Assembly: GCA_964558375.1 (NCBI GenBank)
Contig: CAZLCD010000001.1
Location: 209,160 to 273,159 of the forward strand
DNA length: 64,000 bases
From: an uncultured Candidatus Saccharibacteria bacterium
Lineage (GTDB): Bacteria > Patescibacteriota > Minisyncoccia > Phycocordibacterales > PALSA-1337
Direction: 5' to 3'
Shown here: positions 1 to 64,000 of the stretch, in pieces
How the letters are laid out: each line of letters starts with the position of its first letter
Position numbering within the stretch: the first letter of the stretch is position 1
Notes under the pieces: model-generated
What the model saw: only the letters and a program-made list of their open reading frames with translations
Told to the model about the DNA's origin: nothing
Database searches by the model: none
Program-made: the position numbers and the translations under genes

Positions 1-3000
1 CCGGTTTTCAGGTAATTGATATCTCAAATCCCGTTTCCCCAACTCTTGTTGGAACATATGCTTCTGCTACTAATGCTGAAGGGATCTATGTTTCTGGTAA
101 GTACGCCTATGTAACCAATTCTACAGATTTTGTTATATTAGATATCTCAAATCCTGCATCTCCATCGCTTGTAGGGACATATGTCAGTCCTTCGGACGCT
201 ATCGATGTCTACGTATCCGGCAAATATGCATATGTTGCAGATGATGCTGGTTTACTCATTATTAATATCTCAAATCCTGCATCTCCATCGCTTGTAGGTA
301 CACAAACGACAAATGCTTACTCTGTCTTTGTTTCAGGTAAATATGCATATACAGCTTCTGGTTCATCTGGTCTAAAAATCCTCGACATCAACGGTATCGA
401 AACCCCATCCCTATACGCAGGTAACATAGAGACAAACGTACTAAACGCTACAGAAAACATAATCGCAGGAGGAGATATATATGCTCAAGGAGGTCTAAAT
501 GTCGGTATCTCCGGTATCTTCTCTAGAGGTACTATCTCTGCATTTATAGCTTCTACTACTCAGACTAATCCAGTAGTTGCTACATTTATGGGAGGTAGTG
601 TAGGAATCGGCACCACCACTCCATACTCAAAACTTTCTGTCTGGGGATCTTCGAATGGCACAGCTCGACTTTTTGAACTTACCAATTCTGCTTCCACAAC
701 CCTAGCTTCTTTCTTAGAAAACGGAACAGGTTATTTCCTAGGAAATATCGGAGTTGGTACAACATCTCCTTATGCAAAGCTATCTGTTGTCGGCCAAGCT
801 GTAGCTGCATACTTCACTGCAACCACTTCTACCGCTTCCACTTTCCCTTATGCTTCGACCACAGCTATCACTTCTAGTGGTTCAGCATATTTCGGAACTT
901 CATCTGGTGGAGTATTGATCGGCACTACTACAGCAACTTCAACTTCCAAACTCACACTTGCCGGTGGAAACTTTTTACATACAGCAGTGGGGAATCCGAC
1001 ATTGAAGGGATCATATAATACAACAGGTGATGCTCATGATGTGTTCGTCTCTGGTAAATATACTTATATTGCTGATGGTGGCTCAGGACTTCATATCATA
1101 GACACTTCCAATCCTGGATCACCGGTTCTTATAGGAACTTACAATACTTCTAGTTTTGCTTACGGTGTTAAAGTGTCCGGCAAATATGCCTATGTTGCGG
1201 ATTATAGTTCTGGTCTTAATATCATCGATGTTTCAAACCCAACAGCACCTACTCTTGTAGGAATATATAATACAAGTGATCATGCATATGATGTGTATGT
1301 TTCCGGAAAATACGCTTACGTTGCGGATGATGGAACAGGTCTTAATATTATTGATATATCAGATCCAACAACACCAACTCTTGTCGGAACATATAATACA
1401 TCTTCTGGTTCCCAGGGTGTGCAAGTTTCCGGAAAATATGCTTACGTTGCGGATAGTTCATCAGGTCTCAATATTATAGACATATCAAATCCAACAGCAC
1501 CTTCTTTGGTTGGTATATACGATACTGGAGATGCTTTTGACGTTTATGTTTCTGGTAAGTACGCATATGTGGCAGATTTTCTTGGTTTGAAAATTGTAAA
1601 TATTTCCAACCCTGCTTCACCTTCACTTGTGAGTACATATAGTCCTATTACTATACCCGGTGTAGTTGATGGTATTTATGTTGCTGGTAACTACGCTTAT
1701 ATAACAGTTGATGATGAAAGTTCGGATTCAGGTCTAGTAATTGTAAATATCTCAAATCCTGCATCACCATCACTAGTTGGAACTTATAATGTTGCTGGTG
1801 CATCAGATTTTCTAACTCATGACGATGTTTTTGTTTCCGGAAAGTATGCATACATGGCAAATGGAGCTGCCGGCCTCCAAATAATAGACATCAACGGTAT
1901 CGAAACCCCATCCCTATACGCAGGTAATATCGAAACCAATGTACTCAACGCTACAGAAAACATAATCGCAGGAGGAGACATATATGCTCAAGGAGGTCTC
2001 AATGTAGGAATCTCAGGTATCTTCTCTAGAGGAACTATCTCTGCATTCATCGCTTCTACTACTCAGACAAATCCTGTAGTTGCTACATTCATGGGAGGTA
2101 ATGTGGGTATCGGAACAACATCTCCATGGCGTACTCTTTCTGTAACTGGTTCATCTGATCTTGGTAACAATGCTCTAGCTGGATACTTCACTGCAACCAC
2201 CACAGCTACCTCAACCTTCGGAGGCTCTCTAGCTGTAACAGAAACCAATGCCACTTCAACTTTTGCAGGAGGTATAGACCTCTCTGATGGATGCTTCGCT
2301 ATTGATGGAGTGTGTCTAAGTGTAGGAGGAGGAAGTTACGGAGACACAAACGTTAACTCCTACATCCACGCTTCTAGTACAATCCCAAAGACATATACTG
2401 CGAATACTTTTACAGCAGATCAAACATTTAGTGGATCAATCGTAGCAAATGGAGCTATATATGCAAATAATCTATATGGAGGAAATGCTGCTGTGACTTG
2501 GAACGGAGCAACAGCTCTACCGATAAACCAATTTAACTTTAATTTTGGTAATAATGCTCTTGCATATACATCAGGAAATGGAGGAGTGTTTAAAATTGCT
2601 GCTGCTTATAATCAGACTGGTACCGCTGCCAACACTGATCTTTTAATAAGTAGAACTGAAACAGCGATAGGATCTGGATTGCAATATTTAATCGATGCAC
2701 AAGTGGGTAGCGCAAGTAAATTCAATGTAACTAATACAGGTCAAGGATATTTCCTAGGTAACCTAGGAATCGGAACAAGCTCCCCATATGCGAAACTTTC
2801 TGTTGTCGGTCCGGTAGTTGCTCAATATTTCCATGCTACCTCTACAACAGCGACAAGTACTATCGGTGGCTCACTTGTTGTCGGTGGCCCAAGAGTCTTT
2901 TCTGGCTATTCTGTAACTGGCGGTCTTGGAAATATCGCGGCTGGTGATGCTCAAGCTGGTACAGCTATCAATGCGTCTGGTCAAGGTGCTTTTGCTTACG

Positions 3001-6000
3001 GTCAGACGACCTCATCACTTGGAGGAACCTCACTCATTCTTTCATCAGGTCAGGGTAGTTTGGCGGGTGGTCGGACAAGTGGTATTTTCGGATCAGCAAC
3101 CACCACATCATCTGGAAATGGTTCAATCGCTTGGGGGTATGCTGAGTCTGCAGGTCCAGGTACTTCCGCCAACCTAACCTCTTCCGGCACAGGTTCTATT
3201 GTTCTTGGTGCAGCCTCTAACAAGAATCTAACCTCTTCTGCTATAGGTTCATTTGCTGGTGGTTATGCAAGTGCTGGTAATATTCTTTCTTCTGCAGATG
3301 GTGCGTTTGCATTCGGAGATAACATCACAGCTTCTGCTGCACTTTCCACTGCCTTCGGTTCTGGGTTTACAAACAACACTGCAAATAGCTTTATGGTTGG
3401 TTATGGTTCAACTCCAACTCTTACAGTAGATGCTACAAATGTAGGTATCGGTACCACATCTCCATATGCAAAACTTTCTGTTGTTGGCCAAGCTGTCGCT
3501 GCATACTTCACCGCTACTACTTCCACCGCTTCTACTTTCCCTTACGCTTCTACTACAGCTATTACTTCTTCAGGTTCTGCGTATTTTGGAACTTCATCTG
3601 GTGGAGTATTGATCGGTACAACCACAGCCAACTCAACCTCAAAACTCACCCTAGCAGGAGGAAACTTCATACACACAGCTGTCGGTGACCCGACATTGAA
3701 GGGTACATACAACACACCCGGCACTTCTGGTGGGGTATATGTCTCTGGTAAATATGCTTATGTAGCAGACGGTACATCTCTTCAAATTATTGATATATCA
3801 AACCCAGCATCACCAACTTCTATAGGATCATACGCATCTTCTGGATCAATATTTTCTGTATCCGTCTCTGGTAAATATGCCTATGTTACAGTATCTGATT
3901 TACTAGGATCTTTTTTAATTATTGATGTTTCAAATCCAGCATTACCAACACTTGTTGGTTCAGCAATTACTAGTAGTGATGTATCTTATTCCTATGTTTC
4001 TGGAAAGTATGCATATGTTTCTGATAATCTTGCTGGACTAAAGATTTTTGACATTTCAGATCCTAGATCACCAAGTCTTCTTTCAACATATGCTCCAGGT
4101 ACTGAGAATACGGGTGTATATGTTTCTGGTAAATATGCATACATTGCAGATAGTTCATCTGGTATTCAAATCCTAGATATTTCAAATCCAGTCTCACCGT
4201 CTTTGATGGGAACATATAATACTAGTGGCGCAGCTCTCGGTATATATGTTTCTGGTAAATACGCATATGTTGCAGATGGTAGCTCAGGTCTACAGATTGT
4301 AAATATCTCTAACCCAGCCTCACCGGCTCTTGTTGGAACATATAATACTACTGGAACCGCCTATGATGTTTACGTCTCTGGAAGATACGCATATGTTGCT
4401 GATGATACCTCAGGCGTCCATGTTATCGATGTCCTAAACCCAGCTTCGCCATCTCTTGTAGGAACATACAATACATCAGGCAATGCTGCTGGAATATATG
4501 TCTCTGGTAAATACGCATATGTAGCAGATAGTGCCTCCGGCCTCCAAATCCTCGACATCAACGGTATCGAAACCCCATCCCTATACGCAGGTAATATCGA
4601 AACCAACGTCCTCAATGCCACAGAAAACATAATCGCAGGAGGAGACATCTATGCTCAAGGAGGATTAAATGTCGGTATCTCTGGTATCTTCTCTAGAGGA
4701 ACTATCTCAGCTTTTATAGCTTCTACAACTCAGACAAATCCTGTGGTTGCTACATTTATGGGGGGGAATGTGGGAATTGGAACTACCTCTCCATGGCGTA
4801 GACTATCTGTAAATGGTTCATCAGATCTTGGTATAAATGCTCTAGCTGGATACTTCACCGCTACTACTTCCACTGCTTCTACTTTCCCTTATGCTTCGAC
4901 CACAGCCATCACTTCTTCAGGTTCTGCTTATTTTGCTACTACTGGTGGGAATGTGGGAATTGGAACAACTTCACCTTATGCAAAACTTTCTGTTGTCGGT
5001 CCGGTAGTTGCAGAATATTTTAATGCTACAAGTACAAATGCGACTTCTACTTTCCTGGGAGGGGTCGCTATAGGTGGACCATTTAGAGGACAAGTAAGTC
5101 CATACACAAGAGTAGAATTTTCTGATCCTACTAGTGGTTATTATTCTGATTGGAGTTTTGATCTAGCTGGAGGCGGATCAGGTGCTATTAATTTTGGTTC
5201 ATCTGCTGGTACATATGCCTCTAGAAGTGTGAGAACACTTACCCCTTCTGTTATAGGTACATATCTATATAACACACTAGGATCAATGATCAGTCGTACT
5301 TGGGACGGAACAGCTTTTAAAGAATCATCAGCTATTTCATTTGAATACGATGCAGCTTTAGGTACCAATGATGTTCCTGGAGCTATATCTTTCTATACAT
5401 CCGCAGATGGTACTGCTACCCCTCGAAACCGTATGATGATTCGTAGTAGTGGAAACGTCGGTATCGGTACAACTTCTCCTTATGCAATACTCACTACCTG
5501 GGGAACTACTACAGGCAAAATCTTTGAAGCTGTAACTTCTGCTTCTACTACAGCTCTCTCTATCTCTGCTACAGGTTTTGCAACTACTACTGTATCTGGT
5601 CTAACAATTGCAGGATCTGCTACCTCTACATCCAATGTAGGCTTCAATCTTTCCGGAGGATGTTTTGCGGTCAATGGTACTTGTGTAGGAGGATCTTCTT
5701 CTGGTTCAAGTTTTGCATACCCATTTACCCCAACAACTAACTATAGTTCAACCAATCAAGCAACAACAGGTATAGCATGGTTCCAGAATGGTATAAATGC
5801 ATCTTCAACATCACATTTTGTAAATGCTTCTACTACCATGATATCTGTAAATGACTTACTCATCAGTAGTCCAGTGGCTAACAGTTTGTTTGTAGGTACA
5901 GATGCTGGTATGGGTGCAACTAGTGCTCTCAACTCACACTTCATTGGATATAATTCTGGTAATAGCGCTACCAATGCTTATGAAGCTAACTTTATCGGAA

Positions 6001-8432
6001 TAAGTGCTGGAAATGGTGCAACTAATGCTAACAATTCAAACTTCATTGGAATGATTGCTGGTCAACATGCAACTGATGCCTCCTACTCAAACTTCTTTGG
6101 GTGGGGTGCGGGTGAAGCGTCATTTAATTCATCTTATTCAAACTTCATGGGACAGAGCGCTGGAGCTTATGCGACATACGCAGAGTATTCAAACTTCATT
6201 GGAGCTTATGCAGGTTACTCTGCAACCAATGCCTCCACTTCAAACTTCATTGGGTATAATGCTGGTACCGGTGCAGCAGATGCAAACAACTCTATATTCT
6301 TGGGTTATCAATCTGGATACTATGACACAGTCAACAATATAGGTACTGGCAAATCTTCTATCCTAATCGGAGACTATACATCTACTGGTGGTTTTTCAAA
6401 CAGTATCGCTATCGGTCAAGGAACAGCAAATAATGCAGCGCGACAAATAAACCTTGGTAATGTTCTCTATGCTACTGGTATTTATAATGGCATTACTCCA
6501 TCATCAATTCCTACATCAGGTAATATAGGAATCGGTACTTCATCTCCATACGCAAAACTATCCGTTGTTGGTCCAGTAGTTGCAGAATATTTCCATGCGA
6601 CATCTACAACTGCGACTTCTACAATAGCTGGAGGTCTTGATGTAAACAGTGGAGGACTACTCTATGATTTCAATACCGGTATTACATCTATCGGAGCGAT
6701 AGAAACTGGCGCATTCAACTTTGATACAGACGCAGGTCAGGTGAACTGGGTCAATCTTCCAGTTACTTCATCTGCGGTATCTGGTCTTGTACAGAGTTAC
6801 ACTGCAAGCATTGCAGATATCTCTCTACTTACTTTATATGCTGAAGCTACAGGAGTAGATAATACTGTGAGAAAAACTGCAGTCGGTATTGGTTCTACTA
6901 CTCCGATGGCTCTTCTAACAATACAAAACAATGCCTTCACAGCCTCAAGTACTTATGACTTCTTTATAGCTTCTACAACTGCGGCGTACGCAACTACTAC
7001 ACACTTTGCTATCACCAATACTGGAAATGTGGGAGTAGCGACATCGACTCCATGGGGACTCTTGTCTGTTGAGCAGGGAACAGAAGGTGCTTCATTCGTT
7101 GTTTCAAATACTGGAAGTACCACTCCGTCATTTATAGTTAGTGGAGTCAATGGTAATGGACATGTCGGAGTAGGAACTTCTACTCCTTGGAAAACTCTTT
7201 CAGTTACCGGAACTGTGGCTATCGATGGACTTACAGCTGCAGGTGCTTCTGGAGATGCTTTATGTCTAGGCGCTGGAAAAGAAGTTCAAGTAAATACAGG
7301 AGCACAGACATGTACTGTATCTTCTGCAAGATTCAAGAATAATATTGCAAACCTTGATATAGGTCTTGAGGCATTGAATAAATTGAATCCAGTTTCATTT
7401 ATCTACAATGGCTCAACTGAAAACAGAATAGGATTCATCGCAGAAGAAGTAGGTGCTGTAGACAAGAGACTTATCTTCACTGAAGCAGATGGAGTAACAC
7501 CAAGAGGTGTACGTTATGAAGACATGGTGGCGGTACTTGCAAAGGCGATCAAAGAACAACAAGTTCAGATCAATGCTTTCCAATCTGCTACTTCTACTTC
7601 AAGCAACACACATTCAACTAGTACGATAATTGTTAATAACAATACAAATTCTTCAAATTCATCATCTAACCTTTCTGAAGAAGCGATAGCGTCTATCACT
7701 TCAAATGCTAGTGCAGCCGCTCTCTCTGGTCTTACTGCTGTTGTTGCTGACCTATTTGCTTCATCGACTGTCTTAAATAATCTTGCTTCAAGTACAGGAG
7801 CTTTGGTCGCTGGCAATGTCGCTGACACTTTGGCAAGCTCTACTCCTTCATTTATCTCTAGAGTTGCTTCTGCTGTGATCGAGGGTCTAAAGAGTTCTAC
7901 AGAATGGGTCTTTGCAAAGATCACTGCAACTCTTGCGATCTTCGATAGAGTAGAGACAAAGACTCTATGTATAGGTGAGACTTGTGTAAACGAAGATCAG
8001 CTTAAGGCATTACTTGCTCAAGCGGGCGTTCCAGCAGCAACAGCTACAACAACGGCAACTACTACACCTGTAGTTGTTGGCGATGAAGAAGGAAATGAGG
8101 TTAAAGATTTTAAAATAAAAGTAGATAATACAGAAGATACTACAGTAGATAAAATCTCTACAACAACAGTTGCAAATACAGATACTTCTACTACAACAAC
8201 TACTACTATTCTCGTAGAAGAACCTTTGGGTAACCCGATAATAATTGAAGAGCCTAAGGTGGAGGTATCTCCCGCAGTGGAAGTTAAAGAAGATATAAAA
8301 GAAGAAGTAACTCCAAAAGAGGAAGTTAAAGAAGAAGTTAAAGAGGATGTAAAGGAAGAGAAGGTAGAGGAGAAAAAGGAAGAAGTGTCAGAGCCAGAAG
8401 AATCAAAGCCAGCAGAGGAGAAGACAGAGTAA
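1..8432 (+). CDS. giant secreted/surface protein, 5'-partial; the frame opens at nt 3 with no stop before the track ORF at 588. Contains LVIVD-type beta-propeller repeats, tail-fibre-like Gly-rich repeats, a C-terminal peptidase S74-like intramolecular chaperone domain and a Thr/Glu/Lys-rich tail.
   Basis: Manual translation of nt 3-587 in the frame of the 588..8432 ORF gives 'GFQVIDISNPVSPTLVGTY...SGKYAYV...' with no stop, so the gene starts upstream of the window. Over 25 repeats of 'SGKYAYVAD..GL.IIDISNP..P.LVGTY' (LVIVD-like) are present. 'GIGTTSPYAKLSVVG' motifs match phage tail-fibre proteins. The C-terminal 'SSARFKNNIANLD...PVSFIYNG...IGFIAEEV...VRYEDMVAVLAKAIKE' matches the S74 chaperone-of-endosialidase signature. 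Confidence 0.8.
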   Translation, partial: GFQVIDISNPVSPTLVGTYASATNAEGIYVSGKYAYVTNSTDFVILDISNPASPSLVGTYVSPSDAIDVYVSGKYAYVADDAGLLIINISNPASPSLVGTQTTNAYSVFVSGKYAYTASGSSGLKILDINGIETPSLYAGNIETNVLNATENIIAGGDIYAQGGLNVGISGIFSRGTISAFIASTTQTNPVVATFMGGSVGIGTTTPYSKLSVWGSSNGTARLFELTNSASTTLASFLENGTGYFLGNIGVGTTSPYAKLSVVGQAVAAYFTATTSTASTFPYASTTAITSSGSAYFGTSSGGVLIGTTTATSTSKLTLAGGNFLHTAVGNPTLKGSYNTTGDAHDVFVSGKYTYIADGGSGLHIIDTSNPGSPVLIGTYNTSSFAYGVKVSGKYAYVADYSSGLNIIDVSNPTAPTLVGIYNTSDHAYDVYVSGKYAYVADDGTGLNIIDISDPTTPTLVGTYNTSSGSQGVQVSGKYAYVADSSSGLNIIDISNPTAPSLVGIYDTGDAFDVYVSGKYAYVADFLGLKIVNISNPASPSLVSTYSPITIPGVVDGIYVAGNYAYITVDDESSDSGLVIVNISNPASPSLVGTYNVAGASDFLTHDDVFVSGKYAYMANGAAGLQIIDINGIETPSLYAGNIETNVLNATENIIAGGDIYAQGGLNVGISGIFSRGTISAFIASTTQTNPVVATFMGGNVGIGTTSPWRTLSVTGSSDLGNNALAGYFTATTTATSTFGGSLAVTETNATSTFAGGIDLSDGCFAIDGVCLSVGGGSYGDTNVNSYIHASSTIPKTYTANTFTADQTFSGSIVANGAIYANNLYGGNAAVTWNGATALPINQFNFNFGNNALAYTSGNGGVFKIAAAYNQTGTAANTDLLISRTETAIGSGLQYLIDAQVGSASKFNVTNTGQGYFLGNLGIGTSSPYAKLSVVGPVVAQYFHATSTTATSTIGGSLVVGGPRVFSGYSVTGGLGNIAAGDAQAGTAINASGQGAFAYGQTTSSLGGTSLILSSGQGSLAGGRTSGIFGSATTTSSGNGSIAWGYAESAGPGTSANLTSSGTGSIVLGAASNKNLTSSAIGSFAGGYASAGNILSSADGAFAFGDNITASAALSTAFGSGFTNNTANSFMVGYGSTPTLTVDATNVGIGTTSPYAKLSVVGQAVAAYFTATTSTASTFPYASTTAITSSGSAYFGTSSGGVLIGTTTANSTSKLTLAGGNFIHTAVGDPTLKGTYNTPGTSGGVYVSGKYAYVADGTSLQIIDISNPASPTSIGSYASSGSIFSVSVSGKYAYVTVSDLLGSFLIIDVSNPALPTLVGSAITSSDVSYSYVSGKYAYVSDNLAGLKIFDISDPRSPSLLSTYAPGTENTGVYVSGKYAYIADSSSGIQILDISNPVSPSLMGTYNTSGAALGIYVSGKYAYVADGSSGLQIVNISNPASPALVGTYNTTGTAYDVYVSGRYAYVADDTSGVHVIDVLNPASPSLVGTYNTSGNAAGIYVSGKYAYVADSASGLQILDINGIETPSLYAGNIETNVLNATENIIAGGDIYAQGGLNVGISGIFSRGTISAFIASTTQTNPVVATFMGGNVGIGTTSPWRRLSVNGSSDLGINALAGYFTATTSTASTFPYASTTAITSSGSAYFATTGGNVGIGTTSPYAKLSVVGPVVAEYFNATSTNATSTFLGGVAIGGPFRGQVSPYTRVEFSDPTSGYYSDWSFDLAGGGSGAINFGSSAGTYASRSVRTLTPSVIGTYLYNTLGSMISRTWDGTAFKESSAISFEYDAALGTNDVPGAISFYTSADGTATPRNRMMIRSSGNVGIGTTSPYAILTTWGTTTGKIFEAVTSASTTALSISATGFATTTVSGLTIAGSATSTSNVGFNLSGGCFAVNGTCVGGSSSGSSFAYPFTPTTNYSSTNQATTGIAWFQNGINASSTSHFVNASTTMISVNDLLISSPVANSLFVGTDAGMGATSALNSHFIGYNSGNSATNAYEANFIGISAGNGATNANNSNFIGMIAGQHATDASYSNFFGWGAGEASFNSSYSNFMGQSAGAYATYAEYSNFIGAYAGYSATNASTSNFIGYNAGTGAADANNSIFLGYQSGYYDTVNNIGTGKSSILIGDYTSTGGFSNSIAIGQGTANNAARQINLGNVLYATGIYNGITPSSIPTSGNIGIGTSSPYAKLSVVGPVVAEYFHATSTTATSTIAGGLDVNSGGLLYDFNTGITSIGAIETGAFNFDTDAGQVNWVNLPVTSSAVSGLVQSYTASIADISLLTLYAEATGVDNTVRKTAVGIGSTTPMALLTIQNNAFTASSTYDFFIASTTAAYATTTHFAITNTGNVGVATSTPWGLLSVEQGTEGASFVVSNTGSTTPSFIVSGVNGNGHVGVGTSTPWKTLSVTGTVAIDGLTAAGASGDALCLGAGKEVQVNTGAQTCTVSSARFKNNIANLDIGLEALNKLNPVSFIYNGSTENRIGFIAEEVGAVDKRLIFTEADGVTPRGVRYEDMVAVLAKAIKEQQVQINAFQSATSTSSNTHSTSTIIVNNNTNSSNSSSNLSEEAIASITSNASAAALSGLTAVVADLFASSTVLNNLASSTGALVAGNVADTLASSTPSFISRVASAVIEGLKSSTEWVFAKITATLAIFDRVETKTLCIGETCVNEDQLKALLAQAGVPAATATTTATTTPVVVGDEEGNEVKDFKIKVDNTEDTTVDKISTTTVANTDTSTTTTTTILVEEPLGNPIIIEEPKVEVSPAVEVKEDIKEEVTPKEEVKEEVKEDVKEEKVEEKKEEVSEPEESKPAEEKTE
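381..630 (+). repeat. intragenic module A, copy 1 ('ILDINGIETPSLYAGNIETNVLNATENIIAGGDIYAQGGLNVGISGIFSRGTISAFIASTTQTNPVVATFMGG.VGIGTT')
   Basis: About 250 nt that recurs almost identically at 1885-2130 and 4551-4795, as read directly from the sequence. Confidence 0.85.
741..1000 (+). repeat. intragenic block B ('GIGTTSPYAKLSVVGQAVAAYFTATTSTASTFPYASTTAITSSGSAYFGTSSGGVLIGTTTA.STSKLTLAGGNF'), copy 1. Copy 2 lies at 3436-3690 and a partial copy at about 4840-4940.
   Basis: Near-identical protein segments and highly similar DNA at the two locations. Confidence 0.8.
1885..2130 (+). repeat. intragenic module A, copy 2
   Basis: Near-identical nucleotide and protein repeat of 381-630. Confidence 0.85.
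4551..4795 (+). repeat. intragenic module A, copy 3
   Basis: Near-identical nucleotide and protein repeat of 381-630. Confidence 0.85.
7300..7585 (+). other. peptidase S74-like intramolecular chaperone (auto-processing) domain inside the giant protein
   Basis: 'CTVSSARFKNNIANLDIGLEALNKLNPVSFIYNGSTENRIGFIAEEVGAVDKRLIFTEADGVTPRGVRYEDMVAVLAKAIKEQQ'. The Ser-x-x-R-x-K-x-N-I start and the GFIAEEV / VRYEDMV blocks are characteristic of the endosialidase and tail-fibre C-terminal chaperone domain. Confidence 0.75.
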
Positions 8433-8450
8433 ATAAATGATTAAAATAAA

Positions 8451-11400
8451 ATGATAAACCATCAAGTCAAAAGTTCATATGCCATAGCAATAATCTCCAT
8501 TTTATTTTTCTGTGCATTATTTGTAGTCAATTTTGCAAGGAAAGAGATAGCTAAAATAAACTTTGTAGCTTATATACCGGAAGCTCGAACACTTCTAGCA
8601 CAAGCAGGGGGAAGTCTGAGTGATGGACTAGTGGGGCATTGGACTTTTGATGAGGGAAGTGGAACTACAGCGGGGGATTCTAGTGGGGCGGGGAATAATG
8701 GAACTCTGGTGAATTTCCCTTCAGATGGTTCTGGATGGGTTGATGGGTATTTTGGAAAGGCGCTAAAATTTAATGGAACAAACACTTATGTAAATCTACC
8801 AAAAATTTTGGCCAATAAAACCCAATTTACAATATCAATGAGGGCAAGGTTTGATGGTGCGACAGATTTTCAGGGAGCACTTATGGGTCACTCAAATGGT
8901 GGATTCTACATTCGAAAAGCTGGTTCATGTAATAGTATCATCACTTGGGTAGTAAATAGCTTGAGTACAAATGTTGGAGCCTCTCTCAATGGATCTCCTT
9001 CAAGTGGTATTGCCTGTGATAGTTGGCAAATGCATACATTTACCATGCAAACAAATGGAACTTTTTCATATTATATAGATGGAGAATTTATAAAATCTGC
9101 AACCCATCCATCATGGGATTCTTTCAATGCTTCACATGACAATAGGATTGGTCAATATGCCGGGTCTGGTTATGTATGGAATGGTCTCATAGATGATACT
9201 AGAATATATGATCGTGCTCTATCTGCTGTAGAAATTTCCGAACTTTATAATCAAGGTACACCAAATGAAGTAGTAGAAGTGTCTACAGCGGATAGAGAAG
9301 CACCAAGTATACCAGCGAATCTAGTTGCTACTTCTGTGTCAGCAACACAAAACAATCTTTCATGGGATGCCTCTACAGATAATGTCGGTGTGACTGGATA
9401 CAAGGTATATAGAGGAACAACCGATATCGGTAATACCACAAACCCTACTTTTCAAGATACAAATGTTCCCTCAGACAACTCTAGCGTCTATACTACTTCT
9501 ATATACACCGTACTTGCATATGATGCTCAGAATAATAGATCGAACAAATCCGCATCAGCTTCCGCTACTTTTCAGTCAGCCAATACAGAGAATCCAGCTA
9601 ATGTTGCTCAAAATTTAAATGGACTAACTCTAGGAACTAATCTGAGGATAGATAATCTTGGAGCGCCCTTGAAAGGTAATACTCAAGAGCATCAAGTAAT
9701 GTATAAAACAAATGATGGTCATAGACATTTACAAATGTACTATGATACTTTTGGTGCATCACCTATCGATGTTGTAGATATTGATCTCGAAAACGCTAAA
9801 GTTGTAAAATCTTCTCTCGAAAGAAATGTAGGGAGAGTCGGTACTCGTTGTCATGTGTTCTATCCAGCAAATAACAAAATGTATATAGGTAGTAGTGATC
9901 CAGGAAGCTTTAGTGAATTTGATCCTACTACCGGAGCGACCAAGTATATAAGTGCAGTAAAGTACAAAGGTGCCTATCATTGTGAAATAGGTGATGATGG
10001 ATGGATATATATAGGGCAAATAACTGCAGGTGTAGTTAAGGGGGCAGGTCTCGAAAGATACAATCCTACGACTGGTGTATGGCAAGATCTAGGAGTCATC
10101 GACCCTGCTTTTAATGGTGCTTTGCAATATGCTTACACATTAGGTGCTGACAATCGATATGTATATATTAGTCTCGGTCAACTTCCATGGTATCTAGCTG
10201 TATATGATACTCAAGCTACTTCAAATAAGATCAAGATTTACTTTAAAGAGAATGGAGATACTAATAGTAATATTTCAAAGGGTGCAGATGGCAAATGGTA
10301 TTATACAAAATATCATTTAGGAGAGACTCCGTATAAAAGAATGTATAAATTTGAAAATGGCATTCCAGTAGAAGTAAGTAGTACGCCAGTTTTGGATCAA
10401 TGGTATCAGCAGAGCAATGTGATATCTGACAAGTCAGCATTTAAGCAAGTTTTTAATACTGAAGTAAATTTTGATAAGGCAAATTCAAATTCAGAGAACG
10501 GGGGCACGGTAGAGATAAGTTGGAAGACAGATTCTGGATCTTGGCAATCTGCTACAGTGAATGGTCTCAGTCAGGTAGCAAGAACTATCAAGCGCCTGTA
10601 TCCATGGCCAGGCAGAGAAGATAAATTTCTGGGATGGGCTTCTGAATATGGATTAGTGTTTTTGTATGATGCTTCATCAAAAGATATTCAGTCATTAGGG
10701 TATCCAACAAGAAGTCTTTATGACGCTGTTTTTGTTGGTCCGATTATCTATATATCCGGATACACAGCCATTACTATGAAGTATGATCCAAGCAAACCTT
10801 GGACACTTTCAGCTTCGACCCTAGATCCGAAGTCGACTTCTGTTAATCCATACATCTTTTATGGTCAATATGGTAAGTATCATTACTATTCAACTCTAGG
10901 TTCAGATGGAATGCTATATATTGCCACCCACCATGAGCGAGGTTCAGTGGGAGGAGAGATTGCTTGGTACAACCTGAGTTCTGGCGCATCGGCTAGTCTT
11001 CGAGAACCTTTTCTGGACTATGATGTAAGTGATCTAAAAAGCGCTCTCAATGGTACCAAGATTGTCTACTCCAGTAGTAAAGATAAATTATTTATTTTCG
11101 ATGTTGCCACAAAAAGAATTGAAAGGGAAATCACTCCTATACCTGGCAATATGGAAATTGATAAAATTTTTGAAACTGAACCCGGGATTATCTTCGGTAT
11201 ATATGACACAAAATACTTCAAAGCAAATATTCAAACAGGAGAAATTATATACATAAAAGATCTTGGTGGCAGAGCTTTCCCTGGGATTCCTGCTTATGAT
11301 CGCAGACTTGTAAAAGGTCCTGACGGGTATGCTTGGCTATTTATCGATGATAAATTATCAAGAATCAATCCAGTGGACGGTACAATTCAAAAAATAATGA

Positions 11401-12011
11401 CAGCCCCAGTATCTAGCTTTATTTTTAATGGTAATGATTTGTATTTCTATGGAGGTACCACTATAAGTAGGATCAGAAATATTTTAATTGGAGAGATTAC
11501 AAATACTCCATCCATCTCTCTACCTGTAACAAACCCAGATCTTTTAAATACAGAAGATAGCCTTCCTGTAAACGCCTCCTGCTCCACCCGTCTAAACAGA
11601 TGCTCAACTGGTTCAGTCTCCGGTAGAACCTCCAACACTACTCATAACTTATGGACTTGTAATGGACTCAATGGTGGAACTAATGCTTCTTGCTCTATAT
11701 TAAAAACAGCACAAGATCCAGTAAATCCTATAGTCCCTGTAGATCCTTTACCTCTCCAAGCTCCTTTAACCCCAACCTACACTCCAGCATACACACCAAC
11801 TCATACTCCAACTACATACGTATACAAGAAACCAGCAACCCCTGCACCCAAAGTTATATCTCCCACCCCAGACCTCCCACCCTCCCCATCCTTCGAACCT
11901 CTAGACTTTATACCCACCGACTATATTCAGATATTACTCGACTTGATCAAACAATTCTTCATTGATCTTGTGGAGAGGATTAAGAGGGGAGTAGATAGAA
12001 TAATTGGATAG
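8451..12011 (+). CDS. secreted multi-domain protein: signal/TM, LamG (Laminin_G_3-like) lectin domain, FN3 domain, beta-propeller-like core, 4-Cys module, conserved C-terminal tail domain
   Basis: N-terminal hydrophobic segment, then 'LVGHWTFDEGSGTTAGDSSG..NGTL' through 'IDDTRIYDRALSAVEISELYNQG' (LamG). 'APSIPANLVATSVSATQNNLSWDAS..GVTGYKVYRG' is FN3. 'CSTRLNRCSTGSVSGRTSNTTHNLWTCNGLNGGTNASCS' is the Cys module. The C-terminus reads '...PDLPPSPSFEPLDFIPTDYIQILLDLIKQFFIDLVERIKRGVDRIIG'. Confidence 0.85.
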   Translation: MINHQVKSSYAIAIISILFFCALFVVNFARKEIAKINFVAYIPEARTLLAQAGGSLSDGLVGHWTFDEGSGTTAGDSSGAGNNGTLVNFPSDGSGWVDGYFGKALKFNGTNTYVNLPKILANKTQFTISMRARFDGATDFQGALMGHSNGGFYIRKAGSCNSIITWVVNSLSTNVGASLNGSPSSGIACDSWQMHTFTMQTNGTFSYYIDGEFIKSATHPSWDSFNASHDNRIGQYAGSGYVWNGLIDDTRIYDRALSAVEISELYNQGTPNEVVEVSTADREAPSIPANLVATSVSATQNNLSWDASTDNVGVTGYKVYRGTTDIGNTTNPTFQDTNVPSDNSSVYTTSIYTVLAYDAQNNRSNKSASASATFQSANTENPANVAQNLNGLTLGTNLRIDNLGAPLKGNTQEHQVMYKTNDGHRHLQMYYDTFGASPIDVVDIDLENAKVVKSSLERNVGRVGTRCHVFYPANNKMYIGSSDPGSFSEFDPTTGATKYISAVKYKGAYHCEIGDDGWIYIGQITAGVVKGAGLERYNPTTGVWQDLGVIDPAFNGALQYAYTLGADNRYVYISLGQLPWYLAVYDTQATSNKIKIYFKENGDTNSNISKGADGKWYYTKYHLGETPYKRMYKFENGIPVEVSSTPVLDQWYQQSNVISDKSAFKQVFNTEVNFDKANSNSENGGTVEISWKTDSGSWQSATVNGLSQVARTIKRLYPWPGREDKFLGWASEYGLVFLYDASSKDIQSLGYPTRSLYDAVFVGPIIYISGYTAITMKYDPSKPWTLSASTLDPKSTSVNPYIFYGQYGKYHYYSTLGSDGMLYIATHHERGSVGGEIAWYNLSSGASASLREPFLDYDVSDLKSALNGTKIVYSSSKDKLFIFDVATKRIEREITPIPGNMEIDKIFETEPGIIFGIYDTKYFKANIQTGEIIYIKDLGGRAFPGIPAYDRRLVKGPDGYAWLFIDDKLSRINPVDGTIQKIMTAPVSSFIFNGNDLYFYGGTTISRIRNILIGEITNTPSISLPVTNPDLLNTEDSLPVNASCSTRLNRCSTGSVSGRTSNTTHNLWTCNGLNGGTNASCSILKTAQDPVNPIVPVDPLPLQAPLTPTYTPAYTPTHTPTTYVYKKPATPAPKVISPTPDLPPSPSFEPLDFIPTDYIQILLDLIKQFFIDLVERIKRGVDRIIG

Positions 12012-12025
12012 ATAATCTGATATAA
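11757..12025 (+). repeat. family 3' tail repeat, copy 1: Pro/Thr linker 'TPTYTPAYTPTHTPT.Y.YKKP', the 'PDLPPSPSFEPLDFIPTDYIQILLDLIKQFF..' domain, and the shared downstream 'tagataatctgatataataaa'
   Basis: DNA is about 85% identical over roughly 255 nt with 17307-17580 and 22507-22765. A diverged copy lies at 56650-56898. Copies 1 and 2 also share about 20 nt of intergenic sequence after the stop codon. Confidence 0.85.
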
Positions 12026-12039
12026 TAAAATGCAAATGT

Positions 12040-15000
12040 ATGAATAGATTTTTAAAAATAATTTTACTTGTTACAATCACTGTTTCTTCAGTATCATCTA
12101 TAAATATTTCTACCGCATCTGCTAGTCTCACTGATGGCCTCGTAGCTCACTATACTTTCGATGACAATACAAATGACTCTGCTGGAACAAACAACGGTAC
12201 TGCATCAGGTGGACCAAGTTATGTAGAGGGTAAAGTGGGGAAGGCACTGCAGTTTGACGGAACCAACGACTATATAACTCTCAGTAACACTTCAGCAGCA
12301 GACATGACAACAAATAACTTCACAGTTTCTCTGTGGCTTAAAACAAATACAACAGCAACAACTCAGTATAGGTTAATAAGCAAAAGAGGTAGTGATGGGT
12401 ATGAGATCTATCTTGGTTCCGGACAAAATGGTCTCGCTGCATACTGTGATACTACTGGAGGTGGATGTTTAAATGATAATAATCTTGGAACGGCGAGCGT
12501 GAGAGATATGAAGTGGCATCATGCTGTAGTTGTGTTTGACCGTAGTGGAAATATGACTGGATATGTTGACGGTAATGTTGGTTCAAGTCCATCAAATATC
12601 TCAGCTGCAGTAGGATCTATGACAGTTGCTCAAAATCTAATGATTGGTCAATATAGTAATGGGGGTGGTGACTATTTCAACGGCACCCTCGACGACGTCC
12701 GCGTCTATAACCGGGCTTTGTCTGCTGATGAAATAATTCAATTGTACAATCAAAGTTCTGATTCCACACCAGATATTCCTGTAGAAGAAGTGCCTGATGA
12801 TACTCCAACGGATCCAACCTCAACTCCAACCCAATATAACCTATCTGTTTTAATGAGTGGTTCTGGTAATGGATCTATATCCGGTACTGGTATTTCATGT
12901 GGTACTGATTGTAGTGAAGTTGTAAATTCAGGTACGCAAGTAACGCTTACGGCTTCTCCAGCAAATAGTTCAAGTATTTTTTCTGGGTGGAGTGGAGGTG
13001 GGTGTTCCGGTACAGGAAACTGTGTAGTCACAGTCTCTTCAGACAAAACAGTAACTGCAACATTTACAACTCAACCATTAGTAATAGATGGTAAAAATAC
13101 AGTTACCCAATCAATGTTTTATACAAAAAACGGTTTATATAATGGATATGTTCGTGACAATACAGGATTCCATCCTTTTGTAGCAGATTCATTTCCAGGA
13201 CACTATATTAAAGCTGCAGATTTAAAAGGTATTAGTCAAGCATCAATCATTCCATTGGACCAGACATATTATGGTGATAATCTTGGAAATCAAGTTAATG
13301 GTTATCCCGCTAGTGAAGCAGCAGTAAAGCTCTCAGTTGGTGGAGATTCAATTTCTCTTGATTTGGTTAATATTGAATATGGAGTCTATGTGATTAGATT
13401 GGTTGGTAGGGTAAATCAACCTACCATTCCACGTATCAGGAAACCCCTCTATGTTCATTTAAAAATAAACGATGGACCGAATGGTGAAGTGAATGATTAT
13501 CGAATGAGGGTACTGTATTCTAATAACCTAGAAGAAACTGGCAGAATATTCTTTAATGCTCTAAAACCAAATAATAATCTTCATGCGGAACTTTTTGTTG
13601 GTCCAGGCAGTCAAGAAGATTTATTAATACACAGAATAGATTTTTTTGATGCGCTAGCCGATATACAGAAAAAAGCTGTGAAGACCTCAGCGACTACATA
13701 TACAGCAGAAGAAAAATCTTCTGCTCAGACTCAGGGTAAAAAACTAATAGGTCTAGGTACACGCTCATCAGATTGCGGCTTCTTTGGGATAGATTATTGC
13801 GGAGATAATATTTTTTGGCAATGGTTCAATGGTGGCTACACAACGACTCCAGCTGTGTCTTCTGCAGAAACTCGTCGACAAAGAGATGATATTATCTGGA
13901 ATGCTTTACCACCACTAAATGCCATGACAGCTGGTATAGATGGTACATACAATGCTTATGATAAATGGCCAAATGGTATGACGACTGCAGAGGTTGTCGA
14001 ACAATATGGGAAGTGGGAACTCGATCCGATAGTTACAAATCAGCAATATATCTATCAATACTATGACAGACCTTGGAAAATAGTTAATAAAAAATTGAAC
14101 CTAGAATATACCTTAGAAGATTACAAGGCTCACAAACCCCTACCCGATCCGTACCCTTTTAAAGATGATGGAAGTGGTGTTTATTTTCCAGCATCAACCC
14201 ATGACAGTCCAGGTACATATCAATTCATTATTGCTCCACTCATACTACAGAGAATACAAGGTCAATACTCAACTTCTTTTTTTGATCCAGCTGGTGGGCC
14301 GGGACTCAATTTACCATACAGGTATTTTTTGACTAATGATGAAAAAGTTGCAAGAGATACAGCTCTTGCCTTGGTCAGATTTTCTTCACAATGGCCAGCA
14401 TTTCAGTTTGAAGCTCAAGACCTTGCTTACAATAGCGCTCTTCCAGAGCTAGTTTTTAATGGAGCTTGGCGATGGACCAATGCTCGTATTGGTAAGGTTG
14501 TAGGTATAAAAGAAGACGAAATCCAAGGTTATCTCTATGCCTATGACTATCTTTTTGATTATATTAAAAATAATCAGGAATTAGCAGACGCTGTGCACAG
14601 ATATATACCATGGGTTCAAACCCCCGATGATATTATTGAACTGATCGATACTCATTTTGTTAAATCTTTAAAAAATGATATTAGTAATAAAAGAGTAATT
14701 TTTACAAAGCCCCTATTGATCGACCTTGTTCTTCAAGATACAGCGATAGAGCAGACGGAAAGCCCAATGGATATTTCAAAAATAATTAACTTCATTCATC
14801 CTCTCACTACTTCACTTAAAAATCACTATAGCAACTCCTTTACTCAAAATGGCACTATGTTCATAGGGTCATCTTTCTATGTTATCGGAGAATCTTCGGC
14901 ATTTATTAATATGCTTGACCCAATGACGCGCTACAAGGATTCGACTGGGAAATCTATTCCGTATGATCTGACTAATCTTGATTTGTTTCCAAAGGTTAGG

Positions 15001-17562
15001 GAATATTGTAATACTTTTTCTGATTATACAGTGGCGGGAGGTTACGAACCATCTTTTGGTGATGCCGCAGATACTATCTATGAAAAACGCCAGCTAAATC
15101 CAGGATTGGTTTCCCAAATTAAAAATATGTGGAGATTCTGTAGGAATCCCAAAGCCGCTTGGTTGCTTGTTAATGTGGTCGGAAGAACTGATCAAAGTAA
15201 TACTGAATGGTCTTCTGCTCAGTCGGCAGCTAATAATGTTCGTGATCCTAGAATTTCTTCTAATTCAAGAACATTAAATGGTCTAGGTCTAGGTATATTA
15301 GAGAGTGGCGTTAGTTCAAATGACTATAGAGATAAACGAGCGGTAATGGTTAGAACCGGTAGTGGTTATGGGCATGAACACCACGATGCTCTAGACCTTA
15401 GCTGGTTCGCTCTTGGACTTCGAATGGGAACTGATTATGGACAGAGGAATGAAGGAAACTTATATACCGTACCCAATGATGAAGCTTCGAATACTCACAA
15501 TGTCCTAGAGGTTGATGGTTTAAAGCATCCATTGAGAGCGACTGATGGTTGGCCATCAGGAAGTTTCTCTGCTTCAGATGCGTGGATATCAGTTTTTGCC
15601 CCAGAAAATGGAGCTCAATATATCTCTGCTCAATCAAAATCAGCTGACCATACCAATGTTAATATTTTCAGGCGAGATACTTCACTTATAGATATAGACG
15701 ATAAGAACTCCTATGTATTCGATGTCTTTAGAGTTGGTGGTGGACAAATGCACACATGGTCTTTCCATGGAGCTGATACATCAGGAGAATCTGGCGGTCT
15801 ACAAGTTAATGTGCCTATGAACTCGACTCTAGATAGTGATGCTAGTCAGTATCTTAGAAAACATGCAGAGGGTACTAGAACACAGGGTGTGGCAACTAAT
15901 AAAATTGAAGCAACATGGAGATTAGGTAGGACTTCAAATACTGCAAATCTTAACAATGCTGATGGTGCATCACTCTCAGTTACAACTGTCGCTGCAGAGC
16001 AAAGTATGCTGGGTTCTGATTACAATGCTTCCTCCCCAAGAAAATATACCAAGACTACTTTATTCGACAGATCGGGTGATAAAGTCATGATGGGTAATCT
16101 GTATTCTGCATACTACAAAATTAATGAACCAAATCTTTTTGTACAATCAGGAACTGGTGGTAGTTATAACTCTGGAAGTAATAAGCAAGATGTATATCCT
16201 GCTATAATTGAAGCTTACGCTGGTTCATCTCTTATCTCCGCTAGTCAATCACTTTCTGTTACTCCGAATGAATCTGATGCTCTAAAAGCTGTTGCGCTTT
16301 CAGTCACTACTACAAATGGTAATAATGATATATTGTTTTCAGATGGAAGAAATACAACTCGTACGATCGGAGGGGGTACTATGACCGCCAATGCGCAATT
16401 TGGTTACTATTCATCAAATGCTGGAAATATGAGAATGATGACTATTGTTGGTGGTACAAATCTAACAAAAGGAAATTATTCTCTAAAACCATCCGTTGCA
16501 GTAAATTCCTCTACTATCCAAAGTGTTAATTATCGTGATCGTAAGATATATACATCTTCAAAATTTCCAAAAACTCTTATCAATCGCGACTTTCATATAA
16601 AAAATACTGATCACGAAACTTCATACAAAATAATCAATATTGTTGACTCTGGCTCTGGTAGTATACTTACCTTCGAAAAACCTGCAGATATCGGGGTTCT
16701 TAAGATTGATGGCCTGTCAGGTAACACCATTACATCCTCAGATAGTTGGATTTTAGACTATACACCTAACAGAAATAGGGGATTAACCGGTACAAATGAA
16801 TCTGGTTCTAAAGTTTTTAAGATTAAAAAGACGGCAAGTAATGGCGGAAGTTCAAATACAATTTCTGGAGCATCTGTTTCTCAAGCTGATTTTACTGATA
16901 TTGATGGAGATGGAATCTCTCAGGTACTTGTATATGATTTTGGCATAGGCGATACAATAGAGGTTGCATCCGCCTCAACTTTAAAAAGAGTAAATAACAA
17001 TGATATATATCAACTAACAAGTAACACACCTCTGTCTGTAACTTTACCTGGTACTGGAAGCTTGGAAATTAGTTCAAATTCTTCTAGTTGGACAAAGATT
17101 AACAGTACCTTATCTACAAATTCAGTAACAGCGAACATTACTGAATCACAACTACTATCAGGTATCAAATATGTTAGAGCTTCATCAAACCCTGGTATTA
17201 ATCTTACATTAGAAGAGTTGAAAAAATTAGAGGACCAAGCTCTTCTTAATGTACCTCTTAATCCACTTACCCCATTACCTAACCCAGATCCTTTTCCTCT
17301 CTCCCCGCTAAATCCTACTACTCCAACCTACACTCCCGCATATACACCAACCCATACTCCAACACCCTATACCTACAAGAAACCAGTAACTCAAGCACCC
17401 AAGGTTATCTCTCCAACCCCAGACCTCCCACCCTCCCCATCCTTCGAACCTCTAGACTTCATACCCACCGACTATATACAGATATTACTCGACCTTATTA
17501 AACAATTCTTCATCGATCTTATAGAAAGGATTAAGAGGGGAGTAGATAGGATAATTGGATAG
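12040..17562 (+). CDS. secreted multi-domain protein: signal peptide, LamG domain, InlB-B-repeat-like Cys domain, large alpha/beta core (possibly heparinase II/III-like polysaccharide lyase; weak call), conserved C-terminal tail domain
   Basis: 'MNRFLKIILLVTITVSSVSS' is the signal peptide and LamG ends '...LDDVRVYNRALSADEIIQLYNQS'. 'SGSGNGSISGTGISCGTDCSEVVNSGTQVTLTASPANSSSIFSGWSGGGCSGTGNCVVTVSSDKTVTATF' fits the divergent InlB B-repeat pattern. 'YGHEHHDALDLSWFALGL' recalls heparinase II/III motifs with low confidence. The C-terminal tail is identical in type to that of 8451..12011. Confidence 0.85.
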   Translation: MNRFLKIILLVTITVSSVSSINISTASASLTDGLVAHYTFDDNTNDSAGTNNGTASGGPSYVEGKVGKALQFDGTNDYITLSNTSAADMTTNNFTVSLWLKTNTTATTQYRLISKRGSDGYEIYLGSGQNGLAAYCDTTGGGCLNDNNLGTASVRDMKWHHAVVVFDRSGNMTGYVDGNVGSSPSNISAAVGSMTVAQNLMIGQYSNGGGDYFNGTLDDVRVYNRALSADEIIQLYNQSSDSTPDIPVEEVPDDTPTDPTSTPTQYNLSVLMSGSGNGSISGTGISCGTDCSEVVNSGTQVTLTASPANSSSIFSGWSGGGCSGTGNCVVTVSSDKTVTATFTTQPLVIDGKNTVTQSMFYTKNGLYNGYVRDNTGFHPFVADSFPGHYIKAADLKGISQASIIPLDQTYYGDNLGNQVNGYPASEAAVKLSVGGDSISLDLVNIEYGVYVIRLVGRVNQPTIPRIRKPLYVHLKINDGPNGEVNDYRMRVLYSNNLEETGRIFFNALKPNNNLHAELFVGPGSQEDLLIHRIDFFDALADIQKKAVKTSATTYTAEEKSSAQTQGKKLIGLGTRSSDCGFFGIDYCGDNIFWQWFNGGYTTTPAVSSAETRRQRDDIIWNALPPLNAMTAGIDGTYNAYDKWPNGMTTAEVVEQYGKWELDPIVTNQQYIYQYYDRPWKIVNKKLNLEYTLEDYKAHKPLPDPYPFKDDGSGVYFPASTHDSPGTYQFIIAPLILQRIQGQYSTSFFDPAGGPGLNLPYRYFLTNDEKVARDTALALVRFSSQWPAFQFEAQDLAYNSALPELVFNGAWRWTNARIGKVVGIKEDEIQGYLYAYDYLFDYIKNNQELADAVHRYIPWVQTPDDIIELIDTHFVKSLKNDISNKRVIFTKPLLIDLVLQDTAIEQTESPMDISKIINFIHPLTTSLKNHYSNSFTQNGTMFIGSSFYVIGESSAFINMLDPMTRYKDSTGKSIPYDLTNLDLFPKVREYCNTFSDYTVAGGYEPSFGDAADTIYEKRQLNPGLVSQIKNMWRFCRNPKAAWLLVNVVGRTDQSNTEWSSAQSAANNVRDPRISSNSRTLNGLGLGILESGVSSNDYRDKRAVMVRTGSGYGHEHHDALDLSWFALGLRMGTDYGQRNEGNLYTVPNDEASNTHNVLEVDGLKHPLRATDGWPSGSFSASDAWISVFAPENGAQYISAQSKSADHTNVNIFRRDTSLIDIDDKNSYVFDVFRVGGGQMHTWSFHGADTSGESGGLQVNVPMNSTLDSDASQYLRKHAEGTRTQGVATNKIEATWRLGRTSNTANLNNADGASLSVTTVAAEQSMLGSDYNASSPRKYTKTTLFDRSGDKVMMGNLYSAYYKINEPNLFVQSGTGGSYNSGSNKQDVYPAIIEAYAGSSLISASQSLSVTPNESDALKAVALSVTTTNGNNDILFSDGRNTTRTIGGGTMTANAQFGYYSSNAGNMRMMTIVGGTNLTKGNYSLKPSVAVNSSTIQSVNYRDRKIYTSSKFPKTLINRDFHIKNTDHETSYKIINIVDSGSGSILTFEKPADIGVLKIDGLSGNTITSSDSWILDYTPNRNRGLTGTNESGSKVFKIKKTASNGGSSNTISGASVSQADFTDIDGDGISQVLVYDFGIGDTIEVASASTLKRVNNNDIYQLTSNTPLSVTLPGTGSLEISSNSSSWTKINSTLSTNSVTANITESQLLSGIKYVRASSNPGINLTLEELKKLEDQALLNVPLNPLTPLPNPDPFPLSPLNPTTPTYTPAYTPTHTPTPYTYKKPVTQAPKVISPTPDLPPSPSFEPLDFIPTDYIQILLDLIKQFFIDLIERIKRGVDRIIG

Positions 17563-17580
17563 ATAATCTGATATAATAAA
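17307..17580 (+). repeat. family 3' tail repeat, copy 2
   Basis: See copy 1. The identity is visible directly, for example in 'cccagacctcccaccctccccatccttcgaacctctagacttcatacccaccgactatat'. Confidence 0.85.
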
Positions 17581-17584
17581 GTGA

Positions 17585-19756
17585 ATGATAAAATTATTTA
17601 AAATTACTTCTGTTTGCATTTCGATTGCTATAGTCTTCTTATTATCCCTACCCACCACGACCCATGCCCTCACCCTCACTAGTAGCTCAAATAACCTAGG
17701 TCTCAATGCTGGACTTGTAGGATGGTGGACCTTCGACGGTAAAGACGTGGTCAATGGTAGAGCTTTAGACAAGTCAGGAAATGCAAATCATGGAACTCTC
17801 ACCAACATCTCTACTTCCACCTTCTATACCACAGGCAAGATCGGGCAGGGGTTTAGGTTTGATGGCACCAACGACTATATAACTCTCAGTAACACTTCAG
17901 CAGCAGACATGACAACAAATAACTTCACAGTTTCTCTGTGGCTTAAAACAAATACAACAGCAACAACTCAGTATAGGTTAATAAGCAAAAGAGGTAGTGA
18001 TGGGTATGAGATCTATCTTGGTTCCGGACAAAATGGTCTCGCTGCATACTGTGATACTACTGGAGGTGGATGTTTAAATGATAATAATCTTGGAACGGCG
18101 AGCGTGAGAGATATGAAGTGGCATCATGCTGTAGTTGTGTTTGACCGTAGTGGAAATATGACTGGATATGTTGACGGTAATGTTGGTTCAAGTCCCTCAA
18201 GTATATCAGCTGCAGTAGGCTCTATGACGGTCGCACAAAGTCTAATGATTGGTCAGTATAGTAATGGTGGCGGTGACTATTTCAACGGCTCCCTCGACGA
18301 CGTCCGTGTCTATAATCGAGCACTCTCAGCCACTGAAATCCGCCAACTCTACAACCAAGGAGCAGCCACCAAGCAAGGTGTAGCCCAGAAGGTAACAGCA
18401 ACTTCTACCTGTAGTACAGGACTATCCTGTGGGCTCGTCGGCTACTGGTCCTTTGATGGTAAAGATGTAGTAAACGGTAGAGCTCTAGATAAGTCAGGTA
18501 ATGCAAATCATGGAACTCTTACAAACATCTCCACCTCTACTTTCTATACAACAGGCAAGATCGGGCAGGGGTTTAAGTTCGATGGGGTGAATGATACCGT
18601 AAACATAGCTACAAACATGTTTGCCAACAGGACTGAGTTTTCATTGATGGTGTGGACCAAAAAAACTAAAGGAACTACAGGTTCTGTATTTTCTTCTTCT
18701 AACGGTGGTCCATATTGGAGATTCACTTCTGCAACCACAATATTGCATTATATAGAAAAATCAGACTGTACAGGATCTTCGAGAGGTGTAGCATATCCAG
18801 ATGATGGCAAGTTTCATTATATTGGTTTTACGGTCAGTACAGCTGGACTCGTTAGATTTTATGTAGATGGAGTGGTAGTTGACTCTTATACATATCCTAG
18901 TTGGAATTATGCATGTGCAGATGCTACAGATTGGCGTAGTATCGGTTCTTACGCAGTATCCAATTATTTCAACGGCCTCCTCGACGACGTCCGCATCTAC
19001 AACCGCGCGCTCTCAGCAACCGAAGTCACCCAGCTCTACAACCAAGGTGCAGCAACCAAACAAGGTGTAGCACAGAAGGTAACAGCCACCTCCACCTGTA
19101 GTACAGGACTATCCTGTGGGCTCGTAGGCTACTGGTCTTTTGATGGTAAAGATGTAGTAAATGGAGTAGCGAGAGACAAGTCAGGAGGTAACAATCATGG
19201 TAACCTAGTGAATATCGCCACTTCTACATTCTATGTACCAGGCAAGATCGGGCAGGGGTTTAAGTTTGATGGGGTGGATGATTATGTGAGTGTAGGAAAT
19301 AATACGGTTTTGGCTCCGACAACTGCGGTAACTATTTCTGCATGGGTAAAGCCGTTAAGAAAGGTTGATTCCAGTCACTACTCGGCAATTACATCAAGAG
19401 GTTCTGTTAATTATTTATTTATGATAAGACACGGTGGTGTTGTAGTTTTTTATCTTCCAGGGGTGCAGAACTGGGTTACTAATGACGGCGCAAAAGATCT
19501 CTTTGACGGCCAATGGCACCATGCTCTTGTGACTTATGATGGTAGCTTCCAGCGATTATATATCGATACTACACTTATAAGTTCTAGTGCTATAACAGGA
19601 AATATCACATCAAACTCGAATACAACTCTTATTGGTAGAGATACTACTGGTGCATCAAATTTTAATTTCAACGGCCTCCTCGACGACGTCCGTATCTACA
19701 ACCGTGCTCTCTCCGCTACCGAAGTCCGTCAACTCTACAACCAAGGTAAAAAATAA
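17585..19756 (+). CDS. secreted protein made of three tandem LamG domains; it lacks the family C-terminal tail
   Basis: 'MIKLFKITSVCISIAIVFLLSLPTTTHA' is the signal peptide. Three LamG units each end 'LDDVR[IV]YNRALSATE[IV].QLYNQG'. Linker 'AATKQGVAQKVTATSTCSTGLSCGLVGYWSFDGKDVVNG' occurs twice. The first LamG shares about 350 nt of near-identity with 12040..17562. Confidence 0.85.
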   Translation: MIKLFKITSVCISIAIVFLLSLPTTTHALTLTSSSNNLGLNAGLVGWWTFDGKDVVNGRALDKSGNANHGTLTNISTSTFYTTGKIGQGFRFDGTNDYITLSNTSAADMTTNNFTVSLWLKTNTTATTQYRLISKRGSDGYEIYLGSGQNGLAAYCDTTGGGCLNDNNLGTASVRDMKWHHAVVVFDRSGNMTGYVDGNVGSSPSSISAAVGSMTVAQSLMIGQYSNGGGDYFNGSLDDVRVYNRALSATEIRQLYNQGAATKQGVAQKVTATSTCSTGLSCGLVGYWSFDGKDVVNGRALDKSGNANHGTLTNISTSTFYTTGKIGQGFKFDGVNDTVNIATNMFANRTEFSLMVWTKKTKGTTGSVFSSSNGGPYWRFTSATTILHYIEKSDCTGSSRGVAYPDDGKFHYIGFTVSTAGLVRFYVDGVVVDSYTYPSWNYACADATDWRSIGSYAVSNYFNGLLDDVRIYNRALSATEVTQLYNQGAATKQGVAQKVTATSTCSTGLSCGLVGYWSFDGKDVVNGVARDKSGGNNHGNLVNIATSTFYVPGKIGQGFKFDGVDDYVSVGNNTVLAPTTAVTISAWVKPLRKVDSSHYSAITSRGSVNYLFMIRHGGVVVFYLPGVQNWVTNDGAKDLFDGQWHHALVTYDGSFQRLYIDTTLISSSAITGNITSNSNTTLIGRDTTGASNFNFNGLLDDVRIYNRALSATEVRQLYNQGKK

Positions 19757-19768
19757 TCTAAATGAATT

Positions 19769-22762
19769 ATGAATAGATTTTTTAAATTAATTTTATTTCT
19801 CACTATAATTATCTCAGTATCTCTTTCTACCAACATACCTAACGTATCCGCTAGTCTCACAGATGGACTAGTATCACACTATACTTTCGATGAAGGAAGC
19901 GGAACCACTGCAGGGGATTCTGCTGGGTCGAATGCAGGGACACTTACAAATGGACCGACTTGGGCTACGGGGAAAGTGGGAAGTGGGGCACTACAGTTTG
20001 ATGGAACGGATGATTTTGTAAAGTTAACTTCTCGCATTACATCCCCAGGTACTTTTTCTATGAGTCTATGGTTCTATCCAAAAACGGTATCTTATGCTGG
20101 AGGAGTTTTGATCGGTGGTTTAAATGCAAATTCTCAGATCACTGCAGGTCCTATTGTTACAGTAAGAGACAATGGTGCAGCGGCAACTGATGTAGCTATA
20201 TTAAAACCACTTTTTGCCAATAAATGGCAACATCTAGCTGTGACCCGTGGTGCGAGTAATGCTATTTTAATTTATCTAAATGGAGAAAATGTAACCACAG
20301 GCACTCCGACTTTTTCTATCACAAAATATTGGGATTATATCGGTAGTCGCTCTGATGGTCTATATCCTTTCTCTGGTTCCCTCGACGACATCCGCATCTA
20401 CAGTCGTGTTCTAGATTCTAATGAAATAGAAGAATTAAATGATATGGGTGCAGTTGTAGCTTCTGGGGACACGGAAGCACCTTCCATACCCTCTGGTCTC
20501 ACAGCTTCTCCCACATCACAATCAAAAATCAATCTATCTTGGACTGCATCTACAGATAACACTGCCGTAACAGGATACAAGATATACAGAGGTGGTTCAG
20601 AAATAGCTACCACACCAAATACTTCCTATGAAGATACAGGACTATCTCCTAGTATTCCATACACCTACACAGTACTAGCCTATGATGCTATAGGTAATCA
20701 AAGTGAAAAATCCTCTCCTACCTCTGCAACTATACAATCAGATACTCCTGTCGCAGATACACCTCCACCGGCTGACAATACAGTATGGTACGTCTCACCT
20801 ACAGGAACATCAGCTGGAACTGGTTCCATTACTAGTCCTTGGGATCTACAGACAGCTTTTACTAATACAGGTAAGAAGATAAAACCGGGACATACTGTAT
20901 GGATGCGGGGAGGGGTTTATGGGCTCGGAGGAAATACAGTTTTTGGTCATCGATGGGATGGGTTGAGTGGAACAAGTGGTAATCAAATTACTTTTAGAAA
21001 TTATGCAAATGAGCGAGCTATTATAAATGGATCTATCGCTGGAAGTGGAAATTACCTTACTTTCTTTGGATTTGAAATAATGAATTCAAATCCTGTGCGT
21101 AAGATCAGTACTTTTGATAAGCCAGGAGGGATAAATATAGGTGGTAAGGGTAACAGAGTGATCAATCTGGTTATACATGATGTAGGACATTCACCAATTG
21201 GAGGAATATCCGAAGGAGAAATTTACGGAGTAATAATGTGGGGTAGCGGTATATACGATACAAGCAATCCATTATATCCAAATGGTCTAGCCCGAGGATC
21301 TGGTATGTACCTCCAGAATCGTAATGGAAACTCTTATGTTTCCGATTCAATTTCTTTTAAGCAATTTACGACTGGAATGAAAGCCTATGCACAAGAAGGA
21401 CATGTTAATGGATTTAAATTTGAAGGCAATGTAGTGTTCGATAACAATGATATAAACCTTGAAACTATCGCAATTACAAATCCAGCTAAGGATATTTCCT
21501 GGATAGAAAATTACACTTACACAGATCCTCTTGATATTAAAAAGCCAGCACAGCTAGGATGGGTTTCAAACGATATGATAGATGCAATAGTCAAAGATAA
21601 TTATTTTGTAAATGGAAGTAATCCTAAAGGAGCACTCTTTGTTCATAAATGGAAAGATTTAAATGTGACCGGTAATACTTTTATCTCTCAACGACAAGCT
21701 GCTAACGTTCCAGTATTGTCTTTCGATATGCCTGACACCACGACTTCACATACCTGGAACTCCAACAAATATTACGGAGGCAATTCATCTTCTCTATTTT
21801 TCCTCGACAATGTTGCTAAGACCTTCGATCAATGGAAATCCACCACCGGCTTCGACTCCAACAGCACCTACTCATCATCTCTACCTAGTACCAATGCCAT
21901 TTTCGTAAGACCAAACAAATACGAACAAGGAAGAGCACATGTCATTGTCTATAACTGGGAAAACAAAAACCAAGTAAATGTAAACATTTCAAATATAGGA
22001 CTTCAAACAGGAGACAACTTTGCTATATTCGATGTACAGAACTTCCTAGGAGAACCAGTAATGAGAGGAGTGTATAATGGTCAGTCAGTAGATCTTCCTA
22101 TGAACCTCACCACCATCACTCCTCTCATCGGTAGACAAAACATTACACATTTCAATCCAAACACTCATACAGACAAGAAATTCAATGTCTTTGTTGTCTT
22201 AAAGACCAATGGAGTCTATTCTCAACAGAACTATGTGATCCCTCCACCTCCAGCAAACCTTCCTCCACCCACAGTAGAGATACCCAATCTACCAATTGAC
22301 TTACTAGTGAATGGATCTTGTTCTACACGGTTGAATAGATGCTCAAACGGCACAGTATCTGGTAGAACCTCCAACACTACCCACAATCTCTGGACTTGTA
22401 ATGGTTTAAATGGAGGTACCAACGCTTCTTGCTCTACCTTAAAGACAGTAGAAGATCCTGTAAATCCTATAGCACCTGCAGATCCTTTACCGACTCCTCC
22501 TTCTGCACTAAACCCCCTAACCCCAACCTACACTCCAGCATACACCCCAGCACACACTCCAACACCCTATACCTACAAGAAACCAACCACTTCCACACCC
22601 AAACCAATAGCAGGAACCCCTGATCTCCCACCCTCCCCGTCCTTCGAACCTCTAGACTTCATACCCACCGACTATATACAGATATTACTCGACCTAATTA
22701 AACAATTCTTCATTAATCTTATGGAGAGGATTAAGAGAGGGGTGGAGAGGATAATTGGATAA
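19769..22762 (+). CDS. secreted multi-domain protein: signal peptide, LamG, FN3, parallel beta-helix-like core (pectate-lyase-fold candidate), 4-Cys module, conserved C-terminal tail domain
   Basis: 'MNRFFKLILFLTIIISVSLS' is the signal peptide and LamG ends 'LDDIRIYSRVLDSNEIEELNDMG'. 'APSIPSGLTASPTSQSKINLSWTAS..AVTGYKIYRG' is FN3. Repetitive 'G..N..I..' turns are consistent with a beta-helix. The Cys module is 'CSTRLNRCSNGTVSGRTSNTTHNLWTCNGLNGGTNASCS'. The tail reads '...PDLPPSPSFEPLDFIPTDYIQILLDLIKQFFINLMERIKRGVERIIG'. Confidence 0.85.
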   Translation: MNRFFKLILFLTIIISVSLSTNIPNVSASLTDGLVSHYTFDEGSGTTAGDSAGSNAGTLTNGPTWATGKVGSGALQFDGTDDFVKLTSRITSPGTFSMSLWFYPKTVSYAGGVLIGGLNANSQITAGPIVTVRDNGAAATDVAILKPLFANKWQHLAVTRGASNAILIYLNGENVTTGTPTFSITKYWDYIGSRSDGLYPFSGSLDDIRIYSRVLDSNEIEELNDMGAVVASGDTEAPSIPSGLTASPTSQSKINLSWTASTDNTAVTGYKIYRGGSEIATTPNTSYEDTGLSPSIPYTYTVLAYDAIGNQSEKSSPTSATIQSDTPVADTPPPADNTVWYVSPTGTSAGTGSITSPWDLQTAFTNTGKKIKPGHTVWMRGGVYGLGGNTVFGHRWDGLSGTSGNQITFRNYANERAIINGSIAGSGNYLTFFGFEIMNSNPVRKISTFDKPGGINIGGKGNRVINLVIHDVGHSPIGGISEGEIYGVIMWGSGIYDTSNPLYPNGLARGSGMYLQNRNGNSYVSDSISFKQFTTGMKAYAQEGHVNGFKFEGNVVFDNNDINLETIAITNPAKDISWIENYTYTDPLDIKKPAQLGWVSNDMIDAIVKDNYFVNGSNPKGALFVHKWKDLNVTGNTFISQRQAANVPVLSFDMPDTTTSHTWNSNKYYGGNSSSLFFLDNVAKTFDQWKSTTGFDSNSTYSSSLPSTNAIFVRPNKYEQGRAHVIVYNWENKNQVNVNISNIGLQTGDNFAIFDVQNFLGEPVMRGVYNGQSVDLPMNLTTITPLIGRQNITHFNPNTHTDKKFNVFVVLKTNGVYSQQNYVIPPPPANLPPPTVEIPNLPIDLLVNGSCSTRLNRCSNGTVSGRTSNTTHNLWTCNGLNGGTNASCSTLKTVEDPVNPIAPADPLPTPPSALNPLTPTYTPAYTPAHTPTPYTYKKPTTSTPKPIAGTPDLPPSPSFEPLDFIPTDYIQILLDLIKQFFINLMERIKRGVERIIG

Positions 22763-22765
22763 TCC
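22507..22765 (+). repeat. family 3' tail repeat, copy 3
   Basis: See copy 1. Confidence 0.8.
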
Positions 22766-22873
22766 GCAATTCACAACATTGACTTTCCCTCAATCTTCCT
22801 GTATCTTATTCAATGTAAGTTTTCCTAGTCGCTTACAGTTTATTTATTTAAGACGGGTTAAAAGTAAAAGAAA

Positions 22874-23179
22874 ATGGCAAAGAAGTTATATGTAGGAGGT
22901 ATTTCATACGGCACAAGCGAAGACGCTCTTAAGGCGCATTTCGCAGCAGCTGGAACAGTTGAATCAGCTAGTATTATCATGGACAAGATGACAGGCCGAT
23001 CAAAAGGTTTTGGATTCGTCCAGATGACAGACGATGCTGGTGCAGACAATGCAATCAACATGTTCAATGGTAAGCCACTTGACGGAAGAAACCTTACCGT
23101 CAACGAAGCACGACCTATGGAACCTCGCGCTCCTAGAAAGGATTTCAATCGAGGTGGCGAAAGTCGCGGAAATTGGTAA
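22874..23179 (+). CDS. RRM-type RNA-binding protein (RNP-1 'KGFGFVQM', Gly/Arg-rich C-terminus)
   Basis: 'KLYVGGISYGTSEDALKAHFAAAGTVESASIIMDKMTGRSKGFGFVQM' shows the RNP-2 and RNP-1 motifs of small bacterial Rbp proteins. Confidence 0.8.
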   Translation: MAKKLYVGGISYGTSEDALKAHFAAAGTVESASIIMDKMTGRSKGFGFVQMTDDAGADNAINMFNGKPLDGRNLTVNEARPMEPRAPRKDFNRGGESRGNW

Positions 23180-23214
23180 TACCTTACCGTCTTATTTAGT
23201 CAAAAGCTAAATAC

Positions 23215-23248
23215 AAAAAACACTCAAACGAAAGTCTGAGTGTTTTTT
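23215..23248. terminator. bidirectional intrinsic terminator between the convergent RRM gene (+) and LOG gene (-)
   Basis: 'aaaaaaCACTCAaacGAAAgtcTGAGTGtttttt' has an A-tract, a stem-loop with a GAAA loop and a T-tract. Confidence 0.7.
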
Positions 23249-23267
23249 GTTGGTTATATATTGGAAA

Positions 23268-23981
23268 CTATCCAAGCATGTTTGACCATTCAGACACAGG
23301 AGATCCCTTTATAATTTTTATTGCTTCGTCTATAGAATTGGTAATTACAAAAAGATCAATATCTTTCTCTTCTATAGTATGATGTTCCTTCAACATTGTA
23401 TTCTCTATCATCGCTTTTACTGGATTCCAGAAATCTTTACCGAAGAGGATGATAGGTACAGGAGTGATCTTCTTGGTTTGCATTAAGGTCAAAATACTGA
23501 AGAGCTCATCGAATGTTCCAAACCCTCCAGGGAAGAAAACATAAGCTTCCGCTTCAAAGGTGAGCATAGCTTTTCTTGTGAAGAAATATTTGAAGACCAT
23601 AGAGTCTGTGGCATAAGGGTTCAAATGTTGCTCGTAGGGAAGTGTGATGTTCAAACCAAGAGACATTCCTCCAGCTTCCTTTGCTCCCAGATTGGTCGCT
23701 TCCATAATACCAGGACCACCACCGGTGATGATGCTATAACCTGTTTCTTTTACGATTCTTTCTGCAAGCCGCTTTGCATCGTGATAATGAGAACTAGCGG
23801 TAGTAAGTCTGGATGATCCAAAGATCGTTACGGACTTTGGATATTTTTTCATAAATTCAAAACCTTGTTTGAATTCTTGGGTAATATTATTTACATGCTC
23901 TTCAATACTTTTTGTAATTTCTTCTTCTGTCATTTTTATTTCATTTTGCATGGAAATCATTGTAACATATGTTAATATCAT
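23268..23981 (-). CDS. LOG family protein (cytokinin riboside 5'-monophosphate phosphoribohydrolase / TIGR00730 Rossmann-fold). The true start is probably the internal Met at about 23951.
   Basis: 'ITGGGPGIMEATNLGAKEAGG' and 'FPGGFGTFDELFSIL' are LOG signature motifs. Confidence 0.8.
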   Translation of the reverse strand: MILTYVTMISMQNEIKMTEEEITKSIEEHVNNITQEFKQGFEFMKKYPKSVTIFGSSRLTTASSHYHDAKRLAERIVKETGYSIITGGGPGIMEATNLGAKEAGGMSLGLNITLPYEQHLNPYATDSMVFKYFFTRKAMLTFEAEAYVFFPGGFGTFDELFSILTLMQTKKITPVPIILFGKDFWNPVKAMIENTMLKEHHTIEEKDIDLFVITNSIDEAIKIIKGSPVSEWSNMLG

Positions 23982-25171
23982 TTTATATGAAATTCAACAT
24001 AGAAAAAAAGCTTAAAGGCAGTCGCGGCCGAGTGGGCACTATAGACACTATACATGGGAGCATACAAACCCCAGCTTTTATCGTTGTCGGAACCAAGGCT
24101 ACAGTTAAGGCATTGACCATAGAACAAGTGCAGAGCCTCGGCACCCAAGCTGTCCTTGCAAATACCTATCATCTATATCTTCAACCCGGCGAAGAACTTT
24201 TGAAAAAGGCTGGAGGACTTCACAAATTCATGAATTGGTCCGGACCGACCTTCACAGACTCCGGTGGATTCCAAGCTTTTTCACTAGGTGCGGATTTTGA
24301 TAATAAGGTGGGGAAGATAGCAGACATAAAAATTGAAACTAAAGAAAATAAAAAAGTTTCAGAAGATAGATATGCAAAAGTTACTGAAGAAGGAGTAGAA
24401 TTCAAATCCGTCCTTGATGGAAGCAAACATTTCTTCACACCAGAAAAATCCATAGAGATACAGCACAATATCGGCGCTGATATTATTTTCGCTTTCGATG
24501 AATGCACATCTCCACATGCAAGTTATGAATATCAGAAGGAGGCTATGGCAAGGACTCATAGATGGGCACAGCGTTCTTTGGATTTTCATAAGCAGAACAA
24601 AAAAGCAGATCAAGCACTCTTTGGAATAGTTCAAGGAGGGCGATATCAAGATTTGAGAAAAGAGAGTGCAAAGATTATAGGAGGGATGGACTTCGATGGA
24701 TTTGGAATCGGTGGGTCTTTTGATAAAGAAGATATCTATACAGCTGTAGGTTGGGTCAATGATGTTTTGCCAGAAGGTAAGCCACGACATCTCTTGGGTA
24801 TCGGTGAACCAGCTGATCTTTTTGGTGGAATAGAAAACGGCATAGACACCTTCGACTGTGTGACACCGACACGCATTGCTCGCAATGGAGGTTTGTATAC
24901 ACGAGACGGTAGGATCAATATTTTAAATGCAGAGCATATTACTAATTTTGAAAAAATAGACAATGAATGTACTTGCTACACTTGCACACATTACACTCGC
25001 GCTTACTTGTCACATCTTTTCAGGGCAAAAGAAATGCTCGGCGCAACTCTAGCATCGATACACAACCTATTCTTCATAGTAAATTTAGTAAAAGAAATCC
25101 GAGAGTCAATTTTAAATGAAAACTTTTTTGAATTTAAGGAGAGGTTTCTAGAGAGATATTATAAGAAATAG
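23969..25171 (+). CDS. tgt: queuine tRNA-ribosyltransferase. The probable true start is the Met at 23987 ('MKFNIEKKLKGSRGRVGTIDTIHG').
   Basis: 'RVGTIDTIHGSIQTPAFIVVGT', 'LGIGEPADLFGGIENGIDTFDCVTPTRIARNG' and the zinc site 'CTCYTCTHYTRAYLSHL' are present. Confidence 0.9.
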   Translation: MLISFYMKFNIEKKLKGSRGRVGTIDTIHGSIQTPAFIVVGTKATVKALTIEQVQSLGTQAVLANTYHLYLQPGEELLKKAGGLHKFMNWSGPTFTDSGGFQAFSLGADFDNKVGKIADIKIETKENKKVSEDRYAKVTEEGVEFKSVLDGSKHFFTPEKSIEIQHNIGADIIFAFDECTSPHASYEYQKEAMARTHRWAQRSLDFHKQNKKADQALFGIVQGGRYQDLRKESAKIIGGMDFDGFGIGGSFDKEDIYTAVGWVNDVLPEGKPRHLLGIGEPADLFGGIENGIDTFDCVTPTRIARNGGLYTRDGRINILNAEHITNFEKIDNECTCYTCTHYTRAYLSHLFRAKEMLGATLASIHNLFFIVNLVKEIRESILNENFFEFKERFLERYYKK

Positions 25172-25228
25172 CAGATATATTTTTTCTCTAGGGGCTTTCG
25201 AGGCTGTCGAGCCGAGAACATGAGAAAA

Positions 25229-26227
25229 TTAGATCTCCCTCGGCTTATAGTCCTCCGGCGCCTTCGCAAGCCACCATTCTATGTTCTCATGATTAAGTAA
25301 ACCTTCTTGTGCACCGACATATTGGACAACGGACATAGGGTTCACGGGAGCCCAGACAAGAGCTTCAAGAGGAGACTTGCCTTGCATAAGCGCGGCGACA
25401 AAAGTAGCTGAAAAGGAATCTCCACAACCAGTTCTTTCTACGGGAGGCTTAGGGTCTGGATATACAGGCATAAAATAAAAGTGTTCACCATCAAGCATAT
25501 AAGAACCCTTTGGGCCGTCGGTTATTAAAACAATCTTGGGACCATTGGCATGCATTTCTGATAGAAGAGTCTTGATATCTCTTGAATCAGTGTGAAGAAC
25601 AGTCTGAGCTTCTTCGACATTGCAGATAAAAACCTCAGTACGTTTGTAGATATCTTTTAATTCTTTTATACCAAGCTTAATCTGGAATGTGCCAGGTTGG
25701 AAAGCGAGCTTAACACTTGGACTGTCCAATAAATATTGCGAAATTTCTTTATGATAGTCTTTGGAATTTGAAGCAAGAGAGCTTAGATATATCCATTTTG
25801 GAACTTTCTTGATGGTTGGAAATTTGTAAGGGTATTCTACGTGATTAATAAGGATAGTGCGGTCAACATCGTACCAAAGAACGAAATGATAGTTAGTCGG
25901 CATGCCTTTGTGACTCTTCACATATCTAGTATCAACCTTTTCTTTTATAAGTCCATCAAGGCAATCTTTGCCGTTTAGATCATCACCGATCTGTGAAATG
26001 AGTGCTGAACGGAAACCAAGACGAGATATGGCCACAGCGGCATTTGCAGAGTTGCCGACAGCTTTAATGATCTTTACATATTCAAAAGGAACCTTGTCGC
26101 CAAATTTCATACATAGCTCACACTTTTCTGTATCCACCTTACAATGAACATTGGCCTCTTTTATTCTTATAAAAGCATCAGTTGTAATATCTCCTATTGC
26201 TAAAAAATCAATTGTTTTATCAAACAT
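25229..26227 (-). CDS. PfkB-family carbohydrate (ribokinase-like) kinase
   Basis: 'DFLAIGDITTDAFI' at the N-terminus and 'TGCGDSFSATFVAALMQG' as the anion-hole / GAGD-type motif. Confidence 0.8.
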   Translation of the reverse strand: MFDKTIDFLAIGDITTDAFIRIKEANVHCKVDTEKCELCMKFGDKVPFEYVKIIKAVGNSANAAVAISRLGFRSALISQIGDDLNGKDCLDGLIKEKVDTRYVKSHKGMPTNYHFVLWYDVDRTILINHVEYPYKFPTIKKVPKWIYLSSLASNSKDYHKEISQYLLDSPSVKLAFQPGTFQIKLGIKELKDIYKRTEVFICNVEEAQTVLHTDSRDIKTLLSEMHANGPKIVLITDGPKGSYMLDGEHFYFMPVYPDPKPPVERTGCGDSFSATFVAALMQGKSPLEALVWAPVNPMSVVQYVGAQEGLLNHENIEWWLAKAPEDYKPREI

Positions 26228-26243
26228 ATGTTAATATTATAAC

Positions 26244-27110
26244 ATGAACAATAAAGATTTTAATTTAAAAAGTTATGTACAAGAGGCTCGCAGCAAAAAA
26301 GTCGCCATCGGACACTTCAATGTTTCCAATCTTGAAATGTTCCATGGGGTCTGGAATGCCGCTTCAAAGCTTAAAGTGCCGGTTATTATAGGAGTGTCTG
26401 AAGGCGAGAGAGATTTTATGGGGATCACTGAAGTTATTTCACTGGTCCGTACCTTAAGAGAAAAATACAATTATCCAATTTTTATAAATGCTGATCATAC
26501 TTATTCTTTTGAGAGAGTAAAGGAGGCAATAGATGCTGGTTTTGATTCTGCTATCTTTGATGGCACAGAACTTCCACTTGAAGAAAATATTGCAACCACA
26601 AAGAAATGTGTAGAATATGCCAAGTCTATAAACTCAAATATTTTATTAGAAGCAGAAGTCGGCTTCATCGGTAAGTCTTCCAAGCTTCTCGACAAAGTTC
26701 CAGATGGAGTAGGAAGAGTAACTACAGTGGAGGAGGCAAATGATTTTATAAATCAAACCAAGATCGACATGCTTGCTCCAGCTGTGGGTAATGTTCATGG
26801 AATGGTCAAGGGAGGAGAGCCGAAGCTCGATACACAGAGAATTAAGGAAATAGTAGATGCGACTGGTGTGCCACTTGTTCTACACGGCGCTTCTGGCAAT
26901 TCTGTAGAAGACGTAAAAGCATCCATTGAAGCCGGCATATCTATAGTGCATATTTCTACAGAGATTCGCGTGGCATATATCGAAGCTTTGAAGAAGTCTC
27001 TATCAGACAATCCAAAAGAGATCGCTCCTTATAGATATTTAAATCCTACAATCGAGGCTGTAGAAAAAGTTGTTACAGAAAAGCTAAAATTATTTAATAA
27101 TATAGTATAA
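26244..27110 (+). CDS. fba: class II fructose/tagatose-bisphosphate aldolase
   Basis: 'GHFNVSNLE', 'NADHTYSFERVKEAIDAGFDSAIFDGT', 'LEAEVGFIG', 'VGNVHGM' and 'LHGASG' are present. Confidence 0.85.
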   Translation: MNNKDFNLKSYVQEARSKKVAIGHFNVSNLEMFHGVWNAASKLKVPVIIGVSEGERDFMGITEVISLVRTLREKYNYPIFINADHTYSFERVKEAIDAGFDSAIFDGTELPLEENIATTKKCVEYAKSINSNILLEAEVGFIGKSSKLLDKVPDGVGRVTTVEEANDFINQTKIDMLAPAVGNVHGMVKGGEPKLDTQRIKEIVDATGVPLVLHGASGNSVEDVKASIEAGISIVHISTEIRVAYIEALKKSLSDNPKEIAPYRYLNPTIEAVEKVVTEKLKLFNNIV

Positions 27111-27117
27111 TTAAAAA

Positions 27118-27822
27118 ATGAAAAAACACACAGATAGTATTATTATCGCCACAGCAATTATCTTTTCTGGAGTACTCATCTCTTTCTCTCTGGTTTCAAT
27201 GAATGGTTTTTCTGTATCGTCAGCCCCTTCTACAAACAAACAAATAGACAAACAAGAAGAAGCGCCAAGAGCTGTTACTAGGACAGACCACATACAAGGA
27301 GACATAAATGCCAAACTTGTGATCGTAGAATACTCCGATACCGAATGCCCTTTCTGCAAAAACTTTCACTCGACCATGAATAGAATCATAAATGAATACG
27401 GTCCAAGCAAAAAAGTCGCATGGGTATATAGACATATGCCTATCAAGCAACTCCATGCCAAGGCTCCAAAAGAGGCTGAAGCTACAGAATGTGCAGCTGA
27501 GCTTGGTGGAAATGGTAAATTTTGGGAATATACCAACAAACTCTATGAGATCACACCTTCAAACGATGGACTAGACCCAGCTGAACTTACAAAGATCGCC
27601 GAACAAGTAGGTCTCAACACAATGCGTTTCAATTCTTGTCTTTCAAGTGGCAAGCATGCAAAGACAGTGGATGCGGATTATAAAGATGGGGTACTGGCTA
27701 TAGGAGGTAATCCAGGAACACCTTTCAGTGTCATTATCACAAAAGACGGGAAGAAAGTTCCCATCAACGGCGCTCAGCCATACGAAGTTGTGAAAGAAAT
27801 GATCGATGGATTATTAAAATAA
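27118..27822 (+). CDS. membrane-anchored DsbA-like thiol:disulfide oxidoreductase (thioredoxin fold, CPFC active site)
   Basis: An N-terminal TM segment is followed by 'EYSDTECPFCKNFH'. Confidence 0.8.
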   Translation: MKKHTDSIIIATAIIFSGVLISFSLVSMNGFSVSSAPSTNKQIDKQEEAPRAVTRTDHIQGDINAKLVIVEYSDTECPFCKNFHSTMNRIINEYGPSKKVAWVYRHMPIKQLHAKAPKEAEATECAAELGGNGKFWEYTNKLYEITPSNDGLDPAELTKIAEQVGLNTMRFNSCLSSGKHAKTVDADYKDGVLAIGGNPGTPFSVIITKDGKKVPINGAQPYEVVKEMIDGLLK

Positions 27823-27838
27823 TTTTTTAAATTAAAAA

Positions 27839-28810
27839 ATGAAAAAAGTTTATATAACAAGACAAATACCAGAGATAGGAATAAAAATGCTTACAGACAA
27901 AGGTTATGAAGTAGATATAAACAAAGAAAACAGACCACTTACAAAAGCAGAACTTATAGGAGCTTTGAAGCAAAAAGAATATGATGCAGTTCTTACCTTA
28001 CTTACCGACAATATAGACGCAGAGGTTATGGATTCTGCACCGACCGTGAAGATCTATGCAAACTTCGCTATCGGTTTCAATAACTTCAATGTAGAAGAAG
28101 CAAAAAAGAGAAATATATATCTGACCAATACTCCAGGCGGTGGAGCAGACAGAGTGGCGGAGCATACCTGGGCTCTCATCCTTGCTCTATCATGTCGTAT
28201 AGTAGAGGGTGACAATTATATGCGAGCCGGCAAATACAATGGCTGGGATCCTATGCTTCTACACGGAACAAAACTCGCAGGGAAGACTCTGGGAATACTA
28301 GGTTCTGGACGCATCGGTGCCGATGTTGCTCATAGAGCAAAGAATGGCTTCGATATGAATGTTGTTTATTATGATGTTAAAAGAAATGAGCAATTGGAAA
28401 AAGATTTCGGAGCAGTCTTTTATAATACTGTTGAAGAAGTGCTAAAGGTTTCAGATGTTGTGTCCATACACGTACCACTTTTAGACTCTACACATCACCT
28501 TATCAATAAAGAAAGATTGGCAATAATGAAACCTTCCGCTTACCTTATAAACACTTCAAGAGGTCCAGTGATCGATGAAGCAGCCTTGGTGGAAGCTTTG
28601 CAAAAGGGAATTATAAGAGGAGCGGGCTTAGATGTATTTGAATTTGAGCCAAAGCTCGTAGATGGTCTAGCCCTACTTCCAAATGTTGTTCTGACTCCAC
28701 ATATCGCATCTGGCACCGAGGAAGCTCGTCATGATATGGCCACTCTTTCTGCACAGAATATTATAAACAGTATAGAGGGTGTTAAGCCTGCCAACTTAGT
28801 ATATAATTAG
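27839..28810 (+). CDS. D-isomer-specific 2-hydroxyacid dehydrogenase (glyoxylate/hydroxypyruvate reductase-like)
   Basis: NAD-binding 'GKTLGILGSGRIGADVAHRA' and catalytic-region 'LTPHIASGTEEAR' are present. Confidence 0.85.
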   Translation: MKKVYITRQIPEIGIKMLTDKGYEVDINKENRPLTKAELIGALKQKEYDAVLTLLTDNIDAEVMDSAPTVKIYANFAIGFNNFNVEEAKKRNIYLTNTPGGGADRVAEHTWALILALSCRIVEGDNYMRAGKYNGWDPMLLHGTKLAGKTLGILGSGRIGADVAHRAKNGFDMNVVYYDVKRNEQLEKDFGAVFYNTVEEVLKVSDVVSIHVPLLDSTHHLINKERLAIMKPSAYLINTSRGPVIDEAALVEALQKGIIRGAGLDVFEFEPKLVDGLALLPNVVLTPHIASGTEEARHDMATLSAQNIINSIEGVKPANLVYN

Positions 28811-28847
28811 TCATATGTCTTCAGGAGTTGAATTTGAGGAGGATAAG

Positions 28848-29057
28848 ATGGGATATGCTGTCAAACGACAGCAGTTTTCCAATTCCCAACCAACCTTTGT
28901 AGGTGGGGTGGGGATAAGTGATTCCGATCCAAAGATGATACAATGGTTGATGAAAAAGGGTATAGTCAAGTCCTCCGGTGGTGGCCAAGTGGTGTTGATC
29001 GTCGTACTCATTTTAAATGTTATTATTACGTATTTTATAATTAAATTTTTATTATGA
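28848..29057 (+). CDS. small hypothetical protein with a C-terminal TM helix (69 aa from the SD-preceded Met; the track ORF starts at 28815)
   Basis: 'gaggaggataagATG' is a strong SD. The C-terminus is 'VVLIVVLILNVIITYFIIKFLL'. Confidence 0.5.
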   Translation: MGYAVKRQQFSNSQPTFVGGVGISDSDPKMIQWLMKKGIVKSSGGGQVVLIVVLILNVIITYFIIKFLL

Positions 29058-29173
29058 AAAAACATTTTGATAAAGCTTCCTCTCACATTCCAGTCTCGAT
29101 GTACTATGTGCTTGCTGCGGCAATGATTGCCAATGTAGTCGTTACTTTTATTATGATAAGATACTTCCTATAA
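29054..29173 (+). CDS. micro-ORF (39 aa) with a single TM helix, coupled to the preceding ORF through an ATGA overlap
   Basis: 'MKKHFDKASSHIPVSMYYVLAAAMIANVVVTFIMIRYFL'. It is too short to appear in the ORF track and ends 8 nt before the pilin gene. Confidence 0.35.
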   Translation: MKKHFDKASSHIPVSMYYVLAAAMIANVVVTFIMIRYFL

Positions 29174-29181
29174 TAAAAACC

Positions 29182-30048
29182 ATGACAAATAATTTTAAAA
29201 AAAGATTTTCTAACCGCGGTTTCACTCTCATCGAGCTTCTCGTAGTTATTTCCATTATCGGTCTTCTTTCAAGTGTTGTGTTGGCGAGTCTAAAAACCGC
29301 AAGAGATAAAGGTACTATCGCAGCAGGTATCCAGTTCAGTGGCTACAACTACCGAGCCTTCGGCGCTGATGCAGCGGGGTATTGGGATTTTAATAATAGT
29401 ACAACGGTAGATACTTCTGGAAATGGTAATACCTTAACTATCGTCGGTGCCCCTACATATGATTCAAACAATACTTATAATAATTCAGGTAGATCTATGT
29501 ACTTCTTACAATCAGCAGGCACAAGGTATCTTTCTATTGCAAGTAATGCAAGTCTATTAAAACCAACAACTCAAGGAACTGTGGGTGCTTGGATAAAGGC
29601 AGGATCAAATGTGGGCGGTAGTTATCGTGGTATTGTCGTGAAGAACTATTCATATGGAATTTTTCTAAACAATGGAATATTATCTACATATAATTATGGT
29701 ACAGCTAATGGTCCTGCAGGCAACAGAAGTTCTGGAGTTACTGTAAATGATGATAAATGGCATCATGTAACAGTTACCTTTAAAGGTAACGTAACTAACG
29801 GATCTCAATTTTATGTTGATGGAAAAGCTGTAGGTGCTCCATTTACTTATAACACAACTGGGGTCGGTACAGATCAAGCTCAAGGAGTAACTATTGCTTC
29901 TGGAGGAACAGATATAAATGGACAAACTCAAAACTTCACTGGCTACATCGACGACGCGTTCATCTACACCTCCTCCCTCCTCGCTTCTGAAATCCATGAC
30001 CTTTATGTACAGGGATTGCCGGAGCACACACTGGTAGATGCTCGATAA
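29182..30048 (+). CDS. type IV pilin / pseudopilin-like protein (prepilin N-terminal cleavage-methylation motif) fused to a LamG lectin domain
   Basis: 'FSNRGFTLIELLVVISIIGLL' is the class III signal. The C-terminal 'IDDAFIYTSSLLASEIHDLYVQG' is the same LamG terminal signature seen in the large surface proteins. Confidence 0.85.
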   Translation: MTNNFKKRFSNRGFTLIELLVVISIIGLLSSVVLASLKTARDKGTIAAGIQFSGYNYRAFGADAAGYWDFNNSTTVDTSGNGNTLTIVGAPTYDSNNTYNNSGRSMYFLQSAGTRYLSIASNASLLKPTTQGTVGAWIKAGSNVGGSYRGIVVKNYSYGIFLNNGILSTYNYGTANGPAGNRSSGVTVNDDKWHHVTVTFKGNVTNGSQFYVDGKAVGAPFTYNTTGVGTDQAQGVTIASGGTDINGQTQNFTGYIDDAFIYTSSLLASEIHDLYVQGLPEHTLVDAR

Positions 30049-30087
30049 TTTGCTTTTTTATATATTCTGTATATAATAGCTTCCTAT

Positions 30088-30753
30088 ATGATTACATTAA
30101 CTGTAGAGCGACGTGACAGCAAAACAAGAGTAGATAATCTTCGAGAAGAAGGCAGAATGCCTGCAGTTTTCTACGGTCCAAAAGAAAAGTCAACACCGAT
30201 CAGTGTTTCAATGACTGAATTTATAAAAGTTTACAAAAAAGCTGGAGAATCTTCAGTTATTATTCTAAAGGACGGTACACATGAGCATGAAGCTCTTATA
30301 CATGAGATGGATGTGCATCCAGTTACAGGAACTCCAAGACATGCAGATTTTTATGTTATAGAAAAGGGTAAAAAAGTTAAAGTTAATATCCCTCTTATCT
30401 TTGAAGGAGTTTCTCCTGCAGTAAAAGACAAAGGCGCTATTCTTATCAAGGTGGCTCGAGAGCTAGAAGTAGAAGCTGCACCAAAGGATCTACCTCATGA
30501 ATTAAAAATAGACATAAGTTCACTTGTAGAATTTTCAAGTACAATCACCGCAAAGGATATAAAGCTTCCAGCCGGAGTAACTCTAGTTTCAGGAGCAGAT
30601 GAAATATTGGCGTCAGTAGCAGAAGCAAAAGAAGAAGCAGAAGAAGTAAAACCTATAGACATGTCAACGATCGAAGTTGCAAAGAAAGGTAAAGAAGCTA
30701 AAGAAGGAGAAGAAGTTGTAGCTGAAGACAAAAAAGAAGAAAAGAAGGCGTAA
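30088..30753 (+). CDS. rplY: 50S ribosomal protein L25 / general stress protein Ctc, with an acidic C-terminal extension
   Basis: 'TLTVERRDSKTRVDNLREEGRMPAVFYGPK' matches L25. Confidence 0.85.
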   Translation: MITLTVERRDSKTRVDNLREEGRMPAVFYGPKEKSTPISVSMTEFIKVYKKAGESSVIILKDGTHEHEALIHEMDVHPVTGTPRHADFYVIEKGKKVKVNIPLIFEGVSPAVKDKGAILIKVARELEVEAAPKDLPHELKIDISSLVEFSSTITAKDIKLPAGVTLVSGADEILASVAEAKEEAEEVKPIDMSTIEVAKKGKEAKEGEEVVAEDKKEEKKA

Positions 30754-30771
30754 GGGTGGTATAATATTGGG

Positions 30772-32157
30772 ATGTATAAAGTTTTTAGGGTTATTATTCC
30801 TGTTTTTATTTTTGTATTTTTTCTTGCATCGCCTTTTTTTGCATCTGCTCAAAGCGGCGAAAACACAGATCAAAGAGAGGCTCGCCTTAGAGCAGAGCTT
30901 GCTCAAGTAGAGAAAGAGCAGGCAGAAACAGAAAAGATTCTAGCGACTACCAAAAATCAAACCGCCTCCATTCAGAGAGATATACTTATTTTATCTACAA
31001 AGATTAAAGCTGCTCAGCTCAATATCAAAGCCAAGACTTTGATCATAGAAACCTTAGGAAAAGATATAAATAAAAAACAAGCCAAGATCGAAGATCTAGA
31101 AAGTCATATAGATCGCGGAGTGGAGACCTTGGCTCAGATCATGAGAAAGACAAACGAGATCGACTCATATTCTTTTGCAGAATTTATTTTGGCTAGAGAA
31201 AATTTATCAGAAGCCTTTGTCGATATAGATAATTTTCAATCTCTGCAATCTTCTTTGAAAGATACCTTCGAAGAGATTCGCGACGACAAAACTCAGACAG
31301 AGACAGAGAAAAGTAGCTTGAGTAAGAGGAAAAATCAAGAGACGGATGCGCGCGCTACTATAGAATCAGAAAAAAGAAATATAGAAGCCAATGAAAAAGA
31401 AAAGCAAAGACTACTTAACCTAAGTAAGGGAAGTGAATATGCCTACGGACAGCTTCTGAAAGAAAAACAACAAAAAGCCGCACAGATCCGTGCCGCACTA
31501 TTTGCTTTGAGGGGTAGTGCATCTATTCCGTTCGGAGATGCTTTAGCCTATGCCAATGCCTCTTCAAAACAGACGGGAGTCAGAGCTGCTTTTCTTCTGG
31601 CGGTTTTGACTCAAGAGTCCAACCTTGGAGCAAATATCGGTCAATGCTTCCTTTCAGATATTTCAAATGGAAATGGTGTGGGTAAAAATACAGGAACTCC
31701 TTTCGAGCAGGTAATGAAAGCTCCTCGAGATACAGAACCTTTTGCAAATATTACAAATAGGCTTGGAAGAGATTGGAAAAGTACACCAGTTTCTTGTCCG
31801 CCAGATCATATATACTATGTAGGAAGAGGCTTCGGTGGCGGTATGGGACCTTCCCAATTTATACCTTCTACATGGGAGCTTTTCAAAGGTACTTTAGGCA
31901 AATTGCTTGGCATATCTGCAGACAGTGTGGATCCATGGAACCCTCAACATGCTTTCATGGCTACAGCTGTTTATATGAGGGATTTGGGTGCTGGAGCGGG
32001 TACATATACAGCAGAGAGGAATTCTGCTTGTAGATACTATTCAGGTGCGCCTTGTACACCAGGCAGAAAGCCCGCAAATGTCTTCTATGGAGACGATGTG
32101 ATGGTTATAGCCGATAGAATACAAAGAACTATGATTGACCCTTTGCAGGGACTATGA
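30772..32157 (+). CDS. secreted coiled-coil protein with a C-terminal lytic-transglycosylase-like (MltB/SLT-type) domain
   Basis: A signal peptide is followed by a long heptad-rich region. 'AVLTQESNLG' is an E-S catalytic-type motif and 'GPSQFIPSTWELF' resembles the 'PMQFMPxTW' motif of the MltB family. Confidence 0.5.
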   Translation: MYKVFRVIIPVFIFVFFLASPFFASAQSGENTDQREARLRAELAQVEKEQAETEKILATTKNQTASIQRDILILSTKIKAAQLNIKAKTLIIETLGKDINKKQAKIEDLESHIDRGVETLAQIMRKTNEIDSYSFAEFILARENLSEAFVDIDNFQSLQSSLKDTFEEIRDDKTQTETEKSSLSKRKNQETDARATIESEKRNIEANEKEKQRLLNLSKGSEYAYGQLLKEKQQKAAQIRAALFALRGSASIPFGDALAYANASSKQTGVRAAFLLAVLTQESNLGANIGQCFLSDISNGNGVGKNTGTPFEQVMKAPRDTEPFANITNRLGRDWKSTPVSCPPDHIYYVGRGFGGGMGPSQFIPSTWELFKGTLGKLLGISADSVDPWNPQHAFMATAVYMRDLGAGAGTYTAERNSACRYYSGAPCTPGRKPANVFYGDDVMVIADRIQRTMIDPLQGL

Positions 32158-32182
32158 TAAAGTCTTTCGTATAATAAATTTT

Positions 32183-32458
32183 ATGAAAAAAGACATTCAC
32201 CCAAAGGAATACAGACCAGTAGTCTTCGTTGATAATTCCAACGGAACTAAGTTTCTTATTTCTTCAACTATCAAAACTTCAGAAAAAGAAACATGGACAG
32301 ATGGTAAAGAATATCCTGCATACCACGTGGAAATTTCTAGTTCATCTCATCCTTTCTATACAAATCAAGAGAAATCTCTAGACAGTGCAGGTCGTGTAGA
32401 AAAGTTCAAAACTCGCCAGTCAAAGGCTACAAGCAAGACTTCTGTAAAGAAGGCTTAA
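32183..32458 (+). CDS. rpmE: 50S ribosomal protein L31 (start at 'MKKDIHPKEY'; the track ORF begins earlier at 32135)
   Basis: 'MKKDIHPKEYRPVVF.D...G..F...ST......TW.DGKEYP...VEISS.SHPFYT' matches L31. Confidence 0.85.
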   Translation: MKKDIHPKEYRPVVFVDNSNGTKFLISSTIKTSEKETWTDGKEYPAYHVEISSSSHPFYTNQEKSLDSAGRVEKFKTRQSKATSKTSVKKA

Positions 32459-32580
32459 CTTAAAAAGGTAAGATACTGTCCTTCCGCAGACCAGAAGTTT
32501 TTTGCTAAAAACTTCTTAATCCTCGGCGACTACTCGCCTGCGGAGTCTGCTTCAGAACAATATCTTACCTTTTTAAGTTA
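32459..32580 (+). ncRNA. candidate structured RNA or cis element: a 14-bp outer inverted repeat enclosing nested hairpins between rpmE and prfA
   Basis: 'AAAAAGGTAAGATA...TATCTTACCTTTTT' is a perfect 14-bp inverted repeat. Inside it 'TCCGCAG...CTGCGGA' and 'AGAAGTTTTT-tgct-AAAAACTTCT' are also inverted repeats. Confidence 0.3.
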
Positions 32581-32591
32581 TAATTCATCCT

Positions 32592-33518
32592 ATGAACTTA
32601 GAAGAATATAAGAAAAATCACAAAACAGCGTATTTGGCTGAAATTTATGAAAAGCTTTTGAAGGAAGAAGCGGAGCTTTTTTCTATGATTACCAGTGATC
32701 CGAGCATGAAAGAAATAGCTGAAAATGACCTTGCTATCCTAGCAGAACAAAAGAAAAATACCGAAGATCAGATCAAGGTAATTATCGAATCTGAAAAAGA
32801 GGAGATAGAATATCCGACTGAGCTTGTTCTAGAAATACGCGCAGCGACAGGTGGAGATGAAGCTAATATCTTTGCTCATGAACTTTTTCAAATGTACAAA
32901 AAGTACGCAGAAAGCCAAGGTTGGTCGTCAAAGGAAATCGATGATCTGACTATGGAGATAAAGGGTAAGACCGCCTACAATATCTTGAGACATGAAACCG
33001 GTGTGCATAGAGTGCAGAGAATTCCTGAAACAGAAAAGATGGGCAGAGTACATACTTCCACCGCTTCGGTGGCGATCCTGCCTATACGAAAAAAAGTCAA
33101 ATTTGAAATCAATCCAGCCGAACTTCATATGGAATTCTCTAGAGCTGGTGGAAAGGGTGGACAGAATGTTAATAAGGTTGAAACAGCTGTGCGCATACTT
33201 CATGTTCCTACAGGTATAGATGTGAGAGCTACTGCAGAAAGAAGTCAAAGTGCGAACCGTGAAATGGCTATGGCAATACTTAGTGCAAAATTGGAAGCTC
33301 TAAAAGAAGAACAAGAAGCTAAGAAATTTAGCTCACATCGAAAAGGTCAGATAGGTACAGGTGATCGTTCAGAGAAGATCAGAACTTACAATTTCCCGCA
33401 GGACCGTATAACCGATCATCGTATCAAAGAGTCTTGGAGTAATATCCATACTATTATGGCTGGTAAGCTCGATTCGATTATCGAGAAGCTACAGGAGTTT
33501 GAAAAGTTGCAAAACTAA
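32592..33518 (+). CDS. prfA: peptide chain release factor 1 (short, 308 aa)
   Basis: 'HRVQRIPETEKMGRVHTSTASVAILP' gives a PxT tripeptide as PET. The GGQ motif is 'RAGGKGGQNVNKVETAVRILHVPTGI'. Confidence 0.85.
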   Translation: MNLEEYKKNHKTAYLAEIYEKLLKEEAELFSMITSDPSMKEIAENDLAILAEQKKNTEDQIKVIIESEKEEIEYPTELVLEIRAATGGDEANIFAHELFQMYKKYAESQGWSSKEIDDLTMEIKGKTAYNILRHETGVHRVQRIPETEKMGRVHTSTASVAILPIRKKVKFEINPAELHMEFSRAGGKGGQNVNKVETAVRILHVPTGIDVRATAERSQSANREMAMAILSAKLEALKEEQEAKKFSSHRKGQIGTGDRSEKIRTYNFPQDRITDHRIKESWSNIHTIMAGKLDSIIEKLQEFEKLQN

Positions 33519-33559
33519 GCTCTATTTGCTACACTCTCTCTACTTATTTAATATAAATT

Positions 33560-34237
33560 ATGTCAACACCAAACAATCCAACTATAGACAGTATGTTCAA
33601 AGCAGGAGCGCATTTTGCCTTCTCCAGAACTCGTCGTCATCCAAGTGTTACCCCATATATTTTTGGTGCAAAAAACAAAGTAGATATTTTTGATCTAGAA
33701 AAGACAGAAGCTCTGCTAGAGAAGGCAAAGGCTTTCATGGCATCTCTTGCGAAAGAAGGCAAAAGTGTACTTATTGTAGGTGGCAAAAGTGAAGCACGTG
33801 CTGCTGTAAAGACTGGTGCTCTTTCAATAAACATGCCATATGTAGATGGAAGATGGATCGGTGGAACTCTTACAAACTTCGTTCAGATCCGCAAGCGTGT
33901 AGAAAAGATGGAAAAGCTAATGTCAGAAAAAGAAAAAGGTGAACTTGCAAAGTACACCAAGAAAGAAAGACTTTTGATCGATCGCGAAATAGCCAACCTC
34001 GAGAGATTTTTCTCAGGTATAGTTTCTATGAAGGATTTACCAAAGGCTCTTTTTGTAATAGACCCAAAGAAAGAAAAGAATGCGGTGAAGGAAGCAGAAG
34101 ATATGGGTATTCCAGTTATTGCTTTAGCAGGTTCAGACTGTGATATCAAAAAGATCGATCATCCTGTTATCGGTAACGATTCCTCAAGAACTAGTGTGCA
34201 GTTTTTCGTTCAAGAAATAGTTAAATCATACAAATAA
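33560..34237 (+). CDS. rpsB: 30S ribosomal protein S2
   Basis: 'MFKAGAHFAFSRTRRHPSVTPYIFGAKNKVDIFDLEKT' and the rpsB-tsf gene pair support the call. Confidence 0.9.
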   Translation: MSTPNNPTIDSMFKAGAHFAFSRTRRHPSVTPYIFGAKNKVDIFDLEKTEALLEKAKAFMASLAKEGKSVLIVGGKSEARAAVKTGALSINMPYVDGRWIGGTLTNFVQIRKRVEKMEKLMSEKEKGELAKYTKKERLLIDREIANLERFFSGIVSMKDLPKALFVIDPKKEKNAVKEAEDMGIPVIALAGSDCDIKKIDHPVIGNDSSRTSVQFFVQEIVKSYK

Positions 34238-34242
34238 AGTCT

Positions 34243-34830
34243 ATGGTCACAACAGAACAAATAAAAGAATTGAGAGACTCTACTGGTATCTCAGTTATGC
34301 AATGCAAAAAGGCTCTCGAAGAGGCTGGAGGAGACATGGAGAAGGCTCTGGTTATTTTGCGTAAGAAAAGTGGGGAATTGGCTGCAAAGAAAAGTGATCG
34401 CACATTCGGCGCAGGCACAGTACAAGCTTATGTTCATTCTACAGGCAGAGTATCGGCTATGGTTGAGCTTGTCTGCGAAACCGACTTTGTTTCCGGTAAC
34501 AATGAATTCAAAGCCTTGGCTCGAGATATTGCTATGCATATTACTGCTTCCAATCCAAAATTTTTGAATAAAGAAGAAATAACAGAAGAGTCAAGAAATG
34601 TTGCAAAGGAAGTCTTTATGAAAGAAGTCGAAGGTAAGCCAAAGGAAATGCAAGATAAGATTCTAGAAGGTAAACTTTCGACATATTTTTCTGAAATGGT
34701 TCTTTTGAATCAATCTTTCATTAAGAATCCAGATCTGACTATCGAGGCTCTTGTTTTGGCTGCTGGACAGAAGTTCGGTGAGAAGATAGCCATCGCTCGC
34801 TTCGCTCGCTTTGCTGTGCTCGAAAAATAA
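34243..34830 (+). CDS. tsf: elongation factor Ts
   Basis: 'IKELRDSTGISVMQCKKALEEAGGDMEKA' is the UBA-like N-terminus and 'AMVELVCETDFV' is present. Confidence 0.9.
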   Translation: MVTTEQIKELRDSTGISVMQCKKALEEAGGDMEKALVILRKKSGELAAKKSDRTFGAGTVQAYVHSTGRVSAMVELVCETDFVSGNNEFKALARDIAMHITASNPKFLNKEEITEESRNVAKEVFMKEVEGKPKEMQDKILEGKLSTYFSEMVLLNQSFIKNPDLTIEALVLAAGQKFGEKIAIARFARFAVLEK

Positions 34831-34842
34831 ACTTTTTAATCA

Positions 34843-35253
34843 ATGTCAATTTTCCTAAACACATTCATAATTTCTTTCTACGTGTCACTTCTCGGCATTA
34901 TAAGTATGATCGGTATAAAGTCTATGGAGATAAATTCTGGCAAAAAAAGTTGGGTCTCTAGACTTTCTGACAATACAAATCACCTGGTGCATGATGCCTA
35001 CGATAGGACTAGGACATTTATCTCATATATAAACAGAAAGAGCGCACTTGCACTTGTTCAATGGATTGCGTATCATATTCTCTCATGGGCACGTGAGTTC
35101 TATATTTGGGCTTATCACAAGGCCCATGCTCACGCCCCATCAAAGAAAGTGATAGATATGGTGCGAGGTAAAGGAAAAGAATACAAAGGCGGTGGCGCGT
35201 CCTTTTATTTGAAAAGGATTTCAGAGGAGGAAGAGGAAGAAGTTTTAAAATAA
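34843..35253 (+). CDS. hypothetical membrane protein with an acidic C-terminus
   Basis: An N-terminal TM helix and an 'EEEEEE' tail. No recognisable family. Confidence 0.4.
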   Translation: MSIFLNTFIISFYVSLLGIISMIGIKSMEINSGKKSWVSRLSDNTNHLVHDAYDRTRTFISYINRKSALALVQWIAYHILSWAREFYIWAYHKAHAHAPSKKVIDMVRGKGKEYKGGGASFYLKRISEEEEEEVLK

Positions 35254-35278
35254 ATATAATATGTTAGTATGTAAATAG

Positions 35279-35352
35279 GCCATCTTAGCTCAGCTGGTAG
35301 AGCAACATTTTTGTAAAATGAAGGTCCCCGGTTCGATCCCGGGAGATGGCTC
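35279..35352 (+). tRNA. tRNA-Thr (anticodon UGU)
   Basis: The cloverleaf was folded by hand. Acceptor GCCATCT/AGATGGC, D-arm GCTC-AGCTGGTA-GAGC, anticodon loop TT-TGT-AA, T-arm CCCGG-TTCGATC-CCGGG. CCA is not cleanly encoded (CCCA). Confidence 0.8.
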
Positions 35353-35356
35353 CCAA

Positions 35357-35754
35357 ACTTTAAACAATGTACAAATTGTAGAGAAGTTCTTACAACCAGA
35401 CATCAAGTCAGGTTTTGTTCAAATAGTTGCCAAATTGAAAATAGACACAAAGATAATGTTGCTTTATGGAAAAGTAACAATCAAGATGATAAATTTAAAA
35501 CCAAAAATATATCAGCCTATATAAAAAAATATCTCCTCGAAAAATACAAAAACAAATGTTCACTATGTGGTTGGAATAAGGTAAACGAAGTATCTGGCAA
35601 AATTCCACTTGAAATAGATCATGTAGATGGAAACTCAGAAAATAATACAGAAGAAAATTTAAGGGTATTATGTCCAAATTGTCACTCTCTAACCCCACAT
35701 TTTAGAAATCTAAATAAAGGGAATGGAAGGGCATGGAGGTTGAAAAGTAAATAG
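35357..35754 (+). pseudogene. HNH endonuclease remnant beside tRNA-Thr, with a frameshift in an A7 homopolymer at 35523-35529 and no credible start codon
   Basis: The downstream frame encodes 'KCSLCGWNKVNEVSGKIPLEIDHVDGNSENNTEENLRVLCPNCHSL', a C-x2-C...H-x-D...N...C-x2-C-H HNH motif. The upstream part continues in another frame (track ORF 35318..35524, which runs into the tRNA). Confidence 0.55.
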
Positions 35755-35769
35755 CTATAAAATTACCCC

Positions 35770-36900
35770 CTACCTCACCCTCGCATCATAAGTCATCTTT
35801 GTAACCTCTTCTAGTTTCTTATGAAGAATATCAATCTCTGCATTGGTAAGAGTTCTTTCTAGTGTTCTATAAGTAATACGATAAGCATAACTTACATTAC
35901 CTTTGCCAAACTTCTCTTCATTTTCATATTTATCAAGAAGATGCACTTCTTCTACAAGGTCAGGCGCGACATCTCGCACGAGGTCAAAGTAATTGTTCGG
36001 TATAAAGTCATCTTTCACGACAAAAGAAATATCGCGAACAATAGCAGGGAACTTGCTGACATCATTGTACTTATTGCCTAACTTGAGTTGTCTTACAACT
36101 CTAGGATCCTTTGACCATAATAGGCGAATATCTGGCAATTCCATACCGATGATCGCTAGACGTTCCAAACCAAAGCCGAAAGCCCAGCCATTGTAGCCAG
36201 TTACTCCAAAATTCTTAAGAACACTTTTCTTAGGCATACCACCGCCTAGGATTTCTATCCATTGACCGTTGATATCTACTTCTACTTCAAGACTAGGATC
36301 TGTGTAAGGGAAGGTATCTACATTGAAACGATACTTGATGTCTTTACCAAAAATTCCTTGAACGATATGGGTGAGGATATTTTTTAAATCGTCTATGGTC
36401 AATACTTCTTTTGAATCTGGAGTTAGATAAAGCCCGCCCATCTGATGAAAGATGTTCATATGCTTTCGATCAATTTCATCTTTTCTATAGACTTTTCCAT
36501 AACACATTACTCCGAAAGATTCGTTTTTATTAATCCTCTCTTTAATTTCAGGAAGGTTCAAATAGTAATACCACATCACGGTATCATGTGTACGTAATAT
36601 GTTTTTGTCATCAGCATAATACGTGTCGGACTTACTACGAGCCGGATGATTGGCGGCAAAATCGAACATATCAAAACTCACATCAGCCGGAACGATCTCA
36701 GGGATCACTACATCATCAAAGTTTGCAAGGCCAGATAGATTCTTAACCTTCTGTATTATCTCAAATAAAGGACTTTCAGGGGTTCGAGAAAGGTCGGGCA
36801 TTTCAAGGTATTTTATAATACGCTGTGCCTCGGCATCCTTTCTTTCAATCAAGGCTTTTCTGAGAGATTTTTCTGTTTCATTAGGTATAATATATTCCAT
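35770..36900 (-). CDS. pheS: phenylalanine--tRNA ligase alpha subunit
   Basis: 'GWAFGFGLERLAIIGMELPDIRLLW' is the class II motif 3. Motif 2 is in 'FRVDTFPYTDPS..EVEV'. Confidence 0.9.
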   Translation of the reverse strand: MEYIIPNETEKSLRKALIERKDAEAQRIIKYLEMPDLSRTPESPLFEIIQKVKNLSGLANFDDVVIPEIVPADVSFDMFDFAANHPARSKSDTYYADDKNILRTHDTVMWYYYLNLPEIKERINKNESFGVMCYGKVYRKDEIDRKHMNIFHQMGGLYLTPDSKEVLTIDDLKNILTHIVQGIFGKDIKYRFNVDTFPYTDPSLEVEVDINGQWIEILGGGMPKKSVLKNFGVTGYNGWAFGFGLERLAIIGMELPDIRLLWSKDPRVVRQLKLGNKYNDVSKFPAIVRDISFVVKDDFIPNNYFDLVRDVAPDLVEEVHLLDKYENEEKFGKGNVSYAYRITYRTLERTLTNAEIDILHKKLEEVTKMTYDARVR

Positions 36901-36940
36901 CCATCTAGTCTATTTAAAAATGGCATAAAAGTAAAGAAGC

Positions 36941-36949
36941 TGGTATAAT
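36941..36949 (+). promoter_or_regulatory. extended -10 element (TGgTATAAT) upstream of gyrB
   Basis: 'gaagcTGGTATAATttacc' lies 26 nt upstream of the gyrB ATG. Confidence 0.35.
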
Positions 36950-36974
36950 TTACCGATAAAACACGATAAACCAT

Positions 36975-39044
36975 ATGGCAAAAGACAAAGAAGATAAGAA
37001 GAAAGATAGCTATGGCGCGGATTCCATACAGGTCCTAGAGGGCCTAGAACCGGTCAGAAAGCGTCCTGGTATGTATATCGGTACTACTGGACCAGATGGA
37101 CTACATCACTTGATTACGGAGATCTTCGATAACTCTCGCGATGAAGCGATGGGCGGTTTTGCCAATCATATAGAAGTGGCCCTTCTTCCTAACAATCGCG
37201 TACGAGTTGTTGATAATGGTCGAGGTATCCCTGTCGATATTCACAAAGCTACAAAGGTTTCAGCTCTAGAGACTATTATGACCGTGCTACATGCCGGAGG
37301 AAAGTTCGGTGGAGATGAAAGTGGCTACAAGGTCTCCGGAGGTCTTCATGGTGTGGGTGCATCTGTAGTCAACGCTTTGTCTGTGTACACTCAAGTTTGG
37401 GTTCATAAAGATGGCGATATCTACACACAAGAATATTCTCAAGGAAAGAAAAAAGCAGCAGTAAAGAAAATAGGCAAAACCAAAGAGCATGGAACCATTG
37501 TCGCCTTTGAGCCAGATATAATTATTTTTAAAGAAGTTAAATTTGATTTTAATAGAATTGTAAATTCTCTCAGACAACAAGCGTATCTTGTGAAGGCTTT
37601 ACGTATCACAGTTATCGATGCGCGAGAAGCAAAGAATCTTGAACTAGATGAAAATGTTTTTTATTTAAATAACCTAGATCTACAAGTACCATCTCAGACA
37701 TTCTTTTTTGAAAATGGTTTGACTTCTCTTGTTAAATTTAACAATCAGATTCTAAAGCCAATACACAAAAATATTTTCTATGTAGAGAAAAAGGTTGAAG
37801 GGGTAGAATCTGTAGAGATCGCTTTGCAATATGCAGACGATATTTCTGCGCGCATTTTGCCTTTTGCAAACAATATCTATAACCCAGAAGGTGGTACTCA
37901 TGTTACAGGTTTCAAAACCGCTTTAACCAGAAGTCTCAATACATATTCAAAGAAAAATAACCTAGCAAAAGATGGTGAAGATAACTTTACTGGAGACGAT
38001 GTGCTTGAAGGTCTTACGGCTGTGATATCTGTAAAGCTTCGCGAGATACAGTTTGAAGGTCAGACCAAAGCCAAACTCGGTTCTGTCGAGGCACAGAGTG
38101 CTGTGGCTACAGTCTTCGGTGAAGCTTTTGCTGCTTTCCTTGAAGAAAATCCTGATGATGCGAAGGCTATAATCATGAAAGTGATATTAGCGATGAAAGC
38201 TCGCAAGGCTGCGAAGGCGGCAAAGGACAGTGTGCTAAGAAAGGGAGCTCTCGAAGGCATGACCTTGCCTGGTAAGCTTGCGGATTGCCAGACCAATGAT
38301 GCTTCGGAATCAGAGCTCTTCATTGTAGAGGGAGACTCTGCGGGTGGTACTGCAAAGACTGGTCGCGATCGACGTACGCAAGCTATCCTGCCACTAAGAG
38401 GAAAGATTTTAAATATTGAAAGAGCTCGTCTTGATCGTATGCTTGGTTCTGAGCAGATCAAGAATCTAGTTCTGGCTTTCGGCACAGCGATAGGGGATAC
38501 CTTCGATATTTCCAAGCTTCGTTATCACAAAATAATCCTTGCAACAGATGCAGACGTGGACGGCGCACATATCCGTACTCTTATACTCACTTTGCTCTAT
38601 AGGTATTTCAAGCCACTCATCGAAGGGGGATTCGTCTATATTGCTCAACCACCTTTGTATAAAGTTAAAAGAGGTAAAGAGATCATGTACTTCTATTCAG
38701 AAGAAGAAAAAAATAAAGTCATAGGCAAAGAAATCGATGAAATGAATGACGTTATAGAAAACTCCGACAATCAAATCGCTAGTGAAACTCCTGTGGAAGA
38801 AGAAGTGGAGGTTGTTGGCAAAAAAGCCAAAATATCTATACAAAGATACAAAGGTCTCGGAGAAATGAACGCAGATGAGCTATGGGAAACCACCATGGAT
38901 CCAGAAAAGCGCATACTAAAACAGGTCAATATTGAGGATGCTCAAGATGCAGACAAGGTCTTCGACATGCTTATGGGTACAGACGTGCCATCTCGCAAAA
39001 TGTTCATACAATCCAATGCAAAGAAAGCCACTATTGACATTTAA
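36975..39044 (+). CDS. gyrB: DNA gyrase subunit B
   Basis: 'YGADSIQVLEGLEPVRKRPGMYIGTTGPDGLHHL', 'LHGVGASVVNALS' and the C-terminal 'YKGLGEMNADELWETTMDP' are present. Confidence 0.95.
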   Translation: MAKDKEDKKKDSYGADSIQVLEGLEPVRKRPGMYIGTTGPDGLHHLITEIFDNSRDEAMGGFANHIEVALLPNNRVRVVDNGRGIPVDIHKATKVSALETIMTVLHAGGKFGGDESGYKVSGGLHGVGASVVNALSVYTQVWVHKDGDIYTQEYSQGKKKAAVKKIGKTKEHGTIVAFEPDIIIFKEVKFDFNRIVNSLRQQAYLVKALRITVIDAREAKNLELDENVFYLNNLDLQVPSQTFFFENGLTSLVKFNNQILKPIHKNIFYVEKKVEGVESVEIALQYADDISARILPFANNIYNPEGGTHVTGFKTALTRSLNTYSKKNNLAKDGEDNFTGDDVLEGLTAVISVKLREIQFEGQTKAKLGSVEAQSAVATVFGEAFAAFLEENPDDAKAIIMKVILAMKARKAAKAAKDSVLRKGALEGMTLPGKLADCQTNDASESELFIVEGDSAGGTAKTGRDRRTQAILPLRGKILNIERARLDRMLGSEQIKNLVLAFGTAIGDTFDISKLRYHKIILATDADVDGAHIRTLILTLLYRYFKPLIEGGFVYIAQPPLYKVKRGKEIMYFYSEEEKNKVIGKEIDEMNDVIENSDNQIASETPVEEEVEVVGKKAKISIQRYKGLGEMNADELWETTMDPEKRILKQVNIEDAQDADKVFDMLMGTDVPSRKMFIQSNAKKATIDI

Positions 39045-39090
39045 TACGTTATAATATATAGTACTGCCACATATATAAATATTAAAAACC

Positions 39091-40353
39091 ATGAAAAAAA
39101 CCTTATTTCTTATTGCTTTTGCGATAGTATTCGTTGCTGTAGTCCCTTCAAAAGTTGAGGCTGGATGTCTTGTTTTCTGCAAGAAAAAGAAAGTTACCGA
39201 AGTAACAAAGATTGTTATAGGTAGTAATGTAAACTCTCCAAATTCTACAGTAGTTAATAACACTGGTACTCCAGTTGTTGTGGCTAATCATACTCCTTCT
39301 TATGACTATGATAATGACTATCGTACTCTAGGTGCTTCTTGTTATTCCAACCCTACAACAGGTGATGTGGGTGATACTATACATTGGAGAGCTTCCGTAT
39401 ATGGTGGAAATGGTGATTATAATGTAACTTGGTCTGGTACAAATGGTCTTGATGGTGATGGTACTAGTATTACAAAAAGATACAATTCTCCAGGTACAAA
39501 GAACGCTTCAATCAGAGTACGTTCTGGCAGTCAGACTCTTACTAGAAACTGTAATAGTGTAATAATCTATGATTATGACAATAGATACAATGATCGTGAT
39601 GACGATTACTACGATTACGACGATGATTATTATAGAAACACACCTCTTCTAGTTTCTTGTTCTGTAAACTCAAATTTTGCTCAAATCGGATCTAGTGTAA
39701 CTTGGCAATCATATGTTTCTGGTGGTAATGGAAGTTATCGCTACACTTGGGATGGTAGTGATTATCTAAGAGGAAGTTCTAGAAATGTGAGTGTCTCTTA
39801 CAATTCTAATGGTGTAAAAACCGCATCTGTCACTGTACGTTCCGATGGTCAGAGTGTAACTCAATCATGTTCAAATTCTATAACTGTAGGTACTGCAAAT
39901 AATCAAAGTAACAACAATTCAGGTCTGCAGACTGCTTGTTATCCAGACAAAACTACTGCTCGTATAGGTACTCCTGTGACATGGTATGCAGAAGCTGTAG
40001 GTGGATCAGGAAACTATACTTATGCATGGTCAGGTTCAGATGCTCTATATGGCAATCAGGTCTCAACTATTAAGACTTATGGAAGTGCTGGTACTAAAGT
40101 TGGTAGTGTAACCATCACCGCTTCAAATGGTCAGTCTACTGTTCAGTCTTGCAGTGGTTCAGTATATATTCAGGGTGACACAGTAGTAAGAGCTGCTCCG
40201 GCTAATACAGACAATAATTCAAACAATGGTGCACTTACCGCATCTTCACTATTCTCACTTTCAAATGTTCCATGGGGATGGGTAGTGGTGCTTGTAATAA
40301 TGTTGCTTGTAGCTACAATTATCTATCTAGTGATTAATAAGAATAAGATATAA
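39091..40353 (+). CDS. cell-surface protein: signal peptide, three ~90-aa Cys-bounded Ig-like repeats ('V.W...V.GG.G.Y.Y.WSGSD'), Asp/Tyr-rich linker, C-terminal TM anchor
   Basis: 'MKKTLFLIAFAIVFVAVVPSKVEA' is the signal peptide. Three repeats are of the form 'C(Y)...G..V.W...V.GGNG.Y..TW.GS......S......G.K.ASVTV.S.GQS.TQSCS'. The C-terminus is 'WGWVVVLVIMLLVATIIYLVINKNKI'. Confidence 0.7.
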   Translation: MKKTLFLIAFAIVFVAVVPSKVEAGCLVFCKKKKVTEVTKIVIGSNVNSPNSTVVNNTGTPVVVANHTPSYDYDNDYRTLGASCYSNPTTGDVGDTIHWRASVYGGNGDYNVTWSGTNGLDGDGTSITKRYNSPGTKNASIRVRSGSQTLTRNCNSVIIYDYDNRYNDRDDDYYDYDDDYYRNTPLLVSCSVNSNFAQIGSSVTWQSYVSGGNGSYRYTWDGSDYLRGSSRNVSVSYNSNGVKTASVTVRSDGQSVTQSCSNSITVGTANNQSNNNSGLQTACYPDKTTARIGTPVTWYAEAVGGSGNYTYAWSGSDALYGNQVSTIKTYGSAGTKVGSVTITASNGQSTVQSCSGSVYIQGDTVVRAAPANTDNNSNNGALTASSLFSLSNVPWGWVVVLVIMLLVATIIYLVINKNKI

Positions 40354-40389
40354 AGAGGGAGGGAAGGTGTTTGCTTAAGATAAGCTCAG

Positions 40390-40417
40390 AAAAGACCCTA
40401 GGAATAGGGTCTTTTCT
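40390..40417 (+). terminator. intrinsic terminator of the 39091 gene
   Basis: 'aaAGACCCTAggaaTAGGGTCTtttc' has an 8-bp stem, a GGAA loop and a T-run. Confidence 0.7.
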
Positions 40418-40433
40418 ATTACCCTATACTACT

Positions 40434-40462
40434 TGACAAGATGTATAGTAATATGGTAGTAT
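40434..40462 (+). promoter_or_regulatory. sigma70-like promoter (TTGACA-N17-TAGTAT with a TGG extended -10) heading a ~350-nt unannotated transcription unit
   Basis: 'TTGACAagatgtatagtaatatgGTAGTAT'. The same 'TTGAC(A/T)...TGGTAGT(A/C)T' architecture recurs at 42635-42662 upstream of the DUF218 gene. Confidence 0.45.
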
Positions 40463-40489
40463 GTAGGAGTATAAGGAAAGGACATTGAT

Positions 40490-40615
40490 ATGAACAAACT
40501 AGAGATTAGCCTCGCGCAGAGTAGGTGGGGACGAGTCGTCCTACATCTAATCTGTATGGCAAGATGCCATAGGGTGCAACTGCACCTCGCTGGAATTCGT
40601 AGAGAATTCCGATAA
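40490..40615 (+). CDS. candidate small basic protein (41 aa) preceded by AAGGAAAGGA
   Basis: 'MNKLEISLAQSRWGRVVLHLICMARCHRVQLHLAGIRREFR', hand translated. It is not in the ORF track because it is under 60 aa. A second micro-ORF lies at 40708..40773 ('MIELPDGTLATYEEWKTLVGR'). Confidence 0.25.
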   Translation: MNKLEISLAQSRWGRVVLHLICMARCHRVQLHLAGIRREFR

Positions 40616-40779
40616 TTTTCAAGAGGTATCCGTGATGATTTCCTGAATAATTCATGGGGGTGTATCTTGACCCATTGTAAACAAGATTTTTCTGAAAGGG
40701 AAAAAATATGATCGAATTACCTGATGGTACTTTGGCCACCTACGAAGAGTGGAAGACACTCGTCGGAAGGTGACTAGTT

Positions 40780-40819
40780 GGGCGCGCTCCGTTGTATCGA
40801 GCCGCCCTTTCTTTTTGCC
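40780..40819 (+). terminator. GC-rich intrinsic terminator oriented for plus-strand transcripts, abutting the thrS stop
   Basis: 'GGGCGCGCTCcgttgtatcGAGCCGCCCtttcttttt'. There is no T-run in the minus orientation. Confidence 0.55.
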
Positions 40820-40824
40820 AAAAT

Positions 40825-42576
40825 TTACTTTCTCTCCGCTATTTCTTTTGATATCTTTTCAATAACTTCAGTTGAATCCAATTGACCTATTTGTCCAGCG
40901 TCACGACTTTCGAGAGTGACTTTACTTACAGCAAGGTCTTTGTCGCCAATTATTATAAAGTATGGAGCACGAGAGACTTTGGCTTGGCGAATCTTTTTAC
41001 CGAAACCTTCGTCAGAAAGATCTATTTCTACTCTGACCATTTTTTCTTTCAAAGTATCGTATATTTCTACAGCTTTTGCATGATGAGCTTCGCCTACCGG
41101 AATTATTTTGACTTGAGTTGGAGAAAGCCAGAGAGGGAAATTGCCTGCTGTGTGTTCTATATAGACTGAGATGAATCTTTCAAGTGAGCCAAGTAGGGCC
41201 TTATGGATCATAACTGGTCTTTTTTCTTTTCCATCACTATCTACATATGAAAGGCCGAATCTCTCTGGTTGGACAAAGTCTAATTGTATCGTAGCGCATT
41301 GCCATTCACGTCCTAGAGCATCAGTTACTAGATAGTCGAGCTTAGGTCCATAGAATGCTGCTTCGCCGATTCCCGGAATTGTTACCAAATTTTCCTCCTT
41401 AGATACTTTTGAGATGGTATCTTCTGCCCGCTTCCATGTTTCTTTGTCTCCTAAGAATTTATCAGAATCATCTCTAAATGAAAGTCTTACTTTATAATCC
41501 AATTTTAGAGCAGAATAAAGTTCTTTGATCATACTGATGAGATTTCTGATCTCATCTTCCATGTGAGTTTCTTGGCAGAATATATGTCCATCATCTTGAG
41601 AAAGAGATCTTACACGAGATAGTCCATGAAGTTCTCCATGCTTTTCATCGCGATAGTTTGTGGTATTTTCCATATAACGCACAGGAAGCTCACGATAGCT
41701 CCATGGTTTTCTTGCGAAGAGTTGAGCATGATGAGGGCAGTTCATGGGTTTCAACATAAAAACATCTGTACTTTCAGCACTCGTAACTTCAAAGCGTTCA
41801 GGATACTTGTCATAGTGTCCGGAATGTTTATAAAGTTCTGTTCTTGCCATATGTGGTGTCCATACTCTTTCGAAGCCATGCTTTGCTTGAAGTTCTTGAG
41901 AATATGATCCCAAGACATCTCTTAGTACACAACCTTTTGGAGTAAACAGAGGAAGTCCACCACCTACAAGTTCTGAGATGGTAAAGAGATCCAATTCTTT
42001 TCCTAATTTTCTATGATCTCTTTTTCCCGCCTCTATCTTCATAGTTTCATAATCATCTAGCTCGAGTTTTGTAGGGAAAGCTAGTCCATAAACGCGAGTG
42101 AGCATGGTGTTATTTTCATTACCCCTCCAATACGCTCCAGCAACTCTTGAGAGTTTGAAGGAGTCATGAGCTATTTCTTTTGCGGGGTTCTCAACATGTC
42201 CACCTCGACAAAGATCAGAAAAATTACCACAAGTGTATATTGTAATCTTTTCACCTTTAGCGACTATCTCTTCTATAAGTTCTAGTTTATAAGGATTATT
42301 TTTAAAGGACTCTCGAGCTTCTTCCGCACTTATTTCTTTGTGGGTAAACTTAGTCCAACTTTTTAAAAGGCCCTTCATCTTTTTTTCTATAGCCGGCAAT
42401 TCTTTCTCAGAGAGCTTCACATCTGCAGGGAACTCGAAGTCATAGTAAAAGCCATTATCAATAGCTGGGCCTATTGTGTTTTTTGTGCCTGGATAAAGTT
42501 CATTGACTGCAGCGGCTAGTAAATGGGCAAGGGTGTGGCGTATATTATTTAAGTTTTCAGGTTGATTATTTGACAT
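40825..42576 (-). CDS. thrS: threonine--tRNA ligase (begins at the N2 editing domain; the N-terminal TGS/N1 domain is absent)
   Basis: 'NIRHTLAHLLAAAV', 'IGPAIDNGFYYDFE', 'CRGGHVENPAKEI' and class II motifs such as 'FRDEKHGELHGLSRVRSLSQDDGHIFC' are present. Confidence 0.9.
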   Translation of the reverse strand: MSNNQPENLNNIRHTLAHLLAAAVNELYPGTKNTIGPAIDNGFYYDFEFPADVKLSEKELPAIEKKMKGLLKSWTKFTHKEISAEEARESFKNNPYKLELIEEIVAKGEKITIYTCGNFSDLCRGGHVENPAKEIAHDSFKLSRVAGAYWRGNENNTMLTRVYGLAFPTKLELDDYETMKIEAGKRDHRKLGKELDLFTISELVGGGLPLFTPKGCVLRDVLGSYSQELQAKHGFERVWTPHMARTELYKHSGHYDKYPERFEVTSAESTDVFMLKPMNCPHHAQLFARKPWSYRELPVRYMENTTNYRDEKHGELHGLSRVRSLSQDDGHIFCQETHMEDEIRNLISMIKELYSALKLDYKVRLSFRDDSDKFLGDKETWKRAEDTISKVSKEENLVTIPGIGEAAFYGPKLDYLVTDALGREWQCATIQLDFVQPERFGLSYVDSDGKEKRPVMIHKALLGSLERFISVYIEHTAGNFPLWLSPTQVKIIPVGEAHHAKAVEIYDTLKEKMVRVEIDLSDEGFGKKIRQAKVSRAPYFIIIGDKDLAVSKVTLESRDAGQIGQLDSTEVIEKISKEIAERK

Positions 42577-42727
42577 GGTTTTTATCGATAGTCATAACTT
42601 TAGCATTTTAAATAGAATGTGTGGAGGGGTTGACTTATAGTTTTTACGTGGTAGTCTCAAGGAGAATTTCTGTAAGTGAAGTAATTCATAAACCGTTCTT
42701 AAACAACTAAAAACATGGGGGTGAATT

Positions 42728-43285
42728 GTGCGTACCGTAATTGCAATTATTGCAGCAGAGTTGAGTCGTTCAAATACTGGTAAAGTAATTCTTGGTCCAG
42801 AGACCATTGCTGTCTGTAATAATGCTCTTGATTATCCAGCAGATCTTTTGGTGAAAGCTTTTATGGGTAATGTCGAAGATCATGTAATACTTGGCGATTA
42901 TTATTATGCCGTGATGGCATGCAAACCGCCAAACCAAACTGATGGTCAGCCGATGTGTGAGCTAATGAAGAAATACCTTATGTCTAAGGGGGTTGAAGAA
43001 GGGTGGATCTTAACCAATGTCGCTACACATTTCCACACCAATGGAGAGCTTGGTGCACTAGCTTCGCTAGTCGAAGAGAGAAAATTCGACAGAGTAATTA
43101 TTGTTGCACGTTGGTGGCATATGCCAAGAGTTAAGTTTTTGTGGTTATTTCATCAAATTCATTTCACTCGTAAAGTGGAGGAGGTCTTTGTAAACGCTCC
43201 ATCTAAATATTGGGTGAAGATTTTCACAGACCCAACTCTCGGCATTATTCATAATATCTTCAGGTGGTTAGTTAAAGGACACTGA
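42728..43285 (+). CDS. DUF218 (YdcF/SanA/ElyC-like) domain protein, GTG start
   Basis: 'RVIIVARWWHMPRV' resembles the conserved 'HMPRA' motif of DUF218. Moderate confidence. Confidence 0.5.
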   Translation: MRTVIAIIAAELSRSNTGKVILGPETIAVCNNALDYPADLLVKAFMGNVEDHVILGDYYYAVMACKPPNQTDGQPMCELMKKYLMSKGVEEGWILTNVATHFHTNGELGALASLVEERKFDRVIIVARWWHMPRVKFLWLFHQIHFTRKVEEVFVNAPSKYWVKIFTDPTLGIIHNIFRWLVKGH

Positions 43286-43470
43286 AGACAATTCGTCAAG
43301 CTCTGCGTGCATCAGCAATGGTGTCGCGGGGCTTTTTATTTACTTTTTTAAATTTTATTTTGTAATAAATTTATATTGAACTTTTCTTACCATTAGACCG
43401 TTGCAATATATAGCTATTTAAAGTTATTAAGATTTGATAAAGATTTTGTGGGTTTATTATGGTTTTTCTA

Positions 43471-43500
43471 TTGCTTAAGTTTATGTAAATAATTTATAAT
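43471..43500 (+). promoter_or_regulatory. sigma70-like promoter TTGCTT-N18-TATAAT upstream of 43531..44076
   Basis: 'TTGCTTaagtttatgtaaataattTATAAT' lies 30 nt before the ATG. Confidence 0.45.
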
Positions 43501-43530
43501 GACTTCACTTAAGTAAATTATCAGACACTA

Positions 43531-44076
43531 ATGAAAAATAACATTATGAATGAAACAGAACCATTGTATATAAAGAAATTACGAGAACATATAGACTATA
43601 AGATAGAGACTCAGGAACCTAAGTATTTTAAGGAGTTTAGAGAGAGCTTAGAAACACATGAGCCAAAGTACTTCAAAGAGTTTAGAGAAAGCTTAGAAAC
43701 ACATGAGCCAAAGTACTTCAAAGAGTTTAGAGAGCACATAGACCATAAGATAGAAACTCATGAACCTAAGTATTTTAAGGAGTTCAAGAAAGAGATAAAG
43801 GATCATATAGATAACAAGATCGATGAAGTTTTAGTATCTACTGCGGGAGAATTTAGAAGAATTGATGAAAAATTTGATAAAATTGATACCGAGTTTGAGG
43901 GAGTTAATAACAGACTAGATAGACTAGAATCTGACGTGGTGGAAGTTAAAGAAAGTATAGGTAAAATAGAAGGTCATATAGGTAGATATGAAGTCAGGGC
44001 TCAAAATATAGAAGCAATTTTATTGGAAGATCATAAACCAAGAATAATCCAGTTGGAAAAAGAAGTTTTTGCCTAA
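43531..44076 (+). CDS. hypothetical coiled-coil protein with four tandem 15-aa repeats ('HEPKYFKEFRESLET')
   Basis: A 45-nt perfect tandem DNA repeat at about 43634-43723, with a heptad-like C-terminus. Confidence 0.6.
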   Translation: MKNNIMNETEPLYIKKLREHIDYKIETQEPKYFKEFRESLETHEPKYFKEFRESLETHEPKYFKEFREHIDHKIETHEPKYFKEFKKEIKDHIDNKIDEVLVSTAGEFRRIDEKFDKIDTEFEGVNNRLDRLESDVVEVKESIGKIEGHIGRYEVRAQNIEAILLEDHKPRIIQLEKEVFA

Positions 44077-44101
44077 ATATCTTTTTGCTTTTTTCAAACT
44101 C

Positions 44102-47100
44102 TTAACCCAACACCCTAACCCTCTCCACTATCATGCTTTTCTGACCGTTTCTTTCGGAGATTTTGCCTTTTAGGGCAAGGCATTTATCAGGGGTGAATGC
44201 ACTTCGGAATTCTACCAAAACCTTTGGGAAAACTACGGTTTCCAATTCGCCAGAAAAATCGGCGACTTTCACGAAAGCCATAGCGTCACCTTTCTTCGTG
44301 GTGATGGGTTTGATCTCTTCGATTATGCATGCCAAAGTCACTTCATCCCCATCTTTCAAAGTTTCCTTGGCTTTCTTTATGTCCATATCTCTCTTTGCAA
44401 TTATTTCTTTATAGCGATCAAGTGGATGTCCAGAAATATAAAGACCCAACAATTCTTTTTCCCAGGCCAACTTTTCTTTGGGATCTATGTTTGGAGCTTC
44501 AAGAAGTTTCAGTTTAGGAATACTTGAGGTATCAGACATCAAACCAAAAAGTGAATCCTGATTATCACTCTGCTTTTCTTTTTCTTTATTATATGCAAGC
44601 AATATTTCGATATTACCCATAAGTATTCCGCGATCAATACCAAAACTATCTAGTGCACCAGATTTGACTAAGGCTTCCAGAGACTTTTTGTTTAAATTTT
44701 TGTCTTTTACTCGGTCTAGAAAGTCCGTGAGGGATTTGAAATGCCCATTTTTCTTCCTTTCGTCTATTATGGCTGTTGCTATACCTTGGCCAAAATTCTT
44801 TATTGTCACTAGTCCAAAGCGTATTGTGTCCTTCTTTCTATCTTCATTATTTTTTACTACAGTGAATTGACTGTAACTTTCATTAATATCTGGTGGAAGT
44901 ATCGGTATACCCATTCTTTTACACTCTGCTATTGTTTCTGCAATTTTTTCTACATCCCCAGAGTCTGCGCTGAGAACGGCCGACATATATGTAGCAGGAA
45001 AATTGGCTTTCATGTATGAAGTCTGATAGGCAACTTTTCCATAGCTAGCTGCATGAGCTTTGTTGAAACCGTATGCAGCAAAAGGCTCGATGAGCTTCCA
45101 GAGAGTATTGGCATTCTTTTTGCCCATACCGTTTTTGACGAAGCCGGCAAGTAATTTCTCCTTCTGTTCTTCCATTTCTTTTGGAATCTTTTTACCCATT
45201 GCCTTTCGAAGCTTGTCTGCTTCAAGCCAAGAATATCCGGCGAGCTTGATAGCGATCATCATCACATCGTCTTGATAGGTGATCACTCCATAAGACATAT
45301 CCAGAATATCTTTCATGCGAGGGTCTAGATATGCCACTTTTGATTCATCATGTTTTCTTTCGATGTATTGAGGGATAGATTCAAGCGGTCCTGGACGATA
45401 AAGGGCGACCATAGCATTGATATCGTGAATTCTGGATGGCTTAAGATCTATAAGAAACTTGGTCATACCTGTACCATTGAGTTGGAAAAGTCCGGTCGTT
45501 TCTCCGCGTGCAAGCATTTCAAAAGTTTTTGTATCATCAAGCGGAATATTTTCTATATCAACATCGATATCATCTATTTTTTTTACCCTTTCCACTGCAT
45601 CTGCAAGTATTGAAAGGTTTTTTATTCCCAAGAAGTCAAATTTTAAAAGTCCTACACCATCTTCTCCGACGGCGTGCATATCGTATTGGGTAATGATTTT
45701 TCTCTCACCCTTTGTATCGTATTGAAGTGGGGTATGTTCTATAAGTGGATCTGGTGAGATGACCACTCCTGCTGCATGTACAGAAATGTGTCGTGCACAA
45801 CCCTCGATCTTTTTGGCCATATCAATTATCCGTTTTGCAGACTCTTCTTTTTCATAAATTTCTTTGAGCTCGGCTGTTTCATTTAAGGCTCGGTCGATCG
45901 TCATCGGGAATCCTTGCGCACCAAGTGGTATGAGCTTGGAGATGCGGTCTGCAACTTCGTAAGGGAAACCCATAGCGCGGGCGATATCGCGCACAGCACC
46001 CTTGGCCATCATAGTTCCGAAGGTTCCTATCTGTGCTACTTTGTCATGACCGTACTTTTTTCTGGTGTACTCGATCACTTCGTCTCGACGATTATCGGCA
46101 AAGTCCATATCGATATCGGGCGCCGATGGTCTTTCTGGATTTAGAAATCTTTCGAAGGGAAGCTTATAGGCCAAAGGGTCTACATTTGTAATCTTGGTGA
46201 GATAGGTGGTCAGAGAACCAGCGACGGATCCTCGAATATTTGTAAGTATTCCATGCTCATGTGCATAGCGGAGCAGATCCCAAACCACGAGGAAATATTG
46301 CGCATAACCTTTATCTTTAATAACTTTCAATTCATATTCAAGGCGATCTTTAACTTCTTTTGTTTCTGTTAAGCCACGAATCGCTATCCCTTCATAAGCC
46401 AATCTTTTTAATTCATCATCATGTGAAAGCCCACTTTCTACTATGAAGTTCGGGAAATACCATTTGCCGAGGCCAAGGTCTATGTCGCACATCCCGGCAA
46501 TTTTTATTGTATTGTCCAAAGCTTCCGGAATATCTGCAAAAAGTTCTTCGGCCTTTTCGGATGTGATAAAAGAAAAATCCTCGTCTTCATTGAAACTTTT
46601 GTCGGACATGTCTCCTCCAGTATTTACGAGCATCAAGGTGTCGCGAGCAGTCCTGTCCTCTGAATGGATATAGTAGACATCATGGCCAGCTACTATATCT
46701 GTGTCGGTTTCTTTGGCTAGCTTTATAAGTTGTTGCATCAAGTCTTCATGTCCTTGGATTTCTGCATGACGAGTGATTTCTATAAAAAAGTTTTCGGGGC
46801 CGTAGACTTTTTTGTAAAAAGAAATCAATTCTTTGGCCTTGTCGATATTCTTTGCTTTAATGGCTTGCGAAATATCACTAGAAAAAGAAGGGGCAATGCA
46901 AATAAGATTTTCTTTGTATTTTTCTATAAGCTCACGGTCGAGGCGGGGTTTATAATAGAAACCTTCAAGATAAGAATAGCTGACGAGCTTCATCAAGTTT
47001 TTGTAACCCTCATAGTTGCGTGCGAGTAAAACGAGGCGTGTACGGCGATTGTCTATACCAGCCTGCATGTCTGTGCGATTCCTGACGGCGACATAGAAGT

Positions 47101-47299
47101 CCACCCCGAGTATCGGTTTTATTCCTTTTTTCTTACATGTTTTATAAAACTCTATAGCCCCATACATATTGCCAGCATCGGTTAGCGCTAGGGCAGGCAT
47201 GTTGCTTTTCTTGGCTTCATCTATAAGGTCTTCGATCTTCGGTAAAGCATTCAAAAGAGAATAATGACTATGGGTGTGGAGATGTATAAATCGAGACAT
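44102..47299 (-). CDS. dnaE: DNA polymerase III alpha subunit
   Basis: PHP N-terminus 'FIHLHTHSHYSLLNAL', 'GLLKFDFLGIKNLS' and 'AHAASYGKVAYQTSYMKANFPATYMSAVLS' are present. Confidence 0.95.
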   Translation of the reverse strand: MSRFIHLHTHSHYSLLNALPKIEDLIDEAKKSNMPALALTDAGNMYGAIEFYKTCKKKGIKPILGVDFYVAVRNRTDMQAGIDNRRTRLVLLARNYEGYKNLMKLVSYSYLEGFYYKPRLDRELIEKYKENLICIAPSFSSDISQAIKAKNIDKAKELISFYKKVYGPENFFIEITRHAEIQGHEDLMQQLIKLAKETDTDIVAGHDVYYIHSEDRTARDTLMLVNTGGDMSDKSFNEDEDFSFITSEKAEELFADIPEALDNTIKIAGMCDIDLGLGKWYFPNFIVESGLSHDDELKRLAYEGIAIRGLTETKEVKDRLEYELKVIKDKGYAQYFLVVWDLLRYAHEHGILTNIRGSVAGSLTTYLTKITNVDPLAYKLPFERFLNPERPSAPDIDMDFADNRRDEVIEYTRKKYGHDKVAQIGTFGTMMAKGAVRDIARAMGFPYEVADRISKLIPLGAQGFPMTIDRALNETAELKEIYEKEESAKRIIDMAKKIEGCARHISVHAAGVVISPDPLIEHTPLQYDTKGERKIITQYDMHAVGEDGVGLLKFDFLGIKNLSILADAVERVKKIDDIDVDIENIPLDDTKTFEMLARGETTGLFQLNGTGMTKFLIDLKPSRIHDINAMVALYRPGPLESIPQYIERKHDESKVAYLDPRMKDILDMSYGVITYQDDVMMIAIKLAGYSWLEADKLRKAMGKKIPKEMEEQKEKLLAGFVKNGMGKKNANTLWKLIEPFAAYGFNKAHAASYGKVAYQTSYMKANFPATYMSAVLSADSGDVEKIAETIAECKRMGIPILPPDINESYSQFTVVKNNEDRKKDTIRFGLVTIKNFGQGIATAIIDERKKNGHFKSLTDFLDRVKDKNLNKKSLEALVKSGALDSFGIDRGILMGNIEILLAYNKEKEKQSDNQDSLFGLMSDTSSIPKLKLLEAPNIDPKEKLAWEKELLGLYISGHPLDRYKEIIAKRDMDIKKAKETLKDGDEVTLACIIEEIKPITTKKGDAMAFVKVADFSGELETVVFPKVLVEFRSAFTPDKCLALKGKISERNGQKSMIVERVRVLG

Positions 47300-47407
47300 G
47301 GGGGTATTATAGCAAATTTAAAAAGTTATCCCCAAGTTCTTAAGATTTGATAAAGATTTTATGAATTTAGTTGTTGCATTTATATGGTGGATTGAGATAA
47401 TTCACCT

Positions 47408-48232
47408 ATGGAACACAATAAGATTATTATATTTAAAGGTAAAAACGTTCGCAGGACACTCCATAATGATGAATGGTGGTTATCGGTGGTGGATGTTATA
47501 GAAGTTTTAACCGATAGTGTTAAGCCAAGAGACTATTGGTATAGGTTAAAAGATCGTGTAATCGATGAAGATAAAATCGAGTTGTCGACACTTTGTCGAC
47601 AACTGAAATTAGAGTCCACTGATGGTAAATTTTATGAAACTGACTGTGCCAACACTGAAGGCATTTTTCGTATCATTCAATCTATCCCTTCTCCCAAAGC
47701 AGAACCATTTAAAAGATGGCTAGCCAAGGTGGGCTATGAAAGAATGCAGGAAATAGAAAATCCCGAACTAGCCACAAAACGCACTAGAATGTTATATAAG
47801 TTGAAAGGTTATAGCGATGATTGGATAGAAAAAAGAATGAGAGGTATAGCTATTCGCGAAGAACTTACAGATGAATGGAAAGATAGAGGAGCGCAAGAAC
47901 ATAAAGATTATGAAATATTAACTGCAGAAATTTCAAAAGCTACATTTGGAATTACTCCAAAACAATACAAAGAATTAAAGGGATTAAAAAGAGAAAATCT
48001 TCGAGATCATATGAATGATTTTGAACTTATTCTCACTATGCTTGGTGAACGTTCAACCACAGAGATTCATAGAACTGAAGATTCTAAAGGTGTTAAAAAA
48101 TTAAAAGAAGATACAATGATTGGCGGAGAAATAGCTGGTGGCGCACGTAGACAACTTGAAAAGAAATTAAAAAAATCAATAGTTTCAGAAAAGAATTTTA
48201 AAGACCTAAATGCCAAAAGACTCAAAACTTAA
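47408..48232 (+). CDS. DNA-damage-inducible protein D (DinD)-like / Bro-N domain protein
   Basis: 'IIIFKGKNVRRTLHNDEWWLSVVDVIEVL' is a Bro-N-like N-terminus. The C-terminal half ('LYKLKGYSDDWIEKRMRGIAIREELTDEWKDRGAQ...') resembles E. coli DinD. Confidence 0.65.
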   Translation: MEHNKIIIFKGKNVRRTLHNDEWWLSVVDVIEVLTDSVKPRDYWYRLKDRVIDEDKIELSTLCRQLKLESTDGKFYETDCANTEGIFRIIQSIPSPKAEPFKRWLAKVGYERMQEIENPELATKRTRMLYKLKGYSDDWIEKRMRGIAIREELTDEWKDRGAQEHKDYEILTAEISKATFGITPKQYKELKGLKRENLRDHMNDFELILTMLGERSTTEIHRTEDSKGVKKLKEDTMIGGEIAGGARRQLEKKLKKSIVSEKNFKDLNAKRLKT

Positions 48233-48836
48233 ATACCTCATAGGTATAGATGAAGTCGGTCGTGGACCGATAGCTGGGCCAGTAGCTGTCGGTGCTTTTG
48301 TTTTTTTAGAGAAAAAAGCCTCAATCTTTTTTAAAGGAGTAAAAGAGTCAAAGCAATTAAGCGAAGAGAAAAGAGAAAAGTGGTTTTCTAAAATAGAAGA
48401 AGCTCGAGAGATGGGTATGGTGGACTTTTCTGTAATTTTTCAAAGTGAGAAAGTGATTGATAGTAAAGGCATTTCTTTTGCGATTAAGAAAGCACTCGAA
48501 CTTTCGCTTGGTGAACTTAAAATAAATCCTAAAGAGGCTCTCGTATTGCTTGATGGTGGACTAAAAGCCCCTCCTGAATATGTAGATCAAAAGACTATTA
48601 TAAAAGGGGATACGAAAGAACAAGTCATAGCCTTGGCTTCTATATGTGCCAAGGTTCTCCGAGATAGGAAAATGAGAAAATGGGCTTTGAAGTTCAAAGG
48701 CTATGGGTTCGATATTCATAAGGGCTATGGGACTAGGAAGCATTATGAGGCTATAAGGAAGTATGGTTTGACGGCTATACACAGGAGGAGTTTCTGTAGA
48801 AAATACGTGATTGCATTGCAAAAAACTCCTATATAA
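48210..48836 (+). CDS. rnhB: ribonuclease HII
   Basis: 'IGIDEVGRGPIAGPVAVGAFVF' is the DEVGRG active-site motif. Confidence 0.9.
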   Translation: MPKDSKLKYLIGIDEVGRGPIAGPVAVGAFVFLEKKASIFFKGVKESKQLSEEKREKWFSKIEEAREMGMVDFSVIFQSEKVIDSKGISFAIKKALELSLGELKINPKEALVLLDGGLKAPPEYVDQKTIIKGDTKEQVIALASICAKVLRDRKMRKWALKFKGYGFDIHKGYGTRKHYEAIRKYGLTAIHRRSFCRKYVIALQKTPI

Positions 48837-48853
48837 GCTAGTATAATAAAACT

Positions 48854-49087
48854 ATGGTAAATCGAATGAGAGCAAACCGTTCCCACAGGGGAAACAGACG
48901 TTCACATCATGCATTGGATGATGTGCGACTTTCTAAGTGTAGTAACTGTGCAGCTATGCATATAAGACATACAATGTGTGAAAAATGTGGGGTATATAGA
49001 GGGAAAAAGATAGTAGACATGACAGCTAAGATAGTCAAGAAAACAGAGAGAAACAAGAAAAAGGCGGATGCGATAGGAAAAAAATAG
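48854..49087 (+). CDS. rpmF: 50S ribosomal protein L32
   Basis: 'RRSHHALDDVRLSKCSNCAAMHIRHTMCEKCGVYRGKKIV' has the L32 Cys pair pattern. Confidence 0.8.
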   Translation: MVNRMRANRSHRGNRRSHHALDDVRLSKCSNCAAMHIRHTMCEKCGVYRGKKIVDMTAKIVKKTERNKKKADAIGKK

Positions 49088-49116
49088 AGTTTTAGGAAAA
49101 GGGGTTCTTCAAAAAT

Positions 49117-50016
49117 ATGGCAAATCGACATTTATCAAGATCAGTAGTACTCCAAACACTCTTTGAGTGGGATTTCCGAGGTTGTCATAATGAAAAGGTA
49201 AAAGAATCCATTTCTCGTATATCAGAAGAATTTGCTCCTGGAATGGGAGATTTGTCTTTTATTGAGGAATTAACTTTAAGTGTTTTAGCGAAGAAAGAAG
49301 ATTTAGATAAAATTATTGAAAAAGCTGCACCAGACTGGCCTCTAGACAAGATCTCGGTGATAGATAGAAATATCTTAAGAATGGGATTATACGAACTGTT
49401 GTTTGCTGACCGTGATGAAGTGCCTGCCAAGGTTGCTATCAACGAGGCTATAGAACTAGCCAAAGGTTTTGGCGGAGAGAATAGTGGAAAGTTTATAAAC
49501 GGTGTTCTTGGTTCTGTGTACAAGGAGCTTGGAGAGCCTGGTAAAGAAGGTGCTCCTCCAAAAAAGAAAAAAGTGGATGATATTCCTTATGAGGATATGA
49601 TTGTTCAGAACCTCGGTGGAGCTGTAGTCTATGCTCGGCACGAAGATGAAATCTACATGGCCTTTGTTCACGACATCTTTGGTCACTGGACTCTGTCGAA
49701 AGGTAAGATTCCCGAAGGTGATGTACGAGAAGGTACAGTCGCTAAAGTTAAAGAAGAAATGGGTCTCGATGTCAAAATCAAAGAAGATCTTGGGAATAAT
49801 GAATATATAGCTTCTGATCCAGAAAAAGGAAAGATTCGAAAGCAAGTTCATTATTTTCTAGCTGAATCAAAATTTGATGAGATCAAGCTCGCCGAAAAGC
49901 CAGGCCTCGATGATGCTAAATGGTTTAAGCTTTCTGCTATACTTGAACTTAATTTTTATAATGATATAGTGCCGATTGTAACCAAAGCCATTACCATACT
50001 TAGCCAAGAGAAGTAA
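49117..50016 (+). CDS. NusB-NUDIX fusion: transcription antitermination factor NusB domain followed by a NUDIX hydrolase domain
   Basis: 'VPAKVAINEAIELAKGFGGENSGKFINGVLGSV' is a near-canonical NusB C-terminal block. A Nudix box 'SKGKIPEGDVREGTVAKVKEEMGL' (G-x5-E-x7-REuxEExGu) follows. Confidence 0.85.
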   Translation: MANRHLSRSVVLQTLFEWDFRGCHNEKVKESISRISEEFAPGMGDLSFIEELTLSVLAKKEDLDKIIEKAAPDWPLDKISVIDRNILRMGLYELLFADRDEVPAKVAINEAIELAKGFGGENSGKFINGVLGSVYKELGEPGKEGAPPKKKKVDDIPYEDMIVQNLGGAVVYARHEDEIYMAFVHDIFGHWTLSKGKIPEGDVREGTVAKVKEEMGLDVKIKEDLGNNEYIASDPEKGKIRKQVHYFLAESKFDEIKLAEKPGLDDAKWFKLSAILELNFYNDIVPIVTKAITILSQEK

Positions 50017-50040
50017 CAAAAAAATAAGTAAATAAATACC

Positions 50041-50736
50041 ATGCCCGACTTTCTTAAATTCGAAGAAAAAATGAATATTAAATTTAACGATATCAATCTC
50101 TTAAAAAGAGCTTGTACTCATCGTTCCTATCTAAATGAAAATAAAGCCGCAGGCCTTGAGCATAATGAGAGACTAGAATTCCTAGGAGATGCTGTACTTG
50201 AGCTTGTAGTCACTAGTTTTCTTTTTAGAAAATATCCCAACAAAAACGAAGGGGATTTGACCTCATACCGTTCAGCGCTTGTAAATACTCAAAGCTTGGC
50301 AAAAGTGGCTCTGCATATCGGTGTTGATGAATACCTACTTCTATCTAAAGGAGAATCCAAAGATACTGGTAGAGCTAGATCTATTATCCATGCAGACACA
50401 CTAGAAGCGATCATCGGAGCAGTCTATCTTGATAAAGGTTATGATGCTGCTGCAAATTTTATCTCAGAACAACTTCTAGAGGTTATCGATATTGATGAGA
50501 TCGTGAAGAATAAAACATGGATGGATGCAAAAAGTCTTTTTCAAGAAAAATCTCAAGAGATGACAGGACATACTCCTTCTTATAAAACTCTAAAAGAAGT
50601 AGGTCCAGATCACAATAAAATGTTTACTCTCGGAGTGTTTATCGGCGACGAGCAAATAGCTACAGGTGCTGGTCTTTCCAAACAAGAAGCAGAACAAAAA
50701 GCAGCAGAGAAGGCGCTTGAGGTTAAGGGGTGGTAA
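50041..50736 (+). CDS. rnc: ribonuclease III
   Basis: 'NERLEFLGDAVLELVVTSFLF' is the RNase III signature. The C-terminal dsRBD reads 'GPDHNKMFTLGVFI'. Confidence 0.95.
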   Translation: MPDFLKFEEKMNIKFNDINLLKRACTHRSYLNENKAAGLEHNERLEFLGDAVLELVVTSFLFRKYPNKNEGDLTSYRSALVNTQSLAKVALHIGVDEYLLLSKGESKDTGRARSIIHADTLEAIIGAVYLDKGYDAAANFISEQLLEVIDIDEIVKNKTWMDAKSLFQEKSQEMTGHTPSYKTLKEVGPDHNKMFTLGVFIGDEQIATGAGLSKQEAEQKAAEKALEVKGW

Positions 50737-50757
50737 AAAATATGCTAAAATATCTCC

Positions 50758-52974
50758 ATGTATCTCAAATCTTTAGAGATTTATGGTTTTAAATCTTTTG
50801 CAAAAAAGGCAACGCTTAACTTTACTTCCCCTATCTCCGCTATTGTCGGACCAAATGGTTCTGGTAAGTCCAATGTGGCTGAAAGCTTCCGCTTCGTGCT
50901 TGGTGAACAATCGATAAAGTCGATGCGAGGTAAAAGGGGTGAGGATCTGATCTTTAATGGTGGAGGCGAGGGTGCAAGGGTGAATCGTGCTGGAGTCAAA
51001 GTTATTTTTGACAATAGCAAACGTGTTTTGAATGTGGACTTCGATGAGGTGGCCCTTGAGCGTGTCGTGCATAGAGATAATTCCAATGAATATTTTATCA
51101 ATGGTTCTTCTGTGCGCTTGAAGGATATTGTAGAGCTTTTGGCACATGCGCATATCGGTGCTTCTGGTCATCATATCATCTCTCAAGGTGAAGCGGATCG
51201 GATTCTCAATGCCAATATTCGAGAACGTCGGGAAATGATCGAAGATGCTTTGGGTCTCAAGATTTATCAATATAAAAAAGCTGAAAGCCAAAGAAAGCTT
51301 GAGAAAACAGAGGAGAATATGAAAAGTGTCGAATCCCTAAGAAGAGAGATCGCACCTCATTTAAAATTCCTAAAGAAACAAGTAGAGAAGGTTGAGAAGA
51401 CACAACAATTGCGAGAAGAATTGAGAAAGTTGTGCAAAGAATATTTTAAAAGAGAAGAAATTTATTTAAAAAGTGAAAAGCATAAAATTCTAGAAGAAAA
51501 AAATCCTTTAGAAAAAGAATTGATTCAGCTCGACGGAGAAATTCTACAAGCTAAAGAGATCCTAGAACAAAGCAAAAACCGCGATGCCAGAAGTGATGAA
51601 CTCATAGCCCTTGAAAGTAGTCTTCGACAAATTCGAATTCAGAAAGATAATGTAATGCGTGAGCTTGGTAAAATAGAGGGAGAGATCTATGCTGGAGAGA
51701 GAATGATAGTTAAAGAAAAAGAGAAACAAAAGCAGGATGAATTTAAGACTGTATATCTTAAGGACATCGAGGATATTTTTAAAAAGGTTAATATACTAGA
51801 AAGTATAAATGAAATAAGAAATCTTCTTTCTAATTTTATTTCAATTCACAAAAACAAAGAAAACTCTGCTCTGGTAGCTGAAACAGAGAGAGATATCCAT
51901 GATCTTAAAAAAAGTAAAGAGGAATTGGAGCACTCACTTAGAGGATTTGATGAAAAAGAGAAAATAGGCAATCTGGAATACAATCAGTTTCGTGAGAGAA
52001 TTGAAAAGGAAAAAGATTCAAACAGAGATGCTGAAAAAAATCTTTTTAGGATTATTGCTAGACAAAATGAAATCAGAGGAATGTTTGGTAATGTTAAAAG
52101 TCGTGAAGATAGAATAATTCTCGAAGAACAATCTTTCAAAAGATTACTAAATGAAGCCTATATTATTGTCGGAAGAGAAATCACTGAATATGAGAGTCTC
52201 GTTATAACTGATTTTTCTGAAGATCGGGCACTTCAATATGAAAGACAGAAAAATATTGAGAAAATCAAGATTAGAATAGAAGATTCTGGGGCGGGCAATA
52301 GTATTGATATTCTTAAAGAGCATAAAGAAGTAGAAGATCGAGATGCTTTCTTGGTTAAAGAGCTTGCGGATCTAGAGATTTCCAACAAGAGTCTGCGGGA
52401 CCTTATCGCCGAGCTCGATGCAAGGATCGATATAGAATTTAAAGAGGGAATTCTAAAGATCAATGCGCAGTTTCAGAATTATTTTGCTCTAATGTTTGGT
52501 GGAGGCAATGCTAGCCTCAATGTCATTCGCGAAAAAAGAAGAAAAAAGAAAAGTGATACGGACTTAAACTTCAATGAAGAGGCGACTTTGGAAATATTAG
52601 CTGAAGAAGAAGACGGTGAAGAGGGTATAGAAATAAATGTCAGCCTTCCTCGAAAAAAAGTGAAAGGTCTTATGATGCTTTCTGGTGGAGAAAGGGCGCT
52701 GACCTCCATTGCCCTTCTTTTTGCTATTTCTCAGGTCAATCCACCTCCATTTATTATTCTTGATGAAACCGATGCGGCCTTGGACGAAGCCAATTCTCGC
52801 AAATACGGCGACATGATAGCCAATCTTGCACAATATTCTCAACTTATTTTGATAACTCACAATCGTGAGACTATGTCGCGTGCGGGTGTTCTATATGGCG
52901 TGACTATGGGTAATGATGGGGCGTCTAGACTCCTCTCTATTCAACTCGAAGAAGCTGTGCAAATTGCCAAATAA
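50758..52974 (+). CDS. smc: SMC-like chromosome segregation ATPase, unusually short (738 aa) with no recognisable hinge
   Basis: 'MYLKSLEIYGFKSFAKKATLNFTSPISAIVGPNGSGKSN' is the Walker A. The C-terminal region has 'LSGGERALTSIALLFAI' and 'FIILDETDAALD'. The rnc-smc synteny is conserved. Confidence 0.8.
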   Translation: MYLKSLEIYGFKSFAKKATLNFTSPISAIVGPNGSGKSNVAESFRFVLGEQSIKSMRGKRGEDLIFNGGGEGARVNRAGVKVIFDNSKRVLNVDFDEVALERVVHRDNSNEYFINGSSVRLKDIVELLAHAHIGASGHHIISQGEADRILNANIRERREMIEDALGLKIYQYKKAESQRKLEKTEENMKSVESLRREIAPHLKFLKKQVEKVEKTQQLREELRKLCKEYFKREEIYLKSEKHKILEEKNPLEKELIQLDGEILQAKEILEQSKNRDARSDELIALESSLRQIRIQKDNVMRELGKIEGEIYAGERMIVKEKEKQKQDEFKTVYLKDIEDIFKKVNILESINEIRNLLSNFISIHKNKENSALVAETERDIHDLKKSKEELEHSLRGFDEKEKIGNLEYNQFRERIEKEKDSNRDAEKNLFRIIARQNEIRGMFGNVKSREDRIILEEQSFKRLLNEAYIIVGREITEYESLVITDFSEDRALQYERQKNIEKIKIRIEDSGAGNSIDILKEHKEVEDRDAFLVKELADLEISNKSLRDLIAELDARIDIEFKEGILKINAQFQNYFALMFGGGNASLNVIREKRRKKKSDTDLNFNEEATLEILAEEEDGEEGIEINVSLPRKKVKGLMMLSGGERALTSIALLFAISQVNPPPFIILDETDAALDEANSRKYGDMIANLAQYSQLILITHNRETMSRAGVLYGVTMGNDGASRLLSIQLEEAVQIAK

Positions 52975-53013
52975 AAATAAGAAAACCTATGCTATAATTT
53001 AGCGAAACATTTC

Positions 53014-56000
53014 ATGAATAATTTGATAAAAACGTCTCATGCATTTATCATCATAATTTCTCTTTTTCTTGCAAGCTTAAATATTATATTTTGGTCTTCG
53101 GAACAATTGAGTATTGTTGCTAAAAATATTCCCATAGAATCCATAAAACAAACCGCGGCGGTGGGGGATTTTGATTCTAGTAAAATTCATCATGAGACTT
53201 TCGATAGTGGAGGATCGACTGGTATAGTAGGGCAAGCTAAGGTATTTGCTTCACTTACAGATAAAGTAAACACTCCAATAAATACCTCTACTCTTACCGG
53301 TGGCTTCACTATTTCTTTTTGGGCGAATCCTACAGCTCTAGCTTTTAATAAGTTTGCATATTCTGCAAGTGATCAGGGCGCAGACCGATTTTATTTTAGA
53401 CAAGATACAGGAACTAGTGCTGTAGCTGGACTCGGTAGTTGGAATCCCGCTATCAGTTCTGCTTTTTCTACAGATAAGTGGACTCACTATGTCATTACTT
53501 TAGATGGCACTACAGGTAAGATTTACAAAAATAATTCAGTCGTAGCTTCCAATTCAAATATTACCGTCGCTCTACCAAACTCTGTTATTGCTATAGGTGC
53601 AAGTAAAGATTCCACAGCAAATACTTTTTTCACAGGTTCTTTAGATGATTTCCGTATCTACAATCGAGCTCTTACTGTAACTGAAATAGATGATCTATAT
53701 ATACTTGGTGGAGGTGCAGTTGCAGAAGTAGATACCACCCCTCCCTCTGTACCTGCAAATGTTACAGCTACAGCAATTTCTTCATCTCGGATAGATCTTT
53801 CATGGTCTGCATCTACCGGTGGAGCCACAGGGTATCGTGTCTATAAAGATGGAAGTCAGATAACTACAACTGCTAATACCTCATATTCCAATACAGGACT
53901 TACTCCAGCTACTTCGTATTCATATACAGTCGCTTCATATGATGACGATTCAAATGTATCAGCTCAAAGCTCTTCTGTTTCTGCAAGCACACCTGCTGGG
54001 TCTGGTTCACCGATAGATGGACAATGTTCAACAACTTTAAATACATGCACAACCCCAACCCCCGCAACAAACATAAGAGCAGACGCTAATAATAATCTTT
54101 GGACTTGTCCTGGAACAAATAATGGCAATCCAGCATCTTGTTCATCACCTATTACAACTGGTGGCAGACAGCCTACAGTTTCTGGTAACGAGGTAACTGC
54201 ATATTCTTGCGAACAGGTAGATGTGCAGGCGGCTTTGAATATCGCTCAGACAGGGAATATTGTAAATATTCCAGCTGGAACATGTACTTGGACAAGTACT
54301 TTTAATTTCAATAAAGCAGTTACTCTAAAGGGGGCAGGGGTAGATCAAACAACGCTTATAAATGGTGTATCACACACTGGAATTTCTAGTTGTGGTGGAT
54401 GTACAAGACCACAGATTATTATCATGAGTTCAAGTAATTCTGGGTTAACTAGAATTACAAATATGACTATCGATGGTGGTTCGGGAACTATAGATGGACA
54501 AAATAATGGTTTTTTTCTAGTCTACGGAAGTTCTAAAAATTGGAGAATAGATCATATGCGTTTTCGCGTGACTCGTACTTCTGCTATAACCGCGTATGCT
54601 CCGGGCGGTCTCATAGACAATAATCGTTTTGATATTATTGGCTGGTATGTGAGTATCTATGGTAAAAATGGAGGAGGAGAAAATGGTGATCCTGTATGGG
54701 CTCAGGATACTGAACTCGGTACAGATAATGCCTTATATATAGAAGATAATACATTCTATTCTTCCACGCCAAGTCTCGGTCTTGATGGATGGATGGGACA
54801 ACGTGTAGTTGTAAGGTTTAATAATTTTAATAATTCCCGAGCAGGTAATCATGGAACAGAGAGCGGTAATCGTCTACGAGGTTCTAGGAGTTACGAAATA
54901 TATAATAATACTTTCAACAAAACTAATGGTGATAATTATAGCGATGCTGTAGGTATTCGTGGTGGTGTAGGGGTCGTATTTAATAATACCTTGTCAGGAT
55001 CTTTTACAATGGTTGGTTCTATGCACAACTATCGTGATCTACACCCATATTCACCTTGGGGTCAATGTGATGGAACGAGTCCTTTCGATTTAAATGATCT
55101 AGAAGATGATAATTCTACCCTAAGAGTTTATGATACAGGGACTTCTGATACAAATTCAGTATATTCTAATAATAATATTACACTTACAGATTCAGATAAA
55201 TCATGGACTGCTGGTCAATGGATTGGTTATAGTATTTGGAATACAACAAAAAATCTAAAAAGTCCCATAACATCCAATACAGCCACAACGATAACTAGTC
55301 CCACAGATAACAACAATAATAGCGCGCCATTATCTTGGAGTAATGGTGATAGTTTCAAAATAATACGCGCATCTATGTGTATTGATCAAGTCGGTAGAGG
55401 TAAGGGAGTTTTGATTTCTGGTGGACAAAGTAATCCAACCCCAAGAGCTTGGACACAACAAGAATTAGATCCAACATATATCTGGAATAATACTTTAAAT
55501 GGATCTTATCGTGCTATAGGTGATACATCGGTTCATATTGTAGAAGGTAGAGATTATTATAATAACACTTGTAAGCCCGGGTATAGTCCATACACGTATC
55601 CCCACCCCCTTACAGGACTCTCACCTCAAACTGTACCCTTGAATTGTAATGGTGGTACACCAGCGCAAACCTATAATCTCTCTGTTTCAAAACAGGGAAC
55701 TGGTTCAGGTACTGTGTCTGGAGGTTCTATTTCTTGCGGAAGTATTTGTTCAATGACAGGTTCCGGAAATATCTTACTCCTAGCTACTCCAAGCAACGGC
55801 TCAGCATTTACTGGTTGGTCAGGCGCTTGTACTGGTTCTAGTAGTATTTGTTCAGTATCTCTTTCTTCTAACCAAACTGTTACTGCAACCTTTGGTCCAG
55901 GAACTCTAGTCGGCACCCCCGCTCAATGTTCCACCACTCTAAACTCCTGTTCAACTGGTACCTTAAGATCTGGTAGTCAAAGTAGCAATTCTACCCACAA

Positions 56001-56898
56001 CCTCTGGACCTGTGATGGTCTAAATGGAGGAGCTCAAGCTTCTTGTTCTGTTCTTAAAACACTTCCTCCTACACCTGGTCAATGTTCTACTACCCTAAAC
56101 CTTTGTACTTCTGGAAATCCAGAAGGTATAACTGCCAACACTACTCATAATATATGGACTTGTGGTGGTACAAACGGTGGTGAAGCTATCTCTTGCTCAA
56201 AACTCATATCCAACATAGACCTAACTCCAACCACCAACTTGGTTACGGTAAACAAAACAGGATCAGGATCAGGTACGGTTACGGGTACAGGTATCTCTTG
56301 TGGATCTGACTGTACTCATGTATTACCTATAAACACCGCTATTACCCTCACAGCTACTCCAAACAGTGGTTATGTGTTCAGTAGTTGGTCTGGAGGATAT
56401 TGTTCTGGTAGTAATAATACTTGTACTATTACTCCTACTACAGACGCTACTGTTATAGCAAGGTTTAGTATTATTCCTACCGCAATAAATGGTCTATGTT
56501 CCACTACTCTAAACTCTTGTACTACTGGTAGATTTTCTGAAAGATCAGATAACACGACTCACTCTCTCTGGTCATGCCAAGGTACAAATGGAGGAACTAA
56601 TGTAGATTGTTCTAGTGTAAAACCTGCGGTACCACCTCCTGTTTATAATCCTCCAGTTCAACCTGTAAACTATACTCCTACTCCTTATGTCTATAAGAAA
56701 CCAGTAACTACTCCAAAGTTAATTCAACCAACCCCAGATCTCCCACCCTCCCCATCCTTCGAACCTCTAGACTTCATACCCACCGACTATATAAAGATAT
56801 TGCTCAATCTTACCAAAGATTTGGTTCTTAATTTTGTACAGAGAATTACAAGAGGTGCTCAGAAAGTGATAGAGGAGATAAAAATGCTAAGTAGCTAA
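53014..56898 (+). CDS. giant secreted multi-domain protein of the LamG family: signal, LamG, FN3, Cys module, beta-helix-like core, InlB-B-repeat, Cys module x2, InlB-B-repeat, Cys module, diverged family C-terminal tail
   Basis: LamG ends 'LDDFRIYNRALTVTEIDDLYILG'. FN3 is 'PPSVPANVTATAISSSRIDLSWSAS..ATGYRVYKDG'. There are four 'CSTTLN.C...(8-12)..TH.[LI]W[TS]C.G.NGG....C[S]' modules and two 'GSG.V.G..ISCGS.C...........L.ATP..G..F..WSG.C.........VTA.F' modules. The tail is '...YVYKKP...PDLPPSPSFEPLDFIPTDYIKILLNL...'. Confidence 0.85.
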   Translation: MNNLIKTSHAFIIIISLFLASLNIIFWSSEQLSIVAKNIPIESIKQTAAVGDFDSSKIHHETFDSGGSTGIVGQAKVFASLTDKVNTPINTSTLTGGFTISFWANPTALAFNKFAYSASDQGADRFYFRQDTGTSAVAGLGSWNPAISSAFSTDKWTHYVITLDGTTGKIYKNNSVVASNSNITVALPNSVIAIGASKDSTANTFFTGSLDDFRIYNRALTVTEIDDLYILGGGAVAEVDTTPPSVPANVTATAISSSRIDLSWSASTGGATGYRVYKDGSQITTTANTSYSNTGLTPATSYSYTVASYDDDSNVSAQSSSVSASTPAGSGSPIDGQCSTTLNTCTTPTPATNIRADANNNLWTCPGTNNGNPASCSSPITTGGRQPTVSGNEVTAYSCEQVDVQAALNIAQTGNIVNIPAGTCTWTSTFNFNKAVTLKGAGVDQTTLINGVSHTGISSCGGCTRPQIIIMSSSNSGLTRITNMTIDGGSGTIDGQNNGFFLVYGSSKNWRIDHMRFRVTRTSAITAYAPGGLIDNNRFDIIGWYVSIYGKNGGGENGDPVWAQDTELGTDNALYIEDNTFYSSTPSLGLDGWMGQRVVVRFNNFNNSRAGNHGTESGNRLRGSRSYEIYNNTFNKTNGDNYSDAVGIRGGVGVVFNNTLSGSFTMVGSMHNYRDLHPYSPWGQCDGTSPFDLNDLEDDNSTLRVYDTGTSDTNSVYSNNNITLTDSDKSWTAGQWIGYSIWNTTKNLKSPITSNTATTITSPTDNNNNSAPLSWSNGDSFKIIRASMCIDQVGRGKGVLISGGQSNPTPRAWTQQELDPTYIWNNTLNGSYRAIGDTSVHIVEGRDYYNNTCKPGYSPYTYPHPLTGLSPQTVPLNCNGGTPAQTYNLSVSKQGTGSGTVSGGSISCGSICSMTGSGNILLLATPSNGSAFTGWSGACTGSSSICSVSLSSNQTVTATFGPGTLVGTPAQCSTTLNSCSTGTLRSGSQSSNSTHNLWTCDGLNGGAQASCSVLKTLPPTPGQCSTTLNLCTSGNPEGITANTTHNIWTCGGTNGGEAISCSKLISNIDLTPTTNLVTVNKTGSGSGTVTGTGISCGSDCTHVLPINTAITLTATPNSGYVFSSWSGGYCSGSNNTCTITPTTDATVIARFSIIPTAINGLCSTTLNSCTTGRFSERSDNTTHSLWSCQGTNGGTNVDCSSVKPAVPPPVYNPPVQPVNYTPTPYVYKKPVTTPKLIQPTPDLPPSPSFEPLDFIPTDYIKILLNLTKDLVLNFVQRITRGAQKVIEEIKMLSS

Positions 56899-56908
56899 GT
56901 CAGGAAAT

Positions 56909-58858
56909 TTAGGCTGGTAAGAAATCCAAAGTTTTCTTATCTAGATCCGCCGCAGCAACCTTGAAGCGTATGCTATCGCCCAGAGTAAACCTCTTTCCAC
57001 TTTTCTGACCAAAGATAGAATATGTTTTCTTATCGAATTCATAAAAGTCATTGCCTATATCTCGTATTTTGATCATACCTTCGGACTTGGTTTCTTTTTC
57101 TTCAATATACAGACCCCATTCAGTGACACCAGAGATAGTTCCATCGAAAGCTTGGCCGATTTTGTCGGACATGTATTCTACTTGTTTTAATTTCTTTGAT
57201 TCTCTTTCTGCACCAGCAGCATCTATCTCTCGAGCCGTGCTTTTCTCTGCAATGTTTTGAAATTCTACAATTTCTTTATCACCAAAAGGTTCATGATTGA
57301 GATGTCTCTGCAAAATCCTTTGTATTAGAAGATCAGGATAACGACGTATCGGGGAAGTAAAATGCGTATAATATTCGAAGGCCAAACCAAAGTGCCCAAT
57401 GTTCTTGGTCGAATACACGGCCTTTTGCATTGAACGTATCACCGCTGTGCTAACAAGCGCTTCATGAGGAGTTCCTTCAATTTGTTTCAATAGATTCTTG
57501 ATATCAAAAGCAGTTACTTTACCATCCTTAGTATGAAGATTGTAACCCAAAGCTTTGACGAAAATCGAAAGATCCATCATACGTTCTTGGTCCGGCATAT
57601 CATGGATGCGGTATATAGAGCCCGTATCCCTTTTGCCTTTTTCTTTTATAGCATCGAAAATATGCTTGGCTACTTCGCGATTGGCAAGAAGCATGTATTC
57701 TTCTACAAGCTTATGTGTATCGAGCCTAGCTTTTTTGTAAACTCCTATTGGCTTACCATTTTCATCAAGTTTAAATTTAATTTCTTCTTGTTCAAACTCT
57801 ATAGCCCCTTGCTTAAATTTCTCTTGCTGCAAAACCTTAGCTATCTGATTTAATTTATTTAATTCGCCGAAGTACTGACCCTGTTTAGCATTGAGAACCT
57901 CTTGCGCATCTTCATAGGTGAAGCGATGAGTAGAATTGATAATGGTCTTGCCGAAGCCACGCTCAGTAATCTCTGCTCTATCGTTCATTGTAAACCAAGC
58001 AGAGAAGGTGAGCTTGTCTTCATGGGGGTTTAGACTACATACATCGTTCGAAAGCACTTCAGGAAGCATGGGTATGGTTCGGTCAACCAAGTATACAGAG
58101 CAACCTCTTTTGAAAGCTTCGACATCAAGAGCTGAATCTTCTTTTACATAATGAGAAACATCAGCTATATGCACACCAATCTCGTATTTTCCATTTCCCA
58201 AATCTTTAAATGAAATCGCATCATCAAAGTCTTTTGCATCGAAAGGGTCTATGGTGAAAGTAAGTGTATCTCGGAAATCTCTACGTTTAGGAATTTCTGC
58301 TTCAATATCTCTTATCTTATTAATTTCTATTTCTGTAGCTTCTTTTTCTACTTCGGTAGGGAAGCCGATCTCAAATCCTTTTTCGAGAACGATAGATTCC
58401 ATCTCTACGTTATTGTTACCTTTTTTACCTAAGATTTTTAATATTGTGCCCTCTGGATTTTGTTTTGGATCTGTCCATTCTTTCATTTTGACATAAACCT
58501 TGTCTCCTATAGAAACTGTGGCTATATCGGCTTGAGAGAGGCGAATAGAAGCATAAGCTTTCTTATCATCTGGATAGGCTGTGAGCACTCCCTCTCTGCT
58601 ATCTATAGTACAGACAAAAGAATCTCGCTTTCGCTCTATCACACGCACCACTTCGGCTGTCTGTTGCTTGTATGAATTGATTTTACCAAGCTTTATCTCC
58701 ACAGTATCACCATTCAGTGCCGTGTTCAGTGAACCTACATCGATCATGATATCGCTTTCCAGGTTTTCTGGATTCTTCATAAAACCCATACCCTTTCGAT
58801 TGGTGATAATAATACCTTGCAAGTTTTCAGTTTTTTTCATTAAATTACTATAACTCAT
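56909..58858 (-). CDS. rnr: ribonuclease R. The start is trimmed to Met 'MSYSNLMKK'; the track ORF extends to 59035, antisense through rpsP.
   Basis: RNB-domain motifs include 'DPFDAKDFDDAISF' and 'IYRIHDMPDQERMMDL'. There is a C-terminal S1-like region. The upstream 59 codons of the track ORF overlap the rpsP coding strand and look spurious. Confidence 0.85.
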   Translation of the reverse strand: MSYSNLMKKTENLQGIIITNRKGMGFMKNPENLESDIMIDVGSLNTALNGDTVEIKLGKINSYKQQTAEVVRVIERKRDSFVCTIDSREGVLTAYPDDKKAYASIRLSQADIATVSIGDKVYVKMKEWTDPKQNPEGTILKILGKKGNNNVEMESIVLEKGFEIGFPTEVEKEATEIEINKIRDIEAEIPKRRDFRDTLTFTIDPFDAKDFDDAISFKDLGNGKYEIGVHIADVSHYVKEDSALDVEAFKRGCSVYLVDRTIPMLPEVLSNDVCSLNPHEDKLTFSAWFTMNDRAEITERGFGKTIINSTHRFTYEDAQEVLNAKQGQYFGELNKLNQIAKVLQQEKFKQGAIEFEQEEIKFKLDENGKPIGVYKKARLDTHKLVEEYMLLANREVAKHIFDAIKEKGKRDTGSIYRIHDMPDQERMMDLSIFVKALGYNLHTKDGKVTAFDIKNLLKQIEGTPHEALVSTAVIRSMQKAVYSTKNIGHFGLAFEYYTHFTSPIRRYPDLLIQRILQRHLNHEPFGDKEIVEFQNIAEKSTAREIDAAGAERESKKLKQVEYMSDKIGQAFDGTISGVTEWGLYIEEKETKSEGMIKIRDIGNDFYEFDKKTYSIFGQKSGKRFTLGDSIRFKVAAADLDKKTLDFLPA

Positions 58859-58908
58859 ATTGCCTTTTTTTAACAGTTCTGATAGAGTATGAATCTCAAT
58901 ATATACAT

Positions 58909-59286
58909 ATGTTAATGATACGACTACAAAGAGTAGGAAGAAAACACGAACCGGTATTTCGTCTGGTTTTGACTGATTCCAAGAATGGCCCAAAAAGTGG
59001 CAAGTATCTAGAGGTTCTCGGTTCTTATGATCCAAGACTGGACAATAAGGCTGAACAGTTCAATCTTCCTGAAATCAAAAAACATATGGCTAATGGCGCA
59101 AAGCTCTCTGACACTGTGCATAACTTCCTTGTTTCAAGAAAGGTTATAGAAGGTAAGAAGAGAAATGCTTTACCAAAGAAGACTGCGACAAAGAAAGAAG
59201 TGGTAGCCGAAGCTCCAGCAGCAACTCCTGTTGCCGCTCCTGCAGTAGCTCCAGAAGCAGCCGCTTCAACTCCCTCAGCTGTGTAA
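58909..59286 (+). CDS. rpsP: 30S ribosomal protein S16 with an Ala/Pro-rich C-terminal extension
   Basis: 'MIRLQRVGRKHEPVFRLVLTDSKNGPKSGKYLEVLGSYDPR' matches S16. Confidence 0.9.
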   Translation: MLMIRLQRVGRKHEPVFRLVLTDSKNGPKSGKYLEVLGSYDPRLDNKAEQFNLPEIKKHMANGAKLSDTVHNFLVSRKVIEGKKRNALPKKTATKKEVVAEAPAATPVAAPAVAPEAAASTPSAV

Positions 59287-59373
59287 AAGTTTAGTTGACG
59301 ACTCCTGTGATAAGGTTACAATTAGGCGATAGTAATAGATAGGCAGATTATAATTTTTTAAGAACAAACAGAA

Positions 59374-59691
59374 ATGAACAGCAATAATGATCAGCAATTT
59401 TTAGATTTTGTAGTAAAGTCCTTGGTTGATAATCAGAATGATGTAAAGATTACAAGAACAGTAGATGAAATGGGTGTACTTATGACACTTGAAGTAAATG
59501 CCGCTGATATGGGCAAGGTTATTGGTCGTTCTGGTAATACCGCAAAGGCTATCAGAACTCTTCTTAGGGTGGTGGGTATGAAGAATAACTCTAGAGTAAA
59601 CTTAAAGATCAATGAACCAGAAGGGGCAGTACGACCAATGGAAAAGGTCAATAAAACTGTTGACGAAGCGATGGCGGATTTGAAGATTTAG
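59374..59691 (+). CDS. KH-domain RNA-binding protein (YlqC/UPF0109-like)
   Basis: 'MGKVIGRSGNTAKAIRTLLRVV' has the GxxG KH core, and the gene lies in the conserved rpsP-KH-trmD position. Confidence 0.8.
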   Translation: MNSNNDQQFLDFVVKSLVDNQNDVKITRTVDEMGVLMTLEVNAADMGKVIGRSGNTAKAIRTLLRVVGMKNNSRVNLKINEPEGAVRPMEKVNKTVDEAMADLKI

Positions 59692-60359
59692 TGAACTACC
59701 ATATCATCACATTATTCCCTCAAAGTCTTGATTCATACCTAAATGAATCGATTTTGAAGCGCGCGTCTGAAAAAGGTTTGATAAAATTCAAATTCTATAA
59801 TCCAAGAGATTTTGCTGATGGTGATAGCTATGCCGAACGAAGGGTAGACGACAAACCTTATGGCGGTGGACCAGGTATGGTCATAGAAGCTCTACCGGTT
59901 ATTAAAGCTATCGAAAAAGCCGTAGGTAAAAAGATAAAAGATCCTAAGACAAAAAAGAAAGTTAAAATAATTTGGCTTACTCCATCAGGCAAACAATTTG
60001 ATACAGTAGAAGCTAAAAACTTTGCAAAAAAATATACAGATATTGTTTTTATCTGTGGACGTTATGAAGGCATAGACGCTCGTGTAAAAAAAGCTTTTAA
60101 GGTCGAAGAAATATCCGTCGGTCCATTTGTGCTGACTGGAGGCGAGCTTCCTACGCTTGTTCTTATAGACACTATCTCTAGACAGATAAAAGGGGTGCTC
60201 GGCGATTACGCCTCGCTAGAAGAATCTCGCATCGCTTCTCCGGATGTCTATACACGACCAGAAATAGTAGAATATAAGGGTAAGAAGTATAGGGTGCCAA
60301 AGGTTCTTCTTTCGGGCAATCACAAACTCATAGATGAATGGAAACAAAATAAAAAGTAG
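59691..60359 (+). CDS. trmD: tRNA (guanine37-N1)-methyltransferase
   Basis: 'IITLFPQSLDSYLNESILKRA' and 'YGGGPGMV' are present and the gene context is typical. Confidence 0.9.
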   Translation: MNYHIITLFPQSLDSYLNESILKRASEKGLIKFKFYNPRDFADGDSYAERRVDDKPYGGGPGMVIEALPVIKAIEKAVGKKIKDPKTKKKVKIIWLTPSGKQFDTVEAKNFAKKYTDIVFICGRYEGIDARVKKAFKVEEISVGPFVLTGGELPTLVLIDTISRQIKGVLGDYASLEESRIASPDVYTRPEIVEYKGKKYRVPKVLLSGNHKLIDEWKQNKK

Positions 60360-61281
60360 CTTATTTGGTATCTTTGCATTAACAATAATCGCTGTTTTTA
60401 TTTATGGGTTTTCAAAACCCTATAGAATTGATTTAAAATCTCTTTATCTCGACTTGCCTCAGCCATCCCAAGTTAAAATTGTTATTTTTGGCGACATGAT
60501 GCTTGACCGAAGTGTTCGTATTTTAATCGATAGAAACGGCTTCGATAAATTCTTCTCTGGTATAAAGGATGTTGTGAAAGATACAGACATTGCCGTGGCC
60601 AATCTGGAAGGACCGTTTACTACCTTTCCTTCTATCACTACGGATTTTAAAAATAAAGAATTAAAGTTTACTTTTGATCCGAAGTTAGCCCAGCCACTCG
60701 CCGATCTAGGTTTCGATGTATTTGGCTTGGCGAACAATCATACTATGAATTTTGGCAGAGAAGGGTTTGATATGACCAAGCGTTATCTTCAAAATTCTGG
60801 CATCGCTTATTATGGAGATCCCAATAATAAAGAGGAAATAAGTACAGTTATTGTAAAAGAGGGAATTAAAATAGGCTTCATAGGCTTTCATGAATTTACC
60901 TATGTGAATTTTGATAAAGTCTTTGCAGAGATCACACTTCTGCGTCCACTTGTCGATGTACTTATCGTCTCTCCACATTGGGGAAATGAATATGAGACCA
61001 AGCCTACAGAAAAAATGGTGAAATGGGCCCATGACTTTATAGACTCTGGGGCAGACGCTGTGATCGGCGCTCATCCGCATGTGATTGCAGAAATAGAGGA
61101 GTATAAAGGCAAGAAAATATTTTATTCCCTCGGCAATTTTGTCTTCGATCAATACTTTTCAGAAGAGACCATGAAGGGTCTTGGGGTGGTTATGGAAATA
61201 GAAAAAAGTAATGGTCAGATCGAGATAAATTATAAGCAAATACCTATAAGGGTTGATAGAGAAGGTGTGAGGGCTAATTAA
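60334..61281 (+). CDS. CapA-family (PGA_cap) metallophosphatase-like membrane protein
   Basis: An N-terminal TM helix is followed by 'VKIVIFGDMMLDRS' and 'GLANNHTMNFG', a CapA-type calcineurin-like fold. Confidence 0.65.
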   Translation: MNGNKIKSSLFGIFALTIIAVFIYGFSKPYRIDLKSLYLDLPQPSQVKIVIFGDMMLDRSVRILIDRNGFDKFFSGIKDVVKDTDIAVANLEGPFTTFPSITTDFKNKELKFTFDPKLAQPLADLGFDVFGLANNHTMNFGREGFDMTKRYLQNSGIAYYGDPNNKEEISTVIVKEGIKIGFIGFHEFTYVNFDKVFAEITLLRPLVDVLIVSPHWGNEYETKPTEKMVKWAHDFIDSGADAVIGAHPHVIAEIEEYKGKKIFYSLGNFVFDQYFSEETMKGLGVVMEIEKSNGQIEINYKQIPIRVDREGVRAN

Positions 61282-61489
61282 GAATGGATGAACTGTACGC
61301 TCTTTCCTTGACTATTTTTGATCCATCTGTTAAGCTCTCTCTTAACTTCATCTGATTGAGTTACTCTCGTAAATTGAAGGATGCTTTAGTATTCCTTTGT
61401 GCTTTTATTACTAAGTCCCGCTAATCCCCATTTTTTGTATGCATATAACAAAAAAGTATTTTAGTCGTTTCAAGGAGCCGTTGACCGTG

Positions 61490-64000
61490 ATGCCAAACCT
61501 TGTGGAATCACAGATCACATCGTTTAATCTTTTAATAGAACAGGGTATAGCAGAGGTTTTGAAGGAGTTTTCACCAATTAAAGACTATGCAGAGAAGAAA
61601 TTTGAACTTTCTTTTGCTGGTTTTGAATTGTCTAGACCAAAGTATGATGAACATTATGCCAAGAGCAATAAGCTTTCATATGAAGGTCAGATCAAGGTCA
61701 AGGTAAAGCTAAAGAATAAGCTACTAGACTCAACCAAGGAGCAAGAGATGTTTCTTGCTGATTTTCCTTTGATGACAGATCACGGTACCTTTATTATTAA
61801 TGGTATCGAGAGAGTAATCGTGCCACAGCTTGCTCGATCTTTCGGTATTTTCTTTACACTTAATGAACTTAAGGGTAAGAACTTTTTTGGGGCAAAGGTA
61901 ATACCTGCTCGCGGTGTATGGATGGAAATAGAAAGTGATTCTGACGGTACTATATATGTAAGAATCGATAGAAAAAGAAAGTTTCCTATCACATCTCTTC
62001 TTCGTATCCTTGGTGCCAAGACAGATGCAGATATTCTAGCTCTTTTTAAGGGTGATGAATTGGCAGTGAAGTCTATCGAATTAACTTTGGCTAAGGATCA
62101 TGCAAAAACTGTTGATGAAGCTTATATAGAAATACATAAGAGATTGCGAGATGGGGATCTTGCAACCGCTGAAAACGCAAAGGAATTCATAGGCAATATC
62201 TTCAATCCAGAGAGATACGACATCAATCGTGTTGGACGTTTCCGTTTCAACAAGCGCTTCGGTAAGTCGATGGATGAAAAAGAACTCGAAAGAAGAACTA
62301 TTTCTATCGATGATATTTCAACAATCATTTCTCACATCGTTTTACTAAACAATACTCCAGAGTCAGTAGAAGACGATATTGACCACCTTGGTTCACGTCG
62401 TGTGCGATATGTCGGAGAACTTCTACAACAGAAGCTTCGCGTAGGTATGACACAAATGAAAAGAAATATTCAGGACAGAATGTCGACTGTTGAGCCAGAT
62501 GTCACTTTGCCTGTAAACTTCGTTTTCCCTAGACCACTTCAAGCTCGTATCAAGGAATTTTTCACTACAAACCAGCTTTCACAGTTCATGCAACAGGAGA
62601 ATGTGCTTTCAGAAATCGAAAACTTAAGAACCCTTACAGCCCTAGGTCCCGGCGGACTTACTCGTGAAAGAGCAGGTTTTGAAGTGCGAGACGTCCATCC
62701 ATCTCACTACGGAAGACTTTGTCCTATCCACACACCAGAAGGTCCGAACATCGGTCTTGTTCTTCGTCTATCTACTTTTGCGAGAATCAATGATTTTGGA
62801 ATGATCGAAACTCCTTATGCAAAGGTTAAAAATGGTAAAGTCACAGATGAGATCTCTTATCTAAATGCTCTCGAAGAAGAAAATTTCCATATCGCTCACG
62901 CTGCTATCCCTTATGATAAAAGTGGAAAGATCACAGCAGAAGAAGTAGAAGTTCGTATCAATGGTAAGCCAGGTCTAGCTAAGGCCAACAATGTAGACTA
63001 TATAGACGTTTCTACAAACCAAGCTTTCTCTATCGCTACTTCTCTTATTCCATTCCTAAACCACGACGATGCCAACCGTGCACTCATGGGTTCAAACATG
63101 CAAAGACAGGCAACTCCTTGTCTTATCCCAGAAGCGCCACTAGTAGCAACTGGTATAGAAAAGAAAGCTGTAGTCGATACAGGACGTATTATTCTTGCTC
63201 CTGAAGATGGAGAGATAATTTACGTTGATTCTAAGAAAGTTATTTTTGAAGGAAAGAAACATGGTAAAAAAGAATACAACCTTATCCATTTCTCAAGAAC
63301 AAACGGTTTCACTGCATTTCATCAGAGACCTATTGTAAGTCTTGGTGATAAGGTTAAAAAAGGTGATGTACTTGTCGATACTTCTACTTCAGACAATGGA
63401 GAGATCGCTCTTGGGCAGAACATGCTTGTAGCGTTTATGTCATGGTCAGGAAACAACTATGAAGACGCAATCATTCTTTCTGAGAGAGTTGTAAAAAATA
63501 GCAAATTTAGCTCTATTCATATCGAAGAATTCGTAGTCAATGTTCGCGACACAAAGCTTGGTCCAGAAGTTACTACATGTGACATACCAAACGTCGGTGA
63601 AGCAAAGTTGAAAAATCTCGCTGAAGACGGAGTGGTTCGTGTCGGTGCAGAAGTAAGACCTGGAGACATCCTAGTTGGTAAGATTTCACCAAAGGGTGAG
63701 ACTCAACTTACACCAGAAGAAAGACTTCTACGATCTATCTTTGGAGAAAAGGCTCGTGATGTAAAAGATACTTCAAAGAGAATGGAAGGAGGTAAAAGAG
63801 GTCGTGTGATCTCTGTCAAAATCTTCTCAAGAGAGAAGGGGGATAAGCTAGAATCTGGAATTATCAAGAAAATTTATATAGAAGTTGCCGAGCTTAGAAA
63901 TGTATCTGTAGGAGACAAGCTAGCTGGACGACACGGAAACAAGGGAGTTATCTCTAGAATCCTTCCTGAAGAAGATATGCCATACATGGAAGATGGTAAG
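61490..64000 (+). CDS. rpoB: DNA-directed RNA polymerase beta subunit, 3'-partial (runs off the window). It is absent from the ORF track because there is no stop.
   Basis: Hand translation from the ATG at 61490 (SD AAGGAG at 61472) gives 'MPNLVESQITSFNLLIEQGIAEVLKEFSPI...FPLMTDHGTFIINGIERVIV', the canonical rpoB N-terminus. 'GLTRERAGFEVRDVHPSHYGR' follows later. Confidence 0.9.
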   Translation, partial: MPNLVESQITSFNLLIEQGIAEVLKEFSPIKDYAEKKFELSFAGFELSRPKYDEHYAKSNKLSYEGQIKVKVKLKNKLLDSTKEQEMFLADFPLMTDHGTFIINGIERVIVPQLARSFGIFFTLNELKGKNFFGAKVIPARGVWMEIESDSDGTIYVRIDRKRKFPITSLLRILGAKTDADILALFKGDELAVKSIELTLAKDHAKTVDEAYIEIHKRLRDGDLATAENAKEFIGNIFNPERYDINRVGRFRFNKRFGKSMDEKELERRTISIDDISTIISHIVLLNNTPESVEDDIDHLGSRRVRYVGELLQQKLRVGMTQMKRNIQDRMSTVEPDVTLPVNFVFPRPLQARIKEFFTTNQLSQFMQQENVLSEIENLRTLTALGPGGLTRERAGFEVRDVHPSHYGRLCPIHTPEGPNIGLVLRLSTFARINDFGMIETPYAKVKNGKVTDEISYLNALEEENFHIAHAAIPYDKSGKITAEEVEVRINGKPGLAKANNVDYIDVSTNQAFSIATSLIPFLNHDDANRALMGSNMQRQATPCLIPEAPLVATGIEKKAVVDTGRIILAPEDGEIIYVDSKKVIFEGKKHGKKEYNLIHFSRTNGFTAFHQRPIVSLGDKVKKGDVLVDTSTSDNGEIALGQNMLVAFMSWSGNNYEDAIILSERVVKNSKFSSIHIEEFVVNVRDTKLGPEVTTCDIPNVGEAKLKNLAEDGVVRVGAEVRPGDILVGKISPKGETQLTPEERLLRSIFGEKARDVKDTSKRMEGGKRGRVISVKIFSREKGDKLESGIIKKIYIEVAELRNVSVGDKLAGRHGNKGVISRILPEEDMPYMEDGK

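Follow-up and report, generated by a model that had tools for sequence, protein, structure and literature searches.

The 64,000-nucleotide stretch of DNA analysed here, called the window throughout, carries a pilin-like gene ending in a LamG domain and preceded by two very small open reading frames, ORF-A and ORF-B, and the locus raises the question of whether these micro-ORFs are real genes and, if so, what they have to do with the pilin behind them. For the ultra-small Patescibacteria, which depend on a host, type IV pili are thought to be the chief means of finding that host and holding on to it, and to our knowledge their dissection in this group is just starting, so far in cultivated Saccharibacteria only. 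A LamG pilin alone is nothing new; it is the pair of mini-proteins and a cassette within the pilin gene that supply testable definitions and that could serve as entry points to host specificity in uncultivated Paceibacteria. The features concerned are as follows.

28815..29057, + strand: ORF-A, 80-aa tail-anchored membrane protein (predicted)
29054..29173, + strand: ORF-B, 39-aa tail-anchored mini-protein (predicted)
29182..30048, + strand: prepilin with a LamG head, 288 aa
29182..29220, + strand: prepilin leader, M1-G13, MTNNFKKRFSNRG
29371..29997, + strand: LamG/concanavalin-A-like beta-sandwich, residues ~64-272, straight after alpha-1
29388..29972, + strand: allelic cassette within the pilin gene, in which the LamG core is replaced between near-identical strains
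30088..30753, + strand: ribosomal protein L25/Ctc (Pfam), which follows the pilin in most related loci
30772..32157, + strand: secreted coiled-coil protein with an MltB/SLT_2-like lytic transglycosylase domain, conserved after L25

Two tail-anchored mini-proteins in front of the pilin gene

The first-pass annotation described the first micro-ORF as a 69-aa frame beginning at 28848, and while the gene itself is genuine and conserved, its start was misplaced: ORF-A almost certainly begins at the ATG at 28815 (80 aa), 28848 being internal, because the MSxGVEF[ED]ED opening is kept across the family, in relatives down to ~35% identity, and Met12, the start chosen earlier, is I, L, F or S in relatives. 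The GAGGAGG that resembles a ribosome-binding site codes for the conserved E-E-D of ORF-A, and it is missing from locus L005, where the corresponding codons read gaagaagac. The protein opens with MSSGVEFEEDK, continues through a low-complexity linker to the juxtamembrane motif PKMIQWLMKKGIVKS, and closes with a transmembrane (TM) helix that holds a mid-membrane Asn68 (NVIIT) and runs to a terminal IKFLL; its AF2 model has helices at 40-48 and 54-79 and disorder at 12-39. ORF-B opens with MK..IPxS(M/I)Y, its TM helix contains an invariant Asn27 and its last residues are RYFL, and in the alignment of 21 B proteins S15 and N27 are invariant and P13 is present in at least 90%.

A word-index protein search with the 69-aa version of ORF-A returned only a 91%-identical neighbour, which reflects the limited sensitivity of that search and not an absence of relatives, and the family was uncovered by a full HMMER scan, DNA-level locus searches and a profile search. 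It comprises 73 clusters or representatives at 50% identity (phmmer, full HMMER scan) and at least 183 clusters at 90% identity (profile search), all of them annotated as hypothetical, unmatched in Pfam and, where a source is named, always from Patescibacteria. Its members are 65-111 aa long, and in the alignment the TM helix forms the terminus of every one. Conservation of the micro-ORFs at the protein level reaches ~30-40% identity over more than 180 clusters, with constraints on motif and length, so that the possibility raised earlier, that they are random frames shared by no relative, is contradicted by the conservation of A and B across Patescibacteria. Between the window and the related locus L001, ORF-B differs by 11 synonymous and 2 non-synonymous changes (dN/dS 0.03), and ORF-A has a dN/dS of 0.18 at a low dS of 0.15. 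Taken together, these comparisons show ORF-A and ORF-B to be genuine genes under purifying selection, predicted to encode tail-anchored membrane proteins, and the two make up an undescribed, conserved pair that no database names.

Profile alignment of B against A (hhalign) gave a probability of 96.9% and an E-value of 1.7e-10, a score to be read with the caveat that TM-segment similarity inflates profile-profile scores; the conserved mid-membrane Asn is present in the helix of A and in that of B. Sequence comparison shows ORF-B to be a paralogue, or duplicate, of the C-terminal membrane module of ORF-A (residues 46-80, the basic stretch plus the TM helix), and the former description of the two as single-TM ORFs understated a pair of tail-anchored paralogues with a conserved set of cytoplasmic motifs. 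Beyond these two, a six-frame regular-expression search detected no further A/B-like ORFs in the window.

Attempts to place the pair in a known family gave little. ORF-A and ORF-B of the window have no match in Pfam or NCBIfam, A and B display no detectable homology to known type IV pilus components, and 48 family A members gave only scattered weak matches to unrelated families (E >= 0.005), which are read as spurious TM or low-complexity similarity. In PHROGs, ORF-A gave only an integrase match at 0.016 and ORF-B none, and an identity as phage, holin or toxin-antitoxin proteins is supported neither by these results nor by gene context. A relationship to Flp/Tad-type pilins was also rejected, as the G/XXXXE[YF] motif before the helix is unseen in both alignments; the hydrophobic helix is the last element of the protein, preceded by KGIVKS in A and by LPxS in B, and an Flp1_like match appeared in just one of the 48 family A members, at E 0.39.

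As the first-pass annotation had read, the stop of A and the start of B overlap as ATGA (29054-29057), and ORF-B ends at 29173, with the ATG of the pilin gene following 8 nt later at 29182. The overlap recurs in 17 of 23 loci that have a B gene, that is, in 16 of the 21 tabulated and in one of two further loci (present in L034, not in L032). From these distances a co-translated trio had been proposed, of which the translational coupling of A and B through their conserved overlap stands, but the close spacing is in itself ordinary: the four genes upstream are separated by gaps of 7, 16 and 4 nt, tight spacing being general in this genome and not special to the trio, and it is conservation that exceeds chance. 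No obvious Shine-Dalgarno sequence was seen at any of the three genes, and promoter and terminator scans gave counts not above those of shuffled controls.

The LamG prepilin and its allelic cassette

Judged by its sequence features, the gene at 29182-30048 encodes a genuine prepilin whose head is a LamG domain. Its 13-aa leader is short, hydrophilic and basic, with Gly13 (-1) before Phe14 (+1) as in class III signal peptides, and the mature protein would begin F14-T-L-I-E18 and enter an alpha-1 helix spanning residues 16-63; this region, FTLIELLVVISIIGLLSSVVLASL, has Phe at +1, Glu at +5 and a hydrophobic alpha-1N. The site RGFTLIELLVV is therefore as canonical as first described, and the Glu5 whose absence after cleavage had been named as counter-evidence is in place (FTLIE). 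PF07963 (N_methyl, 33.0 bits) and TIGR02532 (33.9 bits) both clear their cut-offs, 21.2 and 16.3 respectively, residues F14, T15, L16 and E18 are invariant among 68 homologues, and a PDB profile search matches the pilin alpha-1N of PilA proteins and geopilin. Identities as GspH (34.9 vs a cut-off of 80) and GspG (27.3 vs 88.85) were rejected, their partial scores being confined to residues 12-45 because of the shared alpha-1N. No other prepilin was found in the window.

The C-terminal LamG domain reported earlier is confirmed by PF13385 (Laminin_G_3), which covers residues 113-272 at 62.3 bits (cut-off 27.6, 7.5e-17), and PF02210 also passes its threshold (24.7, cut-off 22.9). In the AF2 model (pLDDT 85.7, pTM 0.82) a 48-residue alpha-1 is followed directly by a beta-sandwich, whose best Foldseek matches (prob 1.0, TM 0.50-0.56) are the clostridial neurotoxin Hc-N and NTNH jelly-rolls and domain 4 of the arabinanase AbnA, and PDB profile matches reach 3e-21, with an S-layer-domain protein (4qvs), neurexin LNS and pentraxins among them; the matches of both searches are jelly-rolls of a lectin-like kind. 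The above-threshold match and the modelled jelly-roll beta-sandwich place the head in the Laminin_G_3/concanavalin-A-like superfamily. The concanavalin-A-like fold family includes non-lectin members too.

The combination of N_methyl and PF13385 in a single 288-aa protein is that of the modular pilins of Raynaud and Pelicic, and the corresponding architecture, IPR012902 with PF13385, has already been catalogued by Raynaud et al. 2021 (PMC8179133). A search returned 3,185 prepilin homologues at E <= 1e-3, and the best 120 of them are all 264-346 aa long, 118 carrying both PF07963 and PF13385 and the other two lacking a PF07963 call. The LamG pilin is thus ordinary in its architecture, with more than 3,000 Patescibacteria proteins built in the same way and lectin-bearing modular pilins already published. 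A terminal signature said to be shared with the giant proteins of the window turned out to be a motif that PF13385 domains generally have at their C-terminus (G.[IL]DD.[RF][IV]Y...L...EI..LY); the prepilin LamG is only ~24-32% identical to the LamG domains of those proteins, and the link between them, judged from these alignments, is a common Pfam family and not a specific signature.

In a nucleotide comparison with the near-identical locus L003, the flanks of the cassette are 96-100% identical and the core 20-80%, mostly below 65%, and the LamG core has a dS of ~2.0 and a dN of 0.45 against a dS of 0.03-0.37 in neighbouring segments and genes. Because dS is saturated (~2) and dN/dS is 0.23, allele replacement was preferred to positive selection by point mutation, which was rejected. 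The giant LamG genes were also discarded as the source of the divergent core by gene conversion, as none of the other LamG genes in the window is a donor. The LamG core may thus be swapped between strains as an allelic cassette, as would be expected of an exposed binding surface, and such replacement between near-identical strains points to strain-level variation in pilus binding.

Gene neighbourhood and the possible role of the pair

The gene order FBA/2-Hacid_dh (2-hydroxyacid dehydrogenase), A, B, pilin, L25, SLT, (L31), RF, S2 is kept in many loci. The protein in the SLT position of the window (30772-32157) is 49% identical to an L034 protein bearing PF13406; that homologue gave weak MltB_2/MltB NCBIfam matches below cut-off, and the window protein none. 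A and B are conserved together with the pilin in L001 and L003, and the search for homologues of the micro-ORFs beside pilin genes, suggested when they were first described, found a prepilin beside A, usually with B, in 21 of 26 distant loci (19 with the prepilin next to the A/B pair and 2 with it just after L25). In most relatives only a few nucleotides separate the prepilin gene from the micro-ORFs before it. No pilus machinery, pilB, pilC and pilD included, was detected within the 64-kb window, whose other Pfam-matching ORFs of at least 120 aa are housekeeping, LamG/LVIVD surface-protein, PKD-domain (39091-40353) and BRO-N-domain (47408-48232) genes; three ORFs, at 30772-32157, 34843-35253 and 43531-44076, have no significant Pfam match.

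The reading that we lean towards is a conserved A-B-pilin module of Patescibacteria (of the Paceibacteria/Parcubacteria type), in which the A/B pair would handle the membrane pool of the adjacent pilin; A and B are probably tail-anchored partners in the membrane that are produced together with the pilin and assist in its handling. What ties them functionally to pili is gene neighbourhood only, and much of this adjacency could be inherited order. In such a module, termination-reinitiation would yield A and B in fixed proportion, and the helices with the Asn residues would bring the two together in the cytoplasmic membrane, with the N-terminus in the cytoplasm, the orientation of the prepilin alpha-1N. 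There they might dock, stabilise or gate the adjacent pilin before PilD processing and assembly, while the invariant N-terminal peptide of A, at the end of its flexible linker, would recruit a partner from the cytoplasm. Once cut between G13 and F14, the pilin would be assembled by type IV pilus machinery whose genes lie elsewhere, and its LamG domain would then be displayed on the outside of the cell as an adhesin for glycans or host surfaces. A more specific version, advanced here only tentatively, is that A and B form an unrecognised, Patescibacteria-specific type IV pilus accessory pair, an Asn-held heterodimer that escorts or gates the alpha-1N (Glu5) of a particular pilin and, by means of the MSxGVEFEED peptide of A on its disordered tether, couples that pilin to a cytoplasmic component of the machine. 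If true, bacteria whose pili mediate episymbiosis would possess in A and B a pilin-handling factor of a new class, and any role in handling pilins would make them a lineage-specific addition to an otherwise universal machine.

It could also be that A and B are small housekeeping membrane proteins, connected to the envelope, division or translation, that adjoin the pilin through retained block order, an explanation that we regard as possible but doubtful. The order from FBA/2-Hacid_dh to S2 is indeed retained in many loci, and in several loci an A-like gene or the A/B pair is not next to a pilin: L025 keeps an A-like gene without a pilin (L25, SLT, A-like, RF, S2), L026 and L033 have an A-like gene without a pilin and, in the pilin's expected place, an NMO-like gene on the opposite strand, and in L014 and L031 L25 comes directly after B, between it and the pilin. 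Against block order, however, in L009 an A-like gene stands alone with a pilin, outside the FBA to L25 order and in a wholly different neighbourhood, between opposite-strand tRNA/GTPase genes and RbfA/IF-2 genes, and where B has been lost the end of ORF-A overlaps the start codon of the pilin (by 4 nt in L023 and by 11 nt in L028). Moreover, the same slot in relatives holds either a classical pilin of 162-211 aa or a LamG pilin, so the position is kept while the head is swapped, and retention of the pilin in place despite this change of head argues for selection on the arrangement itself.

Whether the LamG pilin sits at the tip of a filament or builds its shaft is a separate matter. As a shaft-forming major subunit it would coat the whole filament with lectin-like domains, and this we consider rather unlikely, even though the model has features in its favour: the AF2 beta-sandwich takes the place of the pilin head right after alpha-1, and in this single model neither a separate pilin sheet or module nor a hanging linker is evident between helix 16-63 and LamG. 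An alpha-helix followed by a beta-sandwich is how archaeal pilins build shafts. The relatives' small classical pilins in the same slot carry ...ELY..D.G.YP, a pattern that we regard as typical for major pilins and for GspG, and the gene is the sole prepilin in 64 kb. A minor pilin at the tip is nevertheless suggested by the bulky modular pilins characterised so far, which are of low abundance and modelled at the tip (PMC8179133, PMC9934059, PMC11623550), and by contigs that often have two LamG pilin paralogues (P0018/P0046, P0019/P0088 and P0039/P0067 being read as co-located, since the longest contigs of the two members are equal in length), an arrangement more typical of adhesin repertoires. 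Finally, that the micro-ORFs are chance ORFs or the RNA leader of the pilin gene is highly improbable and effectively refuted by the comparative data, since the 100% nucleotide identity of 28791-29150 to L003 (flanks ~96%), the low dS of ORF-A and the missing Shine-Dalgarno sequences, which would suit it, are set against conservation over more than 180 clusters, the substitution pattern of B, a regional dS of 0.15 to 0.7 over all neighbouring genes that is consistent with strain mosaicism, and, for an RNA element, no Rfam match and an unremarkable fold z-score of -1.16.

Comparison with known systems

Small single-pass paralogous pairs in the membrane of the prepilin are known from PilN/PilO and GspL/GspM, with which A and B share a functional analogy only. 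PilN bears a short conserved N-terminal cytoplasmic peptide that recruits PilM, and PilN, PilO and GspM have sizeable periplasmic domains. A and B have no sequence similarity to the proteins of these pairs, and they differ in being predicted to be tail-anchored and in having essentially no extracytoplasmic part. Moreover, TM7x already encodes PilM, PilN and PilO (PMC11623550), and since Patescibacteria of this type have these proteins, A and B are not obvious replacements for them.

With respect to the LamG head, the haloarchaeal Tat-fimbria protein TafC (NF052521; PMC11821415) matches the same LamG-like region through its C-terminal part, residues 126-276 of the prepilin aligning with profile positions 212-361. 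This likeness is at the level of the domain, and TafC identity was rejected at 32.1 bits against a cut-off of 410; unlike the window prepilin, TafC lacks a class III signal peptide, its export running through the Tat pathway.

A closer parallel is PilC of S. sanguinis, which shares with the window prepilin the order class III signal peptide, alpha-1N, concanavalin-A-like/LamG domain, and whose concanavalin-A-like module is a proven lectin (PMC9934059). At 52.8 kDa, PilC consists of a short pilin moiety, an Ig-like module and the lectin (PMC9934059), whereas in the model of the window prepilin alpha-1 passes directly to LamG, and neither a separate pilin beta-sheet nor a linker nor an Ig module is seen. 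PilC also has a stabilising partner, the minor pilin PilA, and genes like A and B are not described in that system. Within the Patescibacteria, PilX1 of TM7x is a type IV pilin with a beta-jelly-roll, L-type-lectin-like C-terminal domain, and PilX1 and PilX2 have been proposed to bind host cell-wall glycans in episymbiosis (PMC11623550). These and the window prepilin are all lectin-like type IV pilins of this group, but the genes of PilX1 and PilX2 are found at loci that encode pilus machinery or several pilins, and the two proteins add a domain to a lollipop pilin head, in contrast to the window prepilin, which is a lone pilin in a housekeeping block with A and B in front. With PilC of S. sanguinis (PMC9934059) and PilX1 of Saccharibacteria (PMC11623550) as analogues, a lectin-tipped pilus is a plausible product of this locus.

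Gene layout around the three ORFs

The window covers a compact stretch of a Patescibacteria genome (~39% GC) with long arrays of same-strand genes, and encodes housekeeping functions, one PKD-domain protein, one protein with a BRO-N domain and a number of giant LVIVD/LamG surface proteins. Five of these giant proteins (723-2,614 aa) follow one another at 588-22762 (+), the first with LVIVD repeats and a Peptidase_S74 chaperone domain and the other four with Laminin_G_3 together with fn3 or InlB-B-repeat domains, while a sixth (LamG/fn3, 1,294 aa) is located at 53014-56898 (+). A single 299-aa ORF at 49117-50016 (+) joins NusB and a NUDIX hydrolase domain. Furthermore, a single-chain PheRS-like protein of 376 aa at 35770-36900 (-), combining the class II core tRNA-synt_2d with an FDX-ACB domain, is closer in architecture to the monomeric mitochondrial enzyme than to the usual bacterial alpha2beta2 form, and no separate PheRS beta subunit was seen within the window. 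The prepilin gene and the two micro-ORFs 5' of it (ORF-A and ORF-B) are arranged as follows:

ends 28810: 2-hydroxyacid dehydrogenase gene, 5' neighbour
28815-29057 (+): ORF-A, 80 aa
29054-29173 (+): ORF-B, 39 aa
29182-30048 (+): pilin with LamG head, 288 aa
starts 30088: rplY/L25 (ribosomal protein L25), 3' neighbour

The ORF-A stop and ORF-B start overlap as ATGA, and 8 nt separate the ORF-B stop from the pilin ATG. Beyond L25, a 461-aa secreted protein at 30772-32157 (+) combines a long coiled-coil region with an MltB/SLT_2-like lytic transglycosylase domain at its C-terminus; it lacks Pfam matches of its own, is 49% identical to a PF13406-bearing protein of the related locus L034, and is kept after L25 in many related loci.

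A pair of Patescibacteria mini-proteins

The related loci L001 and L003 (~93% and ~96% nucleotide identity to the window, respectively) preserve the order ORF-A, ORF-B, pilin. When the 69-aa form of ORF-A was used for a word-index search, the close relative was the only hit; a full HMMER scan recovered 73 representatives (65-111 aa), every one of which terminates at the same C-terminal helix. Profile searching yielded 183 clusters, all 'hypothetical', none with a Pfam domain, and the named ones all from Patescibacteria; DNA-level searches added 5 loci from genomes and 22 from metagenomes. The micro-ORFs are conserved in relatives. The first-pass annotation had started ORF-A at 28848 (69 aa). 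Judged from the family alignment, however, the start is 28815, because nearly all members share the N-terminus MSxGVEF[ED][ED]D, whereas Met12, the start chosen earlier, is not conserved. GAGGAGG was rejected as a ribosome-binding site, as it constitutes codons for the conserved E-E-D.

Members of the ORF-A family display an acidic N-terminal peptide, a G/S/P/Q-rich linker of highly variable length, the motif (N)EPKMVQWLM[KR][KH]GI[VA]KS, and a TM helix in which the mid-membrane Asn (NIIIT) is almost invariant, with ...IKYFL at the C-terminus, in agreement with an AF2 model (disorder at 12-39, short helix at 40-48, helix at 54-79). The ORF-B family (34-43 aa) consists of MK..[LI]PxS[IV]Y, a TM helix and a terminal ..KYFL, with Ser and Asn both invariant. 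In a profile-profile comparison, a type of score inflated by TM composition, ORF-B aligned with ORF-A residues 46-80 at 96.9% probability, indicating that ORF-B is a duplicate of the membrane module of ORF-A. Relative to L001, ORF-A shows 7 synonymous and 5 non-synonymous differences (dN/dS 0.18); in ORF-B, 11 differences are synonymous and 2 are non-synonymous, and there is a one-codon deletion (dN/dS 0.03). The region has no Rfam match and its RNA folding is not unusual. At the sequence level, ORF-A and ORF-B are real genes.

Linkage to pilin genes and possible role

The ATGA overlap is present in 16 of 21 tabulated loci, and additionally in L034 though not in L032, while 20 of 26 distinct distant loci possess an ORF-B gene. 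A prepilin lies no more than about 100 nt from ORF-B (or ORF-A) in 19 of these 26, and in two (L014, L031) L25 intervenes before a LamG pilin. No pilin adjoins ORF-A in the remaining five: L012 (short contig, another gene after ORF-A), L013 (short contig), L025 (order L25, SLT, A-like, RF, S2), and L026 and L033. In the latter two, which are unrelated loci, an opposite-strand NMO-like (nitronate monooxygenase family) gene occupies the usual place of the pilin, directly 3' of ORF-A or the A-B pair (4601-6127 (-) and 6377-7813 (-), respectively). Where ORF-B is missing, the end of ORF-A overlaps the pilin start (by ATGA in L023, by 11 nt in L028). Comparative genomics supports the earlier proposal of a co-translated trio and reveals ORF-A and ORF-B as two tail-anchored mini-proteins, unnamed and confined to Patescibacteria, whose genes are linked to those of pilins. 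In L010 (4376-5250) the pilin after A-B is broken into ORFs of 36 and 258 aa, which a frameshift (pseudogene) or a misassembly would explain.

On balance, ORF-A and ORF-B would function together with the pilin; the specific model in which they escort it is tentative and less likely than not. Lys residues precede the TM helix and almost nothing follows it, from which both are predicted to be N-in tail anchors, oriented as prepilin alpha-1N. A polar Asn conserved in two paralogous helices is a classic driver of helix-helix association, and together with the ATGA coupling, which may fix A:B stoichiometry, it suggests an A-B membrane heterodimer. As a weak hint that this Asn is tied to A-B pairing, the A-like proteins of L009 (4944-5813) and L025 (3929-4120) have neither partner ORF-B nor mid-membrane Asn; those of L023 and L028 keep the Asn. 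Carried on a disordered tether, the invariant N-terminal peptide of ORF-A resembles a motif for recruiting a partner in the cytoplasm. Gene linkage points to the neighbouring pilin as the likeliest client, which the pair may dock, stabilise or gate ahead of processing and assembly. The conserved lytic transglycosylase encoded two genes further 3' is in keeping with an envelope theme but is no proof of it.

It is less likely, at about the same probability as the escort model, that ORF-A and ORF-B are unrelated to the pilin and adjacent through gene order only; the block of FBA or 2-hydroxyacid dehydrogenase, A, B, pilin, L25 and SLT-like gene is kept in order as a whole and much of the adjacency could be inherited. 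The strongest evidence against mere inheritance is L009, where an A-like gene is paired with a pilin in isolation from all other block genes, flanked by opposite-strand tRNA/EngB-like GTPase genes and RbfA/IF-2 genes.

A prepilin with a LamG head

The pilin N-terminus, MTNNFKKRFSNRG followed by FTLIELLVVISIIGLLSSVVLASL (Gly-1, Phe+1, Glu+5), reads as a textbook class III signal peptide; PF07963 and TIGR02532 scores exceed both cut-offs, and PF13385 (Laminin_G_3) matches residues 113-272 with 62 bits, confirming the pilin-LamG fusion. GspH, GspG and TafC identities were discarded, their scores being far under cut-offs and their matches limited to the alpha-1N or LamG part. An AF2 model (68 homologues; pLDDT 85.7, pTM 0.82) has a single long helix (residues 16-63) leading directly into a beta-sandwich, whose relatives by Foldseek and PDB profile search are lectin-like jelly-rolls (clostridial neurotoxin Hc-N and NTNH, arabinanase AbnA domain 4, neurexin LNS, pentraxins), while the N-terminus matches real pilins. 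LamG thus appears, in the model, to replace the usual pilin head rather than to hang from a complete pilin module. The terminal signature that the pilin was previously said to have in common with the giant proteins is a generic one, the C-terminal motif of PF13385, and the respective LamG domains are ~24-32% identical.

Between the window and L003, flanks and micro-ORFs show 96-100% nucleotide identity, whereas the LamG core (~29388-29972 versus 4200-4800 of L003) falls to 20-80%, mostly <65%, with the alpha-1 region and C-terminal tail remaining conserved. This drop, with saturated dS (~2.0), identifies the core, by alignment, as an allelic cassette swapped for a divergent allele by recombination, as expected for an exposed, specificity-determining surface; conserved flanks and the saturated dS with dN/dS 0.23 speak against rapid point mutation. 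No other LamG gene in the window qualified as the donor.

A shaft position for the LamG pilin would accord with its head-replacement architecture and with the small classical pilins (162-211 aa) that occupy the same slot in some lineages, LamG pilins doing so in others; however, it is rather unlikely, as the modular pilins described in the literature occur at low abundance and have been placed at the tip in models (PMC8179133, PMC9934059, PMC11623550).

Homologues of the pilin are numerous (3,185 database proteins at E <= 1e-3). The top 120 are all 264-346 aa, their named sources are Patescibacteria, Paceibacterota, Parcubacteria or Taylorbacteria, and 118 carry both PF07963 and PF13385, the PF07963 call being absent in two. 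The N_methyl plus LamG architecture is common and ordinary in this phylum and the concept is already published, so that this pilin belongs to a kind already known, as exemplified by PilC of S. sanguinis, a proven lectin pilin (PMC9934059), and by PilX1 and PilX2 of Saccharibacteria, lectin-like minor pilins with a suggested part in binding the host (PMC11623550).

Follow-up and report, generated by a model that had tools for sequence, protein, structure and literature searches.

In the window, i.e., the whole stretch of 64,000 nucleotides analyzed here, which comes from a CPR/Patescibacteria bacterium, an accessory cassette of about 400 bp, complete in itself, lies between a PKD-like gene and thrS, which converge. 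It is equipped with a sigma70-type promoter and Shine-Dalgarno (SD) sequence of its own; its gene of 41 codons is followed by structured 3' sequence of about 200 nt and by an intrinsic terminator for plus-strand transcripts. The features of the locus are as follows, with L089 denoting a related strain that also carries the unit:

39091–40353, plus strand: left neighbour, encoding a surface protein of 420 aa that has a PKD domain (Pfam PKD_4, E 9.6e-7) and is anchored C-terminally
40388–40417, both strands: bidirectional terminator hairpin of the PKD-like gene, a 13-bp perfect inverted repeat
40422–40820, plus strand: the whole unit of about 400 bp, an insertion/deletion polymorphism in comparison with relatives' loci
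40433–40462, plus strand: sigma70-type promoter (TTGACA, 18-nt spacer with TGn, TAGTAT), also in L089
40473–40482, plus strand: SD of ORF1, AAGGAAAGGA, read from the sequence, 7 nt before the ATG
40490–40615, plus strand: ORF1, 41 aa, MNKLEISLAQSRWGRVVLHLICMARCHRVQLHLAGIRREFR, with homologues in an undescribed small-protein family
40529–40606, plus strand: family core in ORF1, 26 residues (residues 14–39), GRVVLHLICMARCHRVQLHLAGIRRE, core HMM E 5e-13
40616–40707, plus strand: structured spacer or 3' UTR; the RNA folds and is 87% identical to L089
40708–40773, plus strand: ORF2, 21 aa, MIELPDGTLATYEEWKTLVGR, SD-preceded, doubtful as a gene
40780–40807 (hairpin) and 40808–40817 (U-tract), plus strand: intrinsic terminator, GC-rich, plus-strand only
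40825–42576, minus strand: right neighbour thrS (threonyl-tRNA synthetase), convergent with the unit

All features by which the preliminary description had delimited a promoter-to-terminator unit without an annotated gene are present, and both of its SD-preceded micro-ORFs translate exactly as quoted; no gene is called in this interval on public contigs with identical sequence. The near-consensus promoter it proposed exists and is kept in L089, with its start shifted by one nucleotide and a spacer of 18 rather than 17 nt: the -35 element TTGACA occupies 40433–40438, the spacer ends in TGg, and the -10 element TAGTAT lies at 40457–40462 (TAATAT in L089). The promoter scores 10/12 plus an extended -10, while promoter-like sites as such are no more frequent than expected by chance (9 found, 8.9 expected in shuffles). 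The promoter arm conserved between the carriers is TACTTGACAAGATGTATAGTAATATGGTA, and L089 has the SD GGAAAGGA at the same position as the ORF1 SD of the window. The terminator was rightly described as specific for plus-strand transcripts: downstream of its hairpin (-15.8 kcal/mol) the plus strand reads UUUCUUUUUG, whereas the minus strand reads AACU and has no U-tract. The PKD-like gene, for its part, ends in a terminator hairpin that folds at -19.8 and -19.6 kcal/mol on the two strands, has a U-run on both, and is kept in L083, L091 and L089. The reported GC enrichment over the flanks proved modest (unit 43.9%, ORF1 48.4%, window 39.3%).

The 3' part of the unit is structured. The spacer forms the hairpins CCGUGA...UCAUGG and GGGU...ACCC and a further one enclosing the ORF2 SD, and its comparison with L089 includes one G-U to G-C change that preserves the pair. 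The region 40686–40776, which includes ORF2, folds at z = -4.1. No homologue of ORF2 was found in the family libraries (Pfam, PHROGs, NCBIfam) or in the fetched loci beyond the same cassette, and the 3' half of the unit has no homologues in any fetched locus. ORF2 differs from its L089 counterpart at three positions, neutral to structure and coding frame. The 21-aa frame thus gains no support beyond its SD, and ORF2 is most likely part of a structured 3' UTR.

Comparison with related strains revealed that even near-identical strains differ in whether they have the cassette, and that its gene comes in two alleles that have diverged deeply although the flanks are conserved. The unit is carried by L001 and L002, which have identical sequence, and by L089 and L090, which share about 90% nucleotide identity with the window. 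It is absent from L091, L083, L084 and L085. L091 is the closest strain, with flanks 97.8% and 94.8% identical at the nucleotide level; the other strains without the unit show 93%, 87% and 86% thrS protein identity. In the unit-less strains the terminator hairpin of the PKD-like gene directly adjoins the thrS stop codon, the empty site reading ...GGGTCTTTTTTATTGGC|TAAATTTACTTTCT. Between the carriers, the 3' half of the unit is 87–95% identical against a genome background of about 90%, whereas the ORF1 allele of the approximately 90%-identical strain is only 55% identical to that of the window. Along the 31 aligned C-terminal positions 16 residues are identical, nine of which use different codons. 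In neither allele is the ORF interrupted, and both retain the start codon, SD, promoter, terminator and almost every invariant residue.

The unit occurs once in the 64-kb window; on either side of it the two terminator tails give rise to T-rich direct repeats, which are imperfect. A transposable element, MITE or integron cassette was rejected, as the unit has no terminal inverted repeats, is single-copy and shows only these imperfect repeats. DGR-type diversification was also considered but seems unlikely, the allele differences not being adenine-specific and no reverse-transcriptase gene being evident next to the unit. Searches (nhmmer, blastn) against 80 thrS loci from genome contigs, all of them distant relatives with at most 58% identity, returned self matches only; tblastn and blastn of phage and plasmid collections gave no match to the unit, and an exact DNA pattern from its 3' half was not found in viral contigs. 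We propose that the gene would have arrived by horizontal acquisition and that recombination would then gain, lose or exchange the cassette, which the T-rich repeats flank. The best match of the window core to any other family member is only 17 of 26 residues.

A profile built from the two CPR alleles retrieved five small proteins with E values from 7e-11 to 1e-7 from 5.8 billion sequences. In metagenome contigs 94 relatives were found, 80 of whose loci were fetched. At E<=1e-3 the family amounts to 725 representative clusters (50% identity), 54 of them at E<=1e-10, with 198 further matches. The ORF1 product thus belongs to a large undescribed small-protein family. Its members are typically 36–65 aa long and 37–59% identical to the window peptide. 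Named members, labelled only "hypothetical protein" in the source, come mainly from soil Verrucomicrobiota (Verrucomicrobiae, Opitutaceae). No model in Pfam, NCBIfam or PHROGs matches ORF1, ORF2 or family members, and a literature search on the motif strings and on Verrucomicrobia or CPR small proteins returned nothing specific to the family. The apparent TraT "fusion" of member P0140 seems to reflect read-through in gene calling.

Only a block of 26–36 residues is conserved; the N-terminus is variable, and the post-core tail ranges from 1 to 110 residues. The 26-residue core follows the consensus G-R-x2-L-H-x2-C-x3-D-x4-W-H-x2-G-I-x-R-E. Across 210 distinct cores, R2 and E26 occur in all 210, G22 in 209, and H6, H19 and R25 in 208 each, followed by L5 (206), G1 (205), W18 (195), C9 (182) and D13 (178). 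The window core has all eight of G1, R2, L5, H6, H19, G22, R25 and E26, which places it within the family. Of the conserved columns just listed, it deviates in two, with Leu in place of W18 and Cys in place of D13; at core positions 16, 18, 20 and 13 the window has V, L, L and C, and L089 has W, W, W and D. Because the conserved Trp residues at 16, 18 and 20 and Asp13 are missing, the window allele is an atypical family member, and the lost Trp residues (W16, W18, W20 to V, L, L) could mean that it is drifting. Cys9 and Asp13 are each missing in about 13–15% of members, so that an invariable site of four ligands would not hold throughout the family. Cys4 and Cys9 are mutually exclusive (Fisher p 2e-8, with members treated as independent of phylogeny), and many members have His-rich tails; this exclusivity and these tails suggest ligand-like behaviour.

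Coding selection was assessed from pairwise differences among 61 distinct family cores. Differences per codon position were 0.32, 0.22 and 0.53, and synonymous changes made up 48.5% of the differing codons in the reading frame, but 11% and 6.7% in the two shifted ones. The family is therefore under purifying selection at the protein level, a family-level result, the window allele being known only as identical copies in L001 and L002. Since ORF1 has significant protein homologues and its family bears these signatures, the Arg/His-rich 41-aa peptide of the preliminary description most plausibly represents a real gene. On balance, we regard 40490–40615 as probably a real, unannotated 41-aa gene in the cassette, horizontally acquired and encoding a soluble, trans-acting product.

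The peptide has a pI of 11.6 and a maximal Kyte-Doolittle 19-residue mean of 1.09, below the value of about 1.6, and has no membrane-spanning segment. AlphaFold2, run with 118 sequences, placed helices at residues 12–25 and 29–40 with a break at the D-G-K position (pLDDT 64; low confidence overall, pLDDT 64–67), and the ORF1 protein may accordingly be pictured as a strongly basic helix-turn-helix hairpin. Across this hairpin the pairs R2/E26, H6/G22 and C9/H19 would face each other with D13 at the turn, and the mini-domain would probably be stabilised by a metal such as Zn; these pairs and the metal site are proposed from spacing symmetry alone. From the model and composition we infer a soluble, basic and possibly metal-binding product. 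A PDB sequence search and Foldseek against the PDB gave no match for the ORF1 family. An ankyrin repeat, considered for an LHLA motif, was rejected: a match to a designed ankyrin (E 0.064) with a shallow profile was gone with the 118-sequence profile, Pfam Ank does not match the family, and Foldseek of the PDB was also without a match.

Because a terminator and a convergent gene follow ORF1, and because the position of the family in operons varies, the protein is expected to act in trans, binding a partner protein or nucleic acid, and not as a cis leader peptide. Elsewhere the family gene may open an operon, close it or lie within it. At five family loci Pfam confirmed a convergent gene downstream; at 11 or more the downstream genes are co-directional and unrelated, encoding OEP, ECF sigma, thioredoxin, COX15, GH57, OsmC, transketolase, HlyD and others.

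Several explanations compete with a protein-coding cassette, and RNA folding bears on two of them. The transcript folds at -123.9 kcal/mol (z = -5.4 on the plus and -3.8 on the minus strand against shuffles). ORF1 of the window allele, whose coding region forms four hairpins, folds at -49.3 kcal/mol (z = -5.1 against dinucleotide shuffles), a value reached by 0 of 1000 synonymous recodings (mean -29.6, sd 4.0). In the MFE fold the SD AAGGAAAGG is paired with the 3' tail CCUUUCUUU. Together with the strongly folded ORF2 region, this would suit a dual-function or tightly locked, type-I-toxin-like mRNA, in which the RNA acts with or instead of the peptide, hairpins and SD pairing hold a harmful basic peptide off, and thrS read-through yields a long antisense RNA. 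With no U-tract on their strand, transcripts of thrS should continue into the unit in antisense orientation, and the patchy strain distribution is of a kind often seen in addiction-type modules. The structure excess is, however, allele-specific: for ORF1 of L089, z is about 0 when dinucleotide shuffles are the reference and -1.8 when synonymous recodings are, and 59 family members average -0.03. A purine-rich SD is always complementary to the U/C tail of a terminator, so that the pairing may be trivial; the peptide differs from most type I toxins in having no transmembrane segment; no antisense promoter-like site lies within 40422–40820; and in other phyla the family sits inside ordinary operons. 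We therefore hold this explanation to be unlikely. The excess coding-region structure of the window allele nevertheless falls outside our main explanation and points to some RNA-level role. A pure non-coding RNA, in which the ORF is incidental and the structured transcript of about 350 nt alone matters, would agree with the discrete promoter and terminator, the strong folding and the missing gene calls of automatic pipelines. Against it stand hundreds of ORF1 protein homologues with codon-position and synonymous-substitution signatures, and the conservation between alleles of the peptide motif but not of the RNA hairpins. Rfam 15 contains no family matching the unit at gathering score (a permissive scan of 40300–40900 gave four chance-level matches, E 0.96–9.8), its only such hit in the whole window being tRNA-Thr at 35279–35351, and nothing was found with Rfam at 20 family loci. 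ARAGORN detected no tRNA or tmRNA in the unit, and visual inspection of it showed no RNase P, tmRNA, 6S or SRP motif. The Infernal scan proposed at the outset thus bore out the statement that no housekeeping RNA is matched, but a purely non-coding RNA is hardly credible. Of the other candidates raised at that stage, a dual-function RNA retains the over-structured coding region of this allele, which the other allele and the family do not share, and a toxin-like module stays speculative.

A cis-acting nascent leader or ribosome-arrest peptide would arrest the ribosome at ...GIRRE and regulate the sequence that follows; the CPR copy would be a transferred leader whose control now extends only to ORF2 or the 3' RNA. 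The 26-residue core is about as long as the ribosomal exit tunnel, and the restriction of conservation to a short block with variable ends fits. At many family loci the small ORF lies 0–80 nt upstream of a co-directional unrelated gene (TolC-like OEP, COX15, thioredoxin, ECF sigma, OsmC, HlyD), and the W-x5-G-I-R spacing of the family may echo that of the SecM arrest motif W-x5-G-I-R-A-G-P. In the window, however, ORF1 is followed only by a structured spacer with an unsupported 21-codon ORF, a terminator and a convergent gene, so that it does not stand upstream of a regulated gene, and the window allele is devoid of the Trp residues that the supposed motif requires. Convergent genes follow at five or more family loci, and in others the gene is last or internal in its operon. 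This reading is very improbable in our view. A Trp-attenuation leader was discarded separately, as the window motif contains no Trp and the genes that follow have no connection with Trp. Finally, the unit might be a relic without function, acquired horizontally, now drifting and in the course of being lost from the population. The unit-less closest strain, the lost Trp residues and a best core match of 17/26 would agree with this, but both alleles are intact from promoter to terminator and conservation of the 3' half equals or exceeds the background, which makes decay highly improbable. A real gene with a soluble, trans-acting product thus remains the preferred explanation.

A more far-reaching joint reading would combine these elements: a new metal-binding helical-hairpin mini-domain as the core, promiscuous horizontally exchanged mini-genes, a CPR "slot" between conserved promoter and 3'-RNA arms in which whole alleles are swapped, and an mRNA lockable by coding hairpins and the antisense thrS 3' UTR, amounting to a small module of a novel type, toxin or regulator. 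In this reading the Verrucomicrobia-like sequence could also point to the host range of the episymbiont. We consider this combination distinctly improbable.

Together, our results suggest that an apparent orphan ncRNA locus is a missed small-protein gene, which exposes a family of at least 725 clusters (50% identity) whose named members are mostly Verrucomicrobiota. The family is absent from Pfam, NCBIfam, PHROGs and PDB matches, and its sequence signature is now usable for annotation. The locus also reveals fine-scale accessory-gene turnover in a reduced CPR genome, with presence, absence and allele replacement at 90–98% identity. Being short, easily synthesised and equipped with invariant His, Cys, Asp, Arg and Glu, the family is a tractable biochemical target.

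Several known systems resemble the cassette in part. Dual-function sRNAs encoding small proteins, such as SgrS/SgrT, RNAIII/delta-haemolysin and SR1/SR1P, are likewise strongly structured promoter-to-terminator transcripts of a few hundred nucleotides with a small ORF; here, by contrast, the peptide and not the RNA structure is conserved between alleles, and elsewhere the gene is an ordinary operon member. Type I toxin-antitoxin loci (hok/sok, tisB/istR, aapA/isoA) share the small stand-alone gene, patchy occurrence among strains, a folded mRNA, possible 5'-3' pairing of the SD and a possible antisense transcript, but the ORF1 peptide is basic and soluble and has no membrane helix, unlike a hydrophobic toxin, no promoter-like site was found on the minus strand of the unit, and family members occur in normal operons. 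With leader and ribosome-arrest peptides (SecM, TnaC, MifM) the family has in common a short ORF, a conserved block of tunnel length and a frequent position just upstream of diverse genes, whereas ORF1 in the window has no such downstream gene and several family members precede convergent ones. On present evidence the cassette is not a new kind of system. A further parallel is with uncharacterised conserved smORF families of the kind catalogued in the GMSC survey, whose abstract describes such small-protein diversity as immense and underexplored (PMC11364881): the gene shares with them a length below 50 codons, omission by annotation pipelines, occurrence in many metagenomes and the lack of a domain match, and adds to this a defined 26-residue core, a coding test, a survey of genomic context and a cross-phylum link to an insertion/deletion cassette in CPR bacteria.

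Between the gene of a PKD-domain surface protein and thrS lies a genuine, discrete locus. Rather than an orphan non-coding RNA, it is an overlooked small-protein gene cassette. Its plus-strand elements and its neighbours are listed below.

Features of the unit and its flanks (window positions)
39091-40353: gene of the PKD-domain surface protein, convergent with thrS; the unit lies between the two
40433-40438 and 40457-40462, plus strand: sigma70-type promoter (TTGACA, TAGTAT), 18-nt spacer with TGg at its end
40490-40615, plus strand: ORF1, 41 aa, purine-rich SD AAGGAAAGGA 7 nt before the ATG
40708-40773, plus strand: ORF2, 21 aa, SD-like stretch upstream
40780-40807, plus strand: intrinsic terminator, GC-rich hairpin (-15.8 kcal/mol) and then UUUCUUUUUG
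40825-40827: thrS stop codon
40825-42576, minus strand: thrS, convergent with the unit

The near-consensus promoter, the terminator specific to the plus strand and the two SD-preceded micro-ORFs of the preliminary description were all recovered, both ORFs translating as quoted. Promoter-like sites are no more frequent in the window than in shuffled sequence; the promoter is credible because it is kept in a second strain (L089), not because of its score. On the minus strand the hairpin is followed by AACU instead of a U-tract, and the terminator therefore serves plus-strand transcripts only. The unit is indeed GC-richer than its surroundings (43.9%, and 48.4% in ORF1, versus 39.3% in the window), but the enrichment is modest. 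The folding energy of its plus-strand transcript is -123.9 kcal/mol (z = -5.4). In agreement with the earlier failure to match a housekeeping RNA, Rfam returned no match for the unit at gathering score and only chance-level matches at E<=10, and ARAGORN found no tmRNA. The neighbours, including thrS and gyrB, assign the window to the CPR/Patescibacteria, near Paceibacterota. In the PKD-domain protein, the linkers are rich in Asp and Tyr (YDYDNRYNDRDDDYYDYDDDYY) and the C-terminus carries a membrane anchor. Among related strains this protein differs in length and gene organisation (420, 421 or 427 aa, or a split form of 334 + 217 aa).

The unit is an indel, polymorphic among close strains. For this test, contigs of graded thrS relatives were fetched and their junctions compared. 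L083, L084 and L085 (93%, 87% and 86% thrS identity) lack the unit, and there the thrS stop lies right next to the hairpin at window 40388-40417, a bidirectional terminator that belongs to the PKD-like gene. The closest strain, L091 (97.8% identity in the PKD gene, 94.8% in thrS), is also without it, its empty site joining ...GGGTCTTTTTTATTGGC to TAAATTTACTTTCT; the unit is present in L089/L090, a strain further removed (~90% nt identity). The boundaries fall at ~40422 and ~40820. No terminal inverted repeats were found at the unit ends, the sole flanking repeat being an imperfect likeness between the T-rich tails of the two terminators (CTTTTCTATTACC and CTTTCTTTTTGCC), and the 64-kb window holds no second copy. 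The cassette was probably acquired horizontally by the CPR bacterium. A second indel hot spot lies beyond thrS (42550-44100), comprising a DUF218 gene (42728-43285) and a 181-aa protein (43531-44076) with tandem HEPKYFKEFRESLET repeats; L089 lacks ~42550-44100, dnaE adjoining thrS there, and L091 lacks 42646-43325, the segment holding the DUF218 gene.

Comparison of the two alleles by segment revealed an uneven pattern.

Identity between the window and L089
Promoter / 5' UTR: 76%
ORF1: 55%
Spacer: 87%
ORF2: 95%
Terminator: 87%
Genome background: ~90%

At 55% nucleotide identity the ORF1 peptides still align (window ...SRWGRVVLHLICMARCHRVQLHLAGIRREFR, L089 ...ERFGRISLHLACVSRDHKWSWHWAGILREIR), and 9 of the 16 shared residues are encoded by different codons, which first pointed to ORF1 as a genuine gene. 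A profile built from both alleles retrieved five proteins of 36-62 aa (E 7e-11 to 1e-7; 5.8 billion sequences). A metagenome scan gave 94 relatives, and 80 loci were fetched, mostly from soil with 53-66% GC, two being low-GC; IMG/VR contributed one contig with a family member. Among 1.84 billion representatives searched exhaustively with HMMER, 725 clusters reached E<=1e-3 and 54 reached E<=1e-10. A k-mer search based on a profile of 118 sequences turned up 198 further matches; where sources named them, it was as 'hypothetical protein' of Verrucomicrobiae or Opitutaceae, plus one Methylomirabilota and one Haliangiales MAG. Across 210 distinct 26-residue cores, G1, R2, L5, H6, C9 (87%), D13 (85%), W18, H19, G22, I23, R25 and E26 are near-invariant, with a weaker L-A-x4 motif immediately upstream of the core. 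In a test for coding on 61 distinct nucleotide cores, pairwise differences by codon position were 0.32 / 0.22 / 0.53, and the share of synonymous changes among differing codons was 48.5% in frame versus 11% and 6.7% with the frame shifted. Family coding regions are no more structured as RNA than expected (mean z = -0.03, 59 loci) and 20 family loci gave no Rfam match; it is therefore the protein that is conserved rather than the RNA, which speaks against the earlier candidate of an unknown ncRNA.

ORF1 is an atypical new addition to a large undescribed small-protein family, with no match in Pfam, NCBIfam, PHROGs, a PDB sequence search or Foldseek. A weak ankyrin-like match from a shallow profile disappeared with the deep one. 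The two CPR cores have 14/26 residues in common; the L089 core shares 22/26 with the soil members L130 and L132, and the best match of the window core reaches 17/26. Several members have distinctive settings. L099 encodes two paralogous small genes within 2 kb (1441-1575, plus strand; 2951-3268, minus strand), one 3' of a sigma54-activator gene and the other 3' of a large TPR-protein gene, and L100 is arranged alike. In a subfamily (L156, L158, L165, L166, L173; GRSCLHL..A..GHWRWHLAGIRRE), Cys4/His15 replace Cys9/Asp13, and the gene always follows that of a ~200-aa secreted Fn3-like protein at a distance of -4 to 66 nt. The low-GC members L105 (GC 0.36) and L108 (GC 0.37) belong to closely packed runs of small overlapping ORFs without PHROGs matches, a layout that recalls a mobile element. 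The single viral-collection member (L174, 5010-5132) overlaps the start of a 206-aa protein by 4 nt; an ORF ~600 nt upstream is, as we take it by eye, an IS66-family transposase.

A cis-acting leader peptide would suit the many loci where the small gene lies 0-80 nt 5' of a co-directional gene. These downstream genes are, however, functionally unrelated (TolC-like OEP, ECF sigma factor, thioredoxin, COX15, GH57, OsmC, transketolase, HlyD/MFP, PATR, DUF5122); elsewhere the small gene is internal to an RND operon, is the operon's last gene, or is followed by a Pfam-confirmed convergent gene (TPP enzyme, PheA, LuxR, response regulator, bPH_2), and in the window it forms a stand-alone transcription unit. 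Together, this favours an autonomous small protein over a leader peptide, although some members may still act as leaders. The reading as a dual-function or locked (toxin-like) mRNA is kept alive by the window allele itself: four near-perfect hairpins lie within ORF1 (-49.3 kcal/mol, z = -5.1 against dinucleotide shuffles), and 0/1000 synonymous recodings were as stable (mean -29.6, sd 4.0). Since the unit terminator lacks a U-tract on the thrS strand, thrS transcripts probably cross the whole unit antisense, up to the bidirectional hairpin at 40388-40417, a second point that keeps such a reading alive. Against this reading, the hairpin excess is absent from the 59 family members and from the L089 allele (z ~0 by dinucleotide shuffles, -1.8 by synonymous recodings). 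The origin of the window allele fits replacement by recombination between conserved arms, and also fits remodelling under RNA-structure selection with the invariant residues kept. ORF2 has no homologues in the family libraries or fetched loci; its stretch forms three hairpins (z = -4.1), one holding its own SD, and its three differences from L089 (two loop changes, one G-C to G-U) are neutral to frame and structure. Comparing these two near-identical sequences, we treat the region as a putative structured 3' UTR.

For the autonomous protein, AlphaFold2 predicted one long helix from six sequences and, from 118, helices 12-25 and 29-40 with a break exactly at D-G-K, at low confidence (pLDDT 64). 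The peptide is basic (pI 11.6), with no transmembrane segment. A genuine hairpin would place the invariant residues symmetrically on either side of the turn (R2/E26, H6/G22, C9/H19), with D13 at the turn itself. This symmetry, the His-rich tails of many members and the mutual exclusivity of Cys4 and Cys9 across the whole family (p 2e-8, uncorrected for phylogeny) suggest a metal-stabilised mini-domain. As for function, our best guess is a basic helical hairpin that acts in trans and may bind a metal.

According to PMC11364881, small unannotated protein families are very numerous, so the kind is already known; the interest of this locus lies in the particular family, its invariant signature, the apparent allele swap and the allele-specific mRNA structure.

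Follow-up and report, generated by a model that had tools for sequence, protein, structure and literature searches.

The window, meaning the whole 64-kb stretch of DNA analysed here, carries a short repeated element at two intergenic positions on either side of dnaE. The first copy precedes a gene for a coiled-coil repeat protein (orf181), and the second lies in the divergent region between dnaE and a Bro-N/DinD-like gene. The features of the locus, with promoters as predicted, are as follows.

43420..43450, + strand: copy 1 of the element, AAAGTTATTAAGATTTGATAAAGATTTTGTG, between the DUF218 gene and the 181-aa repeat protein gene orf181
43471..43500, + strand: predicted sigma-70-type promoter of orf181 (-35 TTGCTT at 43471-43476, 18-nt spacer, -10 TATAAT at 43495-43500)
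43546..44076, + strand: orf181, all-helical coiled-coil repeat protein of 181 aa, N- and C-termini conserved, repeat number variable
44102..47299, - strand: dnaE (DNA polymerase III alpha), flanked by both copies of the element
47306..47311, - strand: predicted extended -10 of dnaE, reading TGCTATAAT along the minus strand and ending 6 nt before ATG 47299
47326..47334, + strand: TTATCCCCA, a DnaA-box-like 9-mer with one mismatch to TTATCCACA, directly left of copy 2
47334..47363, + strand: copy 2 of the element, AAGTTCTTAAGATTTGATAAAGATTTTATG, core at 47340-47360, between dnaE (-) and the Bro-N/DinD-like gene (+)
47374..47401, + strand: predicted Bro-N promoter (-35 TTGCAT at 47374-47379, 16-nt spacer, -10 GATAAT at 47396-47401)
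47408..48232, + strand: Bro-N/DinD-like gene (274 aa), inserted between dnaE and rnhB as an accessory gene

The two copies share an exact 21-nt core, TTAAGATTTGATAAAGATTTT, which is found on the + strand at 43427-43447 and again at 47340-47360. With their flanks, 43421-43450 (AAGTTATTAAG...TTTTGTG) and 47334-47363 (AAGTTCTTAAG...TTTTATG) are identical at 28/30 positions. The sequence-only reading had described a 29-bp repeat in two promoter regions with 27/29 identical positions, a perfect 21-nt core, one orientation and an internal AGATTT-N5-AGATTT direct repeat; the repeat is real, its identity count was essentially right, and the core, orientation and internal repeat are all borne out. An exact 21-nt duplication is far beyond chance: 0/100 shuffles of the window yielded two copies of the core, and no third match occurs in the 64 kb even with 3 mismatches (expected 0.01). 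The loose AGATTT-N5-AGATTT pattern alone is at chance level (22 found against 20.7 expected in the window, 2 mismatches). Copy 1 consists of tandem 11-bp units, TTAAGATTTGA (43427-43437) followed by TAAAGATTTTG (43438-43448). The element has neither dyad symmetry nor a hairpin (single-strand fold energy of about 0), and an Rfam search with it gave no match.

The position of the element relative to promoters was expressed as the gap from the end of the core to the best predicted TTGNNN/TANNNT promoter. The predicted -35 of orf181 starts 23 nt past the copy-1 core and that of Bro-N 13 nt past the copy-2 core; the sequence-only reading had given 20-40 nt. The gap is also 23 nt in L201, L213 and L212, where the predicted -35, spacer and -10 of orf181 are kept, and 13 nt in L211 and L215 and, as one option, in L121. 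The L211 Bro-N promoter has the same layout as that of the window (TTGCTT, 16 nt, GATAAT, gap 13). A gap of 33 nt in L217 is less sure, since another candidate promoter there, at gap 18, has the better score. This 13/23/33 series represents only two or three independent indel events, several of the instances being orthologous. In every instance the element has the same orientation relative to the predicted TTGCNT -35 box. The Bro-N mRNA would be leaderless or nearly so (ATG 47408) if the predicted promoter is used, and orf181 probably starts at ATG 43546 rather than at 43531, because its homologs begin MNETEP and the first ATG is not kept in L201 or L213.

Comparison with other genomes links the element to orf181, a coiled-coil family of Patescibacteria-type bacteria with 73 cluster representatives at E<=1e-10. 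Five other genomes have the element ahead of their orf181 homologs, where the neighbour genes differ (a liv-type ABC operon, bipA, rmuC/rplU or truB/hisS) and dnaE is not nearby. In L213, 31/31 nt are identical to copy 1 upstream of the orf181 homolog, the remaining upstream region is 86% identical, and between L213 and the window the 5' UTR contains 29 nt that are as invariant as the element. The copy-1 core is present at the contig start in L201-L205. In L217/L218, a run of 21 nt is identical and GATAAAGATTT occurs twice without mismatch upstream of a homolog with just 37% protein identity, whose remaining upstream sequence does not visibly align with the window. The match in L215/L216 is 21/25, and L212 holds GATAAAAT twice at an 11-bp period. 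In an alignment of eight instances (A6), the invariant columns are T.AA at two places spaced by exactly 11 nt, together with T.TT.T. The invariant skeleton is TWAA-N7-TWAA, formed by two tandem 11-bp units with the consensus GATAAAGATTT. Head-to-tail half-sites 10-11 bp apart, centre to centre, are thus found in the window units, in L217 and in the columns of the eight instances. Furthermore, a position weight matrix built from the instances identified no further sites in 1.04 Mb of related loci; the element is rare and specific. In the gene neighbourhoods compared, its constant partner is the orf181 coiled-coil gene.

This conservation bears on the most improbable of the explanations considered, namely that a recent gene conversion or local duplication between promoter regions 3.9 kb apart left a remnant with no function. 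In its favour, the copies number just two and are close together, and beyond approximately 31 nt the two regions are not significantly similar (left flank p=0.06, right flank p=0.64). No relative examined has a comparable repeat pair around dnaE. However, the 21-nt run is kept in unrelated contexts before orf181 homologs with protein identity as low as 37%, and unit architecture and spacing are conserved. A short dispersed repeat, a fallback of the sequence-only reading, finds no support in the counts, with two copies in 64 kb and no more in 1.04 Mb of related loci; nor does the element look REP/MITE-like, as it has no palindrome and is always promoter-upstream in one orientation.

At dnaE the element is less constant. 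Copy 2 is identical in the same-strain Logan contigs L116 and L117, and its orthologs in L121 and L211 are diverged in the core. Among other relatives carrying Bro-N here, the element's position is diverged in L211 and holds a different repeat in L207/L208. Bro-N and DUF218 are absent from all 80 DnaE-anchored relative loci, and 78/80 of these are without the element (allowing up to 4 core mismatches, or up to 2 against the relaxed pattern), as is the orthologous dnaE upstream region of L122. The drift in L211 and L121 and the other repeat in L207/L208 point to weaker constraint at dnaE/Bro-N than at orf181. That the copies in the window match exactly may be due in part to homogenisation rather than selection.

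The sequence-only reading had proposed a shared operator for a DNA-damage or replication-related regulon. A shared promoter-upstream regulatory site is consistent with the orientation, the sigma-70-like promoters and the cross-genome conservation, whereas the proposed regulon finds no such agreement. A LexA-type or DnaA-linked operator including dnaE and the DinD-like gene is suggested by the location of copy 2 between these genes. In addition, a DnaA-box-like 9-mer adjoins the element in the 13-nt-gap instances, at approximately -27 to -35 of the predicted dnaE promoter in the window (TTATCCCCA), and its counterparts at the same place are a perfect TTATCCACA in L121 and L211, CTATCCACA in L207/L208 and TTATCCCCG in L215. 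A Bro-N homolog in L011 also adjoins dnaG-rpoD, with an 18-mer of the core 283 nt upstream. Nevertheless, we consider this operator very unlikely, given that the element accompanies orf181 into contexts without dnaE or Bro-N, Bro-N is accessory, and the 80 relatives have dnaE with no Bro-N and, in all but two, no element. The 23-nt-gap instances have no DnaA-like box, the 9-mer being absent from copy 1, L213 and L212 and also from L217, and such 9-mers are at chance in the window (14 found against 19 expected). The SOS form of the proposal is largely refuted by direct rather than inverted repeats, with no LexA-type palindrome or LexA-box resemblance, by contexts without SOS genes and by Bro-N without the element in L207/L208.

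A further explanation is that the element is a recombination or junction sequence, a short repeat used for gene-module exchange or homogenisation (site-specific, short-homology or gene conversion), with its promoter position secondary. Homology blocks start or stop at the element: window and L213 are homologous from 43417 onwards, and homology between window and L121 extends from dnaE as far as 47378, beyond which L121 has a PemK-like toxin in place of Bro-N. The 9.1-kb Logan contig L201 is bounded by the element at both ends in direct orientation, and five independent assemblies begin at one identical base. Logan contigs being k=31 assemblies, such breaks would point to copies sharing about 30 nt or more, or to alternative junctions. 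Moreover, the conserved left flank of copy 1 (43333-43420) joins an A-variant copy in the window and a C-variant in L201, and dnaE has a hot spot for variable genes on each side. We nonetheless regard recombination as an unlikely primary role. The element has neither a hairpin nor the inverted arms of tyrosine/serine recombinase sites, a recombinase gene is absent from the window and the loci, and the element does not resemble att/dif/lox-type sites, which combine inverted arms with a nearby recombinase. Recombination between the window copies, which flank the essential dnaE in direct orientation, would delete that gene. Contigs L213, L116, L216 and L218 cross the element unbroken, and fixed phasing to predicted promoters in six genomes is left unexplained. 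Two related ideas are, taken together, quite unlikely. The homology breakpoints at the element's edges and the 9.1-kb contig suggest a module junction by which accessory genes (those for the Bro-N/DinD-like protein and the PemK-like toxin, orf181, and an ABC-transporter block of 9 kb) would come to lie next to essential genes of replication, and whose copies could recombine or homogenise in streamlined genomes. Alternatively, an 11-bp-phased DnaA array with TTATCCACA could, by DnaA oligomerisation, link the expression of orf181, Bro-N and dnaE to replication status.

The element could also act without a dedicated regulator, as an UP-element-like or intrinsically bent A/T-tract DNA working via alpha C-terminal domains or curvature. 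We judge this fairly improbable, and still a live rival, above all for dnaE. The predicted dnaE -10 ends 6 nt before the ATG, which would place the copy-2 core at approximately -41 to -61 of a leaderless, extended -10 promoter; this promoter prediction agrees with a TANNNT ending 5-8 nt before the dnaE ATG in 57/76 relatives, against 6.5% at control ATGs. The region from -41 to -61 is the classic UP-element zone (rrnB P1). The dnaE-strand sequence of the core, AAAATCTTTATC..., is near the distal UP half-site, with T-tracts every 10-11 nt or so, and helical phasing is expected for UP elements or bends as well. By contrast, the core of predicted orf181-type promoters lies at approximately -60 to -90, past the usual UP position, and ends 23-33 nt before the -35. 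The conserved G positions and a 21-nt identity at 37% protein identity imply a specificity beyond the need of an A/T tract, and L122, like most of the 80 loci, lacks the element upstream of its orthologous dnaE.

On balance, we think it somewhat probable that the core is a protein-binding site in duplex DNA, part of the promoter module of the orf181 family, with a second copy at dnaE/Bro-N, and a candidate for their co-regulation. From the repeat, its units, their conservation and orientation, and the spacing to predicted promoters, we infer binding by a protein, along with a candidate identity for that protein and a presumed sign of regulation. The putative site would be the two head-to-tail 11-bp units, as the most upstream conserved part of the orf181 promoter module. 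A core ending 13, 23 or probably 33 nt before the TTGCNT -35 would keep the bound protein on one helix face relative to RNA polymerase. The genome has this putative site twice, before orf181 and, in the dnaE/Bro-N divergent region, before the predicted Bro-N promoter and at -41 to -61 of the predicted leaderless dnaE promoter. A head-to-tail dimeric regulator may occupy both and touch RNA polymerase, so that orf181 and Bro-N, and perhaps dnaE, would be co-regulated. This regulator may be akin to winged-helix response regulators of the OmpR/PhoB/CtrA type, or be an IHF/HU-like bending or architectural protein; no regulator gene was found within the 64-kb window.

Patescibacteria are difficult to grow in culture, and their transcription factors are few. 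To our knowledge, no transcriptional regulatory sites have been characterised in these candidate-phyla bacteria, and a literature search on this subject found no relevant paper. A long, sharply conserved and apparently phase-locked putative site, which belongs to a single lineage-specific gene family and recurs before a second gene, offers a concrete handle (a 31-mer, a half-site model and spacing variants) on the regulator and the genes it would control. A tempting inference is corrected as well, in that the adjacency of dnaE and a dinD-like gene does not imply an SOS or replication operator.

Among known systems, LexA/SOS boxes (CTGT-N8-ACAG; GAAC-N4-GTTC) share only the DinD-like gene neighbourhood; the element resembles them neither in palindrome nor in sequence and does not track dinD-like genes or dnaE. 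The rrnB P1 UP element is similar in A/T-richness, in the predicted position at dnaE and in its distal half-site on the dnaE strand, whereas the element is too far upstream at orf181 promoters and its conserved Gs and long exact conservation are atypical. The IHF consensus, WATCAANNNNTTR with an upstream A/T tract, is matched on the window's reverse strand by TATCAAATCTTAA with one mismatch and an A/T tract 5' of the match, and is fitted exactly by L217 and L215 (sequences read by eye). However, the consensus is not fitted by L212, L121 or L211, A/T-rich DNA commonly contains matches of this kind, and IHF sites are usually not tandem repeats. Class I activator sites, such as those of CRP at -61.5, -71.5 and -82.5, are comparable in that the element's centre shifts in steps of about 10 bp relative to the predicted promoter (gaps 13, 23 and, less surely, 33), near -60, -70 and -80, although CRP sites are palindromic and the element is a direct repeat. 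The sites of the OmpR/PhoB/CtrA family are direct repeats (the Pho box, the OmpR F sites and the CtrA box, TTAA-N7-TTAA). CtrA itself is alphaproteobacterial, Pho boxes replace the -35 whereas the element ends 13-33 nt upstream of it, and conservation over 21-31 nt exceeds a typical half-site pair. Nevertheless, the element shares with this family a pair of head-to-tail half-sites spaced by about one helical turn (11 bp) and a position upstream of or beside the -35. The spacing to predicted promoters would also suit the helix-face dependence of such sites, and the TWAA-N7-TWAA skeleton of the element is like the CtrA box, being exactly TTAA-N7-TTAA in L211.

The 21-nt core of the element, TTAAGATTTGATAAAGATTTT, occurs exactly at 43427-43447 (copy 1) and 47340-47360 (copy 2), both on the plus strand, and 28 of 30 positions are identical when flanks are included (43421-43450 versus 47334-47363). 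The two-copy conserved element proposed by the sequence-only reading is thus real. No third copy of the core was found in the 64-kb window at up to three mismatches (0.01 expected). The loose pattern AGATTT-N5-AGATTT alone occurs at chance level and single 11-bp units are not enriched in the window, so the signal is the long exact block. Similarity between copies 1 and 2 beyond approximately 31 nt is not significant, so the idea that copy 1 duplicates the entire dnaE promoter region was dropped. An RNA element was also discarded, given that neither an Rfam match nor a single-strand fold of the element was found.

The window resembles a small Patescibacteria-type genome, with housekeeping genes, very large LamG/fn3 surface proteins and a NusB-NUDIX fusion; no regulator gene was found within its 64 kb. 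Copy 2 is located in the 108-nt divergent region between dnaE and the Bro-N/DinD-like gene (hereafter Bro-N), which is followed by rnhB, rpmF, nusB, rnc and smc.

Genes and predicted promoters around the two copies
42728-43285: DUF218 gene, left neighbour of copy 1
43471: -35 TTGCTT of the predicted orf181 promoter, 18-nt spacer, -10 TATAAT
43546-44076, plus strand: orf181, gene of a 181-aa helical repeat protein, right neighbour of copy 1 (coordinates from the second ATG)
44102-47299, minus strand: dnaE
47297-47311, minus strand: predicted dnaE promoter, no obvious -35, extended -10 TGCTATAAT ending 6 nt before the ATG
47374: -35 TTGCAT of the predicted Bro-N promoter, 16-nt spacer, -10 GATAAT ending 6 nt before the ATG
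47408-48232, plus strand: Bro-N/DinD-like gene, 274 aa

The layout of dnaE recurs in relatives: TANNNT ending 5-8 nt before the dnaE ATG is present in 57 of 76 (27 with an upstream TG), versus 6.5% at control ATGs. This suggests that dnaE is probably leaderless, also across the clade, which would place the copy 2 core at approximately -41 to -61 of its predicted promoter. The Bro-N gene in the window has the same close -10-to-ATG layout. Transcription is predicted to start near 43507 for orf181, 47408 for Bro-N and 47299 (minus strand) for dnaE. Three other readings of the region were dropped: a sigma-54 promoter in copy 1 (TGG-N8-TTGC, 43460-43476), as L213 (a contig carrying an orf181 homolog) has TGT instead of the GG and copy 2 lacks the pattern; a promoter within the element (TTGATA, 18 nt, TATGGT), as its -10 is not conserved in copy 2 or in the homolog contigs L215 and L217; and an oriC, as the window has no GC-skew turn or strand switch and its DnaA boxes occur at chance frequency. 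Elsewhere in the window, the longest inverted repeat (36 nt, 86% complementary, arms 53 nt apart at 32456-32491 and 32545-32580) covers the end of the L31 gene and the DNA immediately past it, before the RF-1 gene, and may be a terminator or leader structure. The stretches 1-22800 and 53014-56898 hold a series of very large genes (up to 2614 aa); with their internal 126-nt repeat units, LamG/fn3 domains and mutually common blocks 77-96% identical, they are paralogous surface-protein genes typical of such genomes.

Conservation around dnaE was examined in 80 metagenome loci with DnaE 58-82% identical. The order smc-rnc-nusB-rpmF-rnhB <> dnaE-thrS...gyrB is kept in most of these loci. None of the 80 carries Bro-N or DUF218, and an orf181 homolog is found only in L122, where its position is unchanged. 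On either side of dnaE the junction differs in length and content between loci, which indicates that both are hot spots for accessory genes. In the window these dnaE-thrS and rnhB-dnaE hot spots (42577-44101 and 47300-48232) hold DUF218, orf181 and Bro-N, in the closest relative, L121, a PemK-like toxin, and in other relatives gaps of 0-4 kb within conserved synteny. The core at up to four mismatches is absent from 79 of the 80 loci, and a relaxed pattern recovered one diverged ortholog, AGTTATTAAAAAGGGATAAAATTTTTGTGG, in L121. The DNA alignment with L121 starts at the dnaE stop codon, spans the element and breaks at 47378, and homology returns from rnhB; the toxin gene occupies the place of Bro-N. 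A comparable repeat pair flanking dnaE was seen in no relative, and such a pair as a general phenomenon was dropped.

The element's real partner is orf181. The proteins of its family (73 cluster representatives at E<=1e-10) are 100-200 aa long, with conserved ends MNETEPLY... and ...IEGHIGRYEVRAQNIEAILLEDHKPRI..LEKEVFA and a differing number of coiled-coil repeats (EPKYFKEFRE-type). The structure model consists of one long helix and short helical repeats, and an obvious DNA-binding autoregulator was rejected because the modelled protein appears as one long coiled coil. Homologs begin at the second ATG of the 181-aa ORF (43546, MNETEP...) and the upstream ATG (43531) is not conserved in L201 or L213, so that the first ATG is probably not the true start. 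Contigs were recovered for five homologs, and the element lies upstream of all five in the same orientation, with differing neighbour genes.

Element upstream of orf181 homologs (contig; neighbours; protein identity; element)
L213; bipA upstream; 53%; AAAGTTATTAAGATTTGATAAAGATTTTGTG, 31/31 nt as in copy 1, rest of upstream region 86% identical
L201-L205 (Logan contigs); liv-type ABC operon; 68%; core as in copy 1
L217/L218; bipA ... SLFN/truB/hisS; 37%; GAGATAAAGATTTGATAAAGATTTTGT, 21 nt identical and a perfect 11-bp tandem repeat
L215/L216; rmuC ... rplU; 50%; TAAAATTTTGATAAAGTTTTTGTGG, preceded by TTATCCCCG
L212; SLFN/truB/hisS; 61%; GATAAAATCTGGATAAAATTTTTGT

The DNA around the element in L217/L218 is not visibly alignable with the window. 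No clear copy was found upstream of the more distant homolog in L122 (36% identity). A neutral duplication remnant is contradicted by this deep conservation.

Orthologs of copy 2 were located via the Bro-N protein, which in some relatives also lies between dnaE and rnhB. In L211 (Bro-N 84% identical), the element's place is taken by AGTTATTAAATCTTTATTAAATTATTGTAA, which reads TTAA-N7-TTAA and precedes a predicted promoter (TTGCTT/16 nt/GATAAT) at a 13-nt gap, as at copy 2. In L207/L208 (81% identical) a different direct repeat of 8 nt is present, TATGAAATCCCTATGAAAT, whose period is likewise 11 bp. At the dnaE/Bro-N site, the architecture is thus retained but the sequence is not. That the two window copies match exactly may result from selection for the optimum of a single regulator, from homogenisation between the copies, or from both.

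The Bro-N gene has features of its own. A perfect 25-nt palindrome with an 11-bp stem, AGTTGTCGACACTTTGTCGACAACT, lies in its coding sequence (47580-47604; approximately 389-413 in L211; also in L207, L011 and L214). Five homologs retain it: 6 of the 11 pairs show compensatory changes, 98% of cells are paired and G-U pairs are absent. It thus resembles an inverted repeat or hairpin that is preserved at the DNA level at a cost to the amino-acid sequence. A remnant persists in L121 (457..432), upstream of rnhB, where Bro-N has been replaced. The Bro-N protein also shows unusual conservation and a wide distribution. All 8000 scored candidates of a Bro-N protein search had E<=1e-20; the best 120 are 75-84% identical, with named sources in Patescibacteria, Ignavibacteriales, Deltaproteobacteria, Nitrospirota, Omnitrophica and Chlorobiaceae. 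Among viral contigs, the protein matched a single locus, at 55% identity. In the loci examined, Bro-N lies beside replication genes, namely dnaE (window, L207/L211) and dnaG-rpoD (L011), and the pattern suggests a horizontally moving gene under strong constraint.

In an alignment of eight sequences, the invariant columns of the element are T.AA twice, exactly 11 nt apart, followed by T.TT.T. Its skeleton is TWAA-N7-TWAA within two head-to-tail units, of which the best form is GATAAAGATTT. When 1.04 Mb of related loci was scanned with a position weight matrix from the eight instances, no match beyond these eight appeared, indicating a rare and specific site. Spacing was measured from the last T of the core to the best downstream predicted promoter. 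The gap to the predicted -35 box is 23 nt for copy 1, L201, L213 and L212, 13 nt for copy 2, L211, L215 and one option in L121, and 33 nt for L217, where a competing predicted promoter at 18 nt scores higher. These 10-nt steps would keep the site on one helix face, an argument resting on few independent events because several instances are orthologous. A UP-like or curved element is plausible for dnaE, is less plausible for a site at -60 to -90, and leaves the conserved G positions unaccounted for.

The sequence-only reading had proposed an SOS or replication operator. A DnaA-like box, TTATCC(A/C)C(A/G), lies 9-12 nt left of the element, but only in the 13-nt-gap instances, and such boxes occur at chance frequency in the window. 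Furthermore, the element is not palindromic and does not accompany dnaE or dinD-like genes, so this proposal is not upheld. The DnaA-box-like 9-mer is TTATCCCCA in the window (47326-47334, approximately -27 to -35 of the predicted dnaE promoter), the perfect TTATCCACA in L121 and L211, and CTATCCACA in L207/L208; in L215, TTATCCCCG adjoins the element upstream of the orf181 homolog.

A role in recombination, as a junction sequence, or in homogenisation may also be considered. L201, a 9.1-kb Logan contig that holds orf181 together with a complete liv-type ABC operon, has the element in direct orientation at each end (1-31 and 8999-9113). It starts with A, the core and GTGAG...; its other end consists of the conserved left flank of copy 1 (91% identical to 43333-43420), then AAAAGTTC and the core, and this flank is joined to another element variant than in the window. 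The ends differ at the A/C position, which excludes a simple circle. Five independent Logan assemblies (L201-L205) start at exactly one common base. As Logan contigs are, to our understanding, k=31 assemblies, the common break suggests either copies that share at least about 30 nt or a population with alternative junctions. However, contigs of the window strain, L213, L216 and L218 pass unbroken through the element.

Other collections were also searched. An 18-mer of the core gave at least 115 matches in genome contigs of diverse phyla, nearly all by chance; it can encode RFDKDF, and many matches apparently lie inside coding sequence. Among the matches listed, only L011 (Candidatus Taylorbacteria MAG JANNAN010000007.1) is possibly relevant, as a homolog of the core or a chance match: the 18-mer lies inverted at 1605-1622, 283 nt upstream of a Bro-N homolog (78% identical). 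Between the two there is a strong hairpin, and the leader of this Bro-N gene contains a 25-nt palindrome of its own, AGTTGTAAAGAATTTCTTTACAACT. A 26-nt pattern had no match in a metagenome scan, and the 21-mer had three chance-like matches in viral contigs, two with a flank common to the bacterial locus L050. The orf181 profile had no match in viral contigs, phage and plasmid collections yielded no real match, and literature searches found nothing relevant. The element is not a LexA box or an att/dif-type core, nor, over the window and the 1.04 Mb of related loci, a REP/MITE-type repeat, and we rate it as a putative, undescribed cis-regulatory motif of a poorly studied lineage.

The analysis shows the sequence of the element and its unit structure, how it is conserved and oriented, and its distances to predicted promoters. 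The reading we favour is a duplex-DNA site that would be occupied, on one helical face, by a head-to-tail dimeric protein or a bending protein. That a protein binds here, which protein this would be and whether it would activate or repress are inferred, and the element is assigned to no named regulon. Located upstream of predicted sigma-70-type promoters, the candidate site would co-regulate orf181 and the Bro-N gene, and dnaE might be influenced. In its putative mode of action, the element resembles the direct-repeat sites of OmpR/PhoB/CtrA-type regulators, and its putative phase dependence is like that of class I activator sites.
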